Shown here: positions 1 through 64,000 of the stretch, one piece after another | How positions within the stretch are numbered: the stretch's first letter is position 1 | Layout of the letters: each line of letters opens with the position of its first letter | IMG/VR virus record: IMGVR_UViG_3300027987_000382 | Span: 82,840 to 146,839 of that record | Origin: a virus | Length of the DNA: 64,000 bases | Direction: 5' to 3' (one strand) | Notes under the pieces: model-generated | Seen by the model: only the letters and a program-made list of their open reading frames with translations | Told to the model about the DNA's origin: nothing | Databases searched by the model: none | Program-made: the position numbers and the translations under genes

Positions 1-585
1 CTCGGCGAAAGCTTTCACCTCATGTTCTCGATCTCTGTTATGAGGATAACCGCACCAATCATCAAAGCACATTACCGTGCCAGGTACGATCTTGTCGAAA
101 AAGGCCCCAAGGATCGTCTTACAAGAGCTGTAAAGATCCGAGTCGATGTGCATAAATGCCACAAGCTCAGAATGTTCTTTCACGAACTGAGGAAGCGTAT
201 CCTCAAACCAGCCCTTGACGAACCTGACATTCTTCGGCCAGTCTTCCCACACTTTGCCGTGGATCACGTTCTCACCTCGGAAGATTCGTTCTGGAATCTT
301 GCCACCAAGCGAGAACGTTCCCTTCGGATTTGTCGGAGTCCAATCCTCTGGTAGCCCTTCGAAACTGTCAAATCCGTAAATCGTCTTGTCGGGATTGCAG
401 TTGGCGATCGTCCCCAGTGATTTACCCTGGAAAACCCCGAATTCCATCCACAAGCCGTTCAACTTGACGTGCTTGAAGCAGTGGCTGAAATGAGTCCTGT
501 TGCAATCGCCGTGGATATGCGGGAATTTCGGTTCCGATTTCTCCAAATCGGCCAGTAATTCGTCTATTTTCTCATTGATGTCCAT
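1..585 (-). CDS. TylF/MycF-like class I SAM O-methyltransferase (runs off left edge)
   Basis: Not in ORF track; hand translation from ATG 585: MDINEKID...WMEFGVFQG...YGFDSFEGLPEDW...VKGWFEDTL...MHIDSDLYSS...FDD. Confidence 0.85.
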   Translation of the reverse strand, partial: MDINEKIDELLADLEKSEPKFPHIHGDCNRTHFSHCFKHVKLNGLWMEFGVFQGKSLGTIANCNPDKTIYGFDSFEGLPEDWTPTNPKGTFSLGGKIPERIFRGENVIHGKVWEDWPKNVRFVKGWFEDTLPQFVKEHSELVAFMHIDSDLYSSCKTILGAFFDKIVPGTVMCFDDWCGYPHNRDREHEVKAFAE

Positions 586-1276
586 CAAGTATCCTCTGTC
601 GTAATTCTGATGACGAGTAATTGTGCGATCGATCGTGGAAGTAGAGAACCCCGCAGTATTCCTTGCCTGTGATCTCACCCTGGTTATCAGAGCCAAGGAA
701 TCGAATATCCGGCCGGATATCCTTGAGCAGAGTTGTCAAGTCCGCTTCTGTGTCGTACTGAACTATCTCGTCAACGTACTTACAACCTTCAAGTTGAATG
801 CGACGCTCTTCAAGCGATTGAATTGGTTGATTTTTACTCGGCCGATCGATAGTTGGATCTGTCTGCAAGGCCGCTATCACGTGGTCACATCGTTCTTTGG
901 CTTCTTTCAGAATCAAACAGTGACCGGCGTGAAGAAGGTCGAAGCAACTCGCCAAGAAGCCAACTAATCTGATATTTTGTTCCATCCTCCATGCAGCCGT
1001 GCTGATCGCTTTGTCATCAACCAGACGATCGAACGAATGTTTCCCGGTCAAGAAGTAGTGATACTTGACGCCCCATTCGTTCAACTGGAAAATGCTCAGT
1101 GGTCCGTAATCTATCCCAGACGTTCCGCCACGCGATGTGTGGATCGTGATTTCGTGTCCCTCATCGTACAGCTGATTCACACGCTGGATCACTTTGAGAA
1201 GCGGAACCGCCTCTGAATAGTCCCTAGACGCTGGAGTTAAGCAGAGCGTCTCATCTAGGTCGAAATAGTATCTCAT
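572..1276 (-). CDS. HAD-like phosphatase fused to TagD-like cytidylyltransferase
   Basis: N-term FDLDET and DDK motifs; C-term CFDLLHAGH (HxGH) and YSSSELR. Confidence 0.8.
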   Translation of the reverse strand: MRYYFDLDETLCLTPASRDYSEAVPLLKVIQRVNQLYDEGHEITIHTSRGGTSGIDYGPLSIFQLNEWGVKYHYFLTGKHSFDRLVDDKAISTAAWRMEQNIRLVGFLASCFDLLHAGHCLILKEAKERCDHVIAALQTDPTIDRPSKNQPIQSLEERRIQLEGCKYVDEIVQYDTEADLTTLLKDIRPDIRFLGSDNQGEITGKEYCGVLYFHDRSHNYSSSELRQRILDGHQ

Positions 1277-2340
1277 AGAAGTCCACGAAATCTGCTCGCG
1301 ACCAAGCTGTATTCGTACACGGATAGGTACCTCTCATAGGTCATTTTGGCCAGTTCAGCACGATATCCAGTATCGAAGAATTTGCTCATCTCGGCAGCAT
1401 ATTCACCTACCGAGTCCGTAACAGCACCGATCCCTCGCACCTGCTCCAAATGGCCAAGGTTAGTCCCATCGCCGTAATGGCTAACGATCGGTTTGCCATG
1501 GGCCATTGCTTCAATGAGGCTAGCAGAACAGACCTCACCGTCGCGACGACAATGTGCATAGACGTCGATCGATTCAAGGAAGGCGTGAACCGTCTCTACA
1601 CCGGAGACTGGCAGAAAGATGACGTTCTTGATTCCCTGACTTTGGACGAACTGACGATGTTGTTGATCGCCACCAAGGATGACATAATAAGTGTTATTGC
1701 GTACTATTTGAGAAAAGGCGTTCAAGGAGACGAGCGATGGAACCCCAGGTGCTTGGTGTAATCCAAACACAAGAGCGTCGGCCGGAACACCAATTGATTC
1801 TCTGAAGCCCGTACCATCGACTCGTGGGATTGGAATTAGAGACGGGATTACCTCGAGCTTTGACGTATCACCACCATTCGCTTTCCATTGATTCGCTTGC
1901 CAATTGCACAAGAGCACCGACTTGCGAATGTTGGGGGCATTGTAGACATGCCACCCATGGATCGTGTGAATAATCGGGACTCGCCCCAATTTGGTGTATG
2001 GAAATTCTGGCCTTCCGTCACCGGCTGTTACTAACCGATCGTACTTCGACTCATCGAACAGATCAAAGAAATTGGTGTCAACCCAACCAGCTCCATCTGC
2101 CGCACTTCTGCGTCTACTTAACTGCACCAATTTGGTGTTGATCCCGGCGGATTCGACAAGCTCTTTCCTGGCAGGACATGTATCTGGATGTTGCCAGTTC
2201 GTTCCCTCGATTGGTGTCGCATTGGTGTAAAAGTAATCGACTTCGTGACCGGCTTCTTTGTACAATAATGCAAGACTTTGGAGGTACTTTTCAGTGCCAC
2301 CGGCCGCCAAACCACCGTACTTGCAAAAAGCGATTTTCAT
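1273..2340 (-). CDS. Glycosyltransferase family 4
   Basis: GGTEK N-term; GEVCSASLIEAMAHGKPIV (ExxxxxxxE) motif. Confidence 0.85.
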   Translation of the reverse strand: MKIAFCKYGGLAAGGTEKYLQSLALLYKEAGHEVDYFYTNATPIEGTNWQHPDTCPARKELVESAGINTKLVQLSRRRSAADGAGWVDTNFFDLFDESKYDRLVTAGDGRPEFPYTKLGRVPIIHTIHGWHVYNAPNIRKSVLLCNWQANQWKANGGDTSKLEVIPSLIPIPRVDGTGFRESIGVPADALVFGLHQAPGVPSLVSLNAFSQIVRNNTYYVILGGDQQHRQFVQSQGIKNVIFLPVSGVETVHAFLESIDVYAHCRRDGEVCSASLIEAMAHGKPIVSHYGDGTNLGHLEQVRGIGAVTDSVGEYAAEMSKFFDTGYRAELAKMTYERYLSVYEYSLVASRFRGLL

Positions 2341-2360
2341 ACGCTGGAAAACCTATCTTT

Positions 2361-3899
2361 ATGGAAACAACAAAAGTATCCGGTCTAACGATCGTCCGTA
2401 ACGCCATTTCGAACGGCTACATGATCGCCGAAGTTATCGACACTTTGGCGGCAGTGGCAGAGCATCAGATAGTTGTATGTGACGGCCACTCTGACGACGG
2501 CACGTACGAGTATCTACAGACACGAAACGACATCGAATTATTCCAAGACCGGTGGGATCTCGAATCCGAAAACGGCCTGGAATTCGCCAAGATTACCAAC
2601 CTTGGATTGAAACGATGCACCGGAGACTATATATTCTATCTTCAAGCCGACGAGCTGATCCATGAAGACCAGATCGAACAGCTCAAAGAATTGATCCAAT
2701 CTGGCAAGTATAACTCTATTTCTTGCAAATTCAACCATATCAGATACGATTTGGAATTTGCATTGACAGAAGGCTACCAAAGAGCCGCCAGAGTGATCAA
2801 GAACAATGTCGGCATCAGCTCTGCTTACGACGGCTATGATTTCCAGGGCAGCGGTATGCACCCACAGTGCATTTCAGGGGTCAACATCTACCACTACGGC
2901 TACGTCTTCCTCGAGAACATCATGAGGAAGATGATCAATCACTCCGACAATTTCTACAACAGAGCACCGAATTACGCGAACAGGAAACGCCTCGCCCAAG
3001 ATTTCCTGAAGAGGATAGAGGCAGGTGAGGTTCTAAACGCTCTCGACCTACAGAAGACTCTGGAACCAGAGTACACGATACAAAAGCATGGTTTGCCGCT
3101 ACCAGCCTGCATGGAAAGGTTACGGATCACAACAATCACCTACAGCACTGTTACCAAGTATACCTTACCACCGATTCCAGAGCCACCGGAGCCTAAAGAG
3201 CCAGAAGGTCCCGTGCGTACCATCGAGGATCTCGCCGTACATATCCCATTCTGGGATATCGCTGGTATCAAATTCACACGATCACACAGAGGCAACGCGT
3301 GGGTGAATCATAGGCTAAAAATAGCGTGCCTCGGGATACCAAAATGTGCTAGCACATCGTTGAGAAATCAGTTCAAAATGTCGGAACTGATGTTGGTTGA
3401 AGATATCCCAGACGATTATTTTCTATTCAGTGTGATAAGAAACCCGATCGGCAGAATTATCTCTGCATACATCGAGGTAGTCGAGAAGTGCCGGGCTTAT
3501 CCAAATGGCAGATATAACACAGATCTTGAACTTTCTGAGGATCAAGTCTCGTTACTCGATGATTTGATGGCTGACTACGACGATTGTGGCCGTTTCTCAG
3601 TCTATCTCAGCAAAATCCAAGATGAACTTGGTTTCTTCGAGCTTCACTGCGTTCCGCAGATCATCTATCTCACGAACGAAAACAATCAGTTAATACCACG
3701 CATAGAGATCTTCAGGATCGATCGGCTCGAAGCCTTAGAGAAACGGCTCGGCACCAAAATCCAAAAAGAGAACCAGTCAGAGAACCCTGGTCTGAAGAAT
3801 AAACTGGGGCACTTCGTGATGGCAAATTCCACTATCAGAAAACAGATCGCCCAGCTTTACAACTACGACGCAAGAATCTGGGAAGAGTACGGCTTGTAA
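2361..3899 (+). CDS. GT2 glycosyltransferase fused to sulfotransferase family 2 domain
   Basis: DGHSDDGT and QADE; Pro-rich linker; IPKCASTSL and VIRNPIGRIISAY PAPS motifs; start moved to ATG 2361. Confidence 0.8.
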   Translation: METTKVSGLTIVRNAISNGYMIAEVIDTLAAVAEHQIVVCDGHSDDGTYEYLQTRNDIELFQDRWDLESENGLEFAKITNLGLKRCTGDYIFYLQADELIHEDQIEQLKELIQSGKYNSISCKFNHIRYDLEFALTEGYQRAARVIKNNVGISSAYDGYDFQGSGMHPQCISGVNIYHYGYVFLENIMRKMINHSDNFYNRAPNYANRKRLAQDFLKRIEAGEVLNALDLQKTLEPEYTIQKHGLPLPACMERLRITTITYSTVTKYTLPPIPEPPEPKEPEGPVRTIEDLAVHIPFWDIAGIKFTRSHRGNAWVNHRLKIACLGIPKCASTSLRNQFKMSELMLVEDIPDDYFLFSVIRNPIGRIISAYIEVVEKCRAYPNGRYNTDLELSEDQVSLLDDLMADYDDCGRFSVYLSKIQDELGFFELHCVPQIIYLTNENNQLIPRIEIFRIDRLEALEKRLGTKIQKENQSENPGLKNKLGHFVMANSTIRKQIAQLYNYDARIWEEYGL

Positions 3900-4817
3900 T
3901 TACGCGTCAATTACGTTTAAGACTCGCTCTGGGGCGAACTCGTCCAAGACGGTCCTTTTCAGGGGTGGCTCACTGACCATTGACAAATATTCGCTATCGT
4001 TGGTCAGGATTTTCTTAACTCGCTTGATTACGGCTGGCCAATCATCTCGGCCGCCAACTGGAATGAAGTTCCGTTCGTTGAAGTATTCAAATATCTTGTC
4101 CGCTCCCCAATAGATTGGCACACATCTGGTGCAAACCCCATGAAGTGCCTTCTCTGTAAGGTATCCGGGATGCTTGCTGTTTTCAAAAGCGATGATTGAT
4201 CGGTATCGATTGATGAAGTCGATCTTTTGTTTCTGATCCCCACGTCCACCAATTTCTGGGCAATTATTCAGAACCGGCCCAGCACAGTCTACTTTGAGGT
4301 GTTTCTGCATTTCTCTGCAGAATTGATTCCTCTCTGTTGCGGTTGGGTTCTTTGCTAAGAAGCAACAACCGTCCGTCTTTTGGCGAAGAAGAACATTACT
4401 ATCTGTGATCGGCTCGAACAGGCTGTCCATACTCGCCAGGAACGCCATGTCGCGGTTGTGATCGTACGGAACATTGAACCAGTTCATGAACAGCACGAAT
4501 AGAGGCAGGTAGGTGTTCCTTCCCTCGGTCTTGTCGAATGTCAAAGTGACGTCGTAATCAAGCTTTATATCGGTCCAGTGCCCATTATGCACAGACCAAA
4601 GTCCTCTGTTTTCACCGCTGAAAAACACCTTCTTGCAGCGGTGCTTTTCGTACCGAAGCTTATCCATGCTGTAGCACGACATGAAGACGATGTCAGGGTC
4701 TGACTCGTCGATGAGTACGTCGTACTTCTGCGAGAGGAGATGGAAGAAATAATTGTCTCGTTTTGGTAGGGCTGGCCAGAAATCAACGAAGTCGATTTTT
4801 ATCGTTGGTGACTGCAT
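3900..4817 (-). CDS. GT10 alpha-1,3-fucosyltransferase-like
   Basis: IAFENS..PGYLTEK...VPIYWG signature. Confidence 0.9.
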   Translation of the reverse strand: MQSPTIKIDFVDFWPALPKRDNYFFHLLSQKYDVLIDESDPDIVFMSCYSMDKLRYEKHRCKKVFFSGENRGLWSVHNGHWTDIKLDYDVTLTFDKTEGRNTYLPLFVLFMNWFNVPYDHNRDMAFLASMDSLFEPITDSNVLLRQKTDGCCFLAKNPTATERNQFCREMQKHLKVDCAGPVLNNCPEIGGRGDQKQKIDFINRYRSIIAFENSKHPGYLTEKALHGVCTRCVPIYWGADKIFEYFNERNFIPVGGRDDWPAVIKRVKKILTNDSEYLSMVSEPPLKRTVLDEFAPERVLNVIDA

Positions 4818-5428
4818 TGGTAAGTTCCGTTTTCTGATCCTTGGACAACGATCCCCGGCTCGTACCAGTACACGTTGAGGTTATGCTTCAGAAATCGATA
4901 ATTCAGATCCCAGTCAATTGCGGCATAGACTCTGTCGCTAACGAGATCGTCGTAGACTGTTTTAGCTGCTCGGTGATGGATGAGCATGCTGTCTGCACAT
5001 TTCGATTTCAGTCTCCCGGTGTGTTTGACAAATCCTTTGCCAGGTATCGTTAGGTTTAAACCAGTGCCAAAGAAGCACCAATCCAGATCGCCAGGCATTG
5101 TAGCACATTCGCGGACAAATTCGTCAAATTTCTTCGGGTCGAAGATGGCATCGTCTTCGAGTATGATTGCTGGCTCGCCACCGCGTGCGATCTTTCCGAA
5201 CGCTCGGAAATGTTTGTGGTAAACCGATCTTTCCAGTTTGGTGGTTGCATGCATCGGCCACCCATCAGGAAGCGTCGCCTTGTTTTCCTCAGGTGTGGAG
5301 AATTTTACTGCACTTGTTTCAGAGGTGATTAGTTCGATGTCTTCGACAGTCTCACAGGCGAGCAATCGCTCAAACATCGGAGAAATCCTCTCCTTCAGTG
5401 CTTTGTAGTGGAGCAGATAAACTTTCAT
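4799..5428 (-). CDS. GT25-like glycosyltransferase
   Basis: SVYHKH, IILEDDA, AIDW, V.QGS pattern. Confidence 0.7.
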   Translation of the reverse strand: MKVYLLHYKALKERISPMFERLLACETVEDIELITSETSAVKFSTPEENKATLPDGWPMHATTKLERSVYHKHFRAFGKIARGGEPAIILEDDAIFDPKKFDEFVRECATMPGDLDWCFFGTGLNLTIPGKGFVKHTGRLKSKCADSMLIHHRAAKTVYDDLVSDRVYAAIDWDLNYRFLKHNLNVYWYEPGIVVQGSENGTYQCSHQR

Positions 5429-5476
5429 CTGAATCCTCACGGTACATACGACAACCTTTAATAATTACGGTGACCA

Positions 5477-5914
5477 ATGGCGAAACGACGCAAGCAACCA
5501 ACATTTTTCGTGCTCGAAGGAACAATCCTTTGCTATGAGGACGGAAGTATGTTGGAGTTGCACGGACAAGTCCAACCAGCTGAATGGGAACAGATTGTCG
5601 AGGAGACAGTCAAGTATCTGGTCTTTGTCGAATGCCTCAAATCTACTGGCATTCCGCTCCTGGAAGAACGTTGGACCGAAGACGACGACTACTTTAGGAT
5701 TCAACTCGAAGTTGCCGTATCTAGGATGAGGAATATCGATCCTCTCCTGGTGGCAAAATTCAAGCAGGACGAAATCGCCGAAGAGTACAAGAAGCAAATG
5801 AAAAGTGGGGCCATCGAAGTTAAAGAGGTGGTCACCCAAGTCCGGGAAGCCAACAAGCAGGCAATCCTGGATCGTTTCGGCGATGGTAATGCTACGCAGG
5901 TGTCGGATCTTTAG
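5477..5914 (+). CDS. Hypothetical protein
   Basis: 145-aa ORF, no motif recognised. Confidence 0.6.
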   Translation: MAKRRKQPTFFVLEGTILCYEDGSMLELHGQVQPAEWEQIVEETVKYLVFVECLKSTGIPLLEERWTEDDDYFRIQLEVAVSRMRNIDPLLVAKFKQDEIAEEYKKQMKSGAIEVKEVVTQVREANKQAILDRFGDGNATQVSDL

Positions 5915-5959
5915 CCTCGAATCTACACAAATCTACTGTAGATTCTTGAGAGCGAGGAT

Positions 5960-8900
5960 ATGGCCACTGGCACCGTAAAAGACCCGTTCGAAGACTACAA
6001 ACGCCCCATTTGTGGCGAGTTCGTCGAGATCGGGCAACCAACATTCGCTGAACTTATCTGGGCTCGAGAAGTTCTAACACGAGCCACAAGCGGCCCCGAC
6101 CCAGACGTCGCGACGGCCCTCAGGATTATTGCATATAGCAAAGGCCCTGTCGAACTGCCGGAAATGCGGAAGAAAAAATCCTTCCACGCAATTCCACCGC
6201 CAGTAGCATCAGAGGCTGCAGCCGCCAAATACGCAGTCAACGCCAGAAATAACGCCAAAGCATACAAGCAGAAAGTCAAGGGCCTCGGCATCGCTAAGAC
6301 GAGCGTTGAATTTCGCAAACTCGTCGCCAACGACCCAGAAATCCTCTCCGGTGATCCAGAACTACTCAACCCATTAGGTCTGGAAGATTGCGTTATGCTT
6401 TCTGGTGGCGGGTTCGGTGGAATCACTCCCATCATCACGCCGACAGGATGCCCACCTAGCGAATGCGTCGTTGACGCTGTTTTCAGCATCGACAATAGCG
6501 GCAGTATGGGCCAATCCATTACTAATGTCAAGAACGGTGCGAATCAGATGGCATCTCTGATTTCCACCGTTGCCAATGGCAGCTACCGATTCGCTCTAAC
6601 AAGATTCGGTCAAGGACAAAACAACGGCAACCTTGACGTCCTGTTGGACATGACAAACCGCAATTGCGGTAATATTACTGAGTTCCAGACTGCCGTCAAC
6701 ACGATGAATGCCTCTGGTAGTACGGAACCGTGGCACCAGCAATTGCTTCAAGTTCAGGGTAACGCAGGTCTTCGCTGGACATTCAGAGAAGAGTCGAACG
6801 CAAGGATCATCTTCACAATCACAGATGAGTCCGGCAATGTCACCACCGCTGACACATTGGCAGCCGCATCCAAACTAGGCAGTTGCAACATTCGTTGGGT
6901 TCTGATCTGGACCGGACTGATAAACCCTTACAACCAGACATTCCCAAATCGAACTGCTGATGGATTCTCGAACGAAGGACAATTTTTCGACGCAATCGCA
7001 AAAAGGACTGGTGGCACCTGGGTGTGGGCTCCAAGAGGCACAGATATCGTGCCACTCATGACGAGCTTCATCTTCAGCGTCTGTGCCTCAGCTGGTGAAC
7101 TGGCCGAATGCCCAGGCGGTGTTGACAAAATCCTGAACGGAAGATTCGAAACGAGCATCGCCAACTGGAATAATCTTTCGACGCTTCCCCGTACGATCAG
7201 CTGGAACAGCGGGTTTCAATCACTCGAATTAAATGGGGCCGCTGGTCAAAAGGTCACTGGTCTTACTCCAGGTGACATCGCTATCATGAGTTTCGACGTC
7301 TGGGTCGAAACCACTCCGAGTGCTGCGAAAGCGGACGCCCCACTTGTTCCGCTTTCTGGTCCTGCGTGCCCAGCTGGGTATTCGCTACTAGACGAGGATG
7401 ATTGGACTGGTGGCAACACCTCTCTCCAAGGTTGGGATGGCAGTGGGGCAATAGTCGAAACAGGTGCTATGAAGTTCGCTACCATCAACGAAGGTGGCGG
7501 AACTGGCTCCTTGACAGACAAGTTGATCTTGACGGCCTCAGATAAGATCAAGACTTCGAATCCAGATGGCACCGGTCTCACCGATTTGCTAACTGGATCT
7601 GGGAATGCACGCGATCTTGATGTTGACACCGTCCAAAAGCACATTTATTGGATGGAAATCAACCAAGCGGGCGGCACCGAGAACGCCATTTATCGTGCGA
7701 ATTTTGATGGCAGTGGTATAACAAAGATCAAGGACGTCGTGTATTCGCTCGGATTGTTTGTCGAGAGCACCACTCCATCCTACATCTACTACGGCGAAGC
7801 ATCTGGGTCGTTCAGAATCAGAAGAATGGATCTCGATGGCACGAACGAAATAACTATCGCCACCAGCCCACGCCGAGTAGTCAGATTACAAGTAGACAAA
7901 GACAACGGCTACATCTATTGGGTTGGATCGTCATCGGCCAGCAACGGCAGCGTCTATCGATGCAATCTTGACGGAAGCAATCTGATTGTCATCATCGACG
8001 AAACATCTCAGCCAAAGATGGCGAATGCCAGAGGTATCGCCGTCGATAAGGCTAACGGCAAGATCTACGTCGCAACAGCCACCGACTTGTTATGGATGAA
8101 TCTGGATGGTTCTGGATTTGCCGACATCGGAGACACAGGCGGTGCTGGCGATGATGTCTGGATTGATCCAGTGGCAGGCCGTCTCTACGTTGCAGATGGT
8201 GGTACGGACACAGTTTTCAAGTATCGACTCGATGGCAGCAACCGACAACAACTATTCCCAACCAGCACAGCCAATTTCAGTGGTGTAACCAGGCTCGCCG
8301 CCAATGCTGGATATGTCACCAAAACAAGCACCGGACTCACACCAGGAGATGATTTCAGATTTGCTGTTGATTTTCAAGCGATTGGTGGGTCCGGAACAGT
8401 TGCGATACAATTGTTTGACGGAGCGGTTCTGCTGGCTGAGAAAACCGGTATCACGATCGCCGCGATCGAGAACATCTCAGCAACTGTCCCAGCAAGCGGA
8501 CAGATCACTGCAGTCATCAGAGCCATTCCGAATCCAACATTCAGCATGTCCATCAGAGTTTCTTCCACTTCATTCTGCGTCTCTGGTGCGGTCGGTGGCA
8601 GCGGTGGATTGCTGAAGTATAAGCTGCGGAACAATTCTGGCATAGTCTTAACCGAAGACTCTGTGACCGACTCTGATCTTCAACCTCCAGGCGTGGCTAA
8701 CGCACAAAGATTCGACCTCTTTACCACAATTGGTATAGATGGGACAATCGAAGTCTTCTTCACAGCGGAAGATGGCGACGACGTCGATTTTTATATCGAC
8801 AACTGTCTGCTGTGCATTCTGAAAGAAGACGACTGCGGCCCAGGAACCAGAAACCTCGTCCTCAATCCGAACTTCGAAAGTGGCGTCGAATTCTGGGACG

Positions 8901-11900
8901 ACAGCACGAACACCCCGATTTCGCCAACAGACGACCCAAACGTCTGGGACGACTTGCTCAACGCCATCATCGTCAGCATCACCGGTGAGCGGGAAGTCAG
9001 AACAACAATCAACGACCTGAAGCCCGGTGCGAACTACAGCGTTAATTTCGAGTTGACATCATTCGAACCGGAAGTAATCGGCACTCTCGAATTCATCTAC
9101 GGTGTTCTGGACTCCAGCGATGTCGTGATCATTCAAGCGACGAAACTCCGTAGCGAGGTCAATCCGCCAGAGAGACTGCAAATCGATTTCGTGGCACCAG
9201 CCAATGGAATCGCACGAATCTTCTTCAAAGGCGGCATCACTAGTGGTGTGGCCAAAATTCGCAACGTCCTGTGCTGCGAAAGATCCGGAGAATGTGAGCC
9301 GGGATACACAAAACTGTCGTTCAACGACTTTTCGACTGGTCGTGGTGCGTGGGCAGGTGGCACATACGACGCAGTCAACCAATTGATGACGTTGGGAGCG
9401 ACTGGCGGTGGCAATGATATTCTCAGCCAGACGTTTGCAGCACTCGACCCAGGCTCAACGATTCAGATCAGCCTCAATGTTCTGAACAGTCCAGGTGGAG
9501 TGGGGGTATTCCAAGTTGAATTCCACTCCGATGGTATCATTGACCAATTCAACACCGGCGGAACACCCGGCATAAAAAGCTTCTCGTCGATCGTCCAAGA
9601 CAGCGGCCTCGTGCTGATCAGAATCAAGAATCTATCAGCATTTGCCGCCAATCTCGACGATATCCTCGTTTGTGTCCAGAACGCACCGCCTTGCGACGGC
9701 AGCATCACGAATCTTGAAGTGCTGGTTGAATGGGACGGGATTCCGCGTAAACCAACCAATCTGTTCAATGCCATTGTCAGGTACACGATTAGAGATCCGA
9801 ACGACCCATTCTCCATCTCGACGGTGACGCACATTCCAACGGACGAAGGTGCCCTTGGCCTGGCTTCTTGCGACCTTTGGAAGCAACAGGGTCAAGGCGG
9901 TGCTCCGCAGAATGGAATTTTGGCCTTTGGAATGACTCCATCGTTGGCCGCCACTATCGATAATGGCGATTTCGCTAGTGTCGCCACAAGGACAAACTGG
10001 GTTTGGTCGATTCCGGACACAGGCGGCATTCAAGACACGCTCTCGATCGCGTTCCCAGATCCACCAGAGGGTCTGATCGAAAGTGTAGAAGTGTTCTTGC
10101 TGATGAATCACGTGACTCCAAGCGGGTCTGATTCGTCGCCGGTTCACCCAGCACCATTGCTATGCACACCGGACCTTGCTTCTGAATTGACAGTTTCGAT
10201 TCGTTACATCAATAGCCAGAATCTGCAGCGTGAGTTCACCAAGAAGATCAACAAGAACGATGTCTGGCAGCAAAATGCAGATTTCACTGTCGGTCTCCCG
10301 TGGGATACCGATACGCCTCTCGGTAACGGATTAAAGGGTTCCTCCGCACGATGGGAGTCGTGGGAATTCGTACTAGACGATGTTGATGGCAAGGGCCTAG
10401 ACCAGTGCACCACGGCTTTGTTCTTTACAGCAACAGGCCAAGGTGTACTCACTTTCCCAGAATTCGGTTTTAAGAACTCGAAGGCACGATTTGTCGATGC
10501 TTGTTTAGCCGAAATTCTCATCACCGGTCTATCAGCTGGCTCGGCGGTCAATGAAGTCCAGTCAATCGTTCTGCCGAACCCATCTGGTGGAACTTGGACA
10601 TTAACTTTCGATTTCGGTACGGTCGAAACGACGGCCACAATCCCGTGGAATGCGTCGGCGACGATGGTTCGAAATAAACTCGCGGCGTTGCCGAACATCG
10701 GTTCAAACAACAATGTATCAGTCACTGGAACTGGAACTCAGGCCGATCCGTTCCTCGTGACATTCAAGGGAACTCTCGGTGCGACTGACCACAAACTATT
10801 GGTGGCAAATGGGTCTGGTCTAACTGGTGCGTCGACCGCATTCGTTACAACAATCACAGATGGAACAATCAACGAACGTCAGACGATCACTCGCAACAGT
10901 AGCACAGTAACAGCCGACTTGTTGATCACATTCGGCGGACAAACCACTGTTCCTCTTGCATACAACCGCAGCTTGAACGAAGCTCAATCAGCCCTAGAGG
11001 GTCTCTCGAGTATCGGTGCTGGAAACGTCACAGTCAGTGGCGACGTGACCGATCGCGACGCTCCTTACACCGGCCCACTACGAGTCGATTTCATCAACGC
11101 TCTTGGCGGCCAGAATGTGTCGCTGATGACCGTATCGCCAGCGTCGCTCTACACCGTCACGCAGGATTGGATGGGTGGTGTGCCGCCAGCTGGTGGCGTC
11201 AATGAGAAACAAGAAGTTACTGTCGAAGCATTTGGCGGCACATTCGTGCTCCGCGTCTTCGACATCGGTGGTACGGCCCCAGATATCATAGTCAACACGG
11301 TACAAGATGGTGGTAATACCAACGTTGACATTTATGATATTGAATTTGGTGGAACCCTAGCCGGACAAGATATCACCGCATGTAGAGGATTGTTCTTTTC
11401 CCCAAGTGGTGCCTGGAATGCTGAGGTTTCAACTGTCAGAAACGGTGCGGCTGGTACTGATCCGATCACCGAAATCCAAAGGTATTCTCTCATCTGGAGT
11501 AGCGGGTTCACTACAGGTTCGTGGGACATCCGAAACATCAGCGGTGAATGCAACATCGACCCGATTTTCTCCTCTATCCAGGGTTTATTGCTAACAGATC
11601 TCACGAAGGGTGTTAATCAATCCTCAATCATCAAAGGCGATCTGGAAACAGCATCAGCTATCACTGTCGGCGACCTCACTGTGACGAATGTCCAGCTCGC
11701 TGGTTCTCTGAATGAGATCCAGACAATCACAATCACAGGCAATCCAACCAGTGGGACATTCACCCTTACAATCGCCGGGGAAACAACAGCCCCAATTCCA
11801 TACAATGCAACCGCGACCCAGGTCCAAAATGCACTCAATTCGCTGATGGCACTTGCTGGAGTCACAGTTACCAAATCCGGAAGTCTACCAGGCGATGTCA

Positions 11901-13051
11901 TTTACACCGTCACATTTGGCGGTGCGTCTGGTGGCCAGGATTGGGAAGAATTGGTTCCTGACACAACCAATTTGGTTGGTGGTTCGAACTACGCAGACAC
12001 CGCCGGTATTGCCTACAATGCCGCCGCTGCAGCAGTCAAGTCCGCAATCGTGACCGCAGCTTCTTGGCTTTCTGACACCGACATCAATGTAACATCAATT
12101 CCGGATTTGCCAGAAGGGATGTTCCAATGGATCGTCGAGTGGACCGGTGCATACAAGAGGATGGATATTCCTCGTATGCAAGCCGATCCTAGCGGCTCGC
12201 AGCTGACAGGTGCACCGATCATTATCGAAGAAGAGGTGAAAGGATCTGGCTCCAACGAGCGTCAGCGTCTACAGATTCTCCGTGCCACTGGCGGATCGTT
12301 CAGAATCACCATCACAATCGGCGGTAAATCGGATACGACCACGCCAATTCCGTGGAATACGACAGCCGCAGGTCTCGAAGCTCAACTTCTACAGCTGATG
12401 TTCTTCGATACTCCTGGCCAGTTGTCAGTCGTCGATGAATACCCATCGAGTCTACCACCGTCTCCAATCAATTCGTCTTATATCGTTGTCTTCCAGAAGA
12501 TCTTCGGCGATGTCCCGCCCATGGTCGCCGATTTCCAAGAGACATTGCTCTGCAACCCAATAATTCTGCCGATCGTCGATCCAGGCCCGTACCCGTACCC
12601 ACTACCAGAATGCGATGATTTGAGCGACATTTCTTGCCAATCTGGACCGCTCCTTTGCAAGCCGGGTGAAGGAGACGAGCCGATCCCAGAGATCGATTGC
12701 TGCGACAACGAGACAATCACGTCTTCCGCCAATTTCTCCAGACGGATTCAAATCGAACGAGACCTATTCGATCCGAACAGAAAAGTCAACGGCAAACGAT
12801 TGACACTCCGAGATCTAGCATTGATCAAGGGGTTGAAGATCAGCGAATATACACCATACGTGAGGAATTGGAATCTCGGCACTCTGAAAGAAACTTCTTG
12901 GACGACCGAGATCTATACGAAACAGAGTTTTGTGTTGATCGAGAATAATCTCGATACGACGAGAGGACGGCAGAGGATTCTCGGCCATCTCGCCGGTCAT
13001 CGAGAGATTCTACCAGCACGATTCGTCTGGCCAGAAGGAAATTTCACATAG
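5960..13051 (+). CDS. Giant multidomain putative virion/adhesin protein (vWA, CBM-like domains, YWTD-like beta-propeller, NExQ repeats)
   Basis: DNSGS MIDAS and ITDE; repeated IYW/IYV...LDG.N blades; LNxxFE..W CBM-like starts; NEVQ/NERQ/NEKQ/TEIQ/NEIQ repeats. Confidence 0.75.
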   Translation: MATGTVKDPFEDYKRPICGEFVEIGQPTFAELIWAREVLTRATSGPDPDVATALRIIAYSKGPVELPEMRKKKSFHAIPPPVASEAAAAKYAVNARNNAKAYKQKVKGLGIAKTSVEFRKLVANDPEILSGDPELLNPLGLEDCVMLSGGGFGGITPIITPTGCPPSECVVDAVFSIDNSGSMGQSITNVKNGANQMASLISTVANGSYRFALTRFGQGQNNGNLDVLLDMTNRNCGNITEFQTAVNTMNASGSTEPWHQQLLQVQGNAGLRWTFREESNARIIFTITDESGNVTTADTLAAASKLGSCNIRWVLIWTGLINPYNQTFPNRTADGFSNEGQFFDAIAKRTGGTWVWAPRGTDIVPLMTSFIFSVCASAGELAECPGGVDKILNGRFETSIANWNNLSTLPRTISWNSGFQSLELNGAAGQKVTGLTPGDIAIMSFDVWVETTPSAAKADAPLVPLSGPACPAGYSLLDEDDWTGGNTSLQGWDGSGAIVETGAMKFATINEGGGTGSLTDKLILTASDKIKTSNPDGTGLTDLLTGSGNARDLDVDTVQKHIYWMEINQAGGTENAIYRANFDGSGITKIKDVVYSLGLFVESTTPSYIYYGEASGSFRIRRMDLDGTNEITIATSPRRVVRLQVDKDNGYIYWVGSSSASNGSVYRCNLDGSNLIVIIDETSQPKMANARGIAVDKANGKIYVATATDLLWMNLDGSGFADIGDTGGAGDDVWIDPVAGRLYVADGGTDTVFKYRLDGSNRQQLFPTSTANFSGVTRLAANAGYVTKTSTGLTPGDDFRFAVDFQAIGGSGTVAIQLFDGAVLLAEKTGITIAAIENISATVPASGQITAVIRAIPNPTFSMSIRVSSTSFCVSGAVGGSGGLLKYKLRNNSGIVLTEDSVTDSDLQPPGVANAQRFDLFTTIGIDGTIEVFFTAEDGDDVDFYIDNCLLCILKEDDCGPGTRNLVLNPNFESGVEFWDDSTNTPISPTDDPNVWDDLLNAIIVSITGEREVRTTINDLKPGANYSVNFELTSFEPEVIGTLEFIYGVLDSSDVVIIQATKLRSEVNPPERLQIDFVAPANGIARIFFKGGITSGVAKIRNVLCCERSGECEPGYTKLSFNDFSTGRGAWAGGTYDAVNQLMTLGATGGGNDILSQTFAALDPGSTIQISLNVLNSPGGVGVFQVEFHSDGIIDQFNTGGTPGIKSFSSIVQDSGLVLIRIKNLSAFAANLDDILVCVQNAPPCDGSITNLEVLVEWDGIPRKPTNLFNAIVRYTIRDPNDPFSISTVTHIPTDEGALGLASCDLWKQQGQGGAPQNGILAFGMTPSLAATIDNGDFASVATRTNWVWSIPDTGGIQDTLSIAFPDPPEGLIESVEVFLLMNHVTPSGSDSSPVHPAPLLCTPDLASELTVSIRYINSQNLQREFTKKINKNDVWQQNADFTVGLPWDTDTPLGNGLKGSSARWESWEFVLDDVDGKGLDQCTTALFFTATGQGVLTFPEFGFKNSKARFVDACLAEILITGLSAGSAVNEVQSIVLPNPSGGTWTLTFDFGTVETTATIPWNASATMVRNKLAALPNIGSNNNVSVTGTGTQADPFLVTFKGTLGATDHKLLVANGSGLTGASTAFVTTITDGTINERQTITRNSSTVTADLLITFGGQTTVPLAYNRSLNEAQSALEGLSSIGAGNVTVSGDVTDRDAPYTGPLRVDFINALGGQNVSLMTVSPASLYTVTQDWMGGVPPAGGVNEKQEVTVEAFGGTFVLRVFDIGGTAPDIIVNTVQDGGNTNVDIYDIEFGGTLAGQDITACRGLFFSPSGAWNAEVSTVRNGAAGTDPITEIQRYSLIWSSGFTTGSWDIRNISGECNIDPIFSSIQGLLLTDLTKGVNQSSIIKGDLETASAITVGDLTVTNVQLAGSLNEIQTITITGNPTSGTFTLTIAGETTAPIPYNATATQVQNALNSLMALAGVTVTKSGSLPGDVIYTVTFGGASGGQDWEELVPDTTNLVGGSNYADTAGIAYNAAAAAVKSAIVTAASWLSDTDINVTSIPDLPEGMFQWIVEWTGAYKRMDIPRMQADPSGSQLTGAPIIIEEEVKGSGSNERQRLQILRATGGSFRITITIGGKSDTTTPIPWNTTAAGLEAQLLQLMFFDTPGQLSVVDEYPSSLPPSPINSSYIVVFQKIFGDVPPMVADFQETLLCNPIILPIVDPGPYPYPLPECDDLSDISCQSGPLLCKPGEGDEPIPEIDCCDNETITSSANFSRRIQIERDLFDPNRKVNGKRLTLRDLALIKGLKISEYTPYVRNWNLGTLKETSWTTEIYTKQSFVLIENNLDTTRGRQRILGHLAGHREILPARFVWPEGNFT

Positions 13052-13060
13052 AGGCCACCC

Positions 13061-13330
13061 ATGTCATTTCAAGACATCAAAATTCACCGCGATTTTCAGG
13101 TCATCAATGACTTCGTGCAGATCCCTCCCAACAATGAGACGGATAAGACGCGAGTCACACCAACTGAAGCACTGTCGCTCATTGCTGGATCGGAACAAAA
13201 GCATCTCTCGCTCGGTTCCGGACGGCCACGCGGATCGAAGGCTGGTCAGCAATCGTTCATTCGCCTGCCTGGTATCAGCCCGAATGAATGGTACGCAACC
13301 GATCCTGTCGATGACGTCGCAGGTGCCTAA
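13061..13330 (+). CDS. Hypothetical protein
   Basis: GAGG RBS, follows giant gene. Confidence 0.6.
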   Translation: MSFQDIKIHRDFQVINDFVQIPPNNETDKTRVTPTEALSLIAGSEQKHLSLGSGRPRGSKAGQQSFIRLPGISPNEWYATDPVDDVAGA

Positions 13331-13668
13331 TGTCCTGCCGCCGTAGCAAAGTCTTGGCGGAGCATACGGCAGTCGACAAGGACAAGAAACCGCTTTACGC
13401 GATGTTCTGGTTTTGGTGTCCCGGCTGCAACGAAGCCCACGCATATGCGGCCAAAATCAAAGGAGTTGAGCCTCCTCCGAATAGGCCGATGTGGACATTC
13501 GATGAGAACATGGATGCCCCAACCTTCACCCCAAGCCTTCGGATCATCAGTGAAGAACGCCCCTGCCATCTCTTCGTCAAGAACGGGCATATTCAGTATT
13601 GTGGCGATTGTTTCCACGAGCTGAAGGGGAAGATAGTTCCGATGGTAGAGATACCGGATTGGATATGA
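13330..13668 (+). CDS. DUF6527-like Cys/His zinc-binding protein
   Basis: CPGC...H, W.F...PTFTPS, CHLF...G.I.YC.DC.H. Confidence 0.7.
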   Translation: MSCRRSKVLAEHTAVDKDKKPLYAMFWFWCPGCNEAHAYAAKIKGVEPPPNRPMWTFDENMDAPTFTPSLRIISEERPCHLFVKNGHIQYCGDCFHELKGKIVPMVEIPDWI

Positions 13669-13799
13669 ACCAGAACCCATTACAACCACCAGAAAATCCT
13701 AATTGGTGGGTAATTAGTGGTGTCATCATTACTGTCGCCGGGGTGGTGAAAGCCATTCACTATCTTCTGACGCACGTCGATGTCACTTGGAGATTCTAG
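13665..13799 (+). CDS. Small membrane protein
   Basis: ATGA overlap; one hydrophobic segment. Confidence 0.45.
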   Translation: MNQNPLQPPENPNWWVISGVIITVAGVVKAIHYLLTHVDVTWRF

Positions 13800-13847
13800 A
13801 TTCCACAGATTAACCACTTCGGCGATTTCGATTCAGATCCGCAAGCT

Positions 13848-14444
13848 TTGGCGGCCAGAGAAGCGGCGAATGCGAATTCATCTTGTGATTTCGACATGTG
13901 GCTGATCGATCAGCTAGAGTTGTCAGACAATCCCGTGGTACTGGATCTCGGATGCGGGTCGGGAAGACATATCAAACAAATCAAAAAGCGACACCCAGGT
14001 GCGACAGTAATTGGTGTCGATCTGAACCCAGGCCAAGATATTATTGTATCTTCTTTCGAAGAGTACGTTCCGGACCGGACTTTTGAGACGATCTTTTCAT
14101 CGTACGCACTTTACTACGCTGAGAACATGATCGAACTCATTGAAAGGCTGCTTGGGTATACCCGTATGATGTTCGTATGCGGGCCAGCGAAAGGTACGAA
14201 TCAAGAATTGGCTGATATTGGCATCATCCCTCCAGTCCCTGACTTCATTTCAGCAGAAGAAATCGCTCAATTAGAAGCTCGATGCTCGAGTCTTGAGCAA
14301 GTGCGTCTTGATAACACCGTATTGTTTACAGAGGGATCGTTTGAATCATGGTGGCATAACCACAATGCCTATGATCCAAACGTCGAATTTATCAGACCAC
14401 TGTCAATGAGTAAGAAAACGCTCGGGATCAGAATGCATGCGTAA
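13848..14444 (+). CDS. Class I SAM-dependent methyltransferase
   Basis: VLDLGCGSG, IGVDL. Confidence 0.85.
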   Translation: MAAREAANANSSCDFDMWLIDQLELSDNPVVLDLGCGSGRHIKQIKKRHPGATVIGVDLNPGQDIIVSSFEEYVPDRTFETIFSSYALYYAENMIELIERLLGYTRMMFVCGPAKGTNQELADIGIIPPVPDFISAEEIAQLEARCSSLEQVRLDNTVLFTEGSFESWWHNHNAYDPNVEFIRPLSMSKKTLGIRMHA

Positions 14445-15045
14445 GGTGCTATTTGTGGGGGCACATGTTGATGACATCGAACTTGGATGCGGCGGGACGC
14501 TGCATAAGCACCAAGATTGGGACTGTCACTGTCTGACCATATCGAAACACAGTTTCTCTCCGCTTGGGAAAGATGGTCCAAACCCAGATATATGGAAATC
14601 ACAAGTCGCCGCATTGAAACATCTTGGCGATCCGCCTTTGGAGTTGTACAGCCATCGGACCAACTTTCTCGAAGAGGAAAGAAACGCTGTCTATCAGACT
14701 CTGAAAAACGCGGCTGAGAAATTCGCTCCAGATTGGGTCTTCGTTAATCATCCAGACGATCACCAAGACCACGGCACTGTCTACCGAGAAGCCGTCAGGG
14801 CATTTTACGATTCATCTCTGATCTGCTACCCAATCTCAAGCAGCACTCAGAACTTTGAAGCCAATTATTATGAGGTCCTTCCGGACGATTCTGTAGAAGC
14901 GAAAATAGCTTCTCTACGAGAGTACGGAATGTATAAAGACAAGCCGTACTTTAAAAATGCGAGAGAACATCTCATCGCTGCGGGGACGTACCTCAGACAA
15001 GGACCGACAGAAGTTTTCAGGATTGTGAAACTAATCGAGCCTTAG
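14437..15045 (+). CDS. PIG-L/LmbE family deacetylase
   Basis: AHVDDIELGCGG and DHQDH. Confidence 0.9.
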   Translation: MRKVLFVGAHVDDIELGCGGTLHKHQDWDCHCLTISKHSFSPLGKDGPNPDIWKSQVAALKHLGDPPLELYSHRTNFLEEERNAVYQTLKNAAEKFAPDWVFVNHPDDHQDHGTVYREAVRAFYDSSLICYPISSSTQNFEANYYEVLPDDSVEAKIASLREYGMYKDKPYFKNAREHLIAAGTYLRQGPTEVFRIVKLIEP

Positions 15046-15662
15046 ACGTCGAACCGCACTTCGACCCATTCGAATCCGAGTTTCTCGAGGTACTCGAGAG
15101 CTTTGTCTCCAATCTCTGGCCCGGCAAGATAGCCACGTGCTGACTCGAAGGTTTCGACGTACTTTCGCAGCTGGCCACAATCAGTGACGGTAGCTTTCCG
15201 TCTCTTCACCTCAATGACGTGCTTGGTTTCATCAAATTCTGTTCCAAGCAGGTCAATCGGGCCGTGTTCTGTCTGAACTTCGGTTTCAATGCTGAAACAC
15301 TCAATGTCGAAGTAATCTGGCCAGTTCCAAAAGAGCTTTTGTACCAACTCTTTTTCTGTTCGCCGCAATCTGACTTCGTCCTCGGACCAGCCATCCATCT
15401 CGCGGTAGAACAGAACCTCATCGACTATTACTTCTATCGTCTCACCATGTCTGGTAAAGGCAAGGCGTCCACATTCGACACTGCCTTCCATTTCTGTTCC
15501 CGCTCCCATATAGTTGCGTGGAGGTATCAGAGAGCCGCCATGGACAGATACGCTTCCGTCGTTCTTCCTTAGCAGAAGAAAGCTTCCTGGACCAAGGAGG
15601 CCCAGAGCCCGGCCATCATAGCGGACGGAGCCGGAAAAGTACAAGGAGAAGCTTTCAGACAT
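15042..15662 (-). CDS. nucS: Endonuclease NucS/EndoMS
   Basis: Y.GR...L, K.DGSV.VH, P.NY; GPIDLL, VIEVKRR, QL..Y. Confidence 0.9.
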   Translation of the reverse strand: MSESFSLYFSGSVRYDGRALGLLGPGSFLLLRKNDGSVSVHGGSLIPPRNYMGAGTEMEGSVECGRLAFTRHGETIEVIVDEVLFYREMDGWSEDEVRLRRTEKELVQKLFWNWPDYFDIECFSIETEVQTEHGPIDLLGTEFDETKHVIEVKRRKATVTDCGQLRKYVETFESARGYLAGPEIGDKALEYLEKLGFEWVEVRFDV

Positions 15663-15698
15663 GCCTTATCTACAAACATACCTGCGGAGGATCAAAAG

Positions 15699-16061
15699 AT
15701 GCGGAAAGAACATGTTTGGAATGCTGTTTTGGCGGCCATCGCAACAGCCCTATTGGGTATTGTTGGATGGCTATCGCTGTCTGTTATCCATCTGCAGAAC
15801 CAGCAAGCGGCAGAAGACGCCGAGAAGAAACTACGAGCAGACATCACCGACGTGATGAATGATGTCGACAAAAGACTCGCAGTAATCGAAGCCTTGATGC
15901 GAAGAGACCCGATATCGCCATCGGTGTTGCCGTCGCCGCCGACTACAGCTTCGCCGAACATCTTCAGCGACGACCCAGAACCATCGCCAGAACCGCCATC
16001 GCCACAGATACCGCTCCCTCGTTATGACTTACGGGAGCAACAGAAGCTTCCGGACAACTAG
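15699..16061 (+). CDS. Membrane-anchored coiled-coil protein
   Basis: N-term TM, coiled coil, Pro-rich tail. Confidence 0.55.
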   Translation: MRKEHVWNAVLAAIATALLGIVGWLSLSVIHLQNQQAAEDAEKKLRADITDVMNDVDKRLAVIEALMRRDPISPSVLPSPPTTASPNIFSDDPEPSPEPPSPQIPLPRYDLREQQKLPDN

Positions 16062-16315
16062 CCGCCGTCCTGGTCTGCAGCCGCAGCTTGAGCAGCAAAG
16101 TTCACCGGATCGTTCGGCCGGTACTTGAGCTTGGCGATTTTGAACACAGTGCGACAAATTAAGTATGTCACGGCCGCCACTGTAAGACAGACGATAAGAA
16201 TTCTGGTGACGTCGCTTGGGGCTGTCGCCGCCAAAATCGTGTTGACCAGACCGGTGACGGTCGTCAACCAAAGTTCCGTTGTCTTGAATCCCGGATTGTT
16301 GGTGTCGTCTGTCAT
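16058..16315 (-). CDS. Two-TM small membrane protein (possible holin-like)
   Basis: PGFKTTELWL then two hydrophobic helices. Confidence 0.5.
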   Translation of the reverse strand: MTDDTNNPGFKTTELWLTTVTGLVNTILAATAPSDVTRILIVCLTVAAVTYLICRTVFKIAKLKYRPNDPVNFAAQAAAADQDGG

Positions 16316-18165
16316 GCTCCCGCCTGCTTCGCTTTTCTTGAGTCAAGCAATGCCTTAGTTTTGGCTGCAGCACGCTTGAGCTTGTCTGTTGGAATAGTAC
16401 CTCCAGCACGAGCAACCGCCTGTTCCATTTTCTGCTGGCTTGGTTTTTGGCCGGTCAATGCCCACCAAAGGAGAAAAGCCTCTTGAGTGTTAAGTGCTGG
16501 TTTGGCAGAAATCTCTTTGAGCTTTTGGATGACCGGACTAGTTTGTTGTGGTTGGGGCGTCGGGGTCTCGAGTGGTGCCACCTCAAGTGGTTCCGGCTCT
16601 AGATCAGGCTGCCCGGCCTGTGTTGGTAATGTGGTAGTTGGTCTTGGTGCTGGTGTTGGTGTTCGCGTTTGTGCCGCTTCAGGTGCAGCTCCCAGCCCAG
16701 CAGCATCAGGAGGCGTTTCTGGTTCGGCCGGTGCTTCGATCTGATTGAACTGATGCTTCTTGTTGCCGTGATTGAAGAGTTTGAATGCCTTTTTCAGCGT
16801 GTCAGCCGCCTGATTGTAAGTTGCCAGTGCCTGCTGATCACCAGCTTCAGCCTTTGGCTTCAGTTTTTTCCATTGATCATACGTTTGAATAATTTGGTCC
16901 GGTGTCAGACCATTCGCGGATAGTGCTGCTTGGAATTTTTGTCGAATGTTGTCCGACAGAATCTGAACAGCGAGTTTAGCGGCCCGCTCGTTCGTGGCAG
17001 CTGCTCCCGAAGCCGCCAACTGCTGCTGAGCATAGGCCGGATTCGACGCCATGTTTTTGGCTGTCTGAATTCCGCCACCGATGCGATTAGCAAGTCCTCC
17101 TAAGGCTCCCTTTAGACGTCCAAGAAGGCCGCCTTGTTCGGCTTCTGTCAGGGCTGGGATTGATGTACTGTGTTCGCGACCAATCTTCATCAGCATAAGA
17201 TTGGCGATGAGCCCGATATTCCTGCAAACCGCCTGCTCGCACATGAGGTCCATCGCTAGTTCGCGGACGATGTCCTCACCTTTGAGCCTCTTGGCGGTTT
17301 GTTCATATTCTGGCGACCCAGGTAACGCCAAGCCTGGAGGTTTGGCGATCTGGCTTTGTGGCGTCACAATCGGACTTTGTGGTGCTTGTGGTGCCGCTTG
17401 TGGTGCCGCTTGTGGTGCCGCTTGTGGTGCCGCCGGAGCTGTCGGCTGCGTCTGTTCGGGTTGAGCTGCACCAGCCGCCTTTCTCGCTTTGATATCCTCC
17501 AACCTTTTGAGCAATTGTCCCAACCGCTCACGATGACTGCCTTGTGTCGTTGGCTGTTGCCGCTGTGCACCACCAAGTAGTTGTTGAAGCAAACCCTGCT
17601 GTTGCTGCGGCTGCTGCGGCTGGACTGGTTGTGCTCCGTTCTGACCTTGCGGTTGCTGAGCCTCGGCCTGAGCTGCCTGCTGCCCGCCACTGAGGATGTC
17701 CTGCTGGACTTGTTGCTTTACAGCCGTCTTTGATTCTTGATCGACACCGCCGAATGCCCCAAACAGTGATTCCCACCAGTCGGCGTTCGTGTCGTCGAGA
17801 ATCGATCCTTGGAGTTGTCCGGCCTGTTTGATCAGATTGTTGATCTGCTGGCTGCTCCCGCTCGGGGCCATAATCGAGAGCAGTGTCTCGAGATCGCCAC
17901 CTGGTCCTGGAGTCAGAGCTGAGCGTAATTTTGCGAGACCGGTCTTGAAGAGTTCTCCGAGAGCACCTTCGCTCAATACATTACTATCCAGTACGGATTC
18001 GACGAATATGTAAGGTATTGGGCGTGGTTCGCGATAGACGCGGCCGTTCCCGGCTTTGATTCTGACGATTGTGTTTTCAACCACGACTGGACGCATTCCA
18101 TCCAGCATCAAACGAAGCTGGAGGAAGTATGGGTCGTCCAGGGTTGTGATCTTAGCCAGTTTCAT
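16312..18165 (-). CDS. Gln/Pro/Ala-rich hypothetical protein, possibly an internal virion protein
   Basis: 617 aa, low-complexity linkers. Confidence 0.65.
   Translation of the reverse strand: MKLAKITTLDDPYFLQLRLMLDGMRPVVVENTIVRIKAGNGRVYREPRPIPYIFVESVLDSNVLSEGALGELFKTGLAKLRSALTPGPGGDLETLLSIMAPSGSSQQINNLIKQAGQLQGSILDDTNADWWESLFGAFGGVDQESKTAVKQQVQQDILSGGQQAAQAEAQQPQGQNGAQPVQPQQPQQQQGLLQQLLGGAQRQQPTTQGSHRERLGQLLKRLEDIKARKAAGAAQPEQTQPTAPAAPQAAPQAAPQAAPQAPQSPIVTPQSQIAKPPGLALPGSPEYEQTAKRLKGEDIVRELAMDLMCEQAVCRNIGLIANLMLMKIGREHSTSIPALTEAEQGGLLGRLKGALGGLANRIGGGIQTAKNMASNPAYAQQQLAASGAAATNERAAKLAVQILSDNIRQKFQAALSANGLTPDQIIQTYDQWKKLKPKAEAGDQQALATYNQAADTLKKAFKLFNHGNKKHQFNQIEAPAEPETPPDAAGLGAAPEAAQTRTPTPAPRPTTTLPTQAGQPDLEPEPLEVAPLETPTPQPQQTSPVIQKLKEISAKPALNTQEAFLLWWALTGQKPSQQKMEQAVARAGGTIPTDKLKRAAAKTKALLDSRKAKQAGA
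17377..17433. repeat. 12-bp coding tandem repeat (AAPQ x4)
   Basis: TTGTGGTGCCGC x4 plus a partial copy. Confidence 0.9.
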
Positions 18166-18189
18166 ACTCTATCTTTGCGGATCTGGACA

Positions 18190-18621
18190 ATGAAGTTTCC
18201 CATCATGGTGCTCACCTACGGTGCTTTCGGAGCAGACCAGAAGAAATTGTATATCTACGAAAGCGAAGGGGTACCTCTATTTCCAGCTTTCCACGATCCT
18301 GTGGTTGCAGCACAATTCCAAGCAGCACATCAAAAGATCATCGCGGAGCATGGGGACGAGCGGCGTCTTACGCTTCAGGTCTGCAAAGAACCGAAGTACA
18401 TGCGAGACATGATGGTCGTCATGATGTCCATCGCTCCGGACGTCACTACAATAATTTTTGACCCGTCTCCGCCAGAGGGCCTTTCTCAGAAGGCGATGAA
18501 GGCTGGGGTCAAGCCCCAAGATAGGCAGCGATCATTTGAAGACGTGATTCAAGAATTGGAGGATTCTTTGTCCACCAAATCGCCGTCAAATGCGGAGAAA
18601 TCGTCAGAGCACTCGAAGTAG
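18190..18621 (+). CDS. Hypothetical protein
   Basis: 143-aa ORF. Confidence 0.6.
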   Translation: MKFPIMVLTYGAFGADQKKLYIYESEGVPLFPAFHDPVVAAQFQAAHQKIIAEHGDERRLTLQVCKEPKYMRDMMVVMMSIAPDVTTIIFDPSPPEGLSQKAMKAGVKPQDRQRSFEDVIQELEDSLSTKSPSNAEKSSEHSK

Positions 18622-18696
18622 ACTGGTTCTTTTCTCTTCTGGCCATCTACTATCACGATGGTCGGCTCCTCGATATCGTCAAGCGAGATCTCTTCT

Positions 18697-19722
18697 TCAA
18701 CTTGAGATGACTTTGTCGAGTTGTCGTCTATTCCAGACACGGTGTTCGATCTTCCTCTGTTCATTCGAGAACGTCATGTGAAGATTGTCGTATTCGTCTA
18801 CGCACATTGATGGGTATCCACCAACATCGCCGATCACACAGATCTTTTGGACACTCGGAACTCTGTCCTTAAACGCGATCTCGCCTAATGTTAGGTTTCG
18901 GCGGCTGATCTTGTCGGTGTCATTCCATAATAACAGATCACGGCCCGCCCATTGGATAGCGTGCAATGAACTATTTCTGTTCGGGATTTTAGTCGGTCGT
19001 GGTGAAGACCAGCTTTCTCCGAAATCATCAGAGTAGCAATATCGGCACGCAGTTTCGTTGGTACCGAAATTTCTGCTGAGCGAGTGGACCCGGTTATCTG
19101 TCTTCCACAAGGTCGGCTGAATCATGTCCTGCCCAATCGATCCAACACGCATCGTGTGCATCGTCTGGTCCAGCACTCTTGTGGTCGATTTGTCAACGAT
19201 CCTGATCTTATAGATGACGCCGGATCGTGCTAACTCATCATATAAAGGCAGTAAATAATCGGTTCTGCATCCGATTGTCCCGTAGTGAATGGGGTTACAA
19301 CGCCCAAGGAGGTGCTGGTCAGGGAATGCTAATTGCCTTGGTTCGGCGACAAATTCGATTCCGTTATTGAGGACCACCTCCTGTATCCAAAGACTACAGA
19401 ACCTCCAGCGGTCAACGATGCGGCGTACATCGCCGGTGTCTTCGAACTTGGACCAGATAAGATAGGCTTGTGTGCCGTGCGACCAAATCACAGGATTGCC
19501 AGTTTTGTCGCCGATTCTCACGGCTTCGGAGTATGTGCCATCGTCCTTGCTGAATGTGACGTACACGCTTTGATCGTCGCGGCATTCACCTGTTCCGGAA
19601 TACCAGGCCAAAAGCACCCCTCCACGAAACGGACAAACAGAAGAGCAGTGATTGAACCTCCCGGCCCCAACTTCGTGTCGGCGGCTAGTCGCGAAGATAC
19701 TACGGATGATTCTTCGGAGCAT
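18697..19722 (-). CDS. BNR/Asp-box sialidase-like beta-propeller
   Basis: HCSS, LLAWYSG..E, IQPTL, SDDFGESWS Asp-box, YPS. Confidence 0.85.
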   Translation of the reverse strand: MLRRIIRSIFATSRRHEVGAGRFNHCSSVCPFRGGVLLAWYSGTGECRDDQSVYVTFSKDDGTYSEAVRIGDKTGNPVIWSHGTQAYLIWSKFEDTGDVRRIVDRWRFCSLWIQEVVLNNGIEFVAEPRQLAFPDQHLLGRCNPIHYGTIGCRTDYLLPLYDELARSGVIYKIRIVDKSTTRVLDQTMHTMRVGSIGQDMIQPTLWKTDNRVHSLSRNFGTNETACRYCYSDDFGESWSSPRPTKIPNRNSSLHAIQWAGRDLLLWNDTDKISRRNLTLGEIAFKDRVPSVQKICVIGDVGGYPSMCVDEYDNLHMTFSNEQRKIEHRVWNRRQLDKVISS

Positions 19723-19752
19723 CGAAGCCTCCTCGGATTTGGAAGCGTGTCA

Positions 19753-20142
19753 ATGGAACGATCAACGATCAGCAGTTGGATTCGTCAAGCACGATACCGT
19801 GCCAAGCGTCAAGATATCTACAGCGATTTGGAGATTTCCGATGTAGAGGAAATAATTGAGAGTTACGAGGACAAGTGTGCGTATTGTGGTGATGAAGCGG
19901 AGACTCTCGATCATCCGTTCCCACTAAAACCAACCGCACCGAATGTCCCCGCGAACATCCTGCCGTCGTGCAAGGACTGCAAGGCTCACAAGAAAAATAA
20001 TGATCTTGTCTGGATGTTCTCGTCAGGCACGCTCGAGCAAGTAAAGTATCTCGAATTGCTCCAACAGATGTTCAGTCGCAAAGGTGGGGACACGATTAAG
20101 GAACACGTCAGAAAAGTGACTGGCCTCGTTGGAGACTCTTAG
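19753..20142 (+). CDS. HNH endonuclease-like
   Basis: CAYCG...TLDHPFP...NILPSCKDC...K. Confidence 0.8.
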   Translation: MERSTISSWIRQARYRAKRQDIYSDLEISDVEEIIESYEDKCAYCGDEAETLDHPFPLKPTAPNVPANILPSCKDCKAHKKNNDLVWMFSSGTLEQVKYLELLQQMFSRKGGDTIKEHVRKVTGLVGDS

Positions 20143-20143
20143 C

Positions 20144-20401
20144 GTGTCGAAAAAACCTTATCCTGGCTTCTCGCCAAATTACAAGACTGTGGACGAAACC
20201 GCAGGCTTCAAGAGAACGTGCATTGTTCTCGAATTTCTCAGCATCGGACCGCTCGAATCAACGCATCTGGCTCTAATCCAAGAGCAGCTTGAAGCTCTCA
20301 CAGAACGACTACAAAGACAAATTCCATACGTCGAAAACACGGACGTCGTCCTCCCAGACCGTTTCGACCCGGTCCTGAAGGAGGGTCTCCGGCTCTCATG
20401 A
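20144..20401 (+). CDS. Hypothetical protein
   Basis: Short ORF in operon; start uncertain. Confidence 0.45.
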   Translation: MSKKPYPGFSPNYKTVDETAGFKRTCIVLEFLSIGPLESTHLALIQEQLEALTERLQRQIPYVENTDVVLPDRFDPVLKEGLRLS

Positions 20402-20461
20402 ATCACGTGTTCTCGAATGGTAGTTCTCTGTATTTGAGGAAGTACCAATTGTAGTCCTCAT

Positions 20462-20487
20462 TTAACGGGGACCATTGCGTTGCAACA
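20462..20487 (+). promoter_or_regulatory. Phage promoter motif copy
   Basis: TTAAC-N15-GCAACA upstream of 20528. Confidence 0.6.
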
Positions 20488-20527
20488 ATTCGCCGTTTCA
20501 ACGTATTGATCTCCGGAGGATTGACTG

Positions 20528-21358
20528 ATGAGCACAAATTCGGGTGGACGTGAGAGGTTCCCAACAGGCCAAGAGGTCCAGATACTACTGTTGACAGGCC
20601 AAGTAGATCCAAAGATCTACGTCGTCGAACCAGAGCCGGTCGAAACGACCGACGAAGATGACAACGAAGCCGAAAACATCGTACCAGACTTCGTCAGAGC
20701 CGACAGGAAAGGGCACGTCCCGCTCCGCGAGAAGGACGGCACCCGCACTTGCAAGATTCACTTTCGCCGGATTCTTCCGCTGGACTCAGATGGCAAAGCG
20801 ACTGTCATTGAGTCGAGTGATAAATACCGTGCGATTTGTCCGAAGTGTGGGAACGTATTCGATGTTGGACCGGATTGTGAACGGATCAACTGCCCCAATG
20901 ACGGCGAATTCGAGTTATCCTGGCTAGGAGTCAAACCCATGACAACAGAGACGAAGAAGGAAACCACCACCGCCACTGCTCCGAAGAGCAAGAGCGATAC
21001 GAAGGACAAGCCCAAGCCCGAAAAGAAGAAAGTCGCCAAAGAGCCGGTGCTCGTCGACTTCAAGGCCCTCGAAAGCCTCGATGGATGCGAACTCTGGACG
21101 AAAAAGAACGTCAAATTCGACCATCCCGAAGTTGACGTCAGGGCACACGTCCTGCTCTTCACCGGCGAATCGCCGCGTAAGTATTGCTTCAACACGTACA
21201 ACGGTGCTCTCGGCAAAAAGTCCACCGCAATCCACACGGACGAATTCATCGCCGACAAGCCCATCAAGGGAGCGAAGAAAGATCGCCCCTGGTTCGCCGT
21301 CAAAGACCTCGACAAAGAGCGAGAACGCCTCACCAAGAACGGCTACGAGCAGTCCTGA
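20528..21358 (+). CDS. Hypothetical protein with Zn-ribbon
   Basis: GGAGG RBS; CPKC...CPND; Lys-rich linker. Confidence 0.7.
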   Translation: MSTNSGGRERFPTGQEVQILLLTGQVDPKIYVVEPEPVETTDEDDNEAENIVPDFVRADRKGHVPLREKDGTRTCKIHFRRILPLDSDGKATVIESSDKYRAICPKCGNVFDVGPDCERINCPNDGEFELSWLGVKPMTTETKKETTTATAPKSKSDTKDKPKPEKKKVAKEPVLVDFKALESLDGCELWTKKNVKFDHPEVDVRAHVLLFTGESPRKYCFNTYNGALGKKSTAIHTDEFIADKPIKGAKKDRPWFAVKDLDKERERLTKNGYEQS

Positions 21359-21414
21359 GTCCCGTCGACAACTGGACACGGCCGTCCGAATCCCCATAGC
21401 AACGGAGTGCAGAC

Positions 21415-21612
21415 ATGCTAGTTCTGTCACGTAAAAAGAACGAATCGATCGTGATCAGCAACGACATCGTGATCACGGTCGTCGAAATCCGGGGCGACAA
21501 AGTCCGCCTCGGAATCGAGGCACCGAAAGAGATCCCCGTCCATCGCTCCGAAGTCAAGGACGCGATCGATCGGGATGCTGCAAAAGCAGCAAAAGCTAAC
21601 ACGTCAGTGTAA
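21415..21612 (+). CDS. csrA: Carbon storage regulator CsrA
   Basis: MLVLSRKKNESIVI...VVEIRGDKVRLGIEAPKEIPVHRSEV. Confidence 0.97.
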   Translation: MLVLSRKKNESIVISNDIVITVVEIRGDKVRLGIEAPKEIPVHRSEVKDAIDRDAAKAAKANTSV

Positions 21613-21634
21613 CGCAATCCGCCGTCCGTGGTCG

Positions 21635-21657
21635 AGAGCCGGGTCCTGCCCGGCTCT
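21635..21657. terminator. Hairpin after csrA
   Basis: AGAGCCGGG-N5-CCCGGCTCT; no clear U tract. Confidence 0.4.
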
Positions 21658-21673
21658 CGGCGTATATAATCCC

Positions 21674-21955
21674 ATGGATGAACACACCCCAATCGACGGT
21701 GAATACGGCCTCGATTACCAGCTCTTCGTCATGCGACGAATGATCGAGCAACTCCCGCCCGATCTCGCAACCTCTCTAAACGGACAATTGGATTCCATTA
21801 TAGAAGCCATCAAGAACCGCTTCAAAATTGTCCGAGACAACATCGAAAACAATCTCGATGACGCCGTCCTGGCCGTCAAAATGCTCGAATTCGACCTACA
21901 AGCGACGAAGAATGAACGAGACACCCTCCAAGAACGTCTCGACGGCTCTCCCTGA
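21674..21955 (+). CDS. Coiled-coil hypothetical protein
   Basis: 93-aa helical ORF. Confidence 0.6.
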   Translation: MDEHTPIDGEYGLDYQLFVMRRMIEQLPPDLATSLNGQLDSIIEAIKNRFKIVRDNIENNLDDAVLAVKMLEFDLQATKNERDTLQERLDGSP

Positions 21956-22039
21956 GCCTTTCTAGCCCTCTCCGCCCTCAGCCCCACCGCTTCCAGAATT
22001 CAAAGGAAGCCAAGAGAGAAGCTCGGAGCCACATAGTAG

Positions 22040-23422
<1,383 letters not shown>

Positions 23423-23426
<4 letters not shown>

Positions 23427-23617
23427 GCGACGACGCCCCCGACACAGCGGAATCGGATAGTCCACGCGAGCAGAAACGACGGCAAGTTCAACGGCACTGG
23501 TTCGACCAGCAGCCAGAGAAGAAGCAAGACGAGATTATCAAGCCTCACTTCGACGCCGAACACAAGACGTCTGAAGACGTCAAAAAAGCCGTCAAAGACT
23601 TTGAGGAGTATCAGTGA
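23423..23617 (+). CDS. Hypothetical protein
   Basis: Overlapping start/stop in operon. Confidence 0.5.
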
Positions 23618-24342
23618 GCAAGCTCACTTTGATGGTTTCGATCTACAACAGCGGTGATTGGATCGCAAACCGACTCAAAAACATCCTCTGCAGCACCGTC
23701 ATCAACGACATCGAAGTCTGGTGCGTGAACGCGAATAGCCCAGACGAACGAGATCACGATGTCCCGCTAGCGTTCTCACAACAACACCCACAAATCAAGT
23801 ACGAACGGCTCGCAGACAGGATTTCTGTTTACGAGACCTGGAACTATATCATCAAGAGATCACAGAGCACCTACATCGCCAATGCGAACACAGACGATAT
23901 CGTATCACCAGTGTGCTACGAAACCCTGATGGGTGCTCTAGACTCTGAAGGGCCTGGGTGCGGACTAGCATATTGCAGTTGGTACACAACTGGAAGGCCG
24001 AACCAAGAATGGGCCAAGATGGTAGCCGCCGCTCCAGACGGAAAGCCCGGCAACTACGCTGGAAATATTGACACAGCAGGAGTAGGTCATTTCCCATTAT
24101 GGAGACGCTCTTTACACGACGAGATCGGTCTCTTCGACACTTCGTTCCAAGCTCTCGCTGATGCCGACTGGTGGGCAAGAATCTACTACGTAGCCAAAAA
24201 GCGATTGAGGTGGATCAATCAAGACCTTGGCCTTTACCTGTGGCGTAACGGCCAAAATCTTTGGCATCAGAAAGTGAACGGAGAGGAATGGCGGAAATAC
24301 CACAGCAAACTGGCGATGTACAAGCAAGGAAAGTTGGAGTAG
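23614..24342 (+). CDS. GT2 glycosyltransferase
   Basis: SIYNS, YETWN, ANTDD, IGLFD..F..LADADW. Confidence 0.85.
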   Translation: MSKLTLMVSIYNSGDWIANRLKNILCSTVINDIEVWCVNANSPDERDHDVPLAFSQQHPQIKYERLADRISVYETWNYIIKRSQSTYIANANTDDIVSPVCYETLMGALDSEGPGCGLAYCSWYTTGRPNQEWAKMVAAAPDGKPGNYAGNIDTAGVGHFPLWRRSLHDEIGLFDTSFQALADADWWARIYYVAKKRLRWINQDLGLYLWRNGQNLWHQKVNGEEWRKYHSKLAMYKQGKLE

Positions 24343-25124
24343 AATCCGCACACGGATTCGGCGATTGCCTCTTCAACGCTCCGCTCATCAAAGCCATCGG
24401 CGAGAAACACGGCACCACAGTCGATGTGACCGTACGCCCTCACTGTGCCGATGCCTTCACCAACTTTCCCTTCATCGGTAAAATCATCCACGTCCAAGAG
24501 ATGAACCACGGAGTCAGACTCTTACGACAGCAAGGATACCAGCACGTCTACCAAATCACACAGAACGTCAAATTCTTCGAATTCAGACAACACGATAATC
24601 ATCACTCACTCATTGACACCCCGGCCCTGACTGGCAAACAGATCGGCGTCGAATTCGACCCACGGCCCCTGTTTGCCGCCTCACCAAAAGAATTAGCCGC
24701 CGCCAGCTCTCTCCCAGACGTGCCGACGATCGCCATCGAGAGCGTCTATAAATCAGCTCAGAGCTGGGCTCAGCGAAATCACGTGATGGAGATCGTCGAG
24801 AAATTCAAGAGCACACATCGCATCTTGTGGCTCAGCAACGAAGGTTGCCCTAACGCCCCGAACATTGACAACATGCTTCGCTTCAGCAGACGCGAATGCA
24901 TCATGTGTCTCCAAAAATGCTCGTACTTCTTTTCGGTTGGCTCAGGCTTCTTCTGTGCGTCGCTCGCCCTTCCAAAAGAATGCCAGCCGAAACACATCGT
25001 CTGTCTCTGGACGGATGATCTGTATAGATACGAGGGACGCTTGAGCGAATTCAAATGGCACCCACAAATAACATGGATTCACAATGCCCGTGATCTGACA
25101 ACGGCTTTGCAGATTATCAGATAA
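24261..25124 (+). CDS. GT9-like glycosyltransferase
   Basis: GFGDCL...P.IKA; F.SVGSG. Confidence 0.65.
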   Translation: MASESERRGMAEIPQQTGDVQARKVGVESAHGFGDCLFNAPLIKAIGEKHGTTVDVTVRPHCADAFTNFPFIGKIIHVQEMNHGVRLLRQQGYQHVYQITQNVKFFEFRQHDNHHSLIDTPALTGKQIGVEFDPRPLFAASPKELAAASSLPDVPTIAIESVYKSAQSWAQRNHVMEIVEKFKSTHRILWLSNEGCPNAPNIDNMLRFSRRECIMCLQKCSYFFSVGSGFFCASLALPKECQPKHIVCLWTDDLYRYEGRLSEFKWHPQITWIHNARDLTTALQIIR

Positions 25125-25834
25125 TGCAAGAAAAACTGTGTACAATCCTGGTCGCCCTCTGGCATGCTGGCCGCTTCATTGAGGCCAAGCTCAAGAACTT
25201 GAGTGCACTGGAAGGATTCGACAACTGCTGGATAGTGCTGTTGAATTGCCTGGATCATGATGATGTATCGAAGAAATATGCATATTTCCTCGAGCATCCA
25301 AACGTTCTCGAAATCAAGTACGACCAGCAGGTCAACCTATACCCAACCTGGAACGACGGCATCAAAGCGACGTCATCGAGATTTGTTATGAACAGCAATG
25401 TTGATGACATGTTGCACCCGACATACGTCCAACGATGTTGCGGTTGGTTGGATTCGCATCCTCAATTCGCTTGTGTGTCATCCAGTGTACTCGTGACACA
25501 CTCACCAAATCAAGATGACCATACCAAATGGGAATGGCAACGAAAAATGCCGTTTTACCCATATCCACATTCGTCGGCCGGACCATGCCCTGTGTGGCGT
25601 AGATCATTACACGGAAAATATGGATATTTTGGCGACTATCGCGTCATTGGTGACGCCAGAATGTGGGAGAAATGGCTGGCGAATGGCGAACAATTCGGCC
25701 TAGTCAAGGAAGATCTTGTCCTGTACTACAGGCACAACAGCTCGCTAGAGATGAGATTCGACGAAAACGGAACCATGTATCGAGACCTGGACCTTGCGGA
25801 AGATAAAGCCAAATCTGAAGCGGCAAAAGATTAG
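25124..25834 (+). CDS. GT2 glycosyltransferase (paralog of 23614)
   Basis: YPTWNDGI, SNVDD, WRRSLH..YGYF. Confidence 0.85.
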   Translation: MQEKLCTILVALWHAGRFIEAKLKNLSALEGFDNCWIVLLNCLDHDDVSKKYAYFLEHPNVLEIKYDQQVNLYPTWNDGIKATSSRFVMNSNVDDMLHPTYVQRCCGWLDSHPQFACVSSSVLVTHSPNQDDHTKWEWQRKMPFYPYPHSSAGPCPVWRRSLHGKYGYFGDYRVIGDARMWEKWLANGEQFGLVKEDLVLYYRHNSSLEMRFDENGTMYRDLDLAEDKAKSEAAKD

Positions 25835-26831
25835 AAAAGAACCAATCGTACGCCGCCTTGTTAGGACTACGCCGCGAGATCGGCCAGCGTCTCCAGCTGT
25901 CGCTGTACCAACCAAGAGTCCACCAACCTACACTAAAGACTCCCGCAAGAAGATCGCTTTGATTCAGACCGGATGTTGGGGAGATAACGTCAATAGTACA
26001 TTGATGTTCGGGCCGATAAAAAACCGTTTCAACGATTGCATCATTGACGTTCATACCTCGACCCTGTATGAATCAGCCTTCACCAACAACCCCCTCATCG
26101 ACCACATCGTCACTTACTCGGCGGATCGCAAGCAAGACGCATTGCATCTGACAATGACGATTCCACCTAAGATCGTTTCTGCCGGATACGATATGGTGTT
26201 TGCCCCGCATCCGATGTATAACGGAGACAAGTGGAAAAGCATACTGCACCCAGATCTCGGCGACAATCTCATTTTCGCCTGGGTCAGAGCACTCGAAGAC
26301 GCCAAAATTCCTTATGAGCTGCCGCTTGAGACTATCTTACGGCTGACGTCTCACGAGATCAACAACGTCGTCAAATTCAAGACCAAAATCAAGACGTTCA
26401 ACAAGTTTCGTAATATTCTGATGGAGGTGCATGGGGAATCTGGTCAGACATTCTGGGACCACACGTGGACGGTCGCGGTTGGGAAATATCTGCTGGAAAA
26501 TGAAGAGACAAATCTCTTTATAAGTCGCAAGAACACCAGTGGTGACGTTCAGGAGTTGGCTGCACTCGCTCCGGGCAGAGTGTTCTTTGTAGGGACACTC
26601 AGCATTAGAGAATGTGCGGAGTTATTCAACCACTGCGATGCCTTCTTCAGTGTGTCAAGCGGATTGTCGAACGCTTGCAATACGAATTGGTGCAAAAACG
26701 ACATCAAATGGATCGAAACGATCAACTCACAAGCAGTGTCAAGTGCACCGATCCGTAAAGAAGGGAAGGTCTTCTGGACTCACAATGACAAGAAGAAATT
26801 CTTCCACATGCTCAAAGACGAGGGATTATGA
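25794..26831 (+). CDS. GT9-like glycosyltransferase
   Basis: WGDNV.ST, F.NNP.ID, LSIRECA...CDAFFSVSSG. Confidence 0.7.
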   Translation: MRKIKPNLKRQKIRKEPIVRRLVRTTPRDRPASPAVAVPTKSPPTYTKDSRKKIALIQTGCWGDNVNSTLMFGPIKNRFNDCIIDVHTSTLYESAFTNNPLIDHIVTYSADRKQDALHLTMTIPPKIVSAGYDMVFAPHPMYNGDKWKSILHPDLGDNLIFAWVRALEDAKIPYELPLETILRLTSHEINNVVKFKTKIKTFNKFRNILMEVHGESGQTFWDHTWTVAVGKYLLENEETNLFISRKNTSGDVQELAALAPGRVFFVGTLSIRECAELFNHCDAFFSVSSGLSNACNTNWCKNDIKWIETINSQAVSSAPIRKEGKVFWTHNDKKKFFHMLKDEGL

Positions 26832-27253
26832 ATGTCACAATCACCCTCCTGCAAGCCGGTGACCTGTTCAACGGATTCCTTGAGACTCTCTCCGCCCTCC
26901 GTGATCCAGAGCTGACTCCGGACGAAGCACGACAGCTCAACGACATTCGTCGAGAGAGCGGTATCGACACTTACGTCGCCAAAATGGCAGATGAGGTCGT
27001 CGGAACTTTCTCTGTGTTTATTGAGAGGAAGTTCATCCACAAAGGCGGCAAAGTTGCACACATCGAAGACGTAGCTGTCCGCGAGGACATGCAACGTAAA
27101 GGCATCGGTAAAGCAATGATGCAGGCGGTCGACTCAATCGCAAACCTTGCTGGATGCTACAAGATCATTCTTGATTGCGGCGATCACAATATCGGCTTCT
27201 ACGAGAAATGTGGCTATCGCCTGCACGAGAAGATGATGAGAAAGGATACATAG
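26828..27253 (+). CDS. GNA1-like glucosamine-6-phosphate N-acetyltransferase (GNAT)
   Basis: IERKFIH.GG...HIEDVAV...Q.KGIG, GCYKIILDC, FYEKCG. Confidence 0.9.
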   Translation: MNVTITLLQAGDLFNGFLETLSALRDPELTPDEARQLNDIRRESGIDTYVAKMADEVVGTFSVFIERKFIHKGGKVAHIEDVAVREDMQRKGIGKAMMQAVDSIANLAGCYKIILDCGDHNIGFYEKCGYRLHEKMMRKDT

Positions 27254-27296
27254 TTTCGCTTCTAGGGGCTCCCCACGGATTATAGGAGATCCGAAA

Positions 27297-27665
27297 ATGA
27301 GAGGTCGTATCGCTATCGTTATGCTGATCGTTCTATTCCTCGCAAGTGACGAAGCTCACGCAAGACGTCGGTTCAGGCGATCCGCGTCAAATTCCGGCAA
27401 CAACGTCGGAACAGAATGGACGGGGGCAGTCGCGATTCGTGAAGACGACCAGGCAGCCTGCCAACGCGAAGCAGAATACATGGCCAAACACGGAATTCGT
27501 GGCCACGTCTTCGGGGTTATTGGCAGATTCGAAGGATGCGGTTGGGGAGCAAGAGGAAAGAACCGTTGTGGTACCTGTCGACCCGGCTGGAACGCGACAC
27601 TCACCGGCGATGCCGAAGCAACATCATCCTGGGGAGAAAAGTTCAGGGTTAGGTCTTGGAGGTAA
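27297..27665 (+). CDS. Secreted small Cys/Gly-rich protein
   Basis: Signal peptide ending AHA-RRRFRR; AGGAG RBS. Confidence 0.7.
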   Translation: MRGRIAIVMLIVLFLASDEAHARRRFRRSASNSGNNVGTEWTGAVAIREDDQAACQREAEYMAKHGIRGHVFGVIGRFEGCGWGARGKNRCGTCRPGWNATLTGDAEATSSWGEKFRVRSWR

Positions 27666-27666
27666 T

Positions 27667-27969
27667 TTGTACTACTACAGAGTCCTCTCAGGACCAACCA
27701 GAGTCGGCGAAGACGAACACGGTGCACGTGTCTCCTGTTTCAATATCTTGCCAGCTGGCGAATCATTAGAAGGAAACGTGCCCATCATCGGATGCGAACT
27801 TGATCTGACGGATCAGCAAGGACTCGCAATCAGGAAGATGATGCAAGAGATTGACGTCTTCTTTGACGATTACATGTACGAGTACAGGGCACAATACCAA
27901 CAAAAAGATGAAGAAGGCAAACTGAAGCGAATCCTCCTTGAGGTCAAGAACGGAATAAAGGTCAGATGA
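27667..27969 (+). CDS. Hypothetical protein
   Basis: TTG start after GGAGG. Confidence 0.5.
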   Translation: MYYYRVLSGPTRVGEDEHGARVSCFNILPAGESLEGNVPIIGCELDLTDQQGLAIRKMMQEIDVFFDDYMYEYRAQYQQKDEEGKLKRILLEVKNGIKVR

Positions 27970-28931
27970 GAATTCACTTCGTGTACGCTTTCGATCCCGA
28001 TAATGGTGTTCTGCAATCACCGTACAGCATCACTCGTAATCTCCACCGCTATCTCAAAGCACGAGCGGAAGTCGTCTACTACCAATGGGATCAGAAGAGA
28101 ACTCCGGAGTTAAAGCCGGACGACATCTTCATCGGCCACCCACACTACGACCCAGACACCGTCGTCCAAAGAGTCTTCCGCAAGAACTTGCAATGTAAAG
28201 CACGTTGCACGATCCACCCATTACACACGGCCAGAGTCAACGACAACTGGCCATTCGACTTCATGGCTCAGCAGGCCAACAAGATCTTTTCGATCTGCGG
28301 TCCATACTGGGTGGATACCATCGAAAACACCGTCTTCAAGCATTGGAAGCCGAAGATCACCAGACTCGACATGGCGGTCGACGCCAACCACTTTCCATTC
28401 CTACGGAAGAAATTCCACGAATCCGGCAAAAGAAGACTCGTTTATATTGGCAGTGCTATGCCCCAGAAGAATCTTGGGTACATGGCACAGCTGATGTCCA
28501 CCATGCCCGATGTCCAACTGGACTGGTACGGCGGAGACTCGAATCATCCACTAGCCAAATTGGCAAACGTCAGGACTTTTGGGTGGATGACTCTCAATTC
28601 TACTGTGGCTCAGAAGATCATTGATGACTGTGACATCATGATCAACACCAGCATCTCTGACGCAAATCCGACGACACTGCTAGAAAGCCGAGCATGGGGA
28701 TTAATCACGGCCTGCACACCACAGTCCGGCTATTACAACGACCCCTTCTTCACAGAATTGGACCTCGGAGATCTCAAAAAGTCACGAGAGGCCCTTCGTT
28801 ACCTTCTCCACGACGCAAGTAACGAAGAACTCATGGTACGTGCCATTAAATCCCGCAAAGAGATCGAAGATAAATACACGTGGGAGAATTTCTGTGGCAC
28901 AGTCTGGCGAGAACTCGAAAAGTTCGCCTGA
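27966..28931 (+). CDS. GT4-like glycosyltransferase
   Basis: YIGS..PQKN, DANPTTLLES..WG, KYTWE. Confidence 0.8.
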   Translation: MRIHFVYAFDPDNGVLQSPYSITRNLHRYLKARAEVVYYQWDQKRTPELKPDDIFIGHPHYDPDTVVQRVFRKNLQCKARCTIHPLHTARVNDNWPFDFMAQQANKIFSICGPYWVDTIENTVFKHWKPKITRLDMAVDANHFPFLRKKFHESGKRRLVYIGSAMPQKNLGYMAQLMSTMPDVQLDWYGGDSNHPLAKLANVRTFGWMTLNSTVAQKIIDDCDIMINTSISDANPTTLLESRAWGLITACTPQSGYYNDPFFTELDLGDLKKSREALRYLLHDASNEELMVRAIKSRKEIEDKYTWENFCGTVWRELEKFA

Positions 28932-29103
28932 GATCATCCCATTCGACACAGAATGCATCCTCTGCGGAAAGCCGTTCATAGAGGCTGAGTCAACTCGTAT
29001 CGACAAATGCCCAGAATGCGTGGCTATCCAAGAAGCAGCAATCAAAAAAGACGTAGACGAATGGCTTGCGAGGCAACAGAATGCTTCTTCCGGTTCTAAC
29101 TGA
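28840..29103 (+). CDS. Small Zn-finger protein (start uncertain)
   Basis: CILCG...CPEC. Confidence 0.4.
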   Translation: MPLNPAKRSKINTRGRISVAQSGENSKSSPEIIPFDTECILCGKPFIEAESTRIDKCPECVAIQEAAIKKDVDEWLARQQNASSGSN

Positions 29104-30160
29104 CAAAATGCATTGTTGGGCTTGGAACCGCATATACGTCAAATCCAACGGCCGAGTCCCCTGCTGGTGTGACGCCGGAGAGATCAAAACAATCTGGCAA
29201 AAAGACTTTGGCGAATCAGACTTCGTCAAAGACCTCGTCAACGGCCCAGAGCTGCGAGAAATGCGGCTCAAAGTCCTCCGCGACCAGCAATACTACATCG
29301 AAGAATGTGGCAGATGTTGCTGCATGATCGAAAAGGGCAAAGGCAGCCACTGGCGGTACCCTGACGGCGATCGCGACATCGACGTCGGCAAAATGAACGA
29401 AACCGCCCTCGGCATCTTGCGACGCGTCGCCAAAGTCAGAAAATGGCCCTACGGCAGCATCGACAAAATCGCCGAAATCCAGCTCGAGCCATCATTCCCA
29501 TGCAATCTTCGCTGCCCAGGTTGTCTTCATGGCTGGCACAGCGACCCAATGAGCACAGAAGAGCGGCCATATTTCTTCCCGCTTGATTGGTTCACCAAAA
29601 TGATCAAATCGATCGTCGTGAACCGCGTCACCCTAAAGCGGATCGCATTCGTAGGACGCGGAGAACCGACGCTCAATAAGCAATTCCCGGTCATGATCGA
29701 TCACGCCAGGAGTCGTATCCCAGAAGTCCTCATGTCCATGGACACCAACAGTAATCAACCATGGAGAGACGAGTACATCTGCCTCAATTGGATAAACTGC
29801 TCTATTGATGGGTCGACACCAGAAGCGTATTCGACCTATCGTCTGCGTGGTCGTTTCGCACCAGCAATCCGATTTATGGAGAACGCTGTAGCCGCAAGAG
29901 ATGCAGCCGGTGATACAACCAACTGCAAGATTCGCTGGAAATACATTCTATTTGACACAACCGAATCAGATGAGCTGCTGAATCGGGCTCAACAGATGGC
30001 GAAGGATATCGGCATCGACGAGCTTGACTTCGTGATCACTACTGTCGGAGCATTCGACAAGACGGTGAATCCAGCCACCAGATTCAAAACCATGGAACAG
30101 TTCAACGAATATCTGACAGGAAATCCGATATTCACAGGATCAATGGTGTCACGATCATGA
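29081..30160 (+). CDS. Radical SAM protein with N-terminal SPASM-like domain
   Basis: CNLRCPGC, GEPTLN, SIDG; N-term C..W...G.V.C.C...C..C. Confidence 0.85.
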   Translation: MLLPVLTDKMHCWAWNRIYVKSNGRVPCWCDAGEIKTIWQKDFGESDFVKDLVNGPELREMRLKVLRDQQYYIEECGRCCCMIEKGKGSHWRYPDGDRDIDVGKMNETALGILRRVAKVRKWPYGSIDKIAEIQLEPSFPCNLRCPGCLHGWHSDPMSTEERPYFFPLDWFTKMIKSIVVNRVTLKRIAFVGRGEPTLNKQFPVMIDHARSRIPEVLMSMDTNSNQPWRDEYICLNWINCSIDGSTPEAYSTYRLRGRFAPAIRFMENAVAARDAAGDTTNCKIRWKYILFDTTESDELLNRAQQMAKDIGIDELDFVITTVGAFDKTVNPATRFKTMEQFNEYLTGNPIFTGSMVSRS

Positions 30161-30894
30161 CTCACCCATTCAATGACATGAACCAGTGGGTCGGCTCTCC
30201 AGTCGACTACCGAACCGGCGACAAGGCCAAACAAGCCCTAACAGAAATCAACGACAACCGATATTGGAACGACGAAACTGGCAGCATCCTCGTGGACGAT
30301 GCCCGCTGGCGACAAGCTCAGCAATACGAACACGACACCTGGATGAAGCACGGCCTCGGCACGAGTACCGATCGGGATAACCAACATACCGCCAATTTCG
30401 GCAATTACGACGTCGTTCCCAAACATCTTCATCATTTGGTGGAGATTGGTTGCGGTCCCTTCACACAGACCTACAACATTCTACAGGGACGGCTAGCAGA
30501 CTCTATCACTCTGGTCGACCCACTTCTGAACGAATATCTCAGACACCCGCATTGTCGTTATCGGAAACTCCAGACTCCAGGATCGCCAAAACCACCAATC
30601 CTCAAACCGATCCCGGCGGAAGACTTTGACGGTAAGGGCTTCGACACAGCTGTCTGCATCAACGTGCTAGAGCACGTGCGAGATGCCACCAAAGTCATGG
30701 AGAACCTCGTTGGCTGCCTCCGTAAAGGCGGCACCCTGATCTTCCATGACAGGACTTATGACGGCCTCGATATCACAAAGATCTATGATATCGGTCACCC
30801 AATACGGATTACGACGAAGTTCCTTGAACCGTTTCTTAAACAATTCACGCCCCTACGCGTGCACGGGGATTATTTCATAGGTCAGAAGGAGTGA
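30157..30894 (+). CDS. Class I SAM methyltransferase
   Basis: EIGCGP, FD...CINVLEHV.D, L..GG. Confidence 0.85.
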   Translation: MTHPFNDMNQWVGSPVDYRTGDKAKQALTEINDNRYWNDETGSILVDDARWRQAQQYEHDTWMKHGLGTSTDRDNQHTANFGNYDVVPKHLHHLVEIGCGPFTQTYNILQGRLADSITLVDPLLNEYLRHPHCRYRKLQTPGSPKPPILKPIPAEDFDGKGFDTAVCINVLEHVRDATKVMENLVGCLRKGGTLIFHDRTYDGLDITKIYDIGHPIRITTKFLEPFLKQFTPLRVHGDYFIGQKE

Positions 30895-31430
30895 AGATGG
30901 CCAAGCCCAAACCAGTCAACTGGCAGCTCATTGAGGACCAAGAGCTATACACCTTTGTTGGCGAACTCATCGAGAAATTCCACGGCAGCGACAAAGACAT
31001 CGGCGGCGTCGGCCTCAACTTCGTCCTCATGTGGCGGCACAACGTCAAAATGGACCAAGACGGCTACGTCGTGCTCGCCGACGTCACAAAATCCTCGGAC
31101 CAGAATCGCGAGCTGCGTCCACATGATGTCATCATCGGCGTCAACAAAGACGCCTGGAGCGTCATGGACGCCAGACAGCGGACAGTCGTTATCGACTCCC
31201 AGCTCGAGCGAATCGCCGTCTGCCTAGACAAAGACGGCAACCCGAAAGAAGACGATCGTGGTCGCACCCTGTTTCGACTCCGTCGAGTCGAGACGATCGA
31301 TGACCACACATTCGCTCGGCGGCACGCCCACACAATGCGTGAAGTCCAGGAATTCATTCACGACCAATTCGCAAAAGCGGGTGCAGAAGAAGGCAGCTAT
31401 GTAGCTGAGCAGCTGGAAGACGATGAGTAA
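30891..31430 (+). CDS. Putative phage metallopeptidase-like protein with degenerate active site
   Basis: D.II.VN..W...Q...VID; SQLER where HELxH is expected. Confidence 0.55.
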   Translation: MKMAKPKPVNWQLIEDQELYTFVGELIEKFHGSDKDIGGVGLNFVLMWRHNVKMDQDGYVVLADVTKSSDQNRELRPHDVIIGVNKDAWSVMDARQRTVVIDSQLERIAVCLDKDGNPKEDDRGRTLFRLRRVETIDDHTFARRHAHTMREVQEFIHDQFAKAGAEEGSYVAEQLEDDE

Positions 31431-31893
31431 TTGTACCTCCAAGTTCAGCAGATTCCAGCTCCCAATGATGCGGAAGGTCTATCCATCGTTGATCGCCAGC
31501 AGCATTGTTAGCGTTCAACCGATGAGTCAGCCCGCAAGCCTCATCTTCTACCTCAAGCACAGATACAAGGGAGCTTTCATACTGAAATCTGGCTTCTACG
31601 TGCTGGTCGGCACATGGATTCACAACGACAAAGAATTATTGCTCCTACGAGAATTCAGTGGAGATCCAGACGAAGAATGCGTTTATGTCGATGTTGCTGA
31701 GAACATGACCGAGCCAGGACAAGACCAATCCAAGCAACAATACCAGCTCAGAGTTGAGTTCGAAAACGGCGATATCAAGGAAGGCAACCAAGAGTTCATC
31801 GACACAAACGTAGACATCAAATTCCACAAAGATGGGATCTGCCACGATTTCAAGTTCATTCGCAAAGAGATGGCAGCCGTATGCCTGACCTAA
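31423..31893 (+). CDS. T4 gp23-like capsid N-terminal segment fused to unknown domain
   Basis: PMMRKVYPSLIASSIVSVQPMSQPASLIFYLKHRY. Confidence 0.7.
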   Translation: MSNCTSKFSRFQLPMMRKVYPSLIASSIVSVQPMSQPASLIFYLKHRYKGAFILKSGFYVLVGTWIHNDKELLLLREFSGDPDEECVYVDVAENMTEPGQDQSKQQYQLRVEFENGDIKEGNQEFIDTNVDIKFHKDGICHDFKFIRKEMAAVCLT

Positions 31894-32654
31894 CCAAGCC
31901 AGGACGACTTTTCGAAGCACAGGTGGAGTTCACAACGAACTGTAATCTCCGCTGCATCTACTGTGCCGTGAGTCAGCCATGGTATCAAGGCAAGGCACCT
32001 GAAGGCGGCCGAACTGAAGACAGGCGAAAGGACCTTGTCGTCAATGTTGACGAGCTTATTGAGATCTTCAAAAGACGGCAGACCAAGATCGTCAACATTC
32101 ACGGGCATGGTGAGACCACCATGCTTGATGGTTGGCACCACACAGCCCAAAAGTTCATTGACGCCGGATTTGACGTTATTGTCTGTACCAATCTGATCAA
32201 GAGATATTCTGAGGAAGAGTTGCGAGTCCTCAGTAAGCTAAACAGCATCACAGTCAGCATCGATGCTGTTGATCAGAGTACTTTCAAACAGCTGAGGGGA
32301 GGCGATGTCCGCCAGCTGGTCTACAATATGGTCCGGATTAGGGCCATCGCTGAAGAAAGGAGTTTTTATCAGCGGTGGGTTTGGTCGATCGTCGTTGTCG
32401 ATCGTTCTTTACCGGGGCTTTTGGACGTCGTCAAGACCGGCCTCGCCCTTGGAGTAGAATCATTCTGCTTCTGCGATTTCTACAAGGAGGCGATAGTATC
32501 CCCGGTGGTTGGCATAGGGGATATGGGGGAGGATGCCAGGGCTGAGGCAGATAGAATTATGCGTGAGGTCCAGGACTACTGCTTGACCAACGGTGCCGTT
32601 TTTATGACGTCTCTTGATGGACAGGAGCGATTCAGCAAGAGGGGTTATCTATGA
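31881..32654 (+). CDS. Radical SAM protein
   Basis: TTNCNLRCIYC, GHGETT, VSID. Confidence 0.9.
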   Translation: MPDLTKPGRLFEAQVEFTTNCNLRCIYCAVSQPWYQGKAPEGGRTEDRRKDLVVNVDELIEIFKRRQTKIVNIHGHGETTMLDGWHHTAQKFIDAGFDVIVCTNLIKRYSEEELRVLSKLNSITVSIDAVDQSTFKQLRGGDVRQLVYNMVRIRAIAEERSFYQRWVWSIVVVDRSLPGLLDVVKTGLALGVESFCFCDFYKEAIVSPVVGIGDMGEDARAEADRIMREVQDYCLTNGAVFMTSLDGQERFSKRGYL

Positions 32655-32944
32655 GTGAGCAGACGAGATTGTGCCTCGATCCGTGGGCGAAGGTATTGAT
32701 TAAAAGCAACAGATCGGTGTGTATTTGTTGTTATTCGCCGCCCGTTGGGCATCTCGACAAGTCCACTCTGGATGAGATATTGGATGGTGCCGAAGCTACC
32801 GCATATCGTGCCAAATTACTGTCTGGGGAAATGATGCCTGCTTGCAGGATCTGCCCTGATAAGAATATGGTTCCGATCGAGAGGCTCAAGGAGGCTGTCA
32901 CCAACTATGTCGAATCTGGGGAGAAGCCATACGGGATTGGATGA
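32651..32944 (+). CDS. Stand-alone SPASM domain protein
   Basis: C..PW....I......CC...G.L...LDEI...C..C. Confidence 0.8.
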   Translation: MSEQTRLCLDPWAKVLIKSNRSVCICCYSPPVGHLDKSTLDEILDGAEATAYRAKLLSGEMMPACRICPDKNMVPIERLKEAVTNYVESGEKPYGIG

Positions 32945-33270
32945 ACTCTGTTGCGATACTATTCATGCTCTACGCAATCAAGCAGCAGAAAATTCCGTAC
33001 AAAGAAACCGCGTGCACAGCGTCTCGCACGATCTACGTAGATCTCCCTGATAGAATTCACGCTCTTGCTACTGAGATAGAAATCCAGATCACCCTGGAAG
33101 TCGGCCAAGAGTTCATTTCACTCGAGGCCGTCTTTGGCAACAGGCGATTGACGAAAGTCGCCAAACTACAATTATCTGGTTTCATCATGGGCACCACCTC
33201 ATTCCTTGAGCCCCAACGGGCTTGCATTTCGTTGATTGAAGAAGCATGGGACAGCTTACAGCCGAAGTAG
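32941..33270 (+). CDS. Hypothetical protein
   Basis: ATGA-coupled ORF. Confidence 0.5.
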   Translation: MNSVAILFMLYAIKQQKIPYKETACTASRTIYVDLPDRIHALATEIEIQITLEVGQEFISLEAVFGNRRLTKVAKLQLSGFIMGTTSFLEPQRACISLIEEAWDSLQPK

Positions 33271-33734
33271 TCATCTACACAGACGGGGCCTGCGAACCGA
33301 ATCCAGGCCCTGGAGGATGGGGGACTATCCTCCTGTTCGAAAATTCCAAAGGATTGCACGAACGTGTCCTCTCTGGAGGTCATCATGACACCACCAATAA
33401 CCGCATGGAGATGATGGCAGTCATCAAGGGTCTAGAAGCACTCTCACGACCCTGTGACGTTATCGTCTACTCCGACAGCCAGTATGTTGTCAAAGGAATT
33501 GGCAACTGGAACGAAGGCCAAGGTATACACCCAACTGGCTGGATGGTCAGCTGGGAGAAAAAAGGATGGCGAAAGTCGGACGGCCCACTCAAGAATGTGG
33601 ACCTCTGGCAAGACCTATTCAAACTTGTGCGAGAGCAGAACAGCGTACAAATGAAATGGCTGAAAGGACACGCCGGTCATGAGTACAACGAAAGATGCGA
33701 TGTTTTGGCTCTCGAAGAGAGACAGAAATTCTAA
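33246..33734 (+). CDS. rnhA: Ribonuclease HI
   Basis: YTDGAC.PNPGPGG, TTNNRME, DSQY, KNVDLW, KGHAGH..NE.CD. Confidence 0.97.
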   Translation: MGQLTAEVVIYTDGACEPNPGPGGWGTILLFENSKGLHERVLSGGHHDTTNNRMEMMAVIKGLEALSRPCDVIVYSDSQYVVKGIGNWNEGQGIHPTGWMVSWEKKGWRKSDGPLKNVDLWQDLFKLVREQNSVQMKWLKGHAGHEYNERCDVLALEERQKF

Positions 33735-34234
33735 TGTACGACAAAGACGAACACTTAGACAACCTCATTCGACACATCTCACTTGTCCGAGATGCCTGTA
33801 CCCTACTTGGGAAAAGACTAATCTCACAAGGACGATGTGAATTCGGAATCCAACTAATCGCACGTGGCCATAATCACGACGTCTCGAAATTCTACGGAAT
33901 CGAGCACGACTTCTTGCATCGTGGCCCAGACACGCCAGCAGAAGAGCTTGAACTGGCTATCAACCAGCACGTGCGAACAAACTCCCACCACCCCGAATTC
34001 CACGGCGGCGTCGGGCACATGCCCGAACTCGACGTGGCTGAAATGGTCTGCGACTGGTATGCTCGCGGCCAAGAATTCGGCACCGGTCTCCGCGACTGGA
34101 TCGCGGACTCTGCGATCGATCGCTACAGTATCGATCTGGAAGGGAAACACTATCAATGGATCAACGCCTTCGTTGATCTTCTCCTGCAAGATCCATTCAG
34201 CAAGGAAGTGAAAGCCCAAAAGGCAGCAGTGTAA
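33734..34234 (+). CDS. HD-like protein (DUF5662-like)
   Basis: H...V, HDVSK, H...N.HHPE, EMVCDW. Confidence 0.75.
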   Translation: MYDKDEHLDNLIRHISLVRDACTLLGKRLISQGRCEFGIQLIARGHNHDVSKFYGIEHDFLHRGPDTPAEELELAINQHVRTNSHHPEFHGGVGHMPELDVAEMVCDWYARGQEFGTGLRDWIADSAIDRYSIDLEGKHYQWINAFVDLLLQDPFSKEVKAQKAAV

Positions 34235-34524
34235 TGTGCACTGTCTTCCATCTGATGGACTTCGACAAAGTTGAACGCTACAACCTTGTCGTAAAGCCCG
34301 GACCGTTCTCTGCCGACTCGTGGGAATTGCAAGACGAAGTCGGCAGACCGGTCCGAGAAATGGTATCCTACGCCATGTCATCCGATGCTGTATCTGAGGA
34401 GCATCAAGTCGTACTTAAACGGAAGGACGACAGCCTCCTCAAACTAGCACTAGTCGGAGTCAGTTCATGGCGGAATTCGCAAAGCAGCTCGAAGCCCTCA
34501 GATGGAAGCGGTTCTCCGCCCTAG
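34234..34524 (+). CDS. Hypothetical protein
   Basis: TAATG-coupled ORF. Confidence 0.4.
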   Translation: MCTVFHLMDFDKVERYNLVVKPGPFSADSWELQDEVGRPVREMVSYAMSSDAVSEEHQVVLKRKDDSLLKLALVGVSSWRNSQSSSKPSDGSGSPP

Positions 34525-35378
34525 GCACCGGCGAGGTCTGTCTCGTTGACGTCATGGGCGATGACAGTGCAATCGTCCAAGCAGCCCGAGTCAGCTACGG
34601 CGAAGGAACCAAAAAGGTCTCTGACGATCGCACGCTAATCCGCTATCTCATGCGGCACCGGCATACGACCCCGTTCGAAATGTGCGAGGTCAAACTCCGA
34701 GTCAGAGTACCGATGGACTGCTGGCGGCAATGGATTCGCCACCGCACAGCCAACGTCAATGAATACAGCACTCGCTACAGCGTCGCCATCGACGACTGTC
34801 AAATCACCAGCCCGACAGAATGGCGGTCACAAGCCACAACCAACCGCCAAGGCTCCGGCGACTTTCTCAATGAGGAAATCGGCCTCGGCCTCACATTGGC
34901 CGAGACAGAACTACAAAAGCAAGCCCGCGATGTCTATCAAAACAGACTCGATGCTGGCGTCGCTCGAGAACAAGCTCGCAAAGATCTTCCGCTTAGCACT
35001 TTCACTGAAGCGTACTGGAAGGTCGATCTCCACAACATGTTCCACTTCCTCTCTCTCCGCATGGATTCTCATGCACAGAAAGAGATTCGAGAATACGCGA
35101 CCATCATCGGCAAACAAATCATCAAACCACTCTACCCACTCGCGTGGGAGGCATTCGAAGACTACCGTCTCGGTGCTATGTTCCTATCACGGCTGGATAT
35201 TGGCGTCATCCAGCGGCTTAACGAAATGGCACGCTCCGAACGCGGCTACACAGAACCGGACTTTATCGTCGCTCAAGATTCCAGCTGGAAAGAACTTGAG
35301 CGTTGTCGTGAACGAGACGAGTGCTTCGAAAAGCTCGCTCGCCTCGGTATCATAGAAGTACCAATCATCGCTGCGTGA
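34467..35378 (+). CDS. thyX: FAD-dependent thymidylate synthase
   Basis: AARVSY, H.TPFE, RQWIRHR...NEYSTRY, REQAR, HAQ.EIR. Confidence 0.97.
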   Translation: MAEFAKQLEALRWKRFSALGTGEVCLVDVMGDDSAIVQAARVSYGEGTKKVSDDRTLIRYLMRHRHTTPFEMCEVKLRVRVPMDCWRQWIRHRTANVNEYSTRYSVAIDDCQITSPTEWRSQATTNRQGSGDFLNEEIGLGLTLAETELQKQARDVYQNRLDAGVAREQARKDLPLSTFTEAYWKVDLHNMFHFLSLRMDSHAQKEIREYATIIGKQIIKPLYPLAWEAFEDYRLGAMFLSRLDIGVIQRLNEMARSERGYTEPDFIVAQDSSWKELERCRERDECFEKLARLGIIEVPIIAA

Positions 35379-35385
35379 GGACATT

Positions 35386-36036
35386 GTGATGAAGGAGCAA
35401 CAAATGACAGAGTGGTTGCAATTGAAGCGTCTAGAGCGTAACAATCTTCCACTACCCAAGTACGAAACAGAGCACTCAGCAGGCATCGATTTCAGCGTCT
35501 GCCTAACACGAACTTGCAAAGAATGCTTGCCCGGCGGATCGAAGCGAAAATTCCTCGCAGTCGATAAAGGTGGACACGGATTCGGCCGCCACCACTTTGG
35601 CGAAGAAAATGTTCCAGACATCATCCAGTGCCCCAACGGTCCAGACAAACTTGCGGTCGTCATACAACCGCGAGAAACCTTGATGCTACCGCTAGGCTGG
35701 ATCGCAGAGTTTGGAGCCAACTTCGTCCTCAAAATCCACGTCAGATCCTCGGCAGGGCTCAACGGACTGATGCTGGCAAACGGCACTGGCATCGTCGACC
35801 CAGACTATCGCGGCGAGTTATTCGCCTGCCTCTGGAATCGGACAGACGGCCCAATCCAGATCAAACACGGACAACGCGTAGTCCAAGGAGTCATGCTCGC
35901 CTTCAATCAGGCGATTGTCACAGAAGCCAAAGAAGTGTCGGAAACAGGTCGCGGAGACGGCGGATTCGGCTCAACCGGCGATCAACTCACAATTCCGGCA
36001 CCGGCAGCGGATCCTCCGCCGCAATCAGGCAGTTGA
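35386..36036 (+). CDS. dut: Trimeric dUTPase with ~50-aa insertion
   Basis: AGIDF, RSS, GIVDPDYRGE, Q, RG.GGFGSTG. Confidence 0.95.
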   Translation: MMKEQQMTEWLQLKRLERNNLPLPKYETEHSAGIDFSVCLTRTCKECLPGGSKRKFLAVDKGGHGFGRHHFGEENVPDIIQCPNGPDKLAVVIQPRETLMLPLGWIAEFGANFVLKIHVRSSAGLNGLMLANGTGIVDPDYRGELFACLWNRTDGPIQIKHGQRVVQGVMLAFNQAIVTEAKEVSETGRGDGGFGSTGDQLTIPAPAADPPPQSGS

Positions 36037-37216
36037 CCAAATTCTGACGCATCTTCGCGATCACACGAGGCATCGAGTCCGCACGGTTCACTGTCTCACC
36101 CGGATCAGATTCGAGATCGAATAGGAACTCATCATCGCCGCATATCCAATATTTAAAGCGGCTATTCCTCACCATCTTCAATCTCGGTTTGTAACCGACC
36201 ATGCTCAAGGCACACCGAGTAAAATCAATATGCGTCAAACTCTTCCCTTGAATACCAGGGCCGATTTCTTGTTCCAGCATCTCAAGTATCGTCGGCACAA
36301 CATCAATATGCTCATGCAACCCATAACATCGCCTTGGCCCCCAGCCCGGAATGCGAACAATCAACGGCACCGACACTACTTGTTCGTAAGCATATAAACC
36401 CTTTGAGAAGCACCCATGGTCGCCGAGCATGTCACCATGATCAGAAGTGAAAACAACGATTGTGTCTCGAGCTTTCCTATCCACAAAGTCCATGATACGG
36501 CCGACATTGTCATCTATCCATGAGACACAGCCGTAATATTGGCTTTTGATCATTCGCCAATCTTCCGGCGTCAGCTTCGTTCCCTCGTATGTCTCAATCC
36601 CATCAGGAGCAGAAAAAGAATCAGGATCATACATGCCACAGAACGGCGGAGGAGAAGCATACGGAGGATGAGGACCTCTGAACCCAATCGCACATAAGAA
36701 TGGTCGCTTGCAATTACTCATGAATCTGACGGCACGCTCCGAAATCACATCCTCATGCTGATAAAGGCGACTGCTCAACTTAGCCGCCCAAGACGTCGTC
36801 TTCATGATCTCCAGATACTCACGACGGGCAACGCCAGCATCACGGCCCGGCAAATCCTTTCCTTCTCTCCAATCCTCGGACAAATACGAATTTTGCGGAT
36901 CGAATCCAAAATGGCCTAGAGTGTGGGTCGTTCTGTCCAGATGCCATTTCCCGAAATAGGCAGTCTCGTACTGGACATCACGGAGCATGTTGGCAAGCGT
37001 CTGTTCCGTCTTCGCCAACTCCATCTCATTCCACCACATCCGCAAAGTGCTCGGATAGCGGCCGGTCCAGAAGGCCGCTCTTGCCGGTTGGCATTGCGGG
37101 CTTTGAGCGTAACAGTCGAACGAGAGTGACTGTTCTGCGAGTTTGTTGATGTTCGGGGTGCATGCACCGATCGTATCAGTTCGTTGCTGATCGGTCATGA
37201 TGATCAAGACATTCAT
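35987..37216 (-). CDS. Sulfatase (formylglycine-dependent family)
   Basis: TDQQR, CQPAR, GKWH, PH.P, TSDHG..LGDH..K. Confidence 0.95.
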   Translation of the reverse strand: MNVLIIMTDQQRTDTIGACTPNINKLAEQSLSFDCYAQSPQCQPARAAFWTGRYPSTLRMWWNEMELAKTEQTLANMLRDVQYETAYFGKWHLDRTTHTLGHFGFDPQNSYLSEDWREGKDLPGRDAGVARREYLEIMKTTSWAAKLSSRLYQHEDVISERAVRFMSNCKRPFLCAIGFRGPHPPYASPPPFCGMYDPDSFSAPDGIETYEGTKLTPEDWRMIKSQYYGCVSWIDDNVGRIMDFVDRKARDTIVVFTSDHGDMLGDHGCFSKGLYAYEQVVSVPLIVRIPGWGPRRCYGLHEHIDVVPTILEMLEQEIGPGIQGKSLTHIDFTRCALSMVGYKPRLKMVRNSRFKYWICGDDEFLFDLESDPGETVNRADSMPRVIAKMRQNLVNCLIAAEDPLPVPEL

Positions 37217-37566
37217 GCTACTTCTACTTCCATAAACAACACTTCGAAAATATGTATGTCGCCGTCAGGTGCGATGATCACTTTGGGATTCTTCAAAAGA
37301 CGCTTGACCGCTTTGATGGAGCACTCTGCTTCCTCGCGAGTCCATCCATCTGACATCATATCTTCTGGAGTGCTGAGTTTGTCGGCTCGCCTGCCGCCAA
37401 ACATGACGATCTCGCCATCCTTGTCATATTCCCACGTCTTTGGGACGTTGGCACAAGTGAAACAGATCTCTGGGTAAGTGCGACCGTCTATGAACGGTTC
37501 CTCGGAGAAGCATCGTACAATGACTTCGATTGGAGTCTTGCAGATGGGGCAGAGGTAGTCATCCAT
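37213..37566 (-). CDS. Zn-finger hypothetical protein
   Basis: CPIC...CFTC. Confidence 0.55.
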   Translation of the reverse strand: MDDYLCPICKTPIEVIVRCFSEEPFIDGRTYPEICFTCANVPKTWEYDKDGEIVMFGGRRADKLSTPEDMMSDGWTREEAECSIKAVKRLLKNPKVIIAPDGDIHIFEVLFMEVEVA

Positions 37567-37885
37567 TATCAAACAGGCCCTCGTGGCGATGAGCCCTCCT
37601 ACCGCACAGATCGCAAATGTGCTCTGAATCGTTGTTTCCAGAAGCGTCTGGATAATACGTCGTTTCGAGATGCGGACACTGCTTCTGTAAATCCACTCTT
37701 CTTGCATTTATCTCGCCGACAGCTTTCTTATGACGCTCCTCTTCATCCTGCTCGTCGCGAGTGATGGACCGCAATTCTTGGTGGAGTGTCTTGTCTGTTT
37801 CGATGGCGTTAGCGATGTAATCACCCAGTTCGCTTTGCTCACCCTTGAACTCGTCAACCAGCTTTTTGATTGTTTCTGATTTCAT
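37559..37885 (-). CDS. Coiled-coil plus C-terminal Zn-finger protein
   Basis: CPH...DASGN...CDLCG. Confidence 0.6.
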   Translation of the reverse strand: MKSETIKKLVDEFKGEQSELGDYIANAIETDKTLHQELRSITRDEQDEEERHKKAVGEINARRVDLQKQCPHLETTYYPDASGNNDSEHICDLCGRRAHRHEGLFDNG

Positions 37886-38114
37886 CGTGACGTCCTTCCC
37901 GGAGCTTCTTGACCCAATCCTCAAGGTCAGATGCTGGATCTGTAAAGCACAACGCGTATTCGGTTCCAGCAGCGATGCCGTAGACCACGTCATCTTCGAC
38001 CACAAACATGAGGCGATGCCACTTACCGTCAGGTCCTGGAAAGGACGATCGCACAACGTCACCTTCAATCCTGAAAGCTGGGTCCAGGACAGCGGCGATC
38101 AAATCAACAATCAT
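37854..38114 (-). CDS. Small protein, DP-motif family
   Basis: C-term FTDPASDLEDWV. Confidence 0.5.
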   Translation of the reverse strand: MIVDLIAAVLDPAFRIEGDVVRSSFPGPDGKWHRLMFVVEDDVVYGIAAGTEYALCFTDPASDLEDWVKKLREGRHDEIRNNQKAG

Positions 38115-38430
38115 CGAGCGATTCTGTGAGGGCAAGATCAAGGTCGCGGAATAACGGTTCGAAGTCTGCATTTGGATCACACATATCGTACGACTTCAAG
38201 ACGTCGCGGTAGACTCTTTCAGTCGGCGGTTTGGTTGTGTCGCCTTTCTTGTGATATCGAACTATTTTCAGATCACCGTCGAAGACAATCTGATATTGTT
38301 GAAGATCAAGAGTTATTTCAATACAGTGCTCATCGTAAATCTTCGTTGTGTAAACTATCGCCTTCGGCCAGCGTGCTTTCAGCTGTTCCGCCAACGCCAT
38401 GTAGAACGTCTTAAGCCAGTCTCCGCTCAT
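38104..38430 (-). CDS. Small protein, DP-motif family
   Basis: GAGG RBS; YDMCDPNADFE. Confidence 0.6.
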   Translation of the reverse strand: MSGDWLKTFYMALAEQLKARWPKAIVYTTKIYDEHCIEITLDLQQYQIVFDGDLKIVRYHKKGDTTKPPTERVYRDVLKSYDMCDPNADFEPLFRDLDLALTESLDDC

Positions 38431-38457
38431 TGTTCCTCAATACGTTGTCGGCCGGAT

Positions 38458-38484
38458 TTAACGAGGGGTTCACCGCTCGCAACA
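38458..38484 (+). promoter_or_regulatory. Phage promoter motif copy
   Basis: TTAAC-N16-GCAACA. Confidence 0.65.
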
Positions 38485-38543
38485 CGTGTATTAGAAAGAG
38501 GTGCAACGGCACCCCATCCCGGATACCCCGAAGGAGACTGCGT

Positions 38544-39557
38544 ATGCCTACGAAAGCAACGGTGAGCGTCGCCCAGAGATCTGCTCTGATCTCAGAGACC
38601 GGCTTCAAGAACTACGACGTCATGATGAATCCGTACGTCGGCTGCGAGTTCGGCTGCACGTACTGCTACGTCCGGTTCTTCATCAAAGACGAAGACCACG
38701 ACTGGGGCGAGTTCGTCCGCGTCCGAGCACACATGGCGAGCAAACTCCCCAAAGAGCTTCGCAAAAACCAAGTGAAGCTCAAGGACGGTTGGGAGAACTA
38801 CGAAGACGAAGAAACAGGAGAAGAGAAACGCCGACGACGCTACCGCTACCTCGCGATTCCCGAAGCACGACTGGTAATCGGTACGATGACTGATCCCTAC
38901 CAGCCGGTCGAACGGAAACATAGAATTATGAGGACAGCACTCGAAATTCTCACGACAGACTCCATGCCACAATTCCAAAAAGTGGGCATCTTCACACGCT
39001 CCCCGATCGTCCTAGACGACCTGGAACTCATCCAGAAACTCCCCAAAGCCAGGATTCACTTCACAGTCACGCCCTTCCCTCCAAACGTCCTCAGAGTCAT
39101 CGAGCCCTACAGCCCGAAGACCTCAAGACGCTGGGACGTCGTACGACGCCTCAAAGAAGCAGGGCTCCGCGTGCACTGCAACATCTCGCCGGTCATCCCC
39201 GGACTAAGCGAGGAGTTCATCGAGGAGTTCGCAGAAATGGTCGCAGAGCTGCAAGTCGACGAATATTTCGTGGACCCAATGCAGCCCTACAAAGAGAGCT
39301 TCGACAGCTTCCGCAACGCCTGCCAAAGCTTGCCCGGCGTCAACTGGCCTGACATCGAACAGACGATGACAGACAAAGACCGATACCTCGACTGGAAAGC
39401 AGACTTCTTCGGACGCTGGAACGAAGAGCGGCAGAAGCACCAACACAAAGCACCGAATCAGCTGCCGATCTGGTGCGACCACGAAAACCACGTCTGGATC
39501 AACATGCTCACAATGAAGCAGATGGACCACAAGCACTACGGAGAAGAGGCGAACTAA
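38544..39557 (+). CDS. SplB/Rv2578c-like radical SAM protein
   Basis: NPYVGCEFGCTYCY, TDPYQP.E, T.S....D, EP......R, P.IPG. Confidence 0.9.
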   Translation: MPTKATVSVAQRSALISETGFKNYDVMMNPYVGCEFGCTYCYVRFFIKDEDHDWGEFVRVRAHMASKLPKELRKNQVKLKDGWENYEDEETGEEKRRRRYRYLAIPEARLVIGTMTDPYQPVERKHRIMRTALEILTTDSMPQFQKVGIFTRSPIVLDDLELIQKLPKARIHFTVTPFPPNVLRVIEPYSPKTSRRWDVVRRLKEAGLRVHCNISPVIPGLSEEFIEEFAEMVAELQVDEYFVDPMQPYKESFDSFRNACQSLPGVNWPDIEQTMTDKDRYLDWKADFFGRWNEERQKHQHKAPNQLPIWCDHENHVWINMLTMKQMDHKHYGEEAN

Positions 39558-39683
39558 GTCACGAATCACCACCGGCCCGGAGCTAGCCTCCAGGACCACG
39601 TCCCTCGATGGGTGTGCGAGAGGTGTCTACAGGCTTAATGAGAGCGGCGGGCCGGTGGTGAAATTTACGACTGGAGATACAAG

Positions 39684-40169
39684 ATGATCAACGAACACGA
39701 ACTTGGCGAGCGACTTGGCAACATCATCAAACATGGTGATTGGATCAAGCCCAAGCTCGACCGGCTCCAGCCGTGGGCTCGCAAACTTGTTGCAACCTTC
39801 TTCGACCGACACGGTATCGGCTGGCAAGTCAGCAAAGAGAAAGTGAACGAAGCCCTCGTCGTGAAAATCGACGATCCTCGAATCAAGTACATGCTCGTAC
39901 TGCCACACCAATGCTACGCCGGGCAACAATGTGACCAATTCTACTGGATGATCGGAGATGATCCCAATAATGATGATCACTCAATCCATCCAGACCAAGC
40001 CTCGGCCTACCTGATGGCCAGAGAATTTCCAGGAATAAAGATCACCGACGAACGCGGCGACGACGGCTCCTGTATTTCCACCATGGAGATGCCAGAAGGT
40101 AACAAAATCGTTATCGCCTTCCCACCAGGGACGTTCTCGGACAAGACCTATGCTCCGAAGGATTCTTAA
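39684..40169 (+). CDS. Hypothetical protein
   Basis: GGAG RBS, 161 aa. Confidence 0.6.
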   Translation: MINEHELGERLGNIIKHGDWIKPKLDRLQPWARKLVATFFDRHGIGWQVSKEKVNEALVVKIDDPRIKYMLVLPHQCYAGQQCDQFYWMIGDDPNNDDHSIHPDQASAYLMAREFPGIKITDERGDDGSCISTMEMPEGNKIVIAFPPGTFSDKTYAPKDS

Positions 40170-40536
40170 ATTCCTGACAGCTTGGTTCCAGAGCAAGCAA
40201 GAGCCGCGAAAACTCTTGTGGCATGAAGTCAAGAGACGAACTACACAGAACGGTGTTCAACTCACACCACAAGAGTTCGCGATCATCGGACAATGCCTTT
40301 GTCCAGATTGCGGCAGCAAACTGCTGAAAGGACCAGAAGGAGGTGGCTCAGTCAACGTCTACTGTGCAAACGACAAAGACTGTGGAAGCCGCTACAACCT
40401 GATGGGCTGGATCGGAGCAGAACGGATTAATGACAGCCGAGGATCAATGACCCTCGTCGAGACATTTAAGCCTCATCGTACTCCGGCAACCGCTCGGTCG
40501 GATGCAGCGAGATCTTGTCACGCTTCGCACCAGTGA
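40150..40536 (+). CDS. Zn-ribbon hypothetical protein
   Basis: CPDCG...GP.GG...N..C...C...N. Confidence 0.6.
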   Translation: MLRRILKFLTAWFQSKQEPRKLLWHEVKRRTTQNGVQLTPQEFAIIGQCLCPDCGSKLLKGPEGGGSVNVYCANDKDCGSRYNLMGWIGAERINDSRGSMTLVETFKPHRTPATARSDAARSCHASHQ

Positions 40537-40873
40537 GCAGCTCCTGAATACCGTCAAGAATCTCAGCGAGATTCACGATCTTCAGCTCCTCGTTCTTCCA
40601 CAGAAGACGAGCATTCTCCAGATCAACGATCACACGGAGATTCTTCCGGCCAGCCCCCTTGCCCGACTTCTCCCACGAATCCGTGGTGAAGTCACGGACC
40701 TTGAGCTTCGCCGTGATCTCGATATCAGCCCTCGGGTCTGACAGAGGATGGCCGTTCTTCGAGCGGACTTCGACGGTGCACATTTCGGCATGAGGCCGCA
40801 TACACCGGATGGTTCCCAGATTCACTCTGGTTTCCTTCTCGAATTCCTCGTTGATAGTTCGCTTGATCGCCAT
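40466..40873 (-). CDS. Hypothetical protein
   Basis: AAGGA RBS and promoter motif upstream. Confidence 0.65.
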   Translation of the reverse strand: MAIKRTINEEFEKETRVNLGTIRCMRPHAEMCTVEVRSKNGHPLSDPRADIEITAKLKVRDFTTDSWEKSGKGAGRKNLRVIVDLENARLLWKNEELKIVNLAEILDGIQELLTGAKRDKISLHPTERLPEYDEA

Positions 40874-40905
40874 CGTTTGATCCTTAGAGACTTGTGATGT
40901 CCCTA

Positions 40906-40953
40906 TGTTGCAGCTCCTGGCCCAAAGTTAATTGCCATGTCCTACCTGCAACA
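40906..40953. promoter_or_regulatory. Back-to-back promoter pair
   Basis: Minus TTAAC-N15-GCAACA (40906-40931); plus TTAAT-N15-GCAACA (40928-40953) between divergent genes. Confidence 0.6.
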
Positions 40954-40990
40954 ATACCTCGGGACCACCATGAGGTATTAGGGTAATAGA

Positions 40991-41389
40991 ATGCCAAGAA
41001 AGAATGAGTACAGCCTAAGAGCCGCCGTCATACTATTTTCGCTGATTCCGCACACCGGCAAAGAAAAGTTGCAGGTCTGGCAAGCAGGGAACAGGTGGAC
41101 TACCAAAGACGGTAAAGTCAAACAAGCTCGAAAACGCTTCAAAACAGAGGGCATCGCAACGCACGAAGCTCACCTCAATGGCAAGAACATAACGGAAGCA
41201 GGAACTTCGATCGAATCACCGAACGCCAACACCGCCATCATTGTCGCCAGACACGGTGACTGGAGGCTAATACATAACGAAGAAGAATACAAGATTCTCA
41301 CCTGGCGTGATCTCGAAGGCGGCGGGACACACCCGGTAGCCAGAAAACACAAAGGCCGCATGGTCTACCTACTACGGAAAATCCAATGA
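40991..41389 (+). CDS. Basic hypothetical protein
   Basis: 132-aa ORF. Confidence 0.55.
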   Translation: MPRKNEYSLRAAVILFSLIPHTGKEKLQVWQAGNRWTTKDGKVKQARKRFKTEGIATHEAHLNGKNITEAGTSIESPNANTAIIVARHGDWRLIHNEEEYKILTWRDLEGGGTHPVARKHKGRMVYLLRKIQ

Positions 41390-41913
41390 TCTACTGCCCC
41401 GGCCGATTCATCTTCATCCACATCCCAAGAACAGCAGGCATCTCAATCACACGAGGACTCGCCTCAACCGACGTCTGTGATCTCGCCCTCATCAACACCT
41501 GCAACACCCCCGCCGAATTCTGGCGACACGTAACCGCAACAGAAGTCAAACCACTCATTCCGGATTGGGGCGAAATCAAGAAATTCGCCTTCTACAGATC
41601 GGATCACGACATCTACGAATCCGACTACCGCCTCCACAAAAGCTGTATCAAAGACATAGACTCCTGGCCAGACGTCTCAATGCTCTCCGACTGGAAGAAA
41701 AGCGTGCTCCAGTCCAATGATGAGTCATTCCAACAGTTCATCCAAAGACATTGGGTGCCCTGGCTCGGTCAAGACCGCACCGTCTGGGAACACTGGACGA
41801 CACACGAATTCGAACGATTCAAGTTCGACGATCTCATAAACGAATGGAATCGTCTCCTCGAATGGCTCGAAATTACCTATGTTCCACTACAGCACTTGAA
41901 CAGAACGAAATGA
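41386..41913 (+). CDS. Sulfotransferase family-like protein
   Basis: FIFIHIPRTAG.SI, H.TA, KFAF.R. Confidence 0.7.
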   Translation: MIYCPGRFIFIHIPRTAGISITRGLASTDVCDLALINTCNTPAEFWRHVTATEVKPLIPDWGEIKKFAFYRSDHDIYESDYRLHKSCIKDIDSWPDVSMLSDWKKSVLQSNDESFQQFIQRHWVPWLGQDRTVWEHWTTHEFERFKFDDLINEWNRLLEWLEITYVPLQHLNRTK

Positions 41914-42227
41914 TCGAAGAAGAAATCCTACAAGGACTCGCCGAAGAACTGTCTGAAAAGCTATTCGACGCCCAATACGGAGACCCCCACCAAGGCGGCC
42001 CTCAAGTACGTGTCAAGGGCAATGAGATTAACACGTATTTTGTCAGAATAAAGGATGGTTGCTTCGAAATAATCGAGTACAGCTCACTCAGTTGTGATCA
42101 CACTGACGGCATACCAATCAGGACAATCCCACTTGAGCATCCAAACTCCCTGACAGCTGTATTTCGTATATTGGACCGAAAATGCGAATTCGGTAGGACT
42201 AGACGACGCCAAGCTTTTAGCTTTTGA
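41910..42227 (+). CDS. Small protein, DP-motif family
   Basis: EILQGLAEEL ... IPLEHPNSLTAV. Confidence 0.55.
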   Translation: MIEEEILQGLAEELSEKLFDAQYGDPHQGGPQVRVKGNEINTYFVRIKDGCFEIIEYSSLSCDHTDGIPIRTIPLEHPNSLTAVFRILDRKCEFGRTRRRQAFSF

Positions 42228-42236
42228 GGCAGAATC

Positions 42237-42806
42237 ATGGGAAGATCAAAGAACGACGCCGGTCTCGGCGTGCTCATCATGTTGGCATTTTTCATCATCA
42301 CACCGTTCGTCGTGCTCGGAGTGACCAGATACTTCAAAGGCATCACACTCGAGCAGAACCTTACCGGCAAACTCAAGCAAGCCGCCGACGCCAACGGCAT
42401 CCCACTCGCCCAAAAGAAACTCACTGAATGTATCGCGTGGATGGAAAAGAACGACCTCACAGAAGGATCGACACACGTCTGGATCAAGACACCAGAATGT
42501 GACATCGAATTCTTCTACCAGAACCTCGTCGCCGCCAAGAAAGATCTCGACAACTTCCCGCTAGAACCGGCAGAGAATGCAACACCAGACGAACGGACCA
42601 AGCACGATCTCGCCGAATCCAACCAGCTGATCAAACTCCGCGAGACGCTCCTTGATTCAGGAGAGCAAGGCACCCACGTCACCTGCCCGCCAAATCTGGC
42701 CGTCTACCCAAGCCAAATGTTCTGGTGGTGGGTCTGGCCGCTTGCGTGTATCTGGACCATCGTGGTAATTATCTTCGGAGCTGTGAATTGGAACTGGAAC
42801 GTGTAG
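42237..42806 (+). CDS. Two-TM membrane protein
   Basis: N- and C-terminal hydrophobic helices. Confidence 0.7.
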   Translation: MGRSKNDAGLGVLIMLAFFIITPFVVLGVTRYFKGITLEQNLTGKLKQAADANGIPLAQKKLTECIAWMEKNDLTEGSTHVWIKTPECDIEFFYQNLVAAKKDLDNFPLEPAENATPDERTKHDLAESNQLIKLRETLLDSGEQGTHVTCPPNLAVYPSQMFWWWVWPLACIWTIVVIIFGAVNWNWNV

Positions 42807-42814
42807 GAGCCACC

Positions 42815-43021
42815 ATGGATCGTGACGGACAAGCAGTCATAGCCTACCTCGGAGAAGACCGCCAAATCTACCTCCACAGTCCGGGCAAATCAATCTGCGA
42901 GTTTCCCGCTCGCATCATGCACTTTGGGCAACGCAAAGTCATCTACATCACAGAAGTGCCAGAAAAGTACGATGGCAAAGGCGTCAAAGCCCCGCCAGGG
43001 TACGAAATCGATGGAATCTGA
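42815..43021 (+). CDS. Hypothetical protein
   Basis: AGGAG RBS. Confidence 0.55.
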   Translation: MDRDGQAVIAYLGEDRQIYLHSPGKSICEFPARIMHFGQRKVIYITEVPEKYDGKGVKAPPGYEIDGI

Positions 43022-43361
43022 GATCCTCAAAGCGATCGTTGACCTCATCAACACCAGCCCCAATCATAACGCTTGGCTGGACAACCACCCCTCTTCCTGG
43101 CTCAACGAAGAGGGAGAAGTCATCGCCGGATTCGGGACCGGCATGCCCTGTATCCATATCACCGGCCCCGTCGTCGATCACTGGCTGCCGGAAGAAATCA
43201 AAATCGAAGGTGTCGTCTTGCACATCGGACCACACAAGTTCGACCTGCAAGACCCACAATCAACACAGCAAATCGAGAGGATGTTCGGTTGTGACATGGA
43301 AGCCAAACCACAGTTCGACCCAATAGACGCGATCAGTAACATGATCGAAGAGGAGATCTAA
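43011..43361 (+). CDS. Small protein, DP-motif family
   Basis: EILKAIVDLI ... FDLQDPQSTQQI. Confidence 0.6.
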   Translation: MESEILKAIVDLINTSPNHNAWLDNHPSSWLNEEGEVIAGFGTGMPCIHITGPVVDHWLPEEIKIEGVVLHIGPHKFDLQDPQSTQQIERMFGCDMEAKPQFDPIDAISNMIEEEI

Positions 43362-43362
43362 C

Positions 43363-43860
43363 ATGAAGGTTCCGAAAATTCTGCCGATCGTCGTAATCCT
43401 TGTCGGTTTCTTCTCCATCCCCATCGCCATCGAAATAGCCCGTCCAGAATCCAAAGTCCCATGGTGGTACAACGACTCACAAGTCGGCTGGGACCACGAC
43501 CACCGCAAAACCCCTGTCGGCTATGACGATATCTCACAATATTTCATCAACTCCCACGGAATGCACTACATTCCATGGAAGAAAGACGAAATGTGGTCTT
43601 ATAGCGGCCTCGCTAGCCGCCGCCACCAATGGATTGGTGATAAACTGCTAGTCCGGACTGTTGACGGAGAAGAAGGCTTCTTCTCCGGTGGCGGCCACGT
43701 CCACCCACCACTCACAGAAGATCCGGCAGAATCCGAAAAGACACTCAAGGACTGCCTCGCCGCCAACGACAACGGCAAACTCCCTGAAAAGCCCTTCAAA
43801 GAGCACCCGTCTGTTGTAGAAATGATCGAAGCATCAGGAGCCACAGTGAAGCGTGACTAG
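43363..43860 (+). CDS. Membrane-anchored hypothetical protein
   Basis: GAGGAG RBS, N-term TM. Confidence 0.65.
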   Translation: MKVPKILPIVVILVGFFSIPIAIEIARPESKVPWWYNDSQVGWDHDHRKTPVGYDDISQYFINSHGMHYIPWKKDEMWSYSGLASRRHQWIGDKLLVRTVDGEEGFFSGGGHVHPPLTEDPAESEKTLKDCLAANDNGKLPEKPFKEHPSVVEMIEASGATVKRD

Positions 43861-44608
43861 CCGCGTCATCATCCTAATACGCCGCTCAAGAGCATACTAC
43901 CTCGATGGCACGCTACAGCTCCCAAACATGGAAGTCGATAACGAAACCGACTTCTGGCGGCAATATCACGAGCGGTCAGCCCGAGCAATCGCCTGGTGGA
44001 ATGAACTATTCAGAACTCCATTTCTGGAGTTCAAACGCAACCTCGCCAAAGTAGCCACCCGCTACTACGTCCACTCCAATTACGACTGCATTCTGCAGCA
44101 TCTCGACTACCGCCATCTCACGGCGATAGGGAATCTCCACAACACATGGATTTTCCCTATCGACGAAGATGACTGGCCCCACCCAGACCTACCCAATATT
44201 CTCCGCAAAGTCAACACCAAAAAGTTCGACTACATCCTCTGGGACGTCCACCGCATCTGCGTCCTCGGCCGCCAATGCGTCAAAGCCGACGTTGACTACT
44301 ACGACCAGAACATCATCATCTCCAACTCCTACGCCATTCGACCAGAAGAACGCCATGCCCACATGGCCTACCACGGCCGCATCGACCACATCATGCGGAA
44401 AGAAGACACCCGTACCAAGTACATCAAACGCTCCCTCGGCGTCAAAGTCGACAACCCATCAAGCCTCTCACTCCTAGTCCGCTGCGAAGACAAGGAAATG
44501 CTCGCAACCATCACCCAACAGTTCATAGATGGACTCGATGGGATCAACGTGCCACCAGTATTTCAAGGTGGATATGATGCACTCAAAGAGGAGATGAGAA
44601 AGCTATGA
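43853..44608 (+). CDS. Hypothetical protein, possibly GT-A-like
   Basis: PIDEDDW acidic motif. Confidence 0.55.
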   Translation: MTSRVIILIRRSRAYYLDGTLQLPNMEVDNETDFWRQYHERSARAIAWWNELFRTPFLEFKRNLAKVATRYYVHSNYDCILQHLDYRHLTAIGNLHNTWIFPIDEDDWPHPDLPNILRKVNTKKFDYILWDVHRICVLGRQCVKADVDYYDQNIIISNSYAIRPEERHAHMAYHGRIDHIMRKEDTRTKYIKRSLGVKVDNPSSLSLLVRCEDKEMLATITQQFIDGLDGINVPPVFQGGYDALKEEMRKL

Positions 44609-44805
44609 CAGACTTCCTCAAAATGAACCGAGACGGCCCATCCGAAGTCCGCATCTGCCCATTCTGCCTCACTCCATACCGCTCCAAGATTCCCACAAGT
44701 CCCTGCCCATTCTGCAGCGACAACGAATCATTCGCCAACGGCTATCTCGCCTGTTGGTACGACAACTACGAAGCGATCCAAATAGGGCAAGCAGTACGAA
44801 AATAG
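44605..44805 (+). CDS. Small Zn-finger protein
   Basis: CPFC x2. Confidence 0.55.
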   Translation: MTDFLKMNRDGPSEVRICPFCLTPYRSKIPTSPCPFCSDNESFANGYLACWYDNYEAIQIGQAVRK

Positions 44806-44911
44806 GACGGGAAGCCTCTCCCTTAACTCACGTCGTGCTTTTGGCGGTCTCGAGGCACCAAAGGCGGCCACGGAACCAAGCCAAACGGAGGCCAAAGGAG
44901 AGCCACGGAGA

Positions 44912-45430
44912 ATGAGCAAAACAATCCTACTGATCGACACCGACAAACTGGACCAATTAGTCCAAAAGAACCTCGTCGACCCCGGCAACTTCATACGCGG
45001 ACTCTCCCAAGCCGAAGCAATCCTCCAAAAAGACGGCACCTGGATACTCCGCGAATGCAACGGAGCCAATGGCCACGGCCCACCACAAACCCCACCGCCC
45101 AACCCAACTGATGGCCAATCCTACACAGAAAACGGCGTCACCTGGATCTGGCACCAACACACAAACACCTGGATCACCAAAGGCTCCGGAATCAACTTCC
45201 GCTACATCGACAGCGACTGCGACTTCCTCGAAGTCCTCGTCTACCTCGCCAAACACCTCGGTATCGACCTCCAAGACCCACTCGTCAAAGGCCCTATCTG
45301 TACATGCCCCACCAAATGCGACTGCCAAGACTACGAACGCGGCCTAGTAAGTAATGAGTGTCCGATCCACAACAATGAACCACAACCATCTCCAGAGTGT
45401 CCACAACATGGACTAAGGCTGTTGACATGA
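44912..45430 (+). CDS. Mosaic hypothetical protein with Cys-rich C-terminus
   Basis: P.NPTDGQ.YT.NG.TW.W motif; CTC...CDC...CPIH...CP.H. Confidence 0.6.
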   Translation: MSKTILLIDTDKLDQLVQKNLVDPGNFIRGLSQAEAILQKDGTWILRECNGANGHGPPQTPPPNPTDGQSYTENGVTWIWHQHTNTWITKGSGINFRYIDSDCDFLEVLVYLAKHLGIDLQDPLVKGPICTCPTKCDCQDYERGLVSNECPIHNNEPQPSPECPQHGLRLLT

Positions 45431-45678
45431 CCGAAGTCATCCACAGCGTCATAATCCGCAAAAACGGTCAGGAATTCGTCTCTTTAGTCGAAACTACAAA
45501 TGAAGATGAAGCCTTGCAACTAGCCCTCGCCGAAGCTGAGGGATACGCAGCTGAAGATTGCGAGGTATTGCAAGTTTTATTAGAACCCGGAGCCGCTCTT
45601 CCTATCGGGTTCTTCTGGAAGAGGGTAGTATGGCTGGACGACTGGGGGCCAACAGTGGCACCAAGCCAGCATGGATGA
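45427..45678 (+). CDS. Hypothetical protein
   Basis: ATGA-coupled ORF. Confidence 0.5.
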   Translation: MTEVIHSVIIRKNGQEFVSLVETTNEDEALQLALAEAEGYAAEDCEVLQVLLEPGAALPIGFFWKRVVWLDDWGPTVAPSQHG

Positions 45679-46418
45679 CAAAGCCCGACCAAAACGGTAA
45701 CGTTCTAATGGGCTTTAAGGGGCAATCCGTGGTGGATGCGGGATACTTCTACGCCCCGTATATCCCAGTGATGAGGACACCAGTGTTATTTGAAGCACCA
45801 ACGCACGCCCGCGTGCAACAACGAGCATTCGAACTCTGGCAACACGACGCCAACCGCGTCAAACTCGGCTACAAAGACGCCTTCGAACGCTGTGCCGAAT
45901 GGTACTGGAACAAAGCTCAAGACGAACTCGTGAGCCCCTTCGCCCGAGCCCTCGCCGACGAAGCCGGAGACGGAATTATCTTCAAGCCTGGTAACGAACC
46001 AGCCTACCCATTCGAGTATTGGAGATACAAGAACGACCATGCTTTTGCCAAAGCATGTATTGAAGAAGAGGCGTTAATCATCCACGGGCTAGGGGCTGGC
46101 GGCACTCGACGCTTCAACCTCCACCTGGAAAGCGACCTCGAAGAAGCACTCGAATACCTCCGCCAAATCCAACGGGCAACAGAACAGCTCCACGATTGGC
46201 CAAACATCAAAAATCCCTGTGCCGAACTTCCCCTCGACGGCCCAGCCAACGAACAAATGACACTTGTTGGCAACAACAAAGCCTGGGCCTCCAACAACAG
46301 CTTCGCACCCAACAAGGGCATTCTGACAAGATACGGGAAGAAACTGCTCCAACAAGGAGCACAATACTATTCTAAGGTAAGAATTGGGGAAAGTCATGAA
46401 CACGAAGGTGATCATTGA
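45675..46418 (+). CDS. T4 gp23-like capsid C-terminal segment interrupted by ~170-aa insert
   Basis: VLMGFKG....DAGYFYAPYIP ... SFAPNKGILTRYGKKL. Confidence 0.75.
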   Translation: MTKPDQNGNVLMGFKGQSVVDAGYFYAPYIPVMRTPVLFEAPTHARVQQRAFELWQHDANRVKLGYKDAFERCAEWYWNKAQDELVSPFARALADEAGDGIIFKPGNEPAYPFEYWRYKNDHAFAKACIEEEALIIHGLGAGGTRRFNLHLESDLEEALEYLRQIQRATEQLHDWPNIKNPCAELPLDGPANEQMTLVGNNKAWASNNSFAPNKGILTRYGKKLLQQGAQYYSKVRIGESHEHEGDH

Positions 46419-46566
46419 CGAAGAAGGAGCAAAAGTCTACCGCAACGGAGTGCTAATCAAATCGGGGCCACTCCACCAAATCCGAGACTGGCTGGACCAC
46501 AAGGACAACGCCAAACACTTCAAACGACGCCGTCGCAATTGGCTCTGTCGCTTGCTTCACCTGTAA
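46396..46566 (+). CDS. Small basic protein
   Basis: 56-aa ORF. Confidence 0.4.
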   Translation: MNTKVIIDEEGAKVYRNGVLIKSGPLHQIRDWLDHKDNAKHFKRRRRNWLCRLLHL

Positions 46567-46575
46567 AAATAGGGT

Positions 46576-47010
46576 ATGAAGCTACGACGAATCGCTGAAT
46601 CCGATTACGAAGGGCTCGAAGACGCCGACGAATTCGTGAACATCCACGAGATATACGATGTTCCCGAGCCCCTGGTCGATTTTATCCACGCGGGCTCCGT
46701 CTCCGGCGACCTCACTCCCGTCACAAATCCCGAACAGTCCTACTTAGAGGACATTAAAGGATTCGGTCGGTACGTCTTCCCCATCCAAACCGAGTACCGC
46801 GAGGATGTCGATAATCTCTTCCAAAATATCGACACCGATTGGGCGAGCGAATTTCAATGGGAATTGCGAGCTGCCATTATCAACGCTGTGCTCGCGAAAG
46901 CCGGTCTTGACGTTGACATGGATTGCGACTGGCGTATGATGCTGCGAGTCATCCAATCCGGCTTTGATAAGAGCGATCCACTCGTTTGGGTCGAGTTCCG
47001 CTTTCGCTAG
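46576..47010 (+). CDS. Acidic hypothetical protein
   Basis: 144 aa; starts MKLRRI. Confidence 0.6.
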   Translation: MKLRRIAESDYEGLEDADEFVNIHEIYDVPEPLVDFIHAGSVSGDLTPVTNPEQSYLEDIKGFGRYVFPIQTEYREDVDNLFQNIDTDWASEFQWELRAAIINAVLAKAGLDVDMDCDWRMMLRVIQSGFDKSDPLVWVEFRFR

Positions 47011-47170
47011 AAAGTACGCGACTCCCCTGGATTACTTCTGAATTTCCCATACGCAACGCATCCACCGTTGCTTATGTGTCGGGACTTTTTTGAATATAGT
47101 CCCGAGATCCCCGATTCAAAAAGTCCGAAGTGTTTTCGTATACCCATCCCGGACTCCGGACTCGACGGGT

Positions 47171-47690
47171 CTGAACCCATGGGGCACCAAAGCACGACAA
47201 TCCGAGCCTAACCCTGCCGCAAAGAGCCCCTAGAGCACCTAACCACAACAAGCACTTCCCGGCGAAACCGCACCTTGCCGCAAAAAGCCCATCGAGCACC
47301 TAACCAACCCACACGGAACCATACCGCACCACGACTAGCAATACCTGAAAAGACCCATCGAGTCCCGAACCCCACCGTCACGTTCCACACCGGAGTTGAC
47401 CATACCCCAGCTAACCGAACCGAGCCGACCCAGAACTAACCAATCCCGTCCGGACTCGACCCTGAAAACCCATAGGGCACCGAAACTTGCCGACACTTGC
47501 AATAGCTTACAATGCAGTGCAAAACACTGGCGTACCGAGACTAACCTCGAGAAAGCCCATAGGGCACCAAAACTCAACCGGACGAGCGAATCCTGGCCGA
47601 ACACAGCCTGGCCGGTAAAAAGCCCATCGGGCTCCCTGCCGTCACTCGACTGGCTCCAACCTAGCCCCTCCGAACCGGACCGACCCCGCC
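47171..47690 (-). ncRNA. Pentamer/hairpin array 1: 7 units of (GGN-NN)n plus 4-bp hairpin
   Basis: Cores at 47176, 47227, 47288, 47354, 47469, 47556, 47623; in-register 5-nt tracts between them. Confidence 0.75.
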
Positions 47691-48065
47691 TGGAGAATCA
47701 AGCCCCTGCAACACACCAGGAGCAAACTGCATCGGATCCCTCACCAAACCCAATACGTGATCAAGAAAATCCGGATCCCCCACCTCAAAGAAATGCGGCC
47801 TCAAATCCAACTCACAACCGCCCTTCCCATTCTCCTGAACCCCAGAAATAATCGCCACAAAATCCCCACCCATAAACTGCAACCGAATCGTCACCGGAAA
47901 CTTATACCGCCGCACCACCTCCAACGCACCCTGATTATGAAACGACGGACATGTCACACTGAACCCATGTGACTTCAACAGACCAGCCACCCCATCCAGG
48001 ATAGCCACCTGCTCCAACCCCAAATCCTCATCCCACCTAGGAAACTTCAGACCCGGTCCCTTCAT
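47661..48065 (-). CDS. Small protein, DP-motif family
   Basis: AILDGVAGLL ... FEVGDPDFLDHV. Confidence 0.6.
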   Translation of the reverse strand: MKGPGLKFPRWDEDLGLEQVAILDGVAGLLKSHGFSVTCPSFHNQGALEVVRRYKFPVTIRLQFMGGDFVAIISGVQENGKGGCELDLRPHFFEVGDPDFLDHVLGLVRDPMQFAPGVLQGLDSPGGVGPVRRG

Positions 48066-48435
48066 CCAAAAACTCCTCCCTCATAGCCTCAGGCACCGCC
48101 AAAAACTCCAGAATCTTCTCAAACGAATCAGGATCAGCAGGATCAACATACAAATGCCCATGCTCCCGTCCCGACGTCGAATTCCGCTCAACCCACACAT
48201 TCCCATTCTCAACATCATGCTGAATCACAGCACCCACATTAAACGTCACACACTCCATCAAGTACCCATCCGGATACAACACCTCCACCGCAGGCCCATG
48301 ATTCACCTCCCGATCCGGCACCCAACGCCCACTAAAATAATCACCATCCCTATGCTCCATGAGCTTATCCGTATACTGCACAATCGGCAGATGAGGCTGC
48401 AAATACTCAGCCACAGCCTTCAAAATAATACTCAT
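48037..48435 (-). CDS. Small protein, DP-motif family
   Basis: MSIILKAVAEYL ... VDPADPDSFEKI. Confidence 0.65.
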   Translation of the reverse strand: MSIILKAVAEYLQPHLPIVQYTDKLMEHRDGDYFSGRWVPDREVNHGPAVEVLYPDGYLMECVTFNVGAVIQHDVENGNVWVERNSTSGREHGHLYVDPADPDSFEKILEFLAVPEAMREEFLDEGTGSEVS

Positions 48436-48680
48436 GACAACAACCACTTCAACAACTTCGGCAGAACAAAACCAACCACCGCACCCAACACCATGAAGAA
48501 AATCAACCGCCGAGCCGCACGATGATTCACCCGATCCACAATATGTTCCATCGTCCTCGCCAACTCCTCCCGCGAAATCTCCTGCGTCACCAACAAATAC
48601 TCCAACTGCACATCCGACACCTCCCCATTCAGGCACCGAATCGCCAATCGAACCACCTCAGGCCGAAATTTCTTGTCCAT
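48432..48680 (-). CDS. Small membrane protein
   Basis: C-terminal TM; ATG lies inside an array hairpin. Confidence 0.55.
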   Translation of the reverse strand: MDKKFRPEVVRLAIRCLNGEVSDVQLEYLLVTQEISREELARTMEHIVDRVNHRAARRLIFFMVLGAVVGFVLPKLLKWLLS

Positions 48681-48808
48681 AGAACACCGAGCGATAACTT
48701 ACCATACCGACCACACTCCAGCCGGACCCCACAGGCCCATAGAGCACCTGACCGTTCCTAACAAAACCTTACCGCTCCCGTCCTTGCCCCACCTGAGCCC
48801 ACCTTGCC
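48675..48808 (-). ncRNA. Pentamer/hairpin array 2: 2 units
   Basis: Cores 48676 and 48736; 12 in-register pentamers 48749-48808 and about 8 at 48689-48728. Confidence 0.75.
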
Positions 48809-48814
48809 TTTGAC

Positions 48815-49117
48815 TCACTTATTCCTCTTACTCATCACAAACTCATACACCGCCTGCAACGACCCAGGATCACACATATCAAACGACCGATCCCCAACCT
48901 GCACATTATCAGGCAACCGATCCCCACCACGACCAACATCACCCGGATCATACTCACTCACCTCACACGTCACCTCCGTCACACCAGTAAAAGCAATCAC
49001 AATCCGCTTCCGACGACGCGGCACATCAATATACGACCCATACAACGTCGCCTGAACCACCCCACGCTCCATGAGATACTCATGAATACACTTCAACAAA
49101 ATCGAATCCTTAGCCAT
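48815..49117 (-). CDS. Small protein, DP-motif family
   Basis: ILLKCIHEYL ... FDMCDPGSLQAV. Confidence 0.65.
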   Translation of the reverse strand: MAKDSILLKCIHEYLMERGVVQATLYGSYIDVPRRRKRIVIAFTGVTEVTCEVSEYDPGDVGRGGDRLPDNVQVGDRSFDMCDPGSLQAVYEFVMSKRNK

Positions 49118-49593
49118 CACAACCACCGCAACGTCAAAACCTTACGACGAACCAACTCCAACGCATCCGGAACCGCCAAATCCACCACATCACACTCCGT
49201 ATCAATCGTCTGAGCATACGGATTCGGATAACGCCCCCGACAAATCTCACACCTGCACACATTCGCCGCCACACCATAATCAAAACTCGAATTCGCCGCA
49301 TGAGCCACCTGCTCAAAATCCTTCGTGCGAAAATGACGAACCACCGCCCTAGGCACATCGTCCAACTGCACATACACCTCCACATACCGCCTCGGCCGCA
49401 TACAACTCACCCAACCAGCATCATCCTTCACCGACAACGGCACATCCCCCTCCACCGCCAAAGACGACCACCCAAAATGCAACACTGAATGAAGACGAAA
49501 CCGCTCATCCGCCTCCCACAGAAAATCATGAATCCCCAAAGCAACCTCTTGCTCGAGGTTGGCCGGAGCCCTCACCTGCCCGATCCTACTCAT
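49117..49593 (-). CDS. Small protein, DP-motif family
   Basis: VALGIHDFL ... VDLAVPDALELV. Confidence 0.6.
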   Translation of the reverse strand: MSRIGQVRAPANLEQEVALGIHDFLWEADERFRLHSVLHFGWSSLAVEGDVPLSVKDDAGWVSCMRPRRYVEVYVQLDDVPRAVVRHFRTKDFEQVAHAANSSFDYGVAANVCRCEICRGRYPNPYAQTIDTECDVVDLAVPDALELVRRKVLTLRWL

Positions 49594-49883
49594 AAGCCCA
49601 AACTCCGATATAACGTATCTGGAAAATCCGGGTCCGCGTAGGGAAACGAATTAGTACAGATATCAATGATGTAAAGACTACACTTATCGGCATAGAACAA
49701 AATCTGCCGATTAAGAGACTGGACTTTGAGCCGGGGATCATCAACCGGCTCCGCCCATTCGATCGTAGCGTAGAGCTGATTCGGTGCATAGACCGACGCT
49801 GGAAGAAAACAACGGACCCCGTGGTACCTCCGCTCAAGGCGGGCAACAACTTCCTTGGCTAGATCATCAATCCACGTTTCCAT
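49590..49883 (-). CDS. Small protein, DP-motif family
   Basis: FPYADPDFPDTL. Confidence 0.6.
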   Translation of the reverse strand: METWIDDLAKEVVARLERRYHGVRCFLPASVYAPNQLYATIEWAEPVDDPRLKVQSLNRQILFYADKCSLYIIDICTNSFPYADPDFPDTLYRSLGL

Positions 49884-50064
49884 GTTTGTGAAATACCTGG
49901 GTCTCGCATGCGGGAATGTGTGTCGAAATCCTAGTACGGAGGACCCCCGGAGGACCCAGGAATAATTCCTCTATAGGGTCCCACACGCGGAAAATATTTC
50001 TTCCGCCAGAGAGCAACCCGACCAGTACCCCGGTATATTCCATCCCCCCTCACCAATACTTAGG

Positions 50065-50132
50065 TGTTGCAAGGGGAATCCCCCCGTTAAATCCGGGTGG
50101 CGGATTTAACGAAACCCCCGCGACCGGCAACA
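50065..50132. promoter_or_regulatory. Divergent promoter motif pair on an inverted repeat
   Basis: Minus copy 50065-50090; plus copy 50106-50132; GTTAAATCCG-N5-CGGATTTAAC. Confidence 0.65.
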
Positions 50133-50163
50133 CCGCCGGTCGCGGGGGGACTCGCAGGTGCGA

Positions 50164-50436
50164 CTAGTCGTCGCTGTCGTCGGCGTCCCCGCCCTTCGCG
50201 GCCTTCTTGGCGGCGATCTCGGCGGCGATCGTGTCCTGTGCGGTCTTCAGGTGCGTCGCGGCGGTCTCCGCGTCGACGCCGGACGCGTCCTGCACGAGCT
50301 TGCTGGCGGAGCGGCGGAGCTGCATGCCGACCAGCGTGCGGGCTTCGTCCTCGGTGTTGGCCATCACGGTGTCGGCGGCGGTCTGCGTCGCACGGACGAT
50401 GGCGGCGAGAAGGGCGGCGAGTTGCTTCTTGTTCAT
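50164..50436 (-). CDS. Small helical protein, MNKKQLA paralog 1
   Basis: AGGAG RBS; promoter 50497-50522. Confidence 0.75.
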   Translation of the reverse strand: MNKKQLAALLAAIVRATQTAADTVMANTEDEARTLVGMQLRRSASKLVQDASGVDAETAATHLKTAQDTIAAEIAAKKAAKGGDADDSDD

Positions 50437-50496
50437 GTCGTGTCTCCTGCGAGAGTTGGGGTTTCGGGGGGCGGCTGTCGCCCCCTCACAATCGGG

Positions 50497-50659
50497 TGTT
50501 GCCGGACGTGTCACCGCGTTAATTCCGGACGCTGCGTCGGTCGCGGCCTGCGTCGGGGTGTTCCGAGTGAGACCAACGAGGGCGGCGACTAGGAGGAGCG
50601 TCGGGAGTGTGGCGGAGTTCGGCATACGGCGGTGTTACGAAAGGGGGCGGCTGGGTTAA
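50497..50659 (-). promoter_or_regulatory. Two promoter motif copies
   Basis: 50497-50522 and 50633-50659. Confidence 0.65.
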
Positions 50660-50747
50660 ACGTCGCCCCCGCGACTCCCAGCCGCCCCCGCAGGAGAACA
50701 AGGAACACGCACGCGTTTGCGGGGGCGACCGCGTGCGTTAAATGCGG

Positions 50748-51503
50748 TCAGGACCAGCGGTCGGCGTCGGTCGCACCGACGAGGTAGTCGGGGTTCTCGG
50801 AGAGAACCTCACGCGTCCGAGCCGCGTTCGGGTAGTCCACGCCGTAGTTGTCGGCACAGGTCTTGCCGCAACCGGCGATCTTCGATTGGACCTGCTCCAG
50901 CTTCGCGTTGCAGTAGCAGCAGTGGCCGGACTGACGCCCGATCTCGGAGATTACGCGGGCTGGGTCGGCTGCAACACGCTGCAGAATCTCGACGACCGAG
51001 GTCCCCGCGACGGACGATCGCGGCTCGAACACGTCCCCGCCGATGTAGCCGTAGAACGCACCTTCGCCGAATCGGGTGGATTGGCTGACGCCGACCGTTC
51101 CCGGTCGCTTGCCGCCTGTGTTGAGCTTGAGAACGACCGTCTGTTCGTTCGGCTCGTCACCGACCGTGAGGACGATCACGGGACGCTTGAGCGTCTGCGT
51201 GGCCGTCTGCATGTGCAGCAGGATCGACTGCATGCCGGGCACGTTCGTGCACGCGTCGCGATTTCCTGCTTGGAAACGCTCTGGGTGGTCCACCTTGGCG
51301 ACGTAGAACGCGGCCCAACTCTCGTGGTACGGCTTCCACGAGCCGTAACGCTGGAAGCCAGCGACCAAGCGTGTGGGGTGGTCGCCCACGATTTCCTGCT
51401 TGGAAATGAGGGCACGCAGGCGGTCGTACAACGCCCGCTGGTTTGGGTGATTGCTCTCGAACGTGCACTCGCCGTGTCGCGAGTTGATGGTGAATTGTGG
51501 CAT
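50748..51503 (-). CDS. DUF6011-like Zn-finger protein
   Basis: GRQSGHCCYCNAKL....S...G.G..CA. Confidence 0.8.
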   Translation of the reverse strand: MPQFTINSRHGECTFESNHPNQRALYDRLRALISKQEIVGDHPTRLVAGFQRYGSWKPYHESWAAFYVAKVDHPERFQAGNRDACTNVPGMQSILLHMQTATQTLKRPVIVLTVGDEPNEQTVVLKLNTGGKRPGTVGVSQSTRFGEGAFYGYIGGDVFEPRSSVAGTSVVEILQRVAADPARVISEIGRQSGHCCYCNAKLEQVQSKIAGCGKTCADNYGVDYPNAARTREVLSENPDYLVGATDADRWS

Positions 51504-51574
51504 CCTCGTACTCCTGCGATTTCCTGCCGGGAAAGGGGGGTGAATGGGATTCGGGGGAATCCCGCCTAGGTCCC

Positions 51575-51600
51575 TGTTGCGAGGGGAATCCCCCCGTTAA
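51575..51600 (-). promoter_or_regulatory. Promoter motif copy
   Basis: 25/26 identical to 50065-50090. Confidence 0.7.
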
Positions 51601-51812
51601 TCGAGCCAGCCGAATCTGCTGTCGAACATGAAGACGCCGATGGTGACGCTCTGCTCGTCCGACTTGACGTCGAGTTCGTCGACGGTCTCATTCGGTCCGG
51701 GGTTTCCGTCCTCGTCGGTGCTGGTAACAGCGTCTTTGCTGCACTGGATGGAGAGGGTGACCGGCAGGTCCGGTCCGGCGAGCAGCTGTCGTGCGAGATC
51801 GTGTGCTTTCAT
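51597..51812 (-). CDS. Small hypothetical protein
   Basis: MKAHDLARQLLAGPDLPV. Confidence 0.6.
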   Translation of the reverse strand: MKAHDLARQLLAGPDLPVTLSIQCSKDAVTSTDEDGNPGPNETVDELDVKSDEQSVTIGVFMFDSRFGWLD

Positions 51813-51899
51813 GGTGACCGTGTGTTGCAAAAGAGAGGAGCGGAGAAAATGAAGCCCCTCCCCGCCCCTTGCGGGGCGGTTCGGGGCGTTCGGGTGCGA

Positions 51900-52166
51900 C
51901 TAGCTCTCGTCGCTGTCGTCGCCGCTCTCGTCGGTCTTCGCGGCTTTCGCCTTGACCGGCGGCTCCTCGATGATGACGTCCTCGACCTCGACGCCCGCTG
52001 CGTCGGCGATCAGGCCCTTGTGTGCCCGGCGGAGTCGCAAGGCGAGCAGGGTGCGGGCCTCGTCCTCGGTGATGGGCGGCTCGCTGTCGGTCGCGTTGCC
52101 GTTGATCGTGGCGGCGACCGAGAGCACCATGGTCTGGACGAGGAAGGCGAGCTGCTTCTTGTTCAT
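51900..52166 (-). CDS. Small helical protein, MNKKQLA paralog 2
   Basis: GGAG RBS; promoter 52228-52253. Confidence 0.75.
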   Translation of the reverse strand: MNKKQLAFLVQTMVLSVAATINGNATDSEPPITEDEARTLLALRLRRAHKGLIADAAGVEVEDVIIEEPPVKAKAAKTDESGDDSDES

Positions 52167-52291
52167 GTCGTGTTCTCCCGAACGAGTCGTGTGGGGCGTG
52201 GCGGAAGTCGCCTCCCCGATACCCACCTGTTGCCGACCGACAGACGGCGTAAAATCCGGGGGATTCAGACCGGCAGGAGAGCCGAGACGCG

Positions 52292-52663
52292 TCAAGACGC
52301 GTCGGAATTGACCGGGGTTCGCCACTTGGCAACAGCTGTTTTGCGGGTCGGCGGCTCGTCACCGAGCATCGCGACAACCTCGCCGACCAGTTGATCCCGG
52401 TTGTTCAGCCCGATGGAGAAGTGAAGATGGGCGATCTGCTTCACACCCGGCTTGATTTCACGAGTGACGGCGACGTGCAACACCTCGCTGTTGTGAGGGC
52501 GATCGAGCATCGCGGCGGTCTCTGACGCGTCCACCTCGAGCATCGGGTGGTTCGGACTCAGGACGAGTTCCAGGGTGTCCGGCACGGTTTGCTCGTTCCA
52601 CTTGGGCGTGGTGCGGGCGACCGGATCGCTGATTCGGGCTTTGCGGTACAGTGAGAGTTTCAT
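52292..52663 (-). CDS. Hypothetical protein
   Basis: 123 aa from ATG 52663. Confidence 0.55.
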   Translation of the reverse strand: MKLSLYRKARISDPVARTTPKWNEQTVPDTLELVLSPNHPMLEVDASETAAMLDRPHNSEVLHVAVTREIKPGVKQIAHLHFSIGLNNRDQLVGEVVAMLGDEPPTRKTAVAKWRTPVNSDAS

Positions 52664-52691
52664 GGTCCCTGGTCCTGTGCTGAGTGTTCCT

Positions 52692-52733
52692 AAGAAAAGC
52701 GGCCCGCCCTCAGCCGTTGCGAGAGCGGGCCGC
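52692..52733 (-). terminator. Intrinsic terminator
   Basis: GCGGCCCGC/GCGGGCCGC stem followed by T tract on minus strand. Confidence 0.6.
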
Positions 52734-53272
52734 GTGTGCCCGTTCGTCCGGGGCGTCACTCCCGGCTTAACGACGCGTCGAGCTAGCCGTACCCAGAATG
52801 CTTCTGCAGGACGATGCCTACCGGACCGGCGAGCTTCACGAGCCGCGTCCGTAATCTGGGCGATCCCGCTCTTTGCCACGGAAGCTGTCGGGACGGGCAG
52901 CCCGTCCAGCCGACGTAGGCGGCGATCGCGATGATGAGAATGAGTCCGTACACGTCTGCGATTTCCTCACTGGAAAGCGTGGGATGGTGAATGGCGGGGC
53001 ATCACCGCCGACTGGCTTGGGTCGTGTTCGATGCCGCCAGCTAGCGTGTGTCGCGGCGGGACGCCCCGCATGCTCGTGTGTGGCCTAACGCTTCATCGTG
53101 TGTCCTCCAATGCGTGTGACTCGCGATTTCCTCACTGGAAAGCGGGGCGACCAATGGCGATCGTGGCTTGTGTTACCCTCGGCCACCAGCCGCCCCTTGC
53201 CCCCATATGTTGCGAGCCGGGGTGGGCGGTTAAATCCGACCGCCCATGCCCCCGATTTCCGCACAGGAAACC

Positions 53273-53644
53273 CTAGAAGGGTACCTCGTCGTCCCACAGG
53301 ACGCCACCGGAGCAGAGCGTGTCGCCGTCCTCGTCGACGAGGATCGTCCCGGCCGTCTCGTCGTCGTGGTGCCGCTCACTGACGATCCGGCAGAGCGTCT
53401 CATCTTCCGGCTGGCACCAGTCCGGATCGAACGCGTCCTCGAACAACTCTGGATCGAGGGGAGCCAGCTCGTCGGGGAAGGCGGACGCCATTTCGCGTCC
53501 GAACGCGTCGTAGCAGTGTTCGTGCATCAGTGATCCCCCATAGTTGACCGTTTTACCGGTCGCGGGCTTGTCGCAATAGGGGCAGTCGGGAGTCACTGTC
53601 TCCGGTCTGCCGTTTTCGTCCGTCCTTGTCGCAAGTGCTGTCAT
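53273..53644 (-). CDS. Acidic Zn-binding hypothetical protein
   Basis: CPYC...H..C, ends DEVPF; promoter 53695-53721. Confidence 0.6.
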   Translation of the reverse strand: MTALATRTDENGRPETVTPDCPYCDKPATGKTVNYGGSLMHEHCYDAFGREMASAFPDELAPLDPELFEDAFDPDWCQPEDETLCRIVSERHHDDETAGTILVDEDGDTLCSGGVLWDDEVPF

Positions 53645-53747
53645 GCCGAAAGTCTCCTGTGCCGTGTTGGCGGGGCCAATTCCCCGCATAGTCTTGTTAC
53701 GGCAATCCCCCACCCCGTTAAACACGGAGCGGGGGATTCCTAAGACA

Positions 53748-53777
53748 GTGCCGGGCACCCTTGCGGGTGCCCGGCAT
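53748..53777. terminator. Strong hairpin after the 53790 gene
   Basis: TGCCGGGCACCC-TTGC-GGGTGCCCGGCA. Confidence 0.6.
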
Positions 53778-53789
53778 CGGCTGCTGCGA

Positions 53790-55022
53790 CTAGCCGCTGT
53801 AGTCACTTCCGGTCATGTTCGCCTTGACCTTCGCGTCGATGTGGAAGTCGGCGAAGTCCTCGAACTTCTCCCGCGTCCCTTCCATGTCGTACTCGGCCGA
53901 GATGAGCGTCCCGACCCACGCGTTCAGCATGCGAGCCGACGTCGGCTCCGAGTAGTGGGTGGCGACCTCGGTCGCGAAGTTGATGGCATCGTAGACCGTG
54001 CACCGGACCGGGAGCGTCCGCTGACGCTTGATGCTGAGAGCATCGAGGTTCGCCAGTCCGTACAGGTGGTTGGTGTCGCCGGTCATCCGGTGGAACGCGG
54101 AGACGATCGGGGAGCCGATCCCCGCCGACTCGTCGTCCAAGTCGGTCTGCGAGACGCCCGCATTCCGGGAATCCTGCAGCCACTCGGTGATGCGGTTGCC
54201 GCGAGCCAGCTGCTTGTCGACGCCGATCAGCCCCTTGTTGTTGTGGAGCTTGATGATCAGCTTGTACAGCTGCGTGGACTCGTTGACGCTGCACCACGAC
54301 TCGGTGGCCGACTCCATTCGCTGCCGGAGAGCCGCGAAGCCCTCGTCGTTGCCGAATCCGTCGAGGGCACGCGTGATCGTCGGCATCACGTCGTCCGCAC
54401 CCTTCCCCAGATTCAGGGACGAGCGGAACGCCTTGGCGTAGCCGATCATGCCGTTCGCACAGATTTGGCGGAGCAGCGAGAGGTAGAAGTTCGGCGTGCC
54501 GTAACCGTCGATCGGCGTGGCCATGACGAACCGGTTCGAGAACGTGTCACCGCAAATGTCGAAGTTCGCGGCTCCGACTCGCGGGGCGTGCGTCGAGTAG
54601 ACCTCGCCGTTGGCGTAGTCGATCGACTGGCCGTTGTACCGATCGAGCGACTCCATCAACTCGTCGTGCTGCACGATCGGCTTGGTGGGATTGCTGACGG
54701 CCATCAGCGTGCTCGTCAGCTTGCCGTTCTCGTCGGTCCGCCGCTCGATGCAGAGCCGCATCCGGTCGGCCTGCTCCACGTTCGAAATCCGCTCGAACGT
54801 CTCGGCGTGGGTGAAGTACTTGAAGAACGCCTTGTTGAACCCGTAGCGGGCGAACAGGGACGTCCAGAAGCGATCGGACGGCTCGAGCGGCTCATCCTTC
54901 ACGATGACGCTCTTCACGATCGGCCGACCGCTCTTCGGATCGCTCTCCGACTCCACGACCAGATCGTTGATCGGCAGGAAGTCGTAGTCGAACCGGACGG
55001 AACTGGGTGTCGCAGCAACCAT
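53790..55022 (-). CDS. DUF932-like protein
   Basis: LLRQICANGM; TVYDAINFATE..TH; promoter 55083-55108. Confidence 0.7.
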   Translation of the reverse strand: MVAATPSSVRFDYDFLPINDLVVESESDPKSGRPIVKSVIVKDEPLEPSDRFWTSLFARYGFNKAFFKYFTHAETFERISNVEQADRMRLCIERRTDENGKLTSTLMAVSNPTKPIVQHDELMESLDRYNGQSIDYANGEVYSTHAPRVGAANFDICGDTFSNRFVMATPIDGYGTPNFYLSLLRQICANGMIGYAKAFRSSLNLGKGADDVMPTITRALDGFGNDEGFAALRQRMESATESWCSVNESTQLYKLIIKLHNNKGLIGVDKQLARGNRITEWLQDSRNAGVSQTDLDDESAGIGSPIVSAFHRMTGDTNHLYGLANLDALSIKRQRTLPVRCTVYDAINFATEVATHYSEPTSARMLNAWVGTLISAEYDMEGTREKFEDFADFHIDAKVKANMTGSDYSG

Positions 55023-55132
55023 GTCTCGTATCTCCAAAAAAGTGGGTGGAAGTGTCACCGGGGCCAATCCCCGATACTCCCCTGTTGCCAGTCCGCAGAC
55101 CGGGTAAAATCCGGGGGATTGGTCGCTGGAGA

Positions 55133-55198
55133 CCCTCCCCCATACCCTCTCCTATCTTCAAATACGTCGAGATCGACGAGAGAGGGTATGGGGGAGGG
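55133..55198. repeat. Perfect 19-bp inverted repeat with nested hairpin
   Basis: CCCTCCCCCATACCCTCTC / GAGAGGGTATGGGGGAGGG. Confidence 0.9.
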
Positions 55199-55247
55199 GC
55201 GAGCCGCCGAATTCGACAGTGACGGCTCGCCCCCAGCACAGGAAGCT

Positions 55248-56468
55248 CTAGAACCGGACGCGTCGCGGACGACCCGCCTTCGCACGATCAGTGACGAATT
55301 TCGGCATCGTCACTTCCGTCGTCGCAATGGCGACTCTCGCCCGATTGTTGATCTCCTGCAGATGCGGATTCACGGTCAACGACCGCCACTCGTCATTCTG
55401 CCAGAGATACTGCTGCTCCGGCATCGCAGTCCGAATCATCGGCCACTTCGTCGCCTTCGACTGGACCACCTGCTTGAACGGCAGAGTCGGGAACTGTCGG
55501 AACACCCGACCGGCCATCTGCATCGTCGGACCCTTGCTGGAATCCCGGACCCACACCGTCTTGAGGCTAGGATCATCGAAACCCTCGGTCAGCACCATGC
55601 AGTTGATCAGCTTGTCCGTCTCACCATTGAGATAAGCCGCCAGCTGCCGCTCCCGGTCACTGTCACCATCCACAATCGGATCGAACGTAGCCATCGCGAT
55701 CGAATCCCGATCACGGCAAGCCCGCTGATACCGCTCGAAATAGCCGCGACGGATCAAAGCATCCCGCAGCAACTGGCACTCATCCTTCGTGAGGAAGTAG
55801 AAGATCGAGCGTCCCCACTTCTCCGGATCGGAGCAGTAGAAATCCGCGACCGTCTCCGCATTCCACTTCGGCAGCGAATAGTGGTGATAACGGGACAGGT
55901 AGCCGTCCTGAATCAGCTGGTGAATCCCCGCATCCTTCACGACGCGATCGAAGCACAGCTTCACCCGGTCTTGGCGGAAGGGAGTCGCGGTGAGTCCGAG
56001 GATCAGATTCGGCTCGATGATGTTGTGCAGGTGAGCCATCGAGTTCGCAGCGTCGTGCTGAGCCTCATCGACGACCATCAGAATCGGCTTGCCGTCCTGA
56101 CGGGCTTGGACGAGATTCTCGGGATTCTTCTCGAACATCGACGTGAACTGGATGCCCGGAATCTTGATGCCGAGCGTATCGTTGGCACGAGCCGCCTGAC
56201 GGAGCAGATCGCGTCGCATCGCGACCCAACCGATCGTCAAATCCGGCATCTGGCTCTTGAGAAGAGCACACGTGACGAAGCCCATCACCGTCTTTCCGCT
56301 GCCGGTGGGACTCTCGATCATCACCGAACGGCACGCCTCAAGCACGGTGCCGTCCCCCTGCATGTACTCGCCACGAAACATGTCGTTGACTTTCGTGCAG
56401 ATCGTTGTCTGGTATGGTCGCGGTTCGATCTTCGTCCCCGCGATCACTGCTGAGATTCGCTTGCTCAT
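55248..56468 (-). CDS. SF2 DExH helicase (ResIII/UvsW-like)
   Basis: RPYQ, SPTGSGKT, VDEAQH, GLTATP.R, LTEGFD.P, QMAGRV.R; promoter 56525-56550. Confidence 0.93.
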   Translation of the reverse strand: MSKRISAVIAGTKIEPRPYQTTICTKVNDMFRGEYMQGDGTVLEACRSVMIESPTGSGKTVMGFVTCALLKSQMPDLTIGWVAMRRDLLRQAARANDTLGIKIPGIQFTSMFEKNPENLVQARQDGKPILMVVDEAQHDAANSMAHLHNIIEPNLILGLTATPFRQDRVKLCFDRVVKDAGIHQLIQDGYLSRYHHYSLPKWNAETVADFYCSDPEKWGRSIFYFLTKDECQLLRDALIRRGYFERYQRACRDRDSIAMATFDPIVDGDSDRERQLAAYLNGETDKLINCMVLTEGFDDPSLKTVWVRDSSKGPTMQMAGRVFRQFPTLPFKQVVQSKATKWPMIRTAMPEQQYLWQNDEWRSLTVNPHLQEINNRARVAIATTEVTMPKFVTDRAKAGRPRRVRF

Positions 56469-56613
56469 GATAACTCCTGTGCTGTCGAGATTTGTCCGAG
56501 GGGCTGTCGTCCCCTACACTCTCCTGTTACGAGCAGCGAATCCGGGTTAATGCTGACCCTCAAATACGCCGCAGGCCGAAGGGGATTCCCAGAATCCCCT
56601 CCGACCGTTAACG

Positions 56614-58104
56614 TCACTTCCACGCCCAATTGAAATCCTTCCGGTGATCCATCACCTTCGCAAACAGATCGGTCAGCTTCCCGGCGTACGCCTCATCGTG
56701 GACATCAAATCCCAGACCGTGAGCGAACTCGTGAACCGCCACCGACAGGATTCGATTCCGCTCGGTCAGCTGGAATCGCCGCTTCCACGACCGGCTGTTC
56801 GAATTCTGCTGCTCCACCAGACTCGCCGGAGCGATCAAATAGGTCCGCCCAAACCGTCCATCCTCGAACTGAGCTTCATCCTCTTCCGAGAACAGGAAGC
56901 CAATCGCGAAATCCGCGTCGTGGTCGAACGTTCGGTGCAGCTGCAGCATCACCCGTCCCCAAATCCGGGCCAGCTTCTGGCTGTAGCTGGAGAAGTCCGG
57001 CTCGTCCGGCCGATAGTAGGTGGGAATCACCAGATCGGTTTCGTTCTTGATCACGAATTCCTCGCTCACCGCAACCCGAACCTCCTCGACGGGAGCCATC
57101 GGAGCGTAGGCTGCCGCCTTCTGTCGCGGACGATCCACGTGTTCCTCGTGGTACTCGGTGGTACCGGTCTGTTCCTCGTGGTCCTCGACCAGATCGATCA
57201 GGACCGACTCGTCCTCGACCGGCTCCGGCTTCTCAATCTGGAGGATTGCCGACGTCTTGACCTCTCGAGCCGAGCGATGGCAGAGCCGCGAGCCGTCATA
57301 GTGGCGGTAACGCTCCTGACGGGGCTTGAGAGCCGATCGCTTGTCGACGGACAACTCGGTGACGAATGTGTCCAATTCCTGCCGCTTCGACCACTTCAAG
57401 CCGTCCCGGTTCGACTGGAGGCATTCCAGGGAGTCTTCGCTCAACTCGACCACGACGCATCGGTCCAACCCGCAGTCGCGGATGAACATCGGCTGTCCGT
57501 TGATCCGGACGACCATCTTGTACTTGGTCGACTTGTTGGTGTAGACGGTGCCGAATCCGAGATCGCGTCGCGGCGATCCCTTCCGCATGTCCGCCTTGTG
57601 GGATTCGCCGTTCCAGTAGAATGTCCCGGACCATTGGCCGTAGAGGACGAACTGGTCGAAAGCCCGCTTGAGAGCCACTTCGTGCTCGCCGTCAATGACG
57701 ATTGTGGACGACGTCCCGCGAGTGTAGCCGTTGTCGACGAGATCGTAGTCGCCGCCGCGTCCCTTGACGCACAGCTCGCCGGAGTGAATCTCATAGGATT
57801 CGTGGCAGAAGTAGAGGATCTCTTTGGCTTTGCCGAATCCGCCGGTGTTCCCTTCCCGCTCGTCCTTGCCGGACGATCCGAGGGAGAGCAGCTTGCCGAT
57901 CAGGACCTCTTCGGTCATTGGCGAGCCGTCATTGGTGACGGTGACGATCGTCTGGCCGTTCTCGATGGCGACGGTCCATTGGATGGTGCGTGAGTCGCAG
58001 TCCATGCCGTTCTGGTTGAACTCGCGGACGATCGCCCAATGCCAGTCGTTGTAGTCGTTCTTGGCTTTGGCGAAGAATTCGGGGCCGATGCTGATTTGCG
58101 GCAT
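56614..58104 (-). CDS. GHKL (HATPase_c) ATPase with C-terminal HExxH motif
   Basis: REFNQNGMD, NDG.PM, GGFG.AK, GT; VHEFAH...H; promoter 58159-58185. Confidence 0.8.
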   Translation of the reverse strand: MPQISIGPEFFAKAKNDYNDWHWAIVREFNQNGMDCDSRTIQWTVAIENGQTIVTVTNDGSPMTEEVLIGKLLSLGSSGKDEREGNTGGFGKAKEILYFCHESYEIHSGELCVKGRGGDYDLVDNGYTRGTSSTIVIDGEHEVALKRAFDQFVLYGQWSGTFYWNGESHKADMRKGSPRRDLGFGTVYTNKSTKYKMVVRINGQPMFIRDCGLDRCVVVELSEDSLECLQSNRDGLKWSKRQELDTFVTELSVDKRSALKPRQERYRHYDGSRLCHRSAREVKTSAILQIEKPEPVEDESVLIDLVEDHEEQTGTTEYHEEHVDRPRQKAAAYAPMAPVEEVRVAVSEEFVIKNETDLVIPTYYRPDEPDFSSYSQKLARIWGRVMLQLHRTFDHDADFAIGFLFSEEDEAQFEDGRFGRTYLIAPASLVEQQNSNSRSWKRRFQLTERNRILSVAVHEFAHGLGFDVHDEAYAGKLTDLFAKVMDHRKDFNWAWK

Positions 58105-58262
58105 GTTGGGCGTCCTGTGCTGGAGGAAAGAATGGGGCTGTCGTCCCCGATACTCTCCTGTTGCGAATCCCCCTTAGCCGGTAAATCTGGGGTACCTGAT
58201 ACGCGAACGGCCCGCCAGATTTCTCTGACGGGCCGTCGCTGTTCGCACTGGTCTGCGGCGAA

Positions 58263-58934
58263 TCAGACCTTCACGTACTGCACGCAACCGGAGCCGATCG
58301 CCTCGCAGACTTGCCGCATCTTCCCGGCGTTCTTCCCGGCGATCAGGGCGAGCCGCTGGAGCACTCCCGGACGGTAGGACCGCTTCACTTCCGCGTCGAG
58401 CAGAGCGTCGGCCTCTTCGTCGTTGATGGTGCCGGTCTCGGTCAACTCAGCCATCGCGGCTTCGATGTGCTTGCCGAGAATGTCCATCACGCCGTCCTTC
58501 GACAGAACGGAGCGGTCGAAACCGAAGACCGTCTCTTCGTAGACCAGCTCGTTCGCACCGTCCTCGCCGAGCAGCTGCGTGAGAGCAGCCAGCGAGTCGT
58601 CTTTCACGCCGTATTGGTTTCGCTCCTGAACCACGAAGGTGACGTTCTCACCCTCGCTGTTCTGGACCTTCATCGGCGTCTCCGGGAACACGCCGCTGTC
58701 GGCGTACTGCTGGTAGAACGAGTCCTTCGCGAAGTTGAGAACGACCGTCTTGTGGACGCCCATCTTGGCGTTGATCGCCTTCACCTGAGCGTTCAACTCG
58801 GTCAACTCGTGCACGGACTTCGCCACCTTGTCGGCATCCGGATTACCGACCGCCCACAACGTCTGCTTCTTCGCGGGTTTCGTCGACGCCGACTTCTCCG
58901 CCTTCTTCGCCGCAGCTTTCGCAAACACGCTCAT
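58263..58934 (-). CDS. Hypothetical protein
   Basis: GGAGG RBS; promoter 58999-59024. Confidence 0.75.
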   Translation of the reverse strand: MSVFAKAAAKKAEKSASTKPAKKQTLWAVGNPDADKVAKSVHELTELNAQVKAINAKMGVHKTVVLNFAKDSFYQQYADSGVFPETPMKVQNSEGENVTFVVQERNQYGVKDDSLAALTQLLGEDGANELVYEETVFGFDRSVLSKDGVMDILGKHIEAAMAELTETGTINDEEADALLDAEVKRSYRPGVLQRLALIAGKNAGKMRQVCEAIGSGCVQYVKV

Positions 58935-59099
58935 GAGAGCACCTCCAAAAGGGAACATAGCTGTCGCTCGCGGCTCACACCGAGCCGCTTCCCCCGCGTG
59001 TTGCGAGACCGGACCTGCCGTAAAATCCGGGGTACCGACCGGCTGCCGCGACCATCCGGGAAAGACGAACGCGTGCGATTGCCGTACCGGGAACCCCCG

Positions 59100-59402
59100 T
59101 TAAATCGGCTCGTCCCAATCCCTCACAGGACCGGTGGTTGGCTTGGTTGCCGCTTCACACTCTGAAATACGGCACGCCATCACCCCTGATTCCTTCCGGA
59201 CGGTATTCCCACTCCCCTGCTCCAGAGCCACAACAAGATCACCCACAGTCCTACAACCGGGGTTCGCCTCCTTGAGCTTCTCGAGCACCTCATCATCATC
59301 GTAGAAATCGTCCATGTCCGCCTGAATGCTCACCACCTGCTCACCGCGTCTCACACGGATTTCAGGATGGTACGCAACAACCTTGCGACCTAGCTTTTCC
59401 AT
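59100..59402 (-). CDS. Hypothetical protein
   Basis: GGAG RBS. Confidence 0.55.
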   Translation of the reverse strand: MEKLGRKVVAYHPEIRVRRGEQVVSIQADMDDFYDDDEVLEKLKEANPGCRTVGDLVVALEQGSGNTVRKESGVMACRISECEAATKPTTGPVRDWDEPI

Positions 59403-59428
59403 TTACCAGACTCCCATATCCTGCAACA
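59402..59428 (+). promoter_or_regulatory. Promoter motif copy
   Basis: TTTAC-N16-GCAACA. Confidence 0.6.
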
Positions 59429-59470
59429 AAAAGGAGGAATCCCCATTCACGTATTTGAGGAACTGACAAC

Positions 59471-60175
59471 ATGCAACTGAAAGTCGAAAGCACCCGGTAC
59501 ATCTTTCCGCCACGGCCACAATCCGCGATGCCGTTCAACGACGTCGTATTCTTCACGGAAGTAGGCTGGGGCTGGCAGTACAAAGTCAACGACAGCCGAT
59601 GCGAGATCAAGTATCTACCAGATGGCAGCGTCGAACTCTGGAACCGACACGCCGAACGATTCCGATCCTACCACTGCCCAGACTGGCTCGAAGACCAACT
59701 CCTCGCAGTCCGCGACCAACTCGGTCTCAGCAGTTCCGAGTACCACCTGCTCGACGGCGGACTCTACGACCAGAAACACGCCGCGATCAAAGACACCATC
59801 GTGATCTGGGACATTCTGGTGCGAGACGGAATGCACCTGCTCGGCACCACCTACAAAGAACGATTCGACAGCATCGCCACCGGCACCACACCCTACAACT
59901 TCAGCCACGAAACCTACGAACACCCCATCCAATTCGGACTCTGCTACGAGGACACCCCCAACGTCTTCCACCTTGAATGGAACCCCTGCGGCGACCCACG
60001 CTCTTGTTGGGACATGGTACACGTCATCAACAAGCCATTCGACGCCAACAGCCCGCTGATCGAAGGAATGGTCTTCAAAGACCCAGACGGACGCCTCGAA
60101 ATGGGCATGAGCGAAAAGAACAACGAAAGTTGGCTCTGCCGGACCAGAGTCAAGACCGGACGTCACCCATTCTAA
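59471..60175 (+). CDS. ATP-dependent ligase/capping-type nucleotidyltransferase, adenylation domain only
   Basis: QYKVNDSR (I), LLDGGL (III), IWDIL (IIIa), EGMVFK (IV). Confidence 0.75.
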   Translation: MQLKVESTRYIFPPRPQSAMPFNDVVFFTEVGWGWQYKVNDSRCEIKYLPDGSVELWNRHAERFRSYHCPDWLEDQLLAVRDQLGLSSSEYHLLDGGLYDQKHAAIKDTIVIWDILVRDGMHLLGTTYKERFDSIATGTTPYNFSHETYEHPIQFGLCYEDTPNVFHLEWNPCGDPRSCWDMVHVINKPFDANSPLIEGMVFKDPDGRLEMGMSEKNNESWLCRTRVKTGRHPF

Positions 60176-60229
60176 CGGAGAACCTCACCACAACCGGGGA
60201 ACAATCCCCAAACCGAACAGGAGGACAAC

Positions 60230-60760
60230 ATGTCCCACACCGCAGAAACAGCCCGCAAAACCGCCAAGAAATCCTGGGCACGGGCAAACCGCCTCGCCGA
60301 ACTCACCGGCCACGAAAAATCCGCCGACTGCCGCACCTACCTCGCGAGCCTGAACGGCACGAGCAATAAGGAGATCCTCGACACCAGCAAAGACGCTCGG
60401 ACCCGAGACATCCGAGAACTCATGGAAGGATTCACCACCTGGTACGAAGGCGGCGGCAGGTCCCTCCACGCCGGAGGCAAAGGCCAAACCCGCCGGAGCA
60501 AGGGCGACACATCCCGCCCACCCAGAGCCGGAGCACCAAATCCCCGTAACGGAACCGCCAAGCGACAATCCAGGGGACATGCCCACATCACCGCCGAGCC
60601 AATCTACCAGCTTCGCAAAATCCAGAAGCAACACGACCTCAGCATCGAAGACCTCGCCCACTGCGTCGAAGTCCTAGGACGCATCGTAGAAAGCCCCCTC
60701 AACGTCGACCAATTCCTCCGAGACGTCAAAGCGGACCGCAAAGCCTCCGCCTCCATCTAA
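60230..60760 (+). CDS. Basic hypothetical protein
   Basis: AGGAGG RBS. Confidence 0.7.
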   Translation: MSHTAETARKTAKKSWARANRLAELTGHEKSADCRTYLASLNGTSNKEILDTSKDARTRDIRELMEGFTTWYEGGGRSLHAGGKGQTRRSKGDTSRPPRAGAPNPRNGTAKRQSRGHAHITAEPIYQLRKIQKQHDLSIEDLAHCVEVLGRIVESPLNVDQFLRDVKADRKASASI

Positions 60761-60780
60761 GACGTCCTCATTTCGGCAGA

Positions 60781-60815
60781 GACGCCCACGGTCGCCAATG
60801 GTGCCCGTGGGCGTT
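60781..60815. terminator. Hairpin between the 60230 gene and array 3
   Basis: GACGCCCACGG-N13-CCGTGGGCGTT. Confidence 0.55.
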
Positions 60816-60825
60816 CTCATAGGTG

Positions 60826-61168
60826 CGATTTCCTCTCAGGAAAGCCCATCGGGCACCAAACCCAACCTAACCACACCTAAACGAACCCTCCGAACCTGTC
60901 CACGTACAACGCGGACCCCTGCGATTTCCTCACAGGAAACCCAGGCCCATCGGACCCCCTACCGAACCGCCCGGAACTGGACTCACCGGACTACGCTCTA
61001 GCCGGAACGATCCCTACCGCTCAAACGCGTACTCGTACGCACAGGACCACGGGCAAACGGGCAGCCGCGATTTCCTCCCAGGAAACCCGTAAGGTCCCAA
61101 TACCGACCGAGGCTTCACTTGACACACCCTGGCGAACCTGTAAACGCCCACGATTTCCTCGGAGGAAA
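60826..61168 (-). ncRNA. Pentamer/hairpin array 3: 3 units bounded by 4 CGATTTCC-N5-GGAAA motifs
   Basis: Cores 60845, 60946, 61086; motifs 60826, 60922, 61068, 61151. Confidence 0.75.
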
Positions 61169-61182
61169 CCACAATACGCTCC

Positions 61183-61208
61183 TGTTGCCAAAAGGCCCCA
61201 CGAGTTAA
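61183..61208 (-). promoter_or_regulatory. Promoter motif pointing into array 3
   Basis: TTAAC-N15-GCAACA-N5-GTAT on minus strand. Confidence 0.7.
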
Positions 61209-61377
61209 GTCCTAACGTGCGAAGAACATACCTCTCCGAGCTTCTCCTTTGGCTTCCCTTGGCCTCTCGCGTGCGGCGGCTCAAAGTCCGGGGGAGAGCT
61301 TTCGGCTTCACTCGGGGCAAAGGAGGTGTCTTTCTGTGGTTCTTTTTGGGTTTTGGTGCTGTTTGCACTGCGAGGAC

Positions 61378-62010
61378 TTATTTACTTTTTGGGCAGGGGT
61401 TATTTGTGAAGATGTCGCCTTCCCATTCGATGAGGATTTGGTGGAGTCTGCCGTTTGGGTGGTTGTTGGTGGCGACGATGGTGAGTTGGGCTGGTTTTCC
61501 GTTTGCTAGGGCTGTTGTTCCTTGGTCGGTGCAGTAGATGCTGAGTTGGTGTTTTTGTGGGGGTTGCCCGGTTTCGTCTATTCCGTCTTTTTGGTTGAGG
61601 ATTTGGGTGATTTTGTTGATGGTTTCTTGGTGGTTGAGTGGTTGGAGTTTTTGGCCTTCTGTGCTGAGGGCGAGCCAGATTTGGTGGGCTGTTTGGGCGT
61701 TGTGTTTGATTGTGGCGAGTCGGTTTTTGAGTTGGTTGGTGTGGGATTCTGTGTAGCCGCCGTGTTTGATGATTTGGTGGAGTTCGTCGGTGTTGCGTTC
61801 TTCGATGATGGTGGTGTGGTCGAGGATGCAGTCGGCTCTTTGTTGGGCGAGTTGTGCTGTTGGGTAGATTGCGTGGTTTGGGAAGTCGGGGTGGCTTTGG
61901 ATTCTTGGGTGTGAGTGGGCGATGGTCCAGGTGTAGTTTGGTTCGTTTTGTTCGTCCCATTCGTCGTTGTAGTCGGCGAGGACTGTGTGGGCGGTTTCGT
62001 TTGTTGTCAT
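61378..62010 (-). CDS. Hypothetical protein
   Basis: ATGA-coupled, 210 aa. Confidence 0.6.
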   Translation of the reverse strand: MTTNETAHTVLADYNDEWDEQNEPNYTWTIAHSHPRIQSHPDFPNHAIYPTAQLAQQRADCILDHTTIIEERNTDELHQIIKHGGYTESHTNQLKNRLATIKHNAQTAHQIWLALSTEGQKLQPLNHQETINKITQILNQKDGIDETGQPPQKHQLSIYCTDQGTTALANGKPAQLTIVATNNHPNGRLHQILIEWEGDIFTNNPCPKSK

Positions 62011-62378
62011 TCTAGGTCGATTCCTTCTTCGGTGGTTTTGATGAATGGGCCGTGGTCGGTTTCTGCGAGTGTCCAGCCGAGTTTGGTGTAGTATTCGATG
62101 ATGTTGTTGACGTTGTCTGGTGGTAGGTCTTCTCTGCGGTTGTCTTGGGTGTCGGTTTCGCAGGTTAGGCCGAATCTTTTGTGGACGTGGTCCCATGTGA
62201 CTGTTTTGACGTTGAATTCGTCGTCTGCGTAGCCTTCTTCGTTATATGTGAGGGTGATTGTGAGTCCGACGAATGGGGGGAATGGGAGTTCGATTTGTTT
62301 GGTGAAGAAGAAGCATGTTGCTTCGCCAGGGTTGATGAGGTTGACTTGGCAGAGTAGGTTGACTTGGTGGGTTGTCAT
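62007..62378 (-). CDS. Hypothetical protein
   Basis: AGGAG RBS; IELPFPPFVGL. Confidence 0.65.
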   Translation of the reverse strand: MTTHQVNLLCQVNLINPGEATCFFFTKQIELPFPPFVGLTITLTYNEEGYADDEFNVKTVTWDHVHKRFGLTCETDTQDNRREDLPPDNVNNIIEYYTKLGWTLAETDHGPFIKTTEEGIDLE

Positions 62379-62590
62379 GGTGCTCCTGCGGCGTAGATGA
62401 TTTTGAGGCATTGTTCGCAGATGCGGACTTGTTGGCGGTGTCCGCTGAGTTGCCAGATGGGTGTTTCTGGTGGGGCGTGGATGGTTTGGGTGCAGAAGTT
62501 GCAGCTGCCGTACTGGTCTTTTGTGCCTTTGGTGAAAGAAGTTTGGCCGAGGCTGTTGGTATTGCCGCATGTTGGTCGGTTTTGGGTCAT
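62375..62590 (-). CDS. Small Zn-finger protein
   Basis: GSCNFC...VRICEQC. Confidence 0.6.
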   Translation of the reverse strand: MTQNRPTCGNTNSLGQTSFTKGTKDQYGSCNFCTQTIHAPPETPIWQLSGHRQQVRICEQCLKIIYAAGAP

Positions 62591-62595
62591 TGTTT

Positions 62596-62694
62596 TTACC
62601 AGTTGTAGGGTGGGCCGTTTTTGGGGCGTGGCCAGAGGACGGCGATGATGAGTGGTGGTGCGAGGGTGATGAAGATGGCGAGTCCTGGTGTCAT
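62596..62694 (-). CDS. Tiny membrane peptide
   Basis: 32 aa, one TM. Confidence 0.4.
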   Translation of the reverse strand: MTPGLAIFITLAPPLIIAVLWPRPKNGPPYNW

Positions 62695-62948
62695 AGGTAG
62701 AGTCCTAGGTGTTGTTCGATTTTGTCGATGGCGTTTGGTTCTTGGAGGTCGATGAAGGTGTTTGTGCTGTCTGGGGTTTCGCCGTAGCCGATTAGGCGGA
62801 TTTTGGTGTCTTCTGAGTGGTGGATGGCGATTGTGTTGGCTGTGGTGCCGGGGCGTTGGACTGTGAATGGTCCGATAACGCCGATGCCTGCGATTTCGTA
62901 GCCGAGTTCCGATATGTGGTGTCGGAGTGCTTCGAAGAGTTCGTCCAA
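62691..62948 (-). CDS. Small protein, DP-motif family (start uncertain)
   Basis: LFEALRHHI ... IDLQEPNAIDKI. Confidence 0.55.
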   Translation of the reverse strand: MDELFEALRHHISELGYEIAGIGVIGPFTVQRPGTTANTIAIHHSEDTKIRLIGYGETPDSTNTFIDLQEPNAIDKIEQHLGLYL

Positions 62949-62971
62949 TTCGGATGCCCTTTGTCCGAAGG

Positions 62972-63946
62972 TTACTTGAGTTTGATGCGATGCCAGCCGC
63001 TGAGGACCTGATGGCAGAAGTCGTCGATAACATCGAAGAACTGTGGGTCTTCGGGACGAGCGATTGAGTGCACGATCCAGGTCTTCGGCTTGTCCGGATT
63101 TGGCTTCATCAAGTTGAGTTCCGGGCCTTGGTCTTTGTACCGGATCAGCCCGCGATTGCCGCATTTGACGCGGATGCAATCGGTGGTGCCGTCGTCGTTC
63201 AAGTTCTCAAATACGCCGCCAGCTGGAATTATGTCGGTGTCTCGAATGTGCTCCGCAGTGATGGCGAGTATGTCGATGGGCTTGGTGGCGACGACTTGGA
63301 CCTCTTTTGCTTGGTCTTCGGGCACGCCGCAGTCGATGAGTGCTTGGATGAGTTCGGGGCGTCGGAGGACGTCGTCGAAGATGGAGAGATCGGCATCAGC
63401 CGGTAGGGTGATTTTGAGCATATTGCAGACCAGAGTTCCTCTCCAGACGAATTTCTTGCATCTACACCATCGGTGAAAACATTGGCTTTCGTCTTTTGCG
63501 TGGCAGTGAAGGTCGTGACCGCATACAACACAAAAGTGCGTGTTGAGTGGTGGTTCGTTGTAGTATGAATCGGGATGTGGTTGTAGTTCAGTTGATGGTG
63601 GTGGCGGTTGTCCTTTGGCTTTTGCTCGTAAGACTTCGGCCCGATTGTGTGTTCGTAGGTGTTGGTACTCTTTGGCTCCCGATTTTTCGATATATTCTTT
63701 TGTGTGGCCAAACCAACGTCTTTTGCGTTTAGGGACATAGGCGTTTGGGTCGATCACAACATCCTCTGGAGGTATTCGATGGCGTCTTCGATGCACGTTG
63801 GGGATTCGAGTTCGCAGACGTAGGCGGGTTGGCCGCCGCGTAGTGTAAGAATTGGGATAACCCAGAGCTTGAGCTTGTCGCTGTCTGAGCCTTTGTTGAG
63901 GTCGATTTCGACGAGTTCTTGGCAGCCGCGATACAGCTTGGCCCAA
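62972..63946 (-). CDS. Mosaic protein: Cys/His cluster plus C-terminal DP-motif domain (start probably downstream)
   Basis: CVVCGH...H...C....C.C..F; RPEDPQFFDVI. Confidence 0.55.
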   Translation of the reverse strand: MGQAVSRLPRTRRNRPQQRLRQRQAQALGYPNSYTTRRPTRLRLRTRIPNVHRRRHRIPPEDVVIDPNAYVPKRKRRWFGHTKEYIEKSGAKEYQHLRTHNRAEVLRAKAKGQPPPPSTELQPHPDSYYNEPPLNTHFCVVCGHDLHCHAKDESQCFHRWCRCKKFVWRGTLVCNMLKITLPADADLSIFDDVLRRPELIQALIDCGVPEDQAKEVQVVATKPIDILAITAEHIRDTDIIPAGGVFENLNDDGTTDCIRVKCGNRGLIRYKDQGPELNLMKPNPDKPKTWIVHSIARPEDPQFFDVIDDFCHQVLSGWHRIKLK

Positions 63947-64000
63947 GAGGACGTGCCATGTTTGGCGGTGAGTCCGACCTCTTGGGCGATTTCTTCGGCG

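What the first reader, a model, noticed from the sequence alone, without database searches (positions are those of the whole stretch)
47176..61098. All 12 array hairpins keep pairing through compensatory and G-U changes, favouring the minus strand as RNA
Minus-strand stem-loop-stem: GCCC-CAT-GGGT, GCTC-TAG-GGGC, GCTC-GAT-GGGC, ACTC-GAT-GGGT, GCCC-TAT-GGGT, GCCC-TAT-GGGC, GCCC-GAT-GGGC, GTTC-TAT-GGAC, GCTC-TAT-GGGC, GCCC-GAT-GGGC, GTCC-GAT-GGGC, ACCT-TAC-GGGT. Every variant pairs 4/4 if G-U is allowed, there are true compensations (G-C to A-U, C-G to U-A), and the middle loop A is invariant. G-U pairs become A-C mismatches on the + strand, so selection appears to act on a minus-strand RNA. It may be a processing or capping handle (inference).
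Basis: seen in the sequence. Interest (0 to 1): 0.85.

Follow-up and report, generated by a model that had tools for sequence, protein, structure and literature searches.

The report
Tail hairpins of phage VIPR guide RNAs
The twelve small hairpins are real, base-paired RNA elements that most likely cap the 3' ends of guide RNAs of a VIPR system, a CRISPR-like phage system first described in 2026, so the feature is genuine but of a known kind.

Summary
Eleven hairpins match one loose pattern (0.9 expected by chance) and the twelfth was read directly. All lie on the minus strand. The contig is a large phage fragment (146.8 kb, 12 tRNAs, about 41% complete).

I found four related phage contigs through a neighbouring protein family. 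They carry 28 more copies. Across all 39 copies the 4-bp stem pairs in 156 of 156 cells, with nine double compensatory changes, and no shuffle out of 500 reached this. About half the copies hold a G-U pair, which would be a mismatch on the other strand.

Each hairpin ends a tract of five-base GG-Y-NN units. The tract keeps its phase with the hairpin that follows it. This is the published build of a VIPR guide RNA (vrRNA): 9-16 pentamers plus a conserved structured 3' tail. This scan has already met VIPR arrays on other DNA; those notes gave me the lead, and I checked it in the preprints.

Open points: no Vipr protein gene was found in about 155 kb, and no targets were found. The arrays here are more degenerate than canonical ones, and the tail is a minimal triloop hairpin, unlike the hairpin-plus-pseudoknot tail of phage SUSP1. 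Verdict: new member of a known kind.

The parts
47175..47185 (-). Tail hairpin 1, GCCC-CAT-GGGT. It is the last unit of array 1. It is orthologous to L040:2379, where A-U replaces the G-U pair.
47226..47236 (-). Tail hairpin 2, GCTC-TAG-GGGC
47287..47297 (-). Tail hairpin 3, GCTC-GAT-GGGC
47353..47363 (-). Tail hairpin 4, ACTC-GAT-GGGT (A-U compensation). It is preceded by the longest tract: 13 GG units among 17 pentamers.
47468..47478 (-). Tail hairpin 5, GCCC-TAT-GGGT
47555..47565 (-). Tail hairpin 6, GCCC-TAT-GGGC
47622..47632 (-). Tail hairpin 7, GCCC-GAT-GGGC
48675..48685 (-). Tail hairpin 8, GTTC-TAT-GGAC (U-A compensation). Its loop and 3' stem contain the ATG (48680) of the 82-aa membrane protein gene.
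48735..48745 (-). Tail hairpin 9, GCTC-TAT-GGGC. It is preceded by a tract with 10 GG units among 12 pentamers.
60844..60854 (-). Tail hairpin 10, GCCC-GAT-GGGC. The only strict run of at least 4 GGYNN units inside the arrays is 60853-60877, five units, the last of which (GGTGC) overlaps the first two stem bases.
60945..60955 (-). Tail hairpin 11, GTCC-GAT-GGGC
61084..61094 (-). Tail hairpin 12, ACCT-TAC-GGGT. It is the weakest copy: its closing pair is U-G and its pentamer tract is poor.
47171..47690 (-). Array 1: seven units, each a GG-Y-NN pentamer tract plus a tail hairpin. It lies in the gap between convergent genes, downstream of the minus-strand operon.
   Evidence: Period-5 power up to 5.0 against a genome mean of 0.21
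48675..48808 (-). Array 2: two units between the 100-aa gene and the 82-aa membrane protein gene.
60781..61208 (-). Array 3: three degenerate units behind a promoter-like motif (61183-61208). They are interleaved with TTTCC-N5-GGAAATCG hairpins, and the unit ends at an inverted repeat (60781-60815).
47661..49883 (-). Operon of five paralogous small acidic proteins and one 82-aa membrane protein, into which arrays 1 and 2 are set. The homologues of one member, P0001 (48037-48435), led to the related contigs.

Best explanation
The hairpins are the conserved, structured 3' tails (handles) of VIPR-type guide RNAs (vrRNAs) transcribed from the minus strand. Each unit reads as a short U-rich linker, then a tract of five-base GG-Y-NN repeats, then the 4-5 bp triloop hairpin GCYC-NAU-GGGC.

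In published VIPR systems one Vipr protomer (a small Cas7-like RAMP protein) binds each pentamer by its GGY. The NN bases are left free to pair with double-stranded DNA, with one base skipped per unit. [quoted passage not shown]

Shown here: the hairpin pairs and covaries; the pentamer code is present; the tract is phase-locked to the hairpin that follows it; the module is conserved in four related phage contigs. Inferred by analogy: that the element acts as RNA, that a Vipr protein binds it, that the hairpin caps or marks the 3' end, and that the guides silence a competing mobile element.
For: 1. Pairing. In 39 copies from five phage contigs the stem is paired in 156/156 cells. Pair types are GC 29, AU 4, GU 3, CG 2 and UG 1 at the outer pair; CG 35, UA 2 and UG 2 at the second; UG 17, CG 13 and UA 9 at the third. 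No shuffle out of 500 reaches the observed values. A fifth pair forms in 27/39 copies with six pair types.

2. Pentamer code. The period-5 signal occurs nowhere else in the 146.8-kb contig. Among GG units, position 3 is T 113, C 33, A 30 and G 11, so 78% pyrimidine. Positions 4 and 5 are near uniform.

3. Tail is 3' of the tract. The distance from the tract to the next stem is 3 mod 5 in most units, while hairpin-to-hairpin spacings vary mod 5. Arrays begin with a tract and end with a hairpin.

4. Published definition. vrRNAs are 9-16 YNNGG repeats followed by an invariable structured 3' tail. Internal degeneracy is frequent, and arrays may be tandem or staggered. The tail caps the 3' end in cryo-EM structures. 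The vrRNA region of phage SUSP1, read here, has the same build.

5. Variable guide, conserved handle. Between orthologous units of the window and L040, tracts are 49-71% identical and the core is 83-89% identical.

6. No Rfam family matches the region.
Against: No vipr gene was found. The tests were: SUSP1 Vipr against the six frames of the contig; an HMM of 120 type II Vipr homologues against all ORFs of the contig and of 8.4 kb beyond the window; Pfam RAMPs; phrog_4652; and hhalign against 14 neighbouring ORFs. The genes that the arrays flank encode acidic proteins with a frataxin-like fold, not RAMPs.

No target obeying the one-base-skip rule was found.

The arrays in the window are degenerate. 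Only one strict run of at least four GGYNN units lies in them, and 16% of GG units have A at position 3. Tract lengths vary widely.

There is no RNA evidence.
Confidence: 0.75

Rival explanations
1. The arrays are solo (orphan) vrRNAs. The phage has no vipr of its own, and its guides load onto the Vipr protein of a competing phage or satellite to redirect or disarm it. The hairpin is still the 3' tail.
For: No Vipr was detectable in about 155 kb. Relatives' contigs of 0.9-3.2 kb carry arrays but only small acidic protein genes. Solo vrRNAs on satellites and on 346 vipr-null phages are published.
Against: The contig is estimated to be only 41% complete, so vipr may lie in the unseen part. Vipr types other than type II may escape the profiles I used.
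Confidence: 0.2
2. The hairpin is a translational operator or RNA processing signal of the operon, read by an unknown non-Vipr protein. The pentamer tracts serve another function, or a different protein with a five-base footprint reads them.
For: The last hairpin of an array abuts or contains the start codon or Shine-Dalgarno sequence of the next gene: window 48675-48685, L038:460, L040:553, L040:2083 and L023:692. The 5' flank AGGUG followed by AUG looks like a ribosome binding site.
Against: Most copies (about 30 of 39) are not next to any gene start. Several lack a start codon at that place, with loops TAG, TAC or TGT. This reading does not explain the phase-locked GG-Y-NN tracts, which the VIPR model does.
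Confidence: 0.08
3. The hairpins with their U-runs are weak intrinsic terminators or attenuators stacked in tandem.
For: A GC-rich stem is followed by TTTT in most copies. Array 1 lies at the 3' end of the operon, in a gap between convergent genes.
Against: The stem has only 4-5 bp, and its folding energy is close to that of shuffled sequence: z is -0.1 to -1.0 for four of the five copies folded and -2.1 for the fifth. Arrays also sit upstream of genes that must be expressed. Terminators do not need a conserved loop or a 5-nt phase.
Confidence: 0.04
4. This is a DNA-level element: G-rich pentamers and hairpins on the displaced strand act in R-loop or G-quadruplex formation at a replication origin.
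For: The G/T-rich strand skew is independent of gene direction and reverses near 61.2 kb, next to array 3. GGNNN repeats could form two-tier quadruplexes (my own inference).
Against: Arrays 1 and 2 lie 12-14 kb from the skew switch. Hypervariable NN with conserved GGY, and a covarying tail in phase, are not expected of an origin. The VIPR build explains all of these features.
Confidence: 0.03

Closest known systems
VIPR systems (Vipr protein plus vrRNA); type II example from Escherichia phage phiSUSP1 (bioRxiv 10.64898/2026.04.26.720920, .720927 and 10.64898/2026.10.15.759431)
   Same: The system is carried by a phage. The guide is made of five-base units with conserved GG-pyrimidine and variable NN. 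Several units stand in tandem arrays. Each tract runs straight into a conserved structured 3' tail. Some pentamers are degenerate, as in SUSP1 itself.
   Different: The tail here is a minimal 4-5 bp triloop hairpin, whereas SUSP1 has a hairpin plus pseudoknot. No vipr or vap gene lies next to the arrays or anywhere in the 155 kb examined. The arrays are set inside an operon of small acidic proteins, and the last tail overlaps the next gene's start. GGA units are common (16%). No targets were found.
Solo or orphan vrRNAs of satellites and vipr-null phages (bioRxiv 10.64898/2026.10.15.759431)
   Same: vrRNA-like units occur without a detectable vipr gene on the same element.
   Different: The published cases are 1-2 vrRNAs left at a deleted vipr-vap1 locus, or carried on satellites, in Enterobacteriaceae phages. 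Here there are about 12 units in three arrays in an unrelated large environmental phage, and its genome is incomplete.
CRISPR RNA 3' repeat hairpins (for example type I-E and I-F handles bound by Cas6)
   Same: A short conserved hairpin marks the 3' end of each guide in a multi-guide transcript, next to a variable guide segment.
   Different: There are no CRISPR repeats or spacers, the period is 5 nt rather than 6, no cas genes were seen, and units differ in length.

Membership tests
VIPR system (vrRNA component) | Tandem five-base units with conserved GGY and hypervariable NN, at least 4 units and typically 9-16 | tested here: met
   The period-5 signal is unique to the three arrays. Position 3 is pyrimidine in 78% of 187 GG units, and positions 4 and 5 are near uniform. 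Tracts have 4-13 GG units in the window and up to 10 perfect units in L023. By a strict rule of consecutive GGYNN units, only one run of at least 4 lies in the window's arrays. The window's arrays therefore pass only under the conformity-threshold type of caller that the papers describe.
VIPR system (vrRNA component) | Invariable 3' tail with conserved secondary structure directly after the repeat tract | tested here: met
   A 14-nt core is conserved in five phage contigs. The stem is 100% paired with compensatory changes. The tract is in phase with the downstream hairpin. The structure differs from the SUSP1 hairpin plus pseudoknot.
VIPR system | A vipr gene (RAMP fold, about 20 kDa) on the same element, usually flanked by the vrRNA regions | tested here: inconclusive
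   Nothing matched SUSP1 Vipr, an HMM of 120 type II homologues, Pfam PF03787, phrog_4652 or hhalign. The contig is about 41% complete, other Vipr types may escape these profiles, and only one protein was folded.
VIPR system | An accessory vap gene with a DNA-interaction domain | tested here: inconclusive
   No homologue of SUSP1 vap1 was looked for beyond its PHROG assignment. A ResIII helicase (55248-56468) and a basic 176-aa protein (60230-60760) lie nearby. No link to the arrays was shown.
VIPR system | Natural targets that match the NN bases under the one-base-skip rule | tested here: inconclusive
   No match exceeded shuffled guides in the phage itself or in its relatives. Two guides gave no exact match in IMG/VR or in the GTDB species genomes. 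Only exact matches could be sought in the large collections.
VIPR system | vrRNAs expressed as discrete small RNAs that co-purify with Vipr | not testable with these tools
CRISPR array | Near-identical direct repeats of 23-50 nt separated by unique spacers of constant length | tested here: not met
   Tandem Repeats Finder gave nothing. Copies are degenerate and spacings run from 51 to 115 nt.

The most novel reading that the evidence does not exclude
This lineage of large environmental phages carries many vrRNA-like units with a minimal hairpin tail but no vipr of its own. The guides would then either hijack a competitor's Vipr, or be read by a protein unrelated to RAMPs. In addition, the tail that overlaps the next gene's start codon would couple guide loading or maturation to translation of the adjacent small acidic proteins, which may be inhibitors.
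Probability: 0.15. Interest if true: 0.7.

Novelty: new member of a known kind. Interest (0 to 1): 0.4.

Why it matters
VIPR was described only in 2026, and its diversity is still being mapped. This locus adds a clade, seen in five phage contigs, in which the guide's 3' handle is reduced to a 4-5 bp triloop hairpin. The 39 natural copies amount to a mutational scan of that handle. They show which positions must pair and which bases are fixed: the closing C-G pair, the purine in the middle of the loop, and the flanking GG.

The locus also shows arrays placed inside an operon of unrelated small proteins, with no vipr gene nearby. That bears on how far guides and effector can be separated, and on how common solo guides are outside enterobacterial phages. 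For annotation, the hairpin together with the five-base phase is a practical signature for calling the unit boundaries of such guides.

Tried and rejected
1. Collection scans for the motif. The exact motif gave 17 single chance hits in IMG/VR, none with a period-5 signal. The two-copy pattern gave nothing in IMG/VR. In JGI metagenomes it gave 12 loci that are unrelated tandem or coding repeats.

3. Before the VIPR lead I considered and dropped these readings, because none explains a 5-nt phase locked to a covarying hairpin: N4-type hairpin promoters, TRAP-like ring binding, Chi arrays, RNase E sites, ribosome-binding decoys, type III toxin-antitoxin RNA repeats, and anti-CRISPR repeat mimics.

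4. The P0001 family as the effector. The model has pLDDT 85.7. Foldseek against the PDB gave nothing at E <= 0.001. VIA-align gave a best Z of 7.0, with frataxin/CyaY, an immunity protein and PsiB-like folds, and no RAMP was listed. The proteins are strongly acidic, so I do not take them for the RNA-binding partner.

5. The Vipr hunt by sequence and a C-terminal glycine-loop motif screen found nothing. An ESM Atlas look-up of the 210-aa gene upstream of array 3 gave no usable hit.

6. The JGI record behind L025 could not be searched as a whole. 8.4 kb beyond the window end was reached through another protein; it holds no further array and no Vipr match.

7. Target searches led nowhere.

8. The second structure job and complex prediction were not used, because no candidate justified them.
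Full report
**Context.** The window is the last 64 kb of a single 146,839-base contig. The contig starts with a cluster of 12 tRNA genes. It encodes a split Pol III-like DNA polymerase, a DnaB-like helicase and another helicase, together with glycosyltransferases, a sulfatase and radical SAM enzymes. The tool describes it as an IMG/VR virus record with no end repeats, estimated 41% complete. It is therefore a fragment of a large phage.

**The observation.** A loose pattern for the + strand form of the hairpin gives 11 matches, all in one orientation, against 0.91 expected. The twelfth copy, at 61084-61094, was read directly. On the minus strand the copies share the core GGT-GCYC-NAT-GGGC, usually followed by TTT.

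A covariance model without any base pairs, built from the 11 copies, finds 29 matches in 152,650 bases (the window, 80 kb of the rest of the phage, and four related contigs). All are on the sense strand and none is in the other 80 kb of the phage.

**More copies from relatives.** The hairpins lie in and after a minus-strand operon of six small ORFan genes at 47661-49883. One of these proteins, P0001 (48037-48435), has a handful of homologues in the large protein collections. Their contigs are L023, L024, L038/L039 and L040. All of them carry the same hairpin on the sense strand, between and after the homologous genes.

To avoid choosing copies by their pairing, I listed every site that fits GG-N-NNNC-NRN-GNNN. 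This fixes only the closing pair, the flanking GG and the loop purine. In the part of the window outside 47-62 kb, 8 of 112 such sites pair 4/4. Every site that also has the rest of the consensus pairs 4/4.

The alignment of 39 copies gives the following.
- 156 of 156 stem cells are paired.
- Outer pair: GC 29, AU 4, GU 3, CG 2, UG 1.
- Second pair: CG 35, UA 2, UG 2.
- Third pair: UG 17, CG 13, UA 9.
- Nine cells are changed on both sides.
- No shuffle out of 500 reaches the observed pairing or covariation score, and sliding the partner by 1-3 columns drops pairing to 25-59%.

A fifth pair just outside the stem forms in 27 of 39 copies with six pair types. RNAalifold predicts this 5-bp stem without guidance.

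The consensus stem contains a U-G pair, and 23 cells are wobble pairs. The complementary strand could therefore not form the hairpin in about half of the copies. The stem alone is only marginally stable: for four of the five copies folded, the energy lies within about one standard deviation of shuffled sequence (z -0.1 to -1.0), and one consensus-like copy reaches z = -2.1. This suggests that a bound partner holds the hairpin.

**What the hairpin belongs to.** Spectral analysis shows a five-base periodicity on the minus strand that occurs nowhere else in the contig, with power up to 5.0 against a genome mean of 0.21. It sits at 47.19-47.46 kb, 48.65-48.76 kb and 60.80-60.86 kb.

Written in fives, the tracts read GGNNN and run in phase into the GGT that precedes each stem. 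Among 187 GG units from the five contigs, position 3 is T 113, C 33, A 30 and G 11. Positions 4 and 5 are close to uniform.

The distance from the end of a tract to the next stem is 3 mod 5 in most units, while the hairpin-to-hairpin spacings (51, 61, 66, 115, 87, 67) differ mod 5. Arrays start with a tract and end with a hairpin. The hairpin is therefore the 3' end of the unit, not the 5' end of the next one.

**The lead, and checking it.** I had no convincing mechanism for a five-base code until a word search of this scan's earlier notes returned several follow-ups on other genomes. Those notes assign GG-pentamer arrays to VIPR systems. I read the cited preprints.
- The first defines vrRNAs as 9-16 YNNGG repeats with conserved GGY and hypervariable NN, followed by an invariable 3' tail with conserved structure. 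The NN bases recognise double-stranded DNA with one skipped base per unit. It describes seven types, accessory vap genes, tandem, staggered and ribozyme-interspersed arrays, and frequent internal degeneracy.
- A later preprint describes solo vrRNAs on satellites and on vipr-null phages, and gives a formal caller (GG[C/T]NN, at least 4 units, conformity threshold).
- A fourth recovers VIPR arrays by their 5-nt period and reports non-canonical trinucleotides.

I fetched phage phiSUSP1 and confirmed the build in its sequence. Two intergenic regions with period 5 flank a 195-aa and a 146-aa gene. Pentamer tracts, some of them degenerate, run directly into a conserved tail. The units in my window have the same build with a simpler tail.

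**Variable guide, conserved handle.** Between orthologous units of the window and L040, the tract is 49-71% identical and the 18-nt core is 83-89% identical. In the clearest pair the GG positions are kept while the NN bases differ.

**What does not fit or is missing.**

*No vipr gene.* The following tests all gave nothing:
- SUSP1 Vipr against the six frames of the contig;
- an HMM built from 120 type II homologues against all ORFs of the contig and against the genes of an 8.4-kb extension beyond the window end, reached through another assembly of the same phage;
- Pfam RAMPs;
- the PHROG family of SUSP1 Vipr;
- hhalign against 14 neighbouring ORFs.

The genes that occupy the place of vipr between the arrays belong to an expanded family of small acidic proteins. 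The model of one member (pLDDT 85.7) is an alpha/beta sandwich most like frataxin, an immunity protein and PsiB. No RAMP was listed among its matches. Given 41% completeness, vipr may lie elsewhere, may be of a type my profiles miss, or may be absent (solo guides).

*No targets.* The two best guides have no match above shuffled controls in the phage itself or in the relatives. They have no exact gapped match in IMG/VR or in the species genomes.

*Degenerate arrays.* Under a strict rule only one run of at least four consecutive GGYNN units falls in the window's arrays, and GGA units are frequent.

*No RNA data.* None could be reached.

**Verdict.** The element is best read as the 3' tail of VIPR-type guide RNAs (confidence 0.75). 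About 0.2 of the remaining weight goes to the solo-guide variant, in which the hairpin has the same role, and little goes to operator, terminator or origin readings.

It is a new member of a kind described in 2026. It has a minimal tail and an unusual placement. The same kind of array has already been met by this scan on other DNA.

Noticed in passing
window 51259-61171 (for example 51517-51540, 52959-52982, 53124-53147, 60816-60846, 60912-60942, 61058-61088, 61141-61171): A second small hairpin, TTTCC-N5-GGAAATCG on the minus strand, occurs about ten times, always in one orientation. It sits just upstream of Shine-Dalgarno sequences in 5' leaders of the GC-rich block, and directly after each tail hairpin in array 3. 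It looks like a second protein-binding or processing site.
   Followed up: partly
window 50504, 51582, 52235, 55090, 58166, 59006, 61190 (minus strand): A promoter-like motif recurs 50-75 nt upstream of nearly every minus-strand gene of the 50-59 kb block (GC 0.59-0.65, against about 0.50 for the phage). It reads GGATTTTAC, then 15-16 nt, then GCAACAGG, then 4 nt, then TATCGGGGA. It also stands in front of array 3.
   Followed up: partly
window 41000-49600, 59400-61240, and 61240-64000; L042:8001-11000: There is a very strong strand skew that does not depend on gene direction. The + strand is C/A-rich up to about 61.2 kb (GC skew down to -0.40) and G/T-rich after it. The related contigs are also G/T-rich on the array strand. 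This may mark a replication origin or long single-stranded exposure.
   Followed up: no
window 47661-49883; L042:338-9689: The phage has an expanded family of small acidic proteins (85-158 aa). Each has an N-terminal helix and a C-terminal motif like D-L-x-D-P-x-S-(I/F)-x-x-hydrophobic. Five stand in the operon and several more in the 8.4 kb beyond the window. The predicted fold is a frataxin-like sandwich. They may be inhibitors or immunity-like proteins.
   Followed up: partly
window 48675-48685; L038:460-470; L040:553-563; L040:2083-2093; L023:692-702: The last tail hairpin of an array contains or abuts the start codon or Shine-Dalgarno sequence of the next gene. Guide maturation or protein binding could therefore affect that gene's translation.
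   Followed up: partly
window 55248-56468, 59471-60175, 60230-60760: Three genes stand out: a ResIII/SNF2-type helicase; a 234-aa protein with a faint ATP-dependent ligase match; and a basic 176-aa protein (net charge +11) convergent with array 3. None was linked to the arrays.
   Followed up: no
genome 36722-38968 (43.9-46.1 kb before the window start): Three tandem paralogues (273, 224 and 152 aa) share a QDETGW motif. First-stage notes place them beside a reverse transcriptase and three structured RNAs. hhalign shows no similarity to Vipr. This looks like a separate system.
   Followed up: partly
window 47486-47545 and L040:1960-2010: One unit is unusually conserved between the window and L040 (about 71% identity). 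It has several TG-NNN pentamers in place of GG-NNN. Non-canonical trinucleotides such as TGH are reported for some VIPR-like arrays.
   Followed up: no

Follow-up and report, generated by a model that had tools for sequence, protein, structure and literature searches.

The operators and stoperators of the Cluster A mycobacteriophage L5 are bound by the repressor gp71; the stoperators are 13-bp, non-palindromic sites of temperate-phage immunity, are present in many dispersed copies at gene borders, are co-oriented with transcription and act in a polar manner. The lambda boxB element of nut sites is a 5-bp stem with the purine-rich pentaloop G-A-A-R-A, and it lies past early promoters and ahead of terminators. 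The type I-F CRISPR repeat, which is cut by a Cas6-type nuclease, has a 5-bp stem and a 5-nt loop.

Cluster K mycobacteriophages contain start-associated sequences, SAS and ESAS (Pope et al. 2011, PMC3203893), of which SAS has the 13-bp consensus GGGATAGGAGCCC and, always oriented the same way, precedes start codons by 3–8 nt; the L5 stoperators are mentioned in the same paper, without their properties. PeSLs of T4-type phages are promoter-early stem-loop cassettes, that is, composite promoter-terminator units of tens of bases that were proposed to drive recombination (Arbiol et al. 2010, PMC2839356; PMC4122927). VIPR guide arrays interspersed with hammerheads, along with the vrRNA architecture used here for comparison, are described in bioRxiv 10.64898/2026.04.26.720920.

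The stretch of DNA analyzed here (the window, 64 kb) contains ten exact CGATTTCC-N5-GGAAA sites, below called D1. The initial annotation had reported ten co-oriented sites, and all ten were recovered on the plus strand, all inside 51.2–61.2 kb (Table 1), while the number expected by chance from shuffled sequences is 0.01. The motif is thus far above background and confined to one block: no further copy was found in the rest of the 146,839-bp (146.8-kb) virus record, which extends the earlier observation that none was noticed in the first 50 kb, the reversed-pattern control yielded 0 matches across the whole record, and the palindromic core by itself has no additional copy in the window. A search allowing up to two mismatches identified a single degenerate copy in the block (59076) and scattered matches outside the block without functional sign. 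All genes and promoter-like boxes in 50–59.4 kb point leftwards, as does the array at 61.2 kb, and therefore D1 is to be read on the minus strand (TTTCC-N5-GGAAATCG), where its sequence in the sense of transcription is TTTCC-A-R-N-N-A-GGAAATCG. It is 18 bases long and can form a hairpin, being an inverted repeat with perfect 5-bp arms.

Table 1. D1 sites and associated features of the window
Feature	Position	Strand	Remarks
DUF6011-like gene, 251 aa	50748..51503	(-)	three D1 sites in or beside it
D1 site B, in the coding sequence	51259..51276	(-)	frame other than that of site A, read R-F-Q-A-G-N-R
D1 site A, in the coding sequence	51389..51406	(-)	read I-S-K-Q-E-I-V
D1 in the 5' UTR of the DUF6011-like gene	51517..51534	(-)	40 nt past GCAACA box, 16 nt before ATG
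D1 before membrane-protein gene	52959..52976	(-)	GGAAA 8 nt from GTG of 56-aa gene 52783-52953
D1 in leader transcript	53124..53141	(-)	27 nt before 3-codon mini-ORF 53085-53096
D1 after stop	53253..53270	(-)	2 nt past TAG of gene 53273-53806
Degenerate D1-like copy TTCCC-GGTAC-GGCAA-TCG	59076..59093	(-)	upstream of gene 58263-58958
Array D1 no. 4	60826..60843	(-)	directly after tail hairpin of unit 3, GCCCGATGGGC
Three guide-RNA-like (VIPR vrRNA-like) units	60844..61150	(-)	5-nt GG periodicity, each bracketed by D1
Array D1 no. 3	60922..60939	(-)	after tail hairpin of unit 2
Array D1 no. 2	61068..61085	(-)	directly after unit 1
Array D1 no. 1	61151..61168	(-)	14 nt past GCAACA box; predicted 8-bp hairpin near transcript 5' end
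Promoter-like box CTTAAC-N15-GCAACA of the array	61169..61208	(-)	drives the array

D1 is conserved in 11 related records, including two giant phages with complete genomes (356 and 408 kb), which contain 13 and 12 sites, respectively, and none in the reversed-pattern controls. The proteins of the block are 30–67% identical between genomes, the two complete ones versus the window included. The giant phages of this clade are known from metagenomes only, and nearly all genes of the block have no known function. Most D1 sites of the two complete genomes are found in one region around a shared helicase block, and they are spread over roughly 40–55 kb at gene borders. Across the 81 compiled sites from 13 loci, there is effectively no variation in either 5-base arm. 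When all 5-bp hairpins with a following TC were counted, the stem TTTCC/GGAAA was found 61 times and the next commonest stem twice; there were only four one-mismatch variants of the stem, two of them being TTTCT, which retains U-G pairing, and no compensatory change in the stem was observed.

The loop and the flanks were analyzed in 68 oriented sites, a partly circular sample since the orientation was chosen from these same features, but the chosen orientation agreed with gene direction wherever checked. Loop base 1 is A in 54 sites and never G, loop base 5 is A in 54 sites as well, and the two are complementary in just 13. The three bases following the stem are T (58 of 68), C (59) and G (52), and the left flank is not their mirror image, in agreement with the initial description of a palindromic core with a one-sided CGA flank: on the minus strand, TCG is kept only on the 3' side. 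At position -1, 45 of 58 TCG-flanked sites have a purine (20 A, 25 G; p = 4e-6), as do 39 of 58 sites with T at +1 when in-gene sites are left out (p = 0.004). A purine at -1 together with T at +1 is the pattern expected of A-U or G-U pairing, which suggests a sixth base pair. No conservation is seen further 5' of the stem. With -3.4 kcal/mol the basic hairpin is weak; for the array sites, whose stem has 6 bp and whose loop has 3 nt, folding gives -8.3 kcal/mol as RNA versus -3.9 as DNA.

The sites occur in four contexts: 2–8 nt before start codons, 0–4 nt after stop codons, flanking guide-RNA-like units, and within a coding sequence. About one third belong to the first context and have no other ribosome-binding site, as is the case for the membrane-protein gene 52783–52953. 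In a crude ORF test, a start codon was found within 14 nt downstream of 45% of D1 sites compared to 20% of random positions, and a stop codon adjoined 22% and 12%, respectively. Sites past a stop and ahead of a terminator hairpin occur both in the window and in the 356-kb relative, and the related locus L027 has four of them; at least six D1 sites lie between a stop codon and a terminator hairpin. In the window, the site at 53253 is followed by a GC-rich hairpin (53224–53245), whose loop contains the next TTTAAC box. The block consists of promoter-gene-terminator cassettes with single small genes, which are preceded by a promoter-like box TT(T/A)AC-N15-GCAACA; other block genes have a strong AGGAG or GGAG at 6–8 nt, whereas D1 can provide no more than AGGA, and that farther from the start. 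In two cases (L030, position 8386, and L027, position 20629) D1 begins directly after a -10-like hexamer, so that the transcripts would lack the 5' arm, and this is a typical position of a DNA operator.

The ORF 50748–51503 has 51 homologs, many of which span the entire query, and is therefore a real gene; its product resembles DUF6011 proteins, and it has its own AGGAG ribosome-binding site. Sites A and B, assigned to this coding sequence in the initial annotation, indeed fall within it and retain every specified base, third codon positions included. The nucleotides of site A are present in six of seven aligned DUF6011-like genes, and site B is kept in all seven, its flank being TCA in L026. 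Inspection of synonymous sites in the homologs, proposed at the outset, showed that D1 is kept, once in a shifted reading frame (site B of L021), and P0002 and P0010 likewise carry site B in another frame, as judged by peptides. Hence D1 is a real signal, which is kept at borders of genes and guide-RNA units and inside a coding gene in two reading frames.

The sites previously noticed between array units proved to be four D1 at 60.8–61.2 kb that bracket three guide-like units, that is, n+1 hairpins for n units (60826–61168). Their spacing is irregular (83, 146 and 96 nt), and a terminal hairpin (60781–60815) is located about 10 nt past the last of them. The two other guide-RNA arrays of the window (47.2–47.7 kb and 48.7–48.8 kb) contain no D1 and have a tail hairpin followed by a T-run; therefore D1 is not needed for guide-RNA maturation in general, and it was rejected as a standing component of the VIPR vrRNA tail. 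Self-cleaving ribozymes (hammerhead and others) between the guide RNAs were rejected as well, since no Rfam ribozyme matched the window, at the gathering score or at E up to 1, or the loci of ten relatives.

D1 resembles SAS/ESAS in being a short, clade-specific, asymmetric repeat that is nearly always oriented with transcription, occurs a few bases before starts, is limited to the non-structural part of the genome and is kept ahead of unrelated genes. However, D1 is not the Cluster K SAS, as the sequences TTTCC-ARNNA-GGAAATCG and GGGATAGGAGCCC are unlike, D1 is a perfect 5-bp inverted repeat offering AGGA rather than AGGAG, and the D1 phages are uncultured giant phages and not mycobacteriophages. 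Moreover, SAS-like placement holds for about one third of D1, the rest being found after stops, between non-coding RNA units and in a gene. With the L5 stoperators D1 shares asymmetry, dispersal through transcription units and co-orientation (all ten window sites and the oriented sites of relatives), which by analogy suggests a polar action on transcription; unlike them, it is palindromic with asymmetric extras, and no lysogeny module was seen in the examined parts of the phage. The array is similar to CRISPR repeats with Cas6 and to VIPR arrays in that identical small hairpins bracket variable guide units, n+1 for n, and the sequence-invariant stem and the conserved tail 3' of it are likewise repeat-like. 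The differences are the irregular spacing (83–146 nt), the location of most D1 next to protein genes and the two guide arrays of the same phage that lack D1; no Cas6-like or RAMP gene was found near D1, where a family-level search gave no informative family for neighboring ORFs. A block of single small genes, each with a conserved promoter box and a hairpin, is reminiscent of PeSL-bounded hyperplastic regions, but D1 is a separate 18-nt element that is kept also within coding sequence. Finally, D1 and boxB have in common the 5-bp stem, the purine-rich pentaloop and the position past promoters and before terminators, and differ in that D1 has an A-R-N-N-A loop, no boxA, dozens of copies and a stem invariant across distant phages.

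Three alternatives had been offered in the initial annotation, of which an RNA hairpin for processing or antitermination fits best, because the asymmetric loop, the 3' flank and the purine at -1 follow transcription and the sites hug starts, stops and non-coding units. A symmetric dimer operator and origin or partition sites fit poorly, since the asymmetry of loop and 3' flank always follows transcription, even at convergent neighboring genes. We infer from this pattern that D1 acts on RNA, and tentatively favor, at somewhat less than even confidence, a hairpin that is bound by a sequence-specific protein and would most likely be a processing ("punctuation") site. The serious rival is a polar DNA "stoperator", i.e. 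the site of a phage repressor that would block RNA polymerase in one direction and so silence the early block, here in a giant phage with a lytic life style, a reading that we consider nearly as probable. In the 81 sites it is the stem sequence itself that is kept, both arms being invariant and free of compensatory changes, as would also suit a DNA-binding protein, and the dispersal of co-oriented sites at gene borders is that of L5 stoperators; two D1 abut a -10-like hexamer and others are located 14–59 nt downstream of promoter boxes. On the other hand, A at both loop edges and TCG on one side only are at odds with a symmetric dimer, G as common as A at -1 suits G-U pairing better than a mirrored half-site, a roadblock a few bases before an intrinsic terminator (at least six sites) has no obvious use, and no repressor candidate was found.

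The placement of about one third of the sites 2–8 nt before starts, with no room for another ribosome-binding site, would suit a translational operator or a start-associated ribosome-binding hairpin, in which the 3' arm, (A)GGAAA, serves as a weak Shine-Dalgarno sequence that the 5' arm hides until the hairpin is opened or locked by a protein or by an upstream ribosome. Several stop-D1-start orders, or orders in which D1 stands between a short leader ORF and the gene, are compatible with this, and the Cluster K start-associated sequences provide a precedent (PMC3203893), but D1 past the last stop before a terminator, between non-coding units and within a gene would be left unexplained, and other block genes use stronger and better spaced sequences. 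We thus regard it as unlikely. Still less probable is a nut-like boxB analogue, at which a bound phage protein would let RNA polymerase read through the cassette terminators: its geometry is similar, and in the cassette-built block D1 follows promoter boxes and immediately precedes terminator hairpins, but loop base 1 is A where a GNRA-like fold has G, a boxA-like partner was not seen 5' of D1, the copies far outnumber the two of a lambdoid phage, an N-like protein was not found, and the bracketing of three units by four sites is unaccounted for. A lambda-type nut site proper (boxA plus boxB) was rejected, as loop base 1 is never G and the upstream positions are not conserved. A promoter, for example a DNA-hairpin promoter of the N4 virion RNA polymerase type giving near-leaderless mRNAs, would agree with a hairpin whose conserved 3' flank precedes many starts by a few bases and with the 6-bp stem and 3-nt loop of the array sites; it is very improbable, being useless at the at least six sites between stop and terminator and redundant with the separate box ahead of genes. 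The lack of PF00940, PF00562 and PF00623 matches in the record of the window and the two complete relatives is weak evidence against it, as the PF00940 search matched none of its control genomes and divergent polymerases could escape all three models. A role of D1 as origin iteron or as partition (centromere) site near the switch in strand skew is hardly credible: D1 is repeated and partly palindromic, with one cluster at the skew change near 61.2 kb, but the sites extend over 10 kb in the window and over several times that distance in the complete relatives, form no dense AT-rich cluster, are located at the starts and stops of genes in GC-rich DNA and are oriented like these genes. Iterons and parS were rejected on these grounds.

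For the processing hairpin, we propose the following scheme. The RNA would form an R-UUUCC/GGAAA-U stem closed by an A-R-N-N-A loop and followed by a CG tail that stays single-stranded, and a putative sequence-specific protein would recognize the stem, which is invariant, together with the edges of the loop and the 3' tail. Endonucleolytic punctuation appears the most likely outcome, because D1 coincides exactly with the limits of functional RNA segments: cleavage of long or read-through transcripts would yield individual mRNAs and individual guide RNAs, while the copies within the DUF6011-like gene would shut down that message. Cutting of this kind is performed by Cas6 at CRISPR repeats and by RNase III between T7 genes. 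In the block, no nuclease or RNA-binding protein was identified, its proteins having no informative family or fold match. The message of the DUF6011-like protein itself carries three D1 sites. A more specific version, in which a dedicated endoribonuclease (a RAMP/Cas6-like or the DUF6011-like protein) recognizes D1, punctuates the early transcripts of the clade, releases guides, trims mRNAs to their coding parts and feeds back on its own mRNA, is speculative and rather unlikely.

In summary, a single 18-nt signal marks the borders of both the block genes and VIPR-type guide RNAs, and selection holds it across reading frames. The block bearing it is probably the early, host-takeover region, and D1 provides a concrete handle on how the giant phages of this clade organize the first wave of expression. 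If D1 is an RNA processing tag, it would connect the maturation of mRNAs with that of guide RNAs in a CRISPR-like phage system and would offer a portable RNA tag of small size, complete with its cognate protein; if it acts as a polar roadblock on DNA, it would extend the stoperator principle from small temperate to lytic giant phages. In either case, D1 can serve in the search for its reader, and the early region of new genomes can be delimited with it.

The hairpin-forming 18-nt motif D1 (CGATTTCC-N5-GGAAA) has ten exact matches in the window, all on the plus strand, where shuffled sequences gave an expectation of 0.01; the pattern search returned each of the ten coordinates that the initial annotation had assigned to it. 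No further copy of the palindromic core TTTCC-N5-GGAAA is present in the window, which forms the final 64 kb of a 146,839-bp virus record (about 41% complete), and no D1 beyond the ten was found in the whole record, the reversed-pattern control yielding zero. With up to two mismatches allowed, one degenerate copy appeared inside the gene block (59076) and a few others, without sign of function, were scattered outside it. All D1 sites lie within or at the edge of this block (50-61.2 kb), which has a G+C content of 57-65% compared with approximately 51% elsewhere. Since the block genes (50-59.4 kb, including one ResIII helicase) and seven promoter-like boxes are on the minus strand, D1 should be read on that strand, that is, as TTTCC-N5-GGAAATCG along transcription. 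The spacing of about 129 nt that occurs three times is dictated by the coding sequence and differs among relatives; Tandem Repeats Finder detected no tandem repeat of this length.

D1 sites and promoter-like boxes in the window
Feature	Position	Strand	Context
D1	51517	-	5' UTR of the DUF6011-like gene (50748-51503)
D1, site A	51389	-	Within the DUF6011-like gene, peptide I-S-K-Q-E-I-V
D1, site B	51259	-	Within the DUF6011-like gene, frame unlike that of site A, peptide R-F-Q-A-G-N-R
D1	53253	-	2 nt past the stop codon of gene 53273-53806, then GC-rich hairpin
D1	53124	-	Leader, upstream of a three-codon mini-ORF
D1	52959	-	8 nt (from GGAAA) upstream of the GTG of a 56-aa membrane-protein gene
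D1, array	61151, 61068, 60922, 60826	-	Four sites around three non-coding units
Promoter-like box	Examples 52213-52265, 55068-55120, 58144-58196, 61169-61208, within 50044-61208	-	Spacer of 15-16 nt

Relatives carrying D1 were recovered in several ways. Scanning the viral collection with a two-site pattern identified a complete phage of 355,825 bp that has four block genes in common with the window (30-43% protein identity) and 13 core sites, 11 of them in one stretch of approximately 38 kb spanning the assembly junction. A profile of the 425-aa protein (67% identity) led to a 408,349-bp genome with 12 core sites, seven of which fall inside 7 kb. The 251-aa DUF6011-like protein has 51 homologs, nine of which could be traced to their DNA: close relatives (53-71% protein identity by tblastn) contain 9, 10, 6, 5 and 7 D1 sites in 6-16 kb, and distant ones (39-45% identity) contain 9, 5, 3 and 1. 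The resulting compilation comprises 81 sites at 13 loci. No relatives were obtained by a peptide-pattern search of the viral collection with the 251-aa protein or by tblastn of the 496-aa protein against cultured phages; among the matches listed for a strict 15-base pattern in the viral collection almost all were single, presumably chance, occurrences.

The stem is nearly invariant. When every 5-bp hairpin with a 5-nt loop and a TC after it is counted, TTTCC/GGAAA accounts for 61 occurrences, against two for the next most frequent stem. Only four one-mismatch stem variants keep the loop and flank consensus, and two of these are TTTCT, in which U-G pairing is retained; neither a compensatory stem change nor another 5-bp stem with the same loop and flank was found. 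Conservation at synonymous sites in homologs of the 50748 gene, on which the initial annotation had let its case turn, was observed for both in-gene copies in a codon alignment of seven DUF6011-like genes. Site A reads xTT TCC NNN NAG GAA ATC G in six of the seven, the codons always being TCC, GAA and ATC. Site B reads CGT TTC CAN NNA GGA AAT CG in five, and a sixth, from locus L026 of a relative, has CA for the final CG; at locus L021 of another relative the same eighteen nucleotides are present with the frame one base out of register (peptide F-S-K-Q-E-I-A), and two further homologs have this frame shift, as judged from their peptides. As the same nucleotides are kept at fixed codons and across frames, selection at the in-gene copies acts on the nucleotides rather than on the peptide. 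The 408-kb relative lacks site A and retains site B and the 5' UTR site, and distant DUF6011-like homologs (at most 45% identity) lack both in-gene sites, with D1 still found elsewhere in their genomes.

Along transcription the consensus is R-TTTCC-A-R-N-N-A-GGAAA-T-C-G. At the 68 sites outside the DUF6011-like gene, the loop has A at position 1 (54 sites), a purine at position 2 (65) and A at position 5 (54), positions 1 and 5 being complementary in just 13, and the right flank is T, C and G in 58, 59 and 52 sites, respectively, while the left flank is not its mirror; these figures carry the caveat that the sites were oriented by the same loop and flank features. The orientation so assigned coincides with gene direction wherever it was checked, including the minus-strand gene stretches of two relatives (L027 and L029). 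Of 58 TCG-flanked sites, 45 have a purine immediately before the stem (A in 20, G in 25; p = 4e-6); when in-gene sites are left out, this holds for 39 of 58 sites with T at +1 (p = 0.004). Pairing in RNA permits such an equal use of A and G across from an invariant U. The basic hairpin has a predicted energy of only -3.4 kcal/mol; D1 sites of the array extend to 8 bp including G-U pairs, with -8.3 kcal/mol as RNA vs -3.9 as DNA. D1, a palindrome made asymmetric by its loop and one flank and always oriented with transcription, is best explained as a hairpin read on one strand, presumably in the transcript. The asymmetry speaks against recognition by a symmetric dimer.

About one third of the D1 sites lie 2-8 nt upstream of a start codon, leaving no space for another ribosome-binding site (for example, in five cassettes of the 356-kb relative and at the membrane-protein gene in four genomes). 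Others follow a stop codon by 0-4 nt and directly precede a terminator-like hairpin, as at 53253 in the window, at 15434 in the 356-kb relative and at four consecutive genes of L027. In several places the order is stop codon, D1, start codon, or D1, short leader ORF, D1, gene. In a crude ORF-based count, noisy owing to the high G+C content, a start codon was found at most 14 nt downstream of 45% of D1 sites and 20% of random positions, an adjacent stop codon at 22% and 12%, and a location purely within an ORF for 24% and 42%, respectively.

Within the array, each unit consists of a 5' hairpin, a tract with a 5-nt GG periodicity and a tail hairpin, and the last D1 (60826) is followed by a terminal hairpin. 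The three units are built like the guide RNAs (vrRNAs) of VIPR systems (bioRxiv 10.64898/2026.04.26.720920). No D1 is present in two further guide-RNA-like arrays of the window (47.2-47.7 kb and 48.7-48.8 kb).

Other elements of the block and its counterparts were also recorded. The promoter-like box, TT(T/A)AC-N15-GCAACA with GGAGAGTATCGGGGA and a 5' hairpin after it, occurs nowhere outside the GC-rich block and shows no match to a sigma-70 promoter; in distant relatives, GCCACA replaces GCAACA. Both this family and D1 terminate in ATCG, and the L021 counterpart of site 53253 (2429-2446) is a hybrid, TTTCC-AAGGG-GGGTA-TCG, whose right arm resembles the GTATCG of the box. A mini-ORF, M-K-(R/Y/F)-stop, that has a GGAGG of its own is conserved at 53085-53096 (minus strand) in the window and in two relatives (L024, ~565-590; L026, ~90-105). 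It precedes the small membrane-protein gene, has a D1 site on either side and could encode a leader peptide controlling this gene. In the 356-kb relative a tmRNA-like gene and five tRNA genes (3493-9212) lie inside the D1-bearing stretch, and in L026 a tRNA-like element (273-341; 26.5 bits vs the Rfam threshold of 29, not called by ARAGORN) is located exactly between D1 sites at 250 and 357. Two paralogous genes for acidic proteins of ~90 aa starting with MNKKQLA (50164-50436 and 51900-52166, minus strand) have almost identical starts and upstream regions, and further members of the family, often two per genome, are present in early regions of relatives. Upstream of the 425-aa gene lies an inverted repeat (55133-55198) with perfect 19-bp arms around a 28-nt loop, possibly a strong terminator or some structured element; its weak microRNA-like Rfam score is surely due to chance.

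Because D1 delimits functional RNA segments, standing just before starts, just after stops and as n+1 sites around n guide units, we tentatively favor its interpretation as a protein-recognized RNA hairpin acting as a processing site. D1 sites would then punctuate the RNA at the borders of functional segments, and the in-gene copies would give control over the DUF6011-like message alone. The placement of D1 follows the logic of RNA punctuation, as exemplified by CRISPR repeats cut by Cas6, by mitochondrial tRNAs and by RNase III sites in T7. A nut-like antitermination site would have a suitable geometry and would suit placement upstream of terminators, but the loop rule and the copy number do not fit, making this reading highly improbable. 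The same positions in front of terminators render a promoter unlikely.

A polar DNA roadblock of the L5 stoperator type is a serious competing reading, only slightly less probable: it would account for the dispersal, orientation and invariance of D1 and for two sites that abut a -10-like hexamer, but agrees less well with the loop and flank asymmetry, the equality of G and A at -1 and the sites ahead of terminators. A translational operator, for which SAS provides a precedent (PMC3203893), would explain the sites adjoining start codons and only these, and we consider it improbable. The origin or partition sites proposed in the initial annotation are unlikely given the spread of D1 and its positions at gene borders. 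Chi-like protection sites pointing at genome ends were rejected, as the ends of the complete relative are assembly ends and orientation tracks gene direction, and so was, by eye, complementarity to 16S rRNA past AGGA.

As to the protein that would recognize this RNA hairpin, the DUF6011-like protein is a candidate solely because its own message has three D1 sites. It has no match in Pfam, and its PHROGs matches are without known function. Its AlphaFold model is confident (pLDDT 92.8); a Foldseek comparison with the PDB gave no informative fold match (best E = 0.17), the highest Z in a wide structural search was 5.1, for a helical piece, and the ESM Atlas linked the protein only to uncharacterized DUF6011 clusters. 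The remaining block proteins had no matches, apart from the ResIII helicase and a weak metalloprotease-like match. The latter (HExxH, Peptidase_M10, E = 4e-4) is at the C-terminus of a 496-aa protein (56614-58104, minus strand) that is kept in all relatives and whose N-terminal motifs are, by eye, similar to GHKL-type ATPases. Phage RNA polymerase families were not detected, complete relatives included, although the PF00940 search carries no information, being silent in every control genome too. No Rfam match at curated or relaxed thresholds and no ribozyme was found around D1 sites in the loci studied, and ARAGORN found no tRNA in the window.

The publications found on similar repeats concern different sequences in different phages. 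D1 is a new and well-supported member of a known general class of regulatory repeats. Two of its features are unusual, namely its conservation within a gene irrespective of reading frame and its placement on either side of guide RNAs.

Follow-up and report, generated by a model that had tools for sequence, protein, structure and literature searches.

Array 3 is a locus on the minus strand of the stretch of viral DNA analysed here (64 kb, called the window throughout) in which a promoter motif is followed by four exact copies of a short palindromic element, hp2, that bracket three units, and then by a strong hairpin (Table 1). We consider it probable that transcription from this promoter yields a non-coding RNA, about 385 nt long, that contains three vrRNA-like guides delimited by hp2. 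Judged by its sequence features, the locus is best filed as a VIPR-type guide array punctuated by repeat hairpins, a layout that would be new.

VIPR systems were described in 2026 and have been proposed as the viral ancestor of CRISPR; their guide RNAs (vrRNAs) consist of 9-16 YNNGG repeats and an invariant structured 3' tail, the GGY bases being held by the Vipr protein while the NN bases read DNA with a one-base skip (bioRxiv 10.64898/2026.04.26.720920, 10.64898/2026.04.26.720927). Carried over to Array 3, a phage-type promoter, found also at about nine leftward genes in a GC-rich module, would give a primary transcript of about 385 nt, in which each guide would comprise a 5-nt-periodic GGY/NN tract and a short conserved tail hairpin. 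hp2 most likely marks where one unit ends and the next begins, serving for processing or for the binding of a protein, and the mature guides would load a Vipr-type (RAMP-like) protein and bring it to competitor dsDNA via the NN dinucleotides. The Vipr-type protein itself would be encoded in the missing 59% of the genome or be supplied by another element. If this is true, a guide array with a short palindromic hairpin repeat between its units would be new, and it would illustrate a route by which guide units gain repeat boundaries, as in CRISPR, from a repeat common to the gene-expression signals of the phage; in addition, huge environmental phages would join the carriers of VIPR-like guides. 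The promoter motif and hp2 are two testable cis-elements of an uncultured phage lineage.

The window is the end segment of a 146,839-bp IMG/VR record (G000) with a CheckV completeness of 41%. Two complete relatives, G001 (355,825 bp, terminal repeats, 34% GC) and G002 (408,349 bp, 43% GC), have many proteins in common with G000, in syntenic order and at 35-68% identity, and a fourth phage with hp2, L184, was found on a 228-kb contig; the four form one lineage of huge phages. At the nucleotide level, megablast with the region 50-62 kb found nothing matching in the phage collection.

Table 1. Positions of the elements of Array 3 and of the two other periodic arrays in the window.
Feature	Positions	Strand	Remarks
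Phage promoter motif	61171..61208	-	TTAAC 61208-61204; GCAACA 61188-61183; -10-like TATTGT 61176-61171
hp2-4 (TTTCCTCCGAGGAAATCG)	61151..61168	-	first bracket hairpin; overlaps inferred transcription start
Unit u3, 65 nt	61086..61150	-	degenerate GGYNN-periodic tract; tail hairpin ACCT-TAC-GGGT 61095-61085
hp2-3 (TTTCCTGGGAGGAAATCG)	61068..61085	-	-10.1 kcal/mol with flanks
Unit u2, 128 nt	60940..61067	-	structured 5' part, then degenerate GGYNN tract, then tail hairpin GTCC-GAT-GGGC 60955-60945
hp2-2 (TTTCCTGTGAGGAAATCG)	60922..60939	-	-13.8 kcal/mol, z -3.6
Unit u1, 78 nt	60844..60921	-	best-preserved guide-like tract; tail hairpin GCCC-GAT-GGGC 60854-60844
hp2-1 (TTTCCTGAGAGGAAATCG)	60826..60843	-	last bracket hairpin
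Strong hairpin	60781..60815	.	9-10 bp core stem; between Array 3 and convergent gene 60230-60760
Array 1	47169..47711	-	7 units, tail hairpin as in Array 3, without hp2
Array 2	48675..48823	-	2 units, tail hairpin as in Array 3, without hp2

Promoter motif, predicted transcript and terminal hairpin

The preliminary description of this locus had proposed three units, each bracketed by CGATTTCC-N5-GGAAA (plus strand), under a consensus phage promoter pointing left into them. Both elements were recovered: the brackets are exact copies at 60826, 60922, 61068 and 61151, with hp2-to-hp2 spacings of 83, 146 and 96 nt around units of 65, 128 and 78 nt, and the promoter is the rightmost of ten co-oriented copies of a motif, TTWAC-N13-18-GYAACA[GC], all of which lie on the minus strand within 50090-61208 (three plus-strand copies in the whole record; shuffles 0.76). 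In full, the motif reads TTWAC, about 15 nt, GCAACAGG, 4 nt and TAT(C/T)GG. We take it to be a promoter because its copies lie some tens of nucleotides upstream of minus-strand ORF starts and because its last element in the AT-richer G002 is TAGAAT or TACAAT, a good -10. The common motif also lends support to the proposed co-regulation of Array 3 with the genes at 50-59 kb. In this region, a 936-aa plus-strand ORF (53643-56453) is probably spurious, since the minus strand opposite to it carries two genes that are conserved in both G001 and G002, encoding a 425-aa protein and a 406-aa ResIII/SF2 helicase, each of which follows a copy of the motif.

The position of the motif would place the start of Array 3 near 61165, and a leftward transcript from about 61165 to 60781 would measure about 385 nt, so that the geometry fits the earlier proposal of a precursor RNA of about 350-400 nt, which is plausible; the predicted start falls, however, inside the first hp2. 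If the -10 is TATTGT, hp2-4 may not form in the RNA, and this first bracket may then have a role only as DNA or as a half-site.

The hairpin proposed as the end of the transcript was confirmed. The sequence 60781-60815 folds strongly on both strands (-26.7 kcal/mol, z -4.5 on the minus strand; -30.5 kcal/mol, z -5.3 on the plus strand), but its minus strand lacks a U-tract and a terminator scan called no canonical terminator-like site there. It lies 20 nt past the stop codon (60760) of the convergent plus-strand gene 60230-60760 and is probably a two-way terminator. This gene encodes a 176-aa protein with no credible Pfam match; on the other side of Array 3, the neighbouring minus-strand gene has its stop at 61378. 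Further left, the product of the plus-strand gene 59471-60175 has 234 aa, matches the Pfam ATP-dependent DNA ligase domain weakly (E 0.013) and has conserved counterparts in G001 (35% identity) and in G002 (66% identity).

Periodic units with a common tail hairpin

On the minus strand, the spacers of Array 3 are G/T-rich and follow a 5-nt register. Fourier power of G at period 5 was compared with dinucleotide-preserving shuffles (about 0.26) and amounted to 1.64 in u3, 1.47 in u2 and 1.84 in u1 (p = 0.0015, 0.0045 and 0.001, respectively). The signal was absent from the 66 nt past the last hp2, from the promoter region and from the spacers of the two other hp2 clusters. The tract of u1 contains five perfect GGYNN units in a row (GGTGT GGTTA GGTTG GGTTT GGTGC), the longest such run in the window, and 7 of its 14 units are GGY in one register. 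The longest perfect GGYNN run in u2 and u3 is one, and their best register holds no more than 4-5 GGY units; u3 has G at position 1 in 10 of 12 units. Under the published rule for calling vrRNAs (at least four YNNGG units), u1 is long enough, whereas u2 and u3 taken alone fall short of the strict rule.

Straight after the last GGT, each unit closes with the same tail hairpin, GYYC-NAN-GRGY, with a 4-bp stem and a 3-nt loop (GCCC-GAU-GGGC and variants). This hairpin closes 12 units in total, three in Array 3, seven in Array 1 and two in Array 2, so that a conserved structured 3' tail, as in vrRNAs, is present throughout the three arrays; outside Array 3, strong 5-nt periodicity was seen in the record at Arrays 1 and 2 only. 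Pairing is kept in 48 of 48 cells across the 12 units, including three double compensations (GC to AU, CG to UA), and no more than 14 of 500 shuffles matched these values. Read from the opposite strand, the U-G pairs would turn into A-C mismatches, which favours the minus strand, and the pairing gives modest but consistent support for a minus-strand RNA. The strand had previously been deduced from G-U pairs, in agreement with the promoter direction; both are consistent with the compensations and with the GGY periodicity.

It had also been stated that no credible ORF or ribosome-binding site lies inside Array 3. As worded, this needs amending: four short ORFs overlap the locus (minus strand 61014-61172, 52 aa; 61021-61368, 115 aa; and 60674-60820, 48 aa; plus strand 60798-61001, 67 aa), an SD-like GAGGA is present in each hp2, an ATG lies 8 nt past hp2-1 and a GTG directly past hp2-4. 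What speaks for the statement is that the units are periodic in 5 and not in 3 nt, the power at period 3 being 0.1-0.2 as compared with 1.5-1.8 at period 5. If Array 3 encoded one or more small peptides, with hp2 as a ribosome-binding hairpin, one would understand why hp2 holds GAGGA and stands 0-14 nt before the starts of ORFs of at least 60 aa in the relatives and the window, as well as why the 48-aa ATG ORF and a GTG frame begin so close behind hp2-1 and hp2-4. Besides the missing 3-nt periodicity, however, neither hp2-3 nor hp2-2 is followed by a start codon at a suitable distance, the 48-aa ORF crosses the terminator hairpin and continues antisense to a gene, and the sole tblastn match in a relative comprises 48 residues (E 8e-5) in a part of G002 that resembles a leader and is apparently non-coding. 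The composition of this A-poor strand makes stop codons rare, so long frames are expected there. Altogether, we regard a peptide-coding role as very improbable.

hp2, a separate element of the phage lineage

As RNA, hp2 reads UUUCC-N5-GGAAAUCG (TTTCC-N5-GGAAATCG on the minus strand of the DNA); 18 nt are conserved, and the core is a perfect palindrome with a fixed 5-bp spacing. Ten exact copies are present in the window, all on one strand and in three clusters, which comprise, in addition to the four copies in Array 3, those at plus-strand positions 51259, 51389 and 51517 and those at 52959, 53124 and 53253; the 147-kb record contains no copy elsewhere. With up to two mismatches, 22 matches were found in the window as compared with 2.5 expected. 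Within Array 3, the element folds into a stem of 6-8 bp with a 3-nt loop (-7 to -14 kcal/mol). hp2 pairs at other spacings were sought in IMG/VR and none were found, and a search for hp2 pairs in bacterial genomes returned two matches, one a coding tandem repeat and the other a palindrome pair.

hp2 is a separate element whose occurrence is not confined to guide arrays. The relatives G001, G002 and L184, in which strong GGYNN arrays are absent, have it conserved as well, and wherever the gene context was read (in G000, G002 and L184) its orientation is sense to the genes. About one quarter to one third of the copies stand 0-14 nt upstream of the start of an ORF with 60 aa or more; hp2 is also located after stop codons, in 5' leaders and inside a coding sequence. 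The second cluster of the window occupies a 390-nt gap without an ORF of at least 100 aa (52880-53272), which contains its three hp2 copies and a degenerate copy of the promoter motif and shows no 5-nt periodicity; a GTG follows 5 nt after the last of these copies, and the frame that it opens begins, as read by hand, with a hydrophobic, membrane-helix-like stretch.

The copies inside a coding sequence lie in a conserved minus-strand gene for a 251-aa protein (50748-51503), where hp2 at 51259-51276 and 51389-51406 encodes two predicted loops in two reading frames. The 18-mer is identical in G000 and G002 (counterpart at 194085), the proteins being 54% identical. Database homologues of the protein have RFQAGNR, RFQQGNR and similar sequences at the hp2 loop and, in two cases, RF-SKQEIA, which, going by the protein sequences of the homologues, would correspond to the other frame of the hp2 18-mer; one homologue has two hp2-loop copies. 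Retention of the 18-mer in differing frames suggests that a nucleic-acid element is maintained inside this gene, and hp2 is accordingly taken to be selected as nucleic acid; it is also a directional element. The 251-aa protein itself gave a confident model (pLDDT 91.5) without a structural match (best VIA Z 5.0); an assignment as RNase III was discarded, the corresponding Foldseek rows being noise (E 0.1, TM 0.15).

The arms of hp2 are invariant and show no covariation, which argues for sequence-specific recognition by a protein over mere pairing. Such recognition might take place on DNA, with the hp2 sites, located at and behind a promoter, serving as four operators for a dimeric phage regulator (titration or autoregulation) and the spacers being filler or relict. 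The perfect palindrome with its fixed 5-bp spacing and invariant arms would suit this function, as would the overlap of hp2-4 with the predicted start site; in addition, two L184 copies of hp2 are symmetric on both flanks, and a similar TTTCC...GGAAA palindrome pair occurs on a Coriobacteriaceae MAG contig, which is unrelated, in a stretch that looks non-coding. The flank of hp2 is nevertheless one-sided in the window (ATCG on the same side in 10 of 10 copies), and this fits, together with the sense orientation, an RNA or a directional element. Operators also leave the 5-nt periodicity of all three spacers and the conserved tail hairpins unexplained, and we consider them a distinctly unlikely function of the locus.

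Guides delimited by hp2 remain our preferred reading. It can be taken one step further by supposing that hp2 is a true processing repeat: a hairpin-specific protein of the lineage would bind or cut UUUCC-N5-GGAAAUCG both in early mRNAs and between the guides. In these phages of 350-400 kb, Array 3 would then represent a VIPR array with the order repeat-guide-repeat, a form halfway from vrRNA arrays without repeats to CRISPR arrays. We rate this extension as rather unlikely.

The resemblance to CRISPR lies in the order repeat-guide-repeat with one more repeat than guides, in a leader promoter on one side and in hp2 itself, which, with its short-looped stem of 5-6 bp and conserved 3' flank, is similar to hairpin CRISPR repeats of the Cas6-type, RAMP-processed kind. 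However, hp2 has only 18 nt as compared with about 23-50 nt in the near-identical CRISPR repeats, it also occurs singly beside ordinary genes, and the 'spacers' are unequal (65-128 nt) and internally periodic instead of unique and uniform in length. No cas genes were seen in 47-64 kb and no Cas family was among the Pfam matches. With only 18 nt conserved, spacings of 83, 146 and 96 nt and no Cas family, an assignment as a CRISPR array was rejected. The ideas of an N4-type hairpin promoter and of a Cas12-type repeat were likewise dropped, on the grounds of gene strand, a separate promoter motif and the periodicity.

As an RNA of about 390 nt with repeated hairpins, Array 3 also resembles CsrB, and it could in principle act as a sponge for a CsrA-like protein of the phage, as CsrB or RsmZ do. 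GGA is, however, not enriched (9 as compared with 8.4 expected), with a single A-N-GGA, and no Rfam family matches; a CsrB/Rsm-type sponge was therefore rejected and appears to us barely conceivable. The Rfam search, which also covered the hammerhead ribozymes known from ribozyme-interspersed vrRNA arrays, found nothing in the window that reached the gathering threshold and only chance-level matches (E of at least 1) in 60600-61400, and a tRNA scan of the window found nothing.

Cassettes of promoter and hairpin have a precedent in the PeSLs of T4-type phages, repeated promoter and stem-loop modules that flank single genes in a hyperplastic region, and homologous copies of which lie at different places in relatives, as is the case here. 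The PeSL motifs are unrelated in sequence to the promoter and hp2 of Array 3. PeSLs flank protein genes, and we know of none that bracket periodic guide-like RNAs.

Likeness to VIPR and distribution in the lineage

Published vrRNA arrays are intergenic in phages and are plain, staggered, hammerhead-interspersed or single, and vrRNAs are often internally degenerate and are expressed as small RNAs of about 100 nt that are purified together with Vipr (bioRxiv 10.64898/2026.04.26.720920, 10.64898/2026.04.26.720927). Array 3 is closest to the type II VIPR system of Escherichia phage SUSP1: both are phage-borne and intergenic, with several units in a row on one strand, and both have tandem GGY/NN pentanucleotide tracts leading into a conserved structured 3' element in units of about 80-150 nt. 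At the SUSP1 locus (KT454805.2, 27.5-29.5 kb) we found that the GGY-NN tracts are clean, that the tail is of the pseudoknot type and that every unit is preceded by a conserved hairpin. Array 3 differs in having a minimal 4-bp tail hairpin, tracts that are shorter and more degenerate than the 9-16 clean repeats of VIPR, and units separated by palindromic hp2, an array form absent from the list in the VIPR paper; moreover, neither vipr nor vap, the accessory gene for a DNA-binding protein or nuclease that stands beside vipr, was found with it. The hairpin-forming element ahead of each SUSP1 vrRNA (27500-28031 and 29062-29520) comes in addition to the published 3' tail, and it shows that structures bracketing vrRNA units are not unique to Array 3.

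Orphan vrRNAs without vipr have been reported in satellites and in 346 phages (bioRxiv 10.64898/2026.10.15.759431). Like these solo vrRNAs, Array 3 has guide-like units with no cognate vipr nearby, on a mobile element engaged in inter-element conflict. The solo vrRNAs described, however, have retained the tail of their partner phage, which is known and Vipr-positive, whereas Array 3 has no known partner system, and its genome is incomplete, so that 'orphan' is here indistinguishable from 'effector not yet sequenced'.

Vipr was searched for in the three genomes. Neither phmmer with the SUSP1 Vipr nor hmmsearch with an HMM of 120 homologues found anything in G000, G001 or G002, and hhalign against Vipr gave nothing in 262 of 425 G000 ORFs (100-400 aa) or in all 116 ORFs (80-450 aa) beyond 128000; the profile represents type II, one of seven Vipr types, and G000 covers 41% of the genome. 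A regular expression for the C-terminal glycine loop of Vipr likewise found nothing. Targets of the NN dinucleotides were sought under the 1-nt skip rule with clean blocks of 5 and 7 NN pairs, and the best matches in G000, G001 and G002 equalled those of shuffled-order controls; outside its tail hairpin u1 offers at most 6 NN pairs (12 specified bases), and a scan of the collection needs 14. When IMG/VR was searched with the double tail-hairpin pattern, the 112 matches obtained were close to the chance estimate and none had a GGYNN tract; a relative with the architecture of Array 3 was not found in IMG/VR.

The syntenic site in G002, after the gene for the 176-aa protein, has a terminator hairpin and one hp2 and nothing more, which makes Array 3 accessory. 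Just upstream of the Array 3 promoter, the DNA at about 61230-61270 is homologous to a G002 leader at 197.5 kb in which two hp2 copies stand ahead of an ORF, and Array 3 therefore looks like guide units placed inside one of the promoter/hp2 cassettes of the lineage. The homology of the leader 61209-61377 extends over 197.4-197.7 kb in G002, a different genomic place, where the transcribed strand appears by eye to switch from C/A-rich to G/T-rich.

Array 3 could be a decaying remnant, with former vrRNA units that were acquired through shuffling of promoter and hairpin cassettes and are no longer functional, be they transcribed or not: the register shifts and GGY is poorly conserved in u2 and u3, no Vipr was found, the array is absent from the relatives, and the GC-rich module looks like a set of shuffled promoter-hairpin cassettes with homologous parts elsewhere in G002. 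Against decay stand the tail hairpins, which are intact in three of three units, one of them as a compensated variant, and the hp2 copies, of which four of four are exact. By the same measures, the units of Array 3 are no more degenerate than those of Arrays 1 and 2, so degeneracy may be the norm of the system, and it is frequent in vrRNAs according to the VIPR paper. We therefore find a remnant improbable and retain functional guides delimited by hp2 as the more fitting description.

Five small paralogues of 97-158 aa with a C-terminal DPxF...L motif are encoded on the minus strand at 47661-49883, interleaved with Arrays 1 and 2. The family has no match in G001 and two weak tblastn matches in G002; its 134-aa member has only two database homologues, and for the 158-aa neighbour of Array 2 not a single homologue turned up. 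Folded with few homologues, the 134-aa paralogue gave an alpha-beta5-alpha model (pLDDT 76) that came closest (Z 8-9) to Mediator, an Rhs immunity protein and type III secretion chaperones; the structural matches listed included no RAMP-like chain. Going by this model, the predicted fold of the five proteins resembles that of immunity proteins and secretion chaperones.

DNA near-identical to that of G000 is present in an independent 2025 metagenome, and a candidate source run is labelled as hydrothermal vent metagenome. No sequence variation was seen inside Array 3 in a second DNA sample (run X3), of which one contig is identical over 60543-61160. On the RNA side, the region was touched only by assembled contigs of one small metatranscriptome, which carry no start, end or strand information; one RNA-library contig spans 60524-60771. 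Another, from sediment (RNA run X6), aligns up to 61086, the edge of hp2-3, and continues into unrelated sequence; its source may be a related phage with hp2 in another context.
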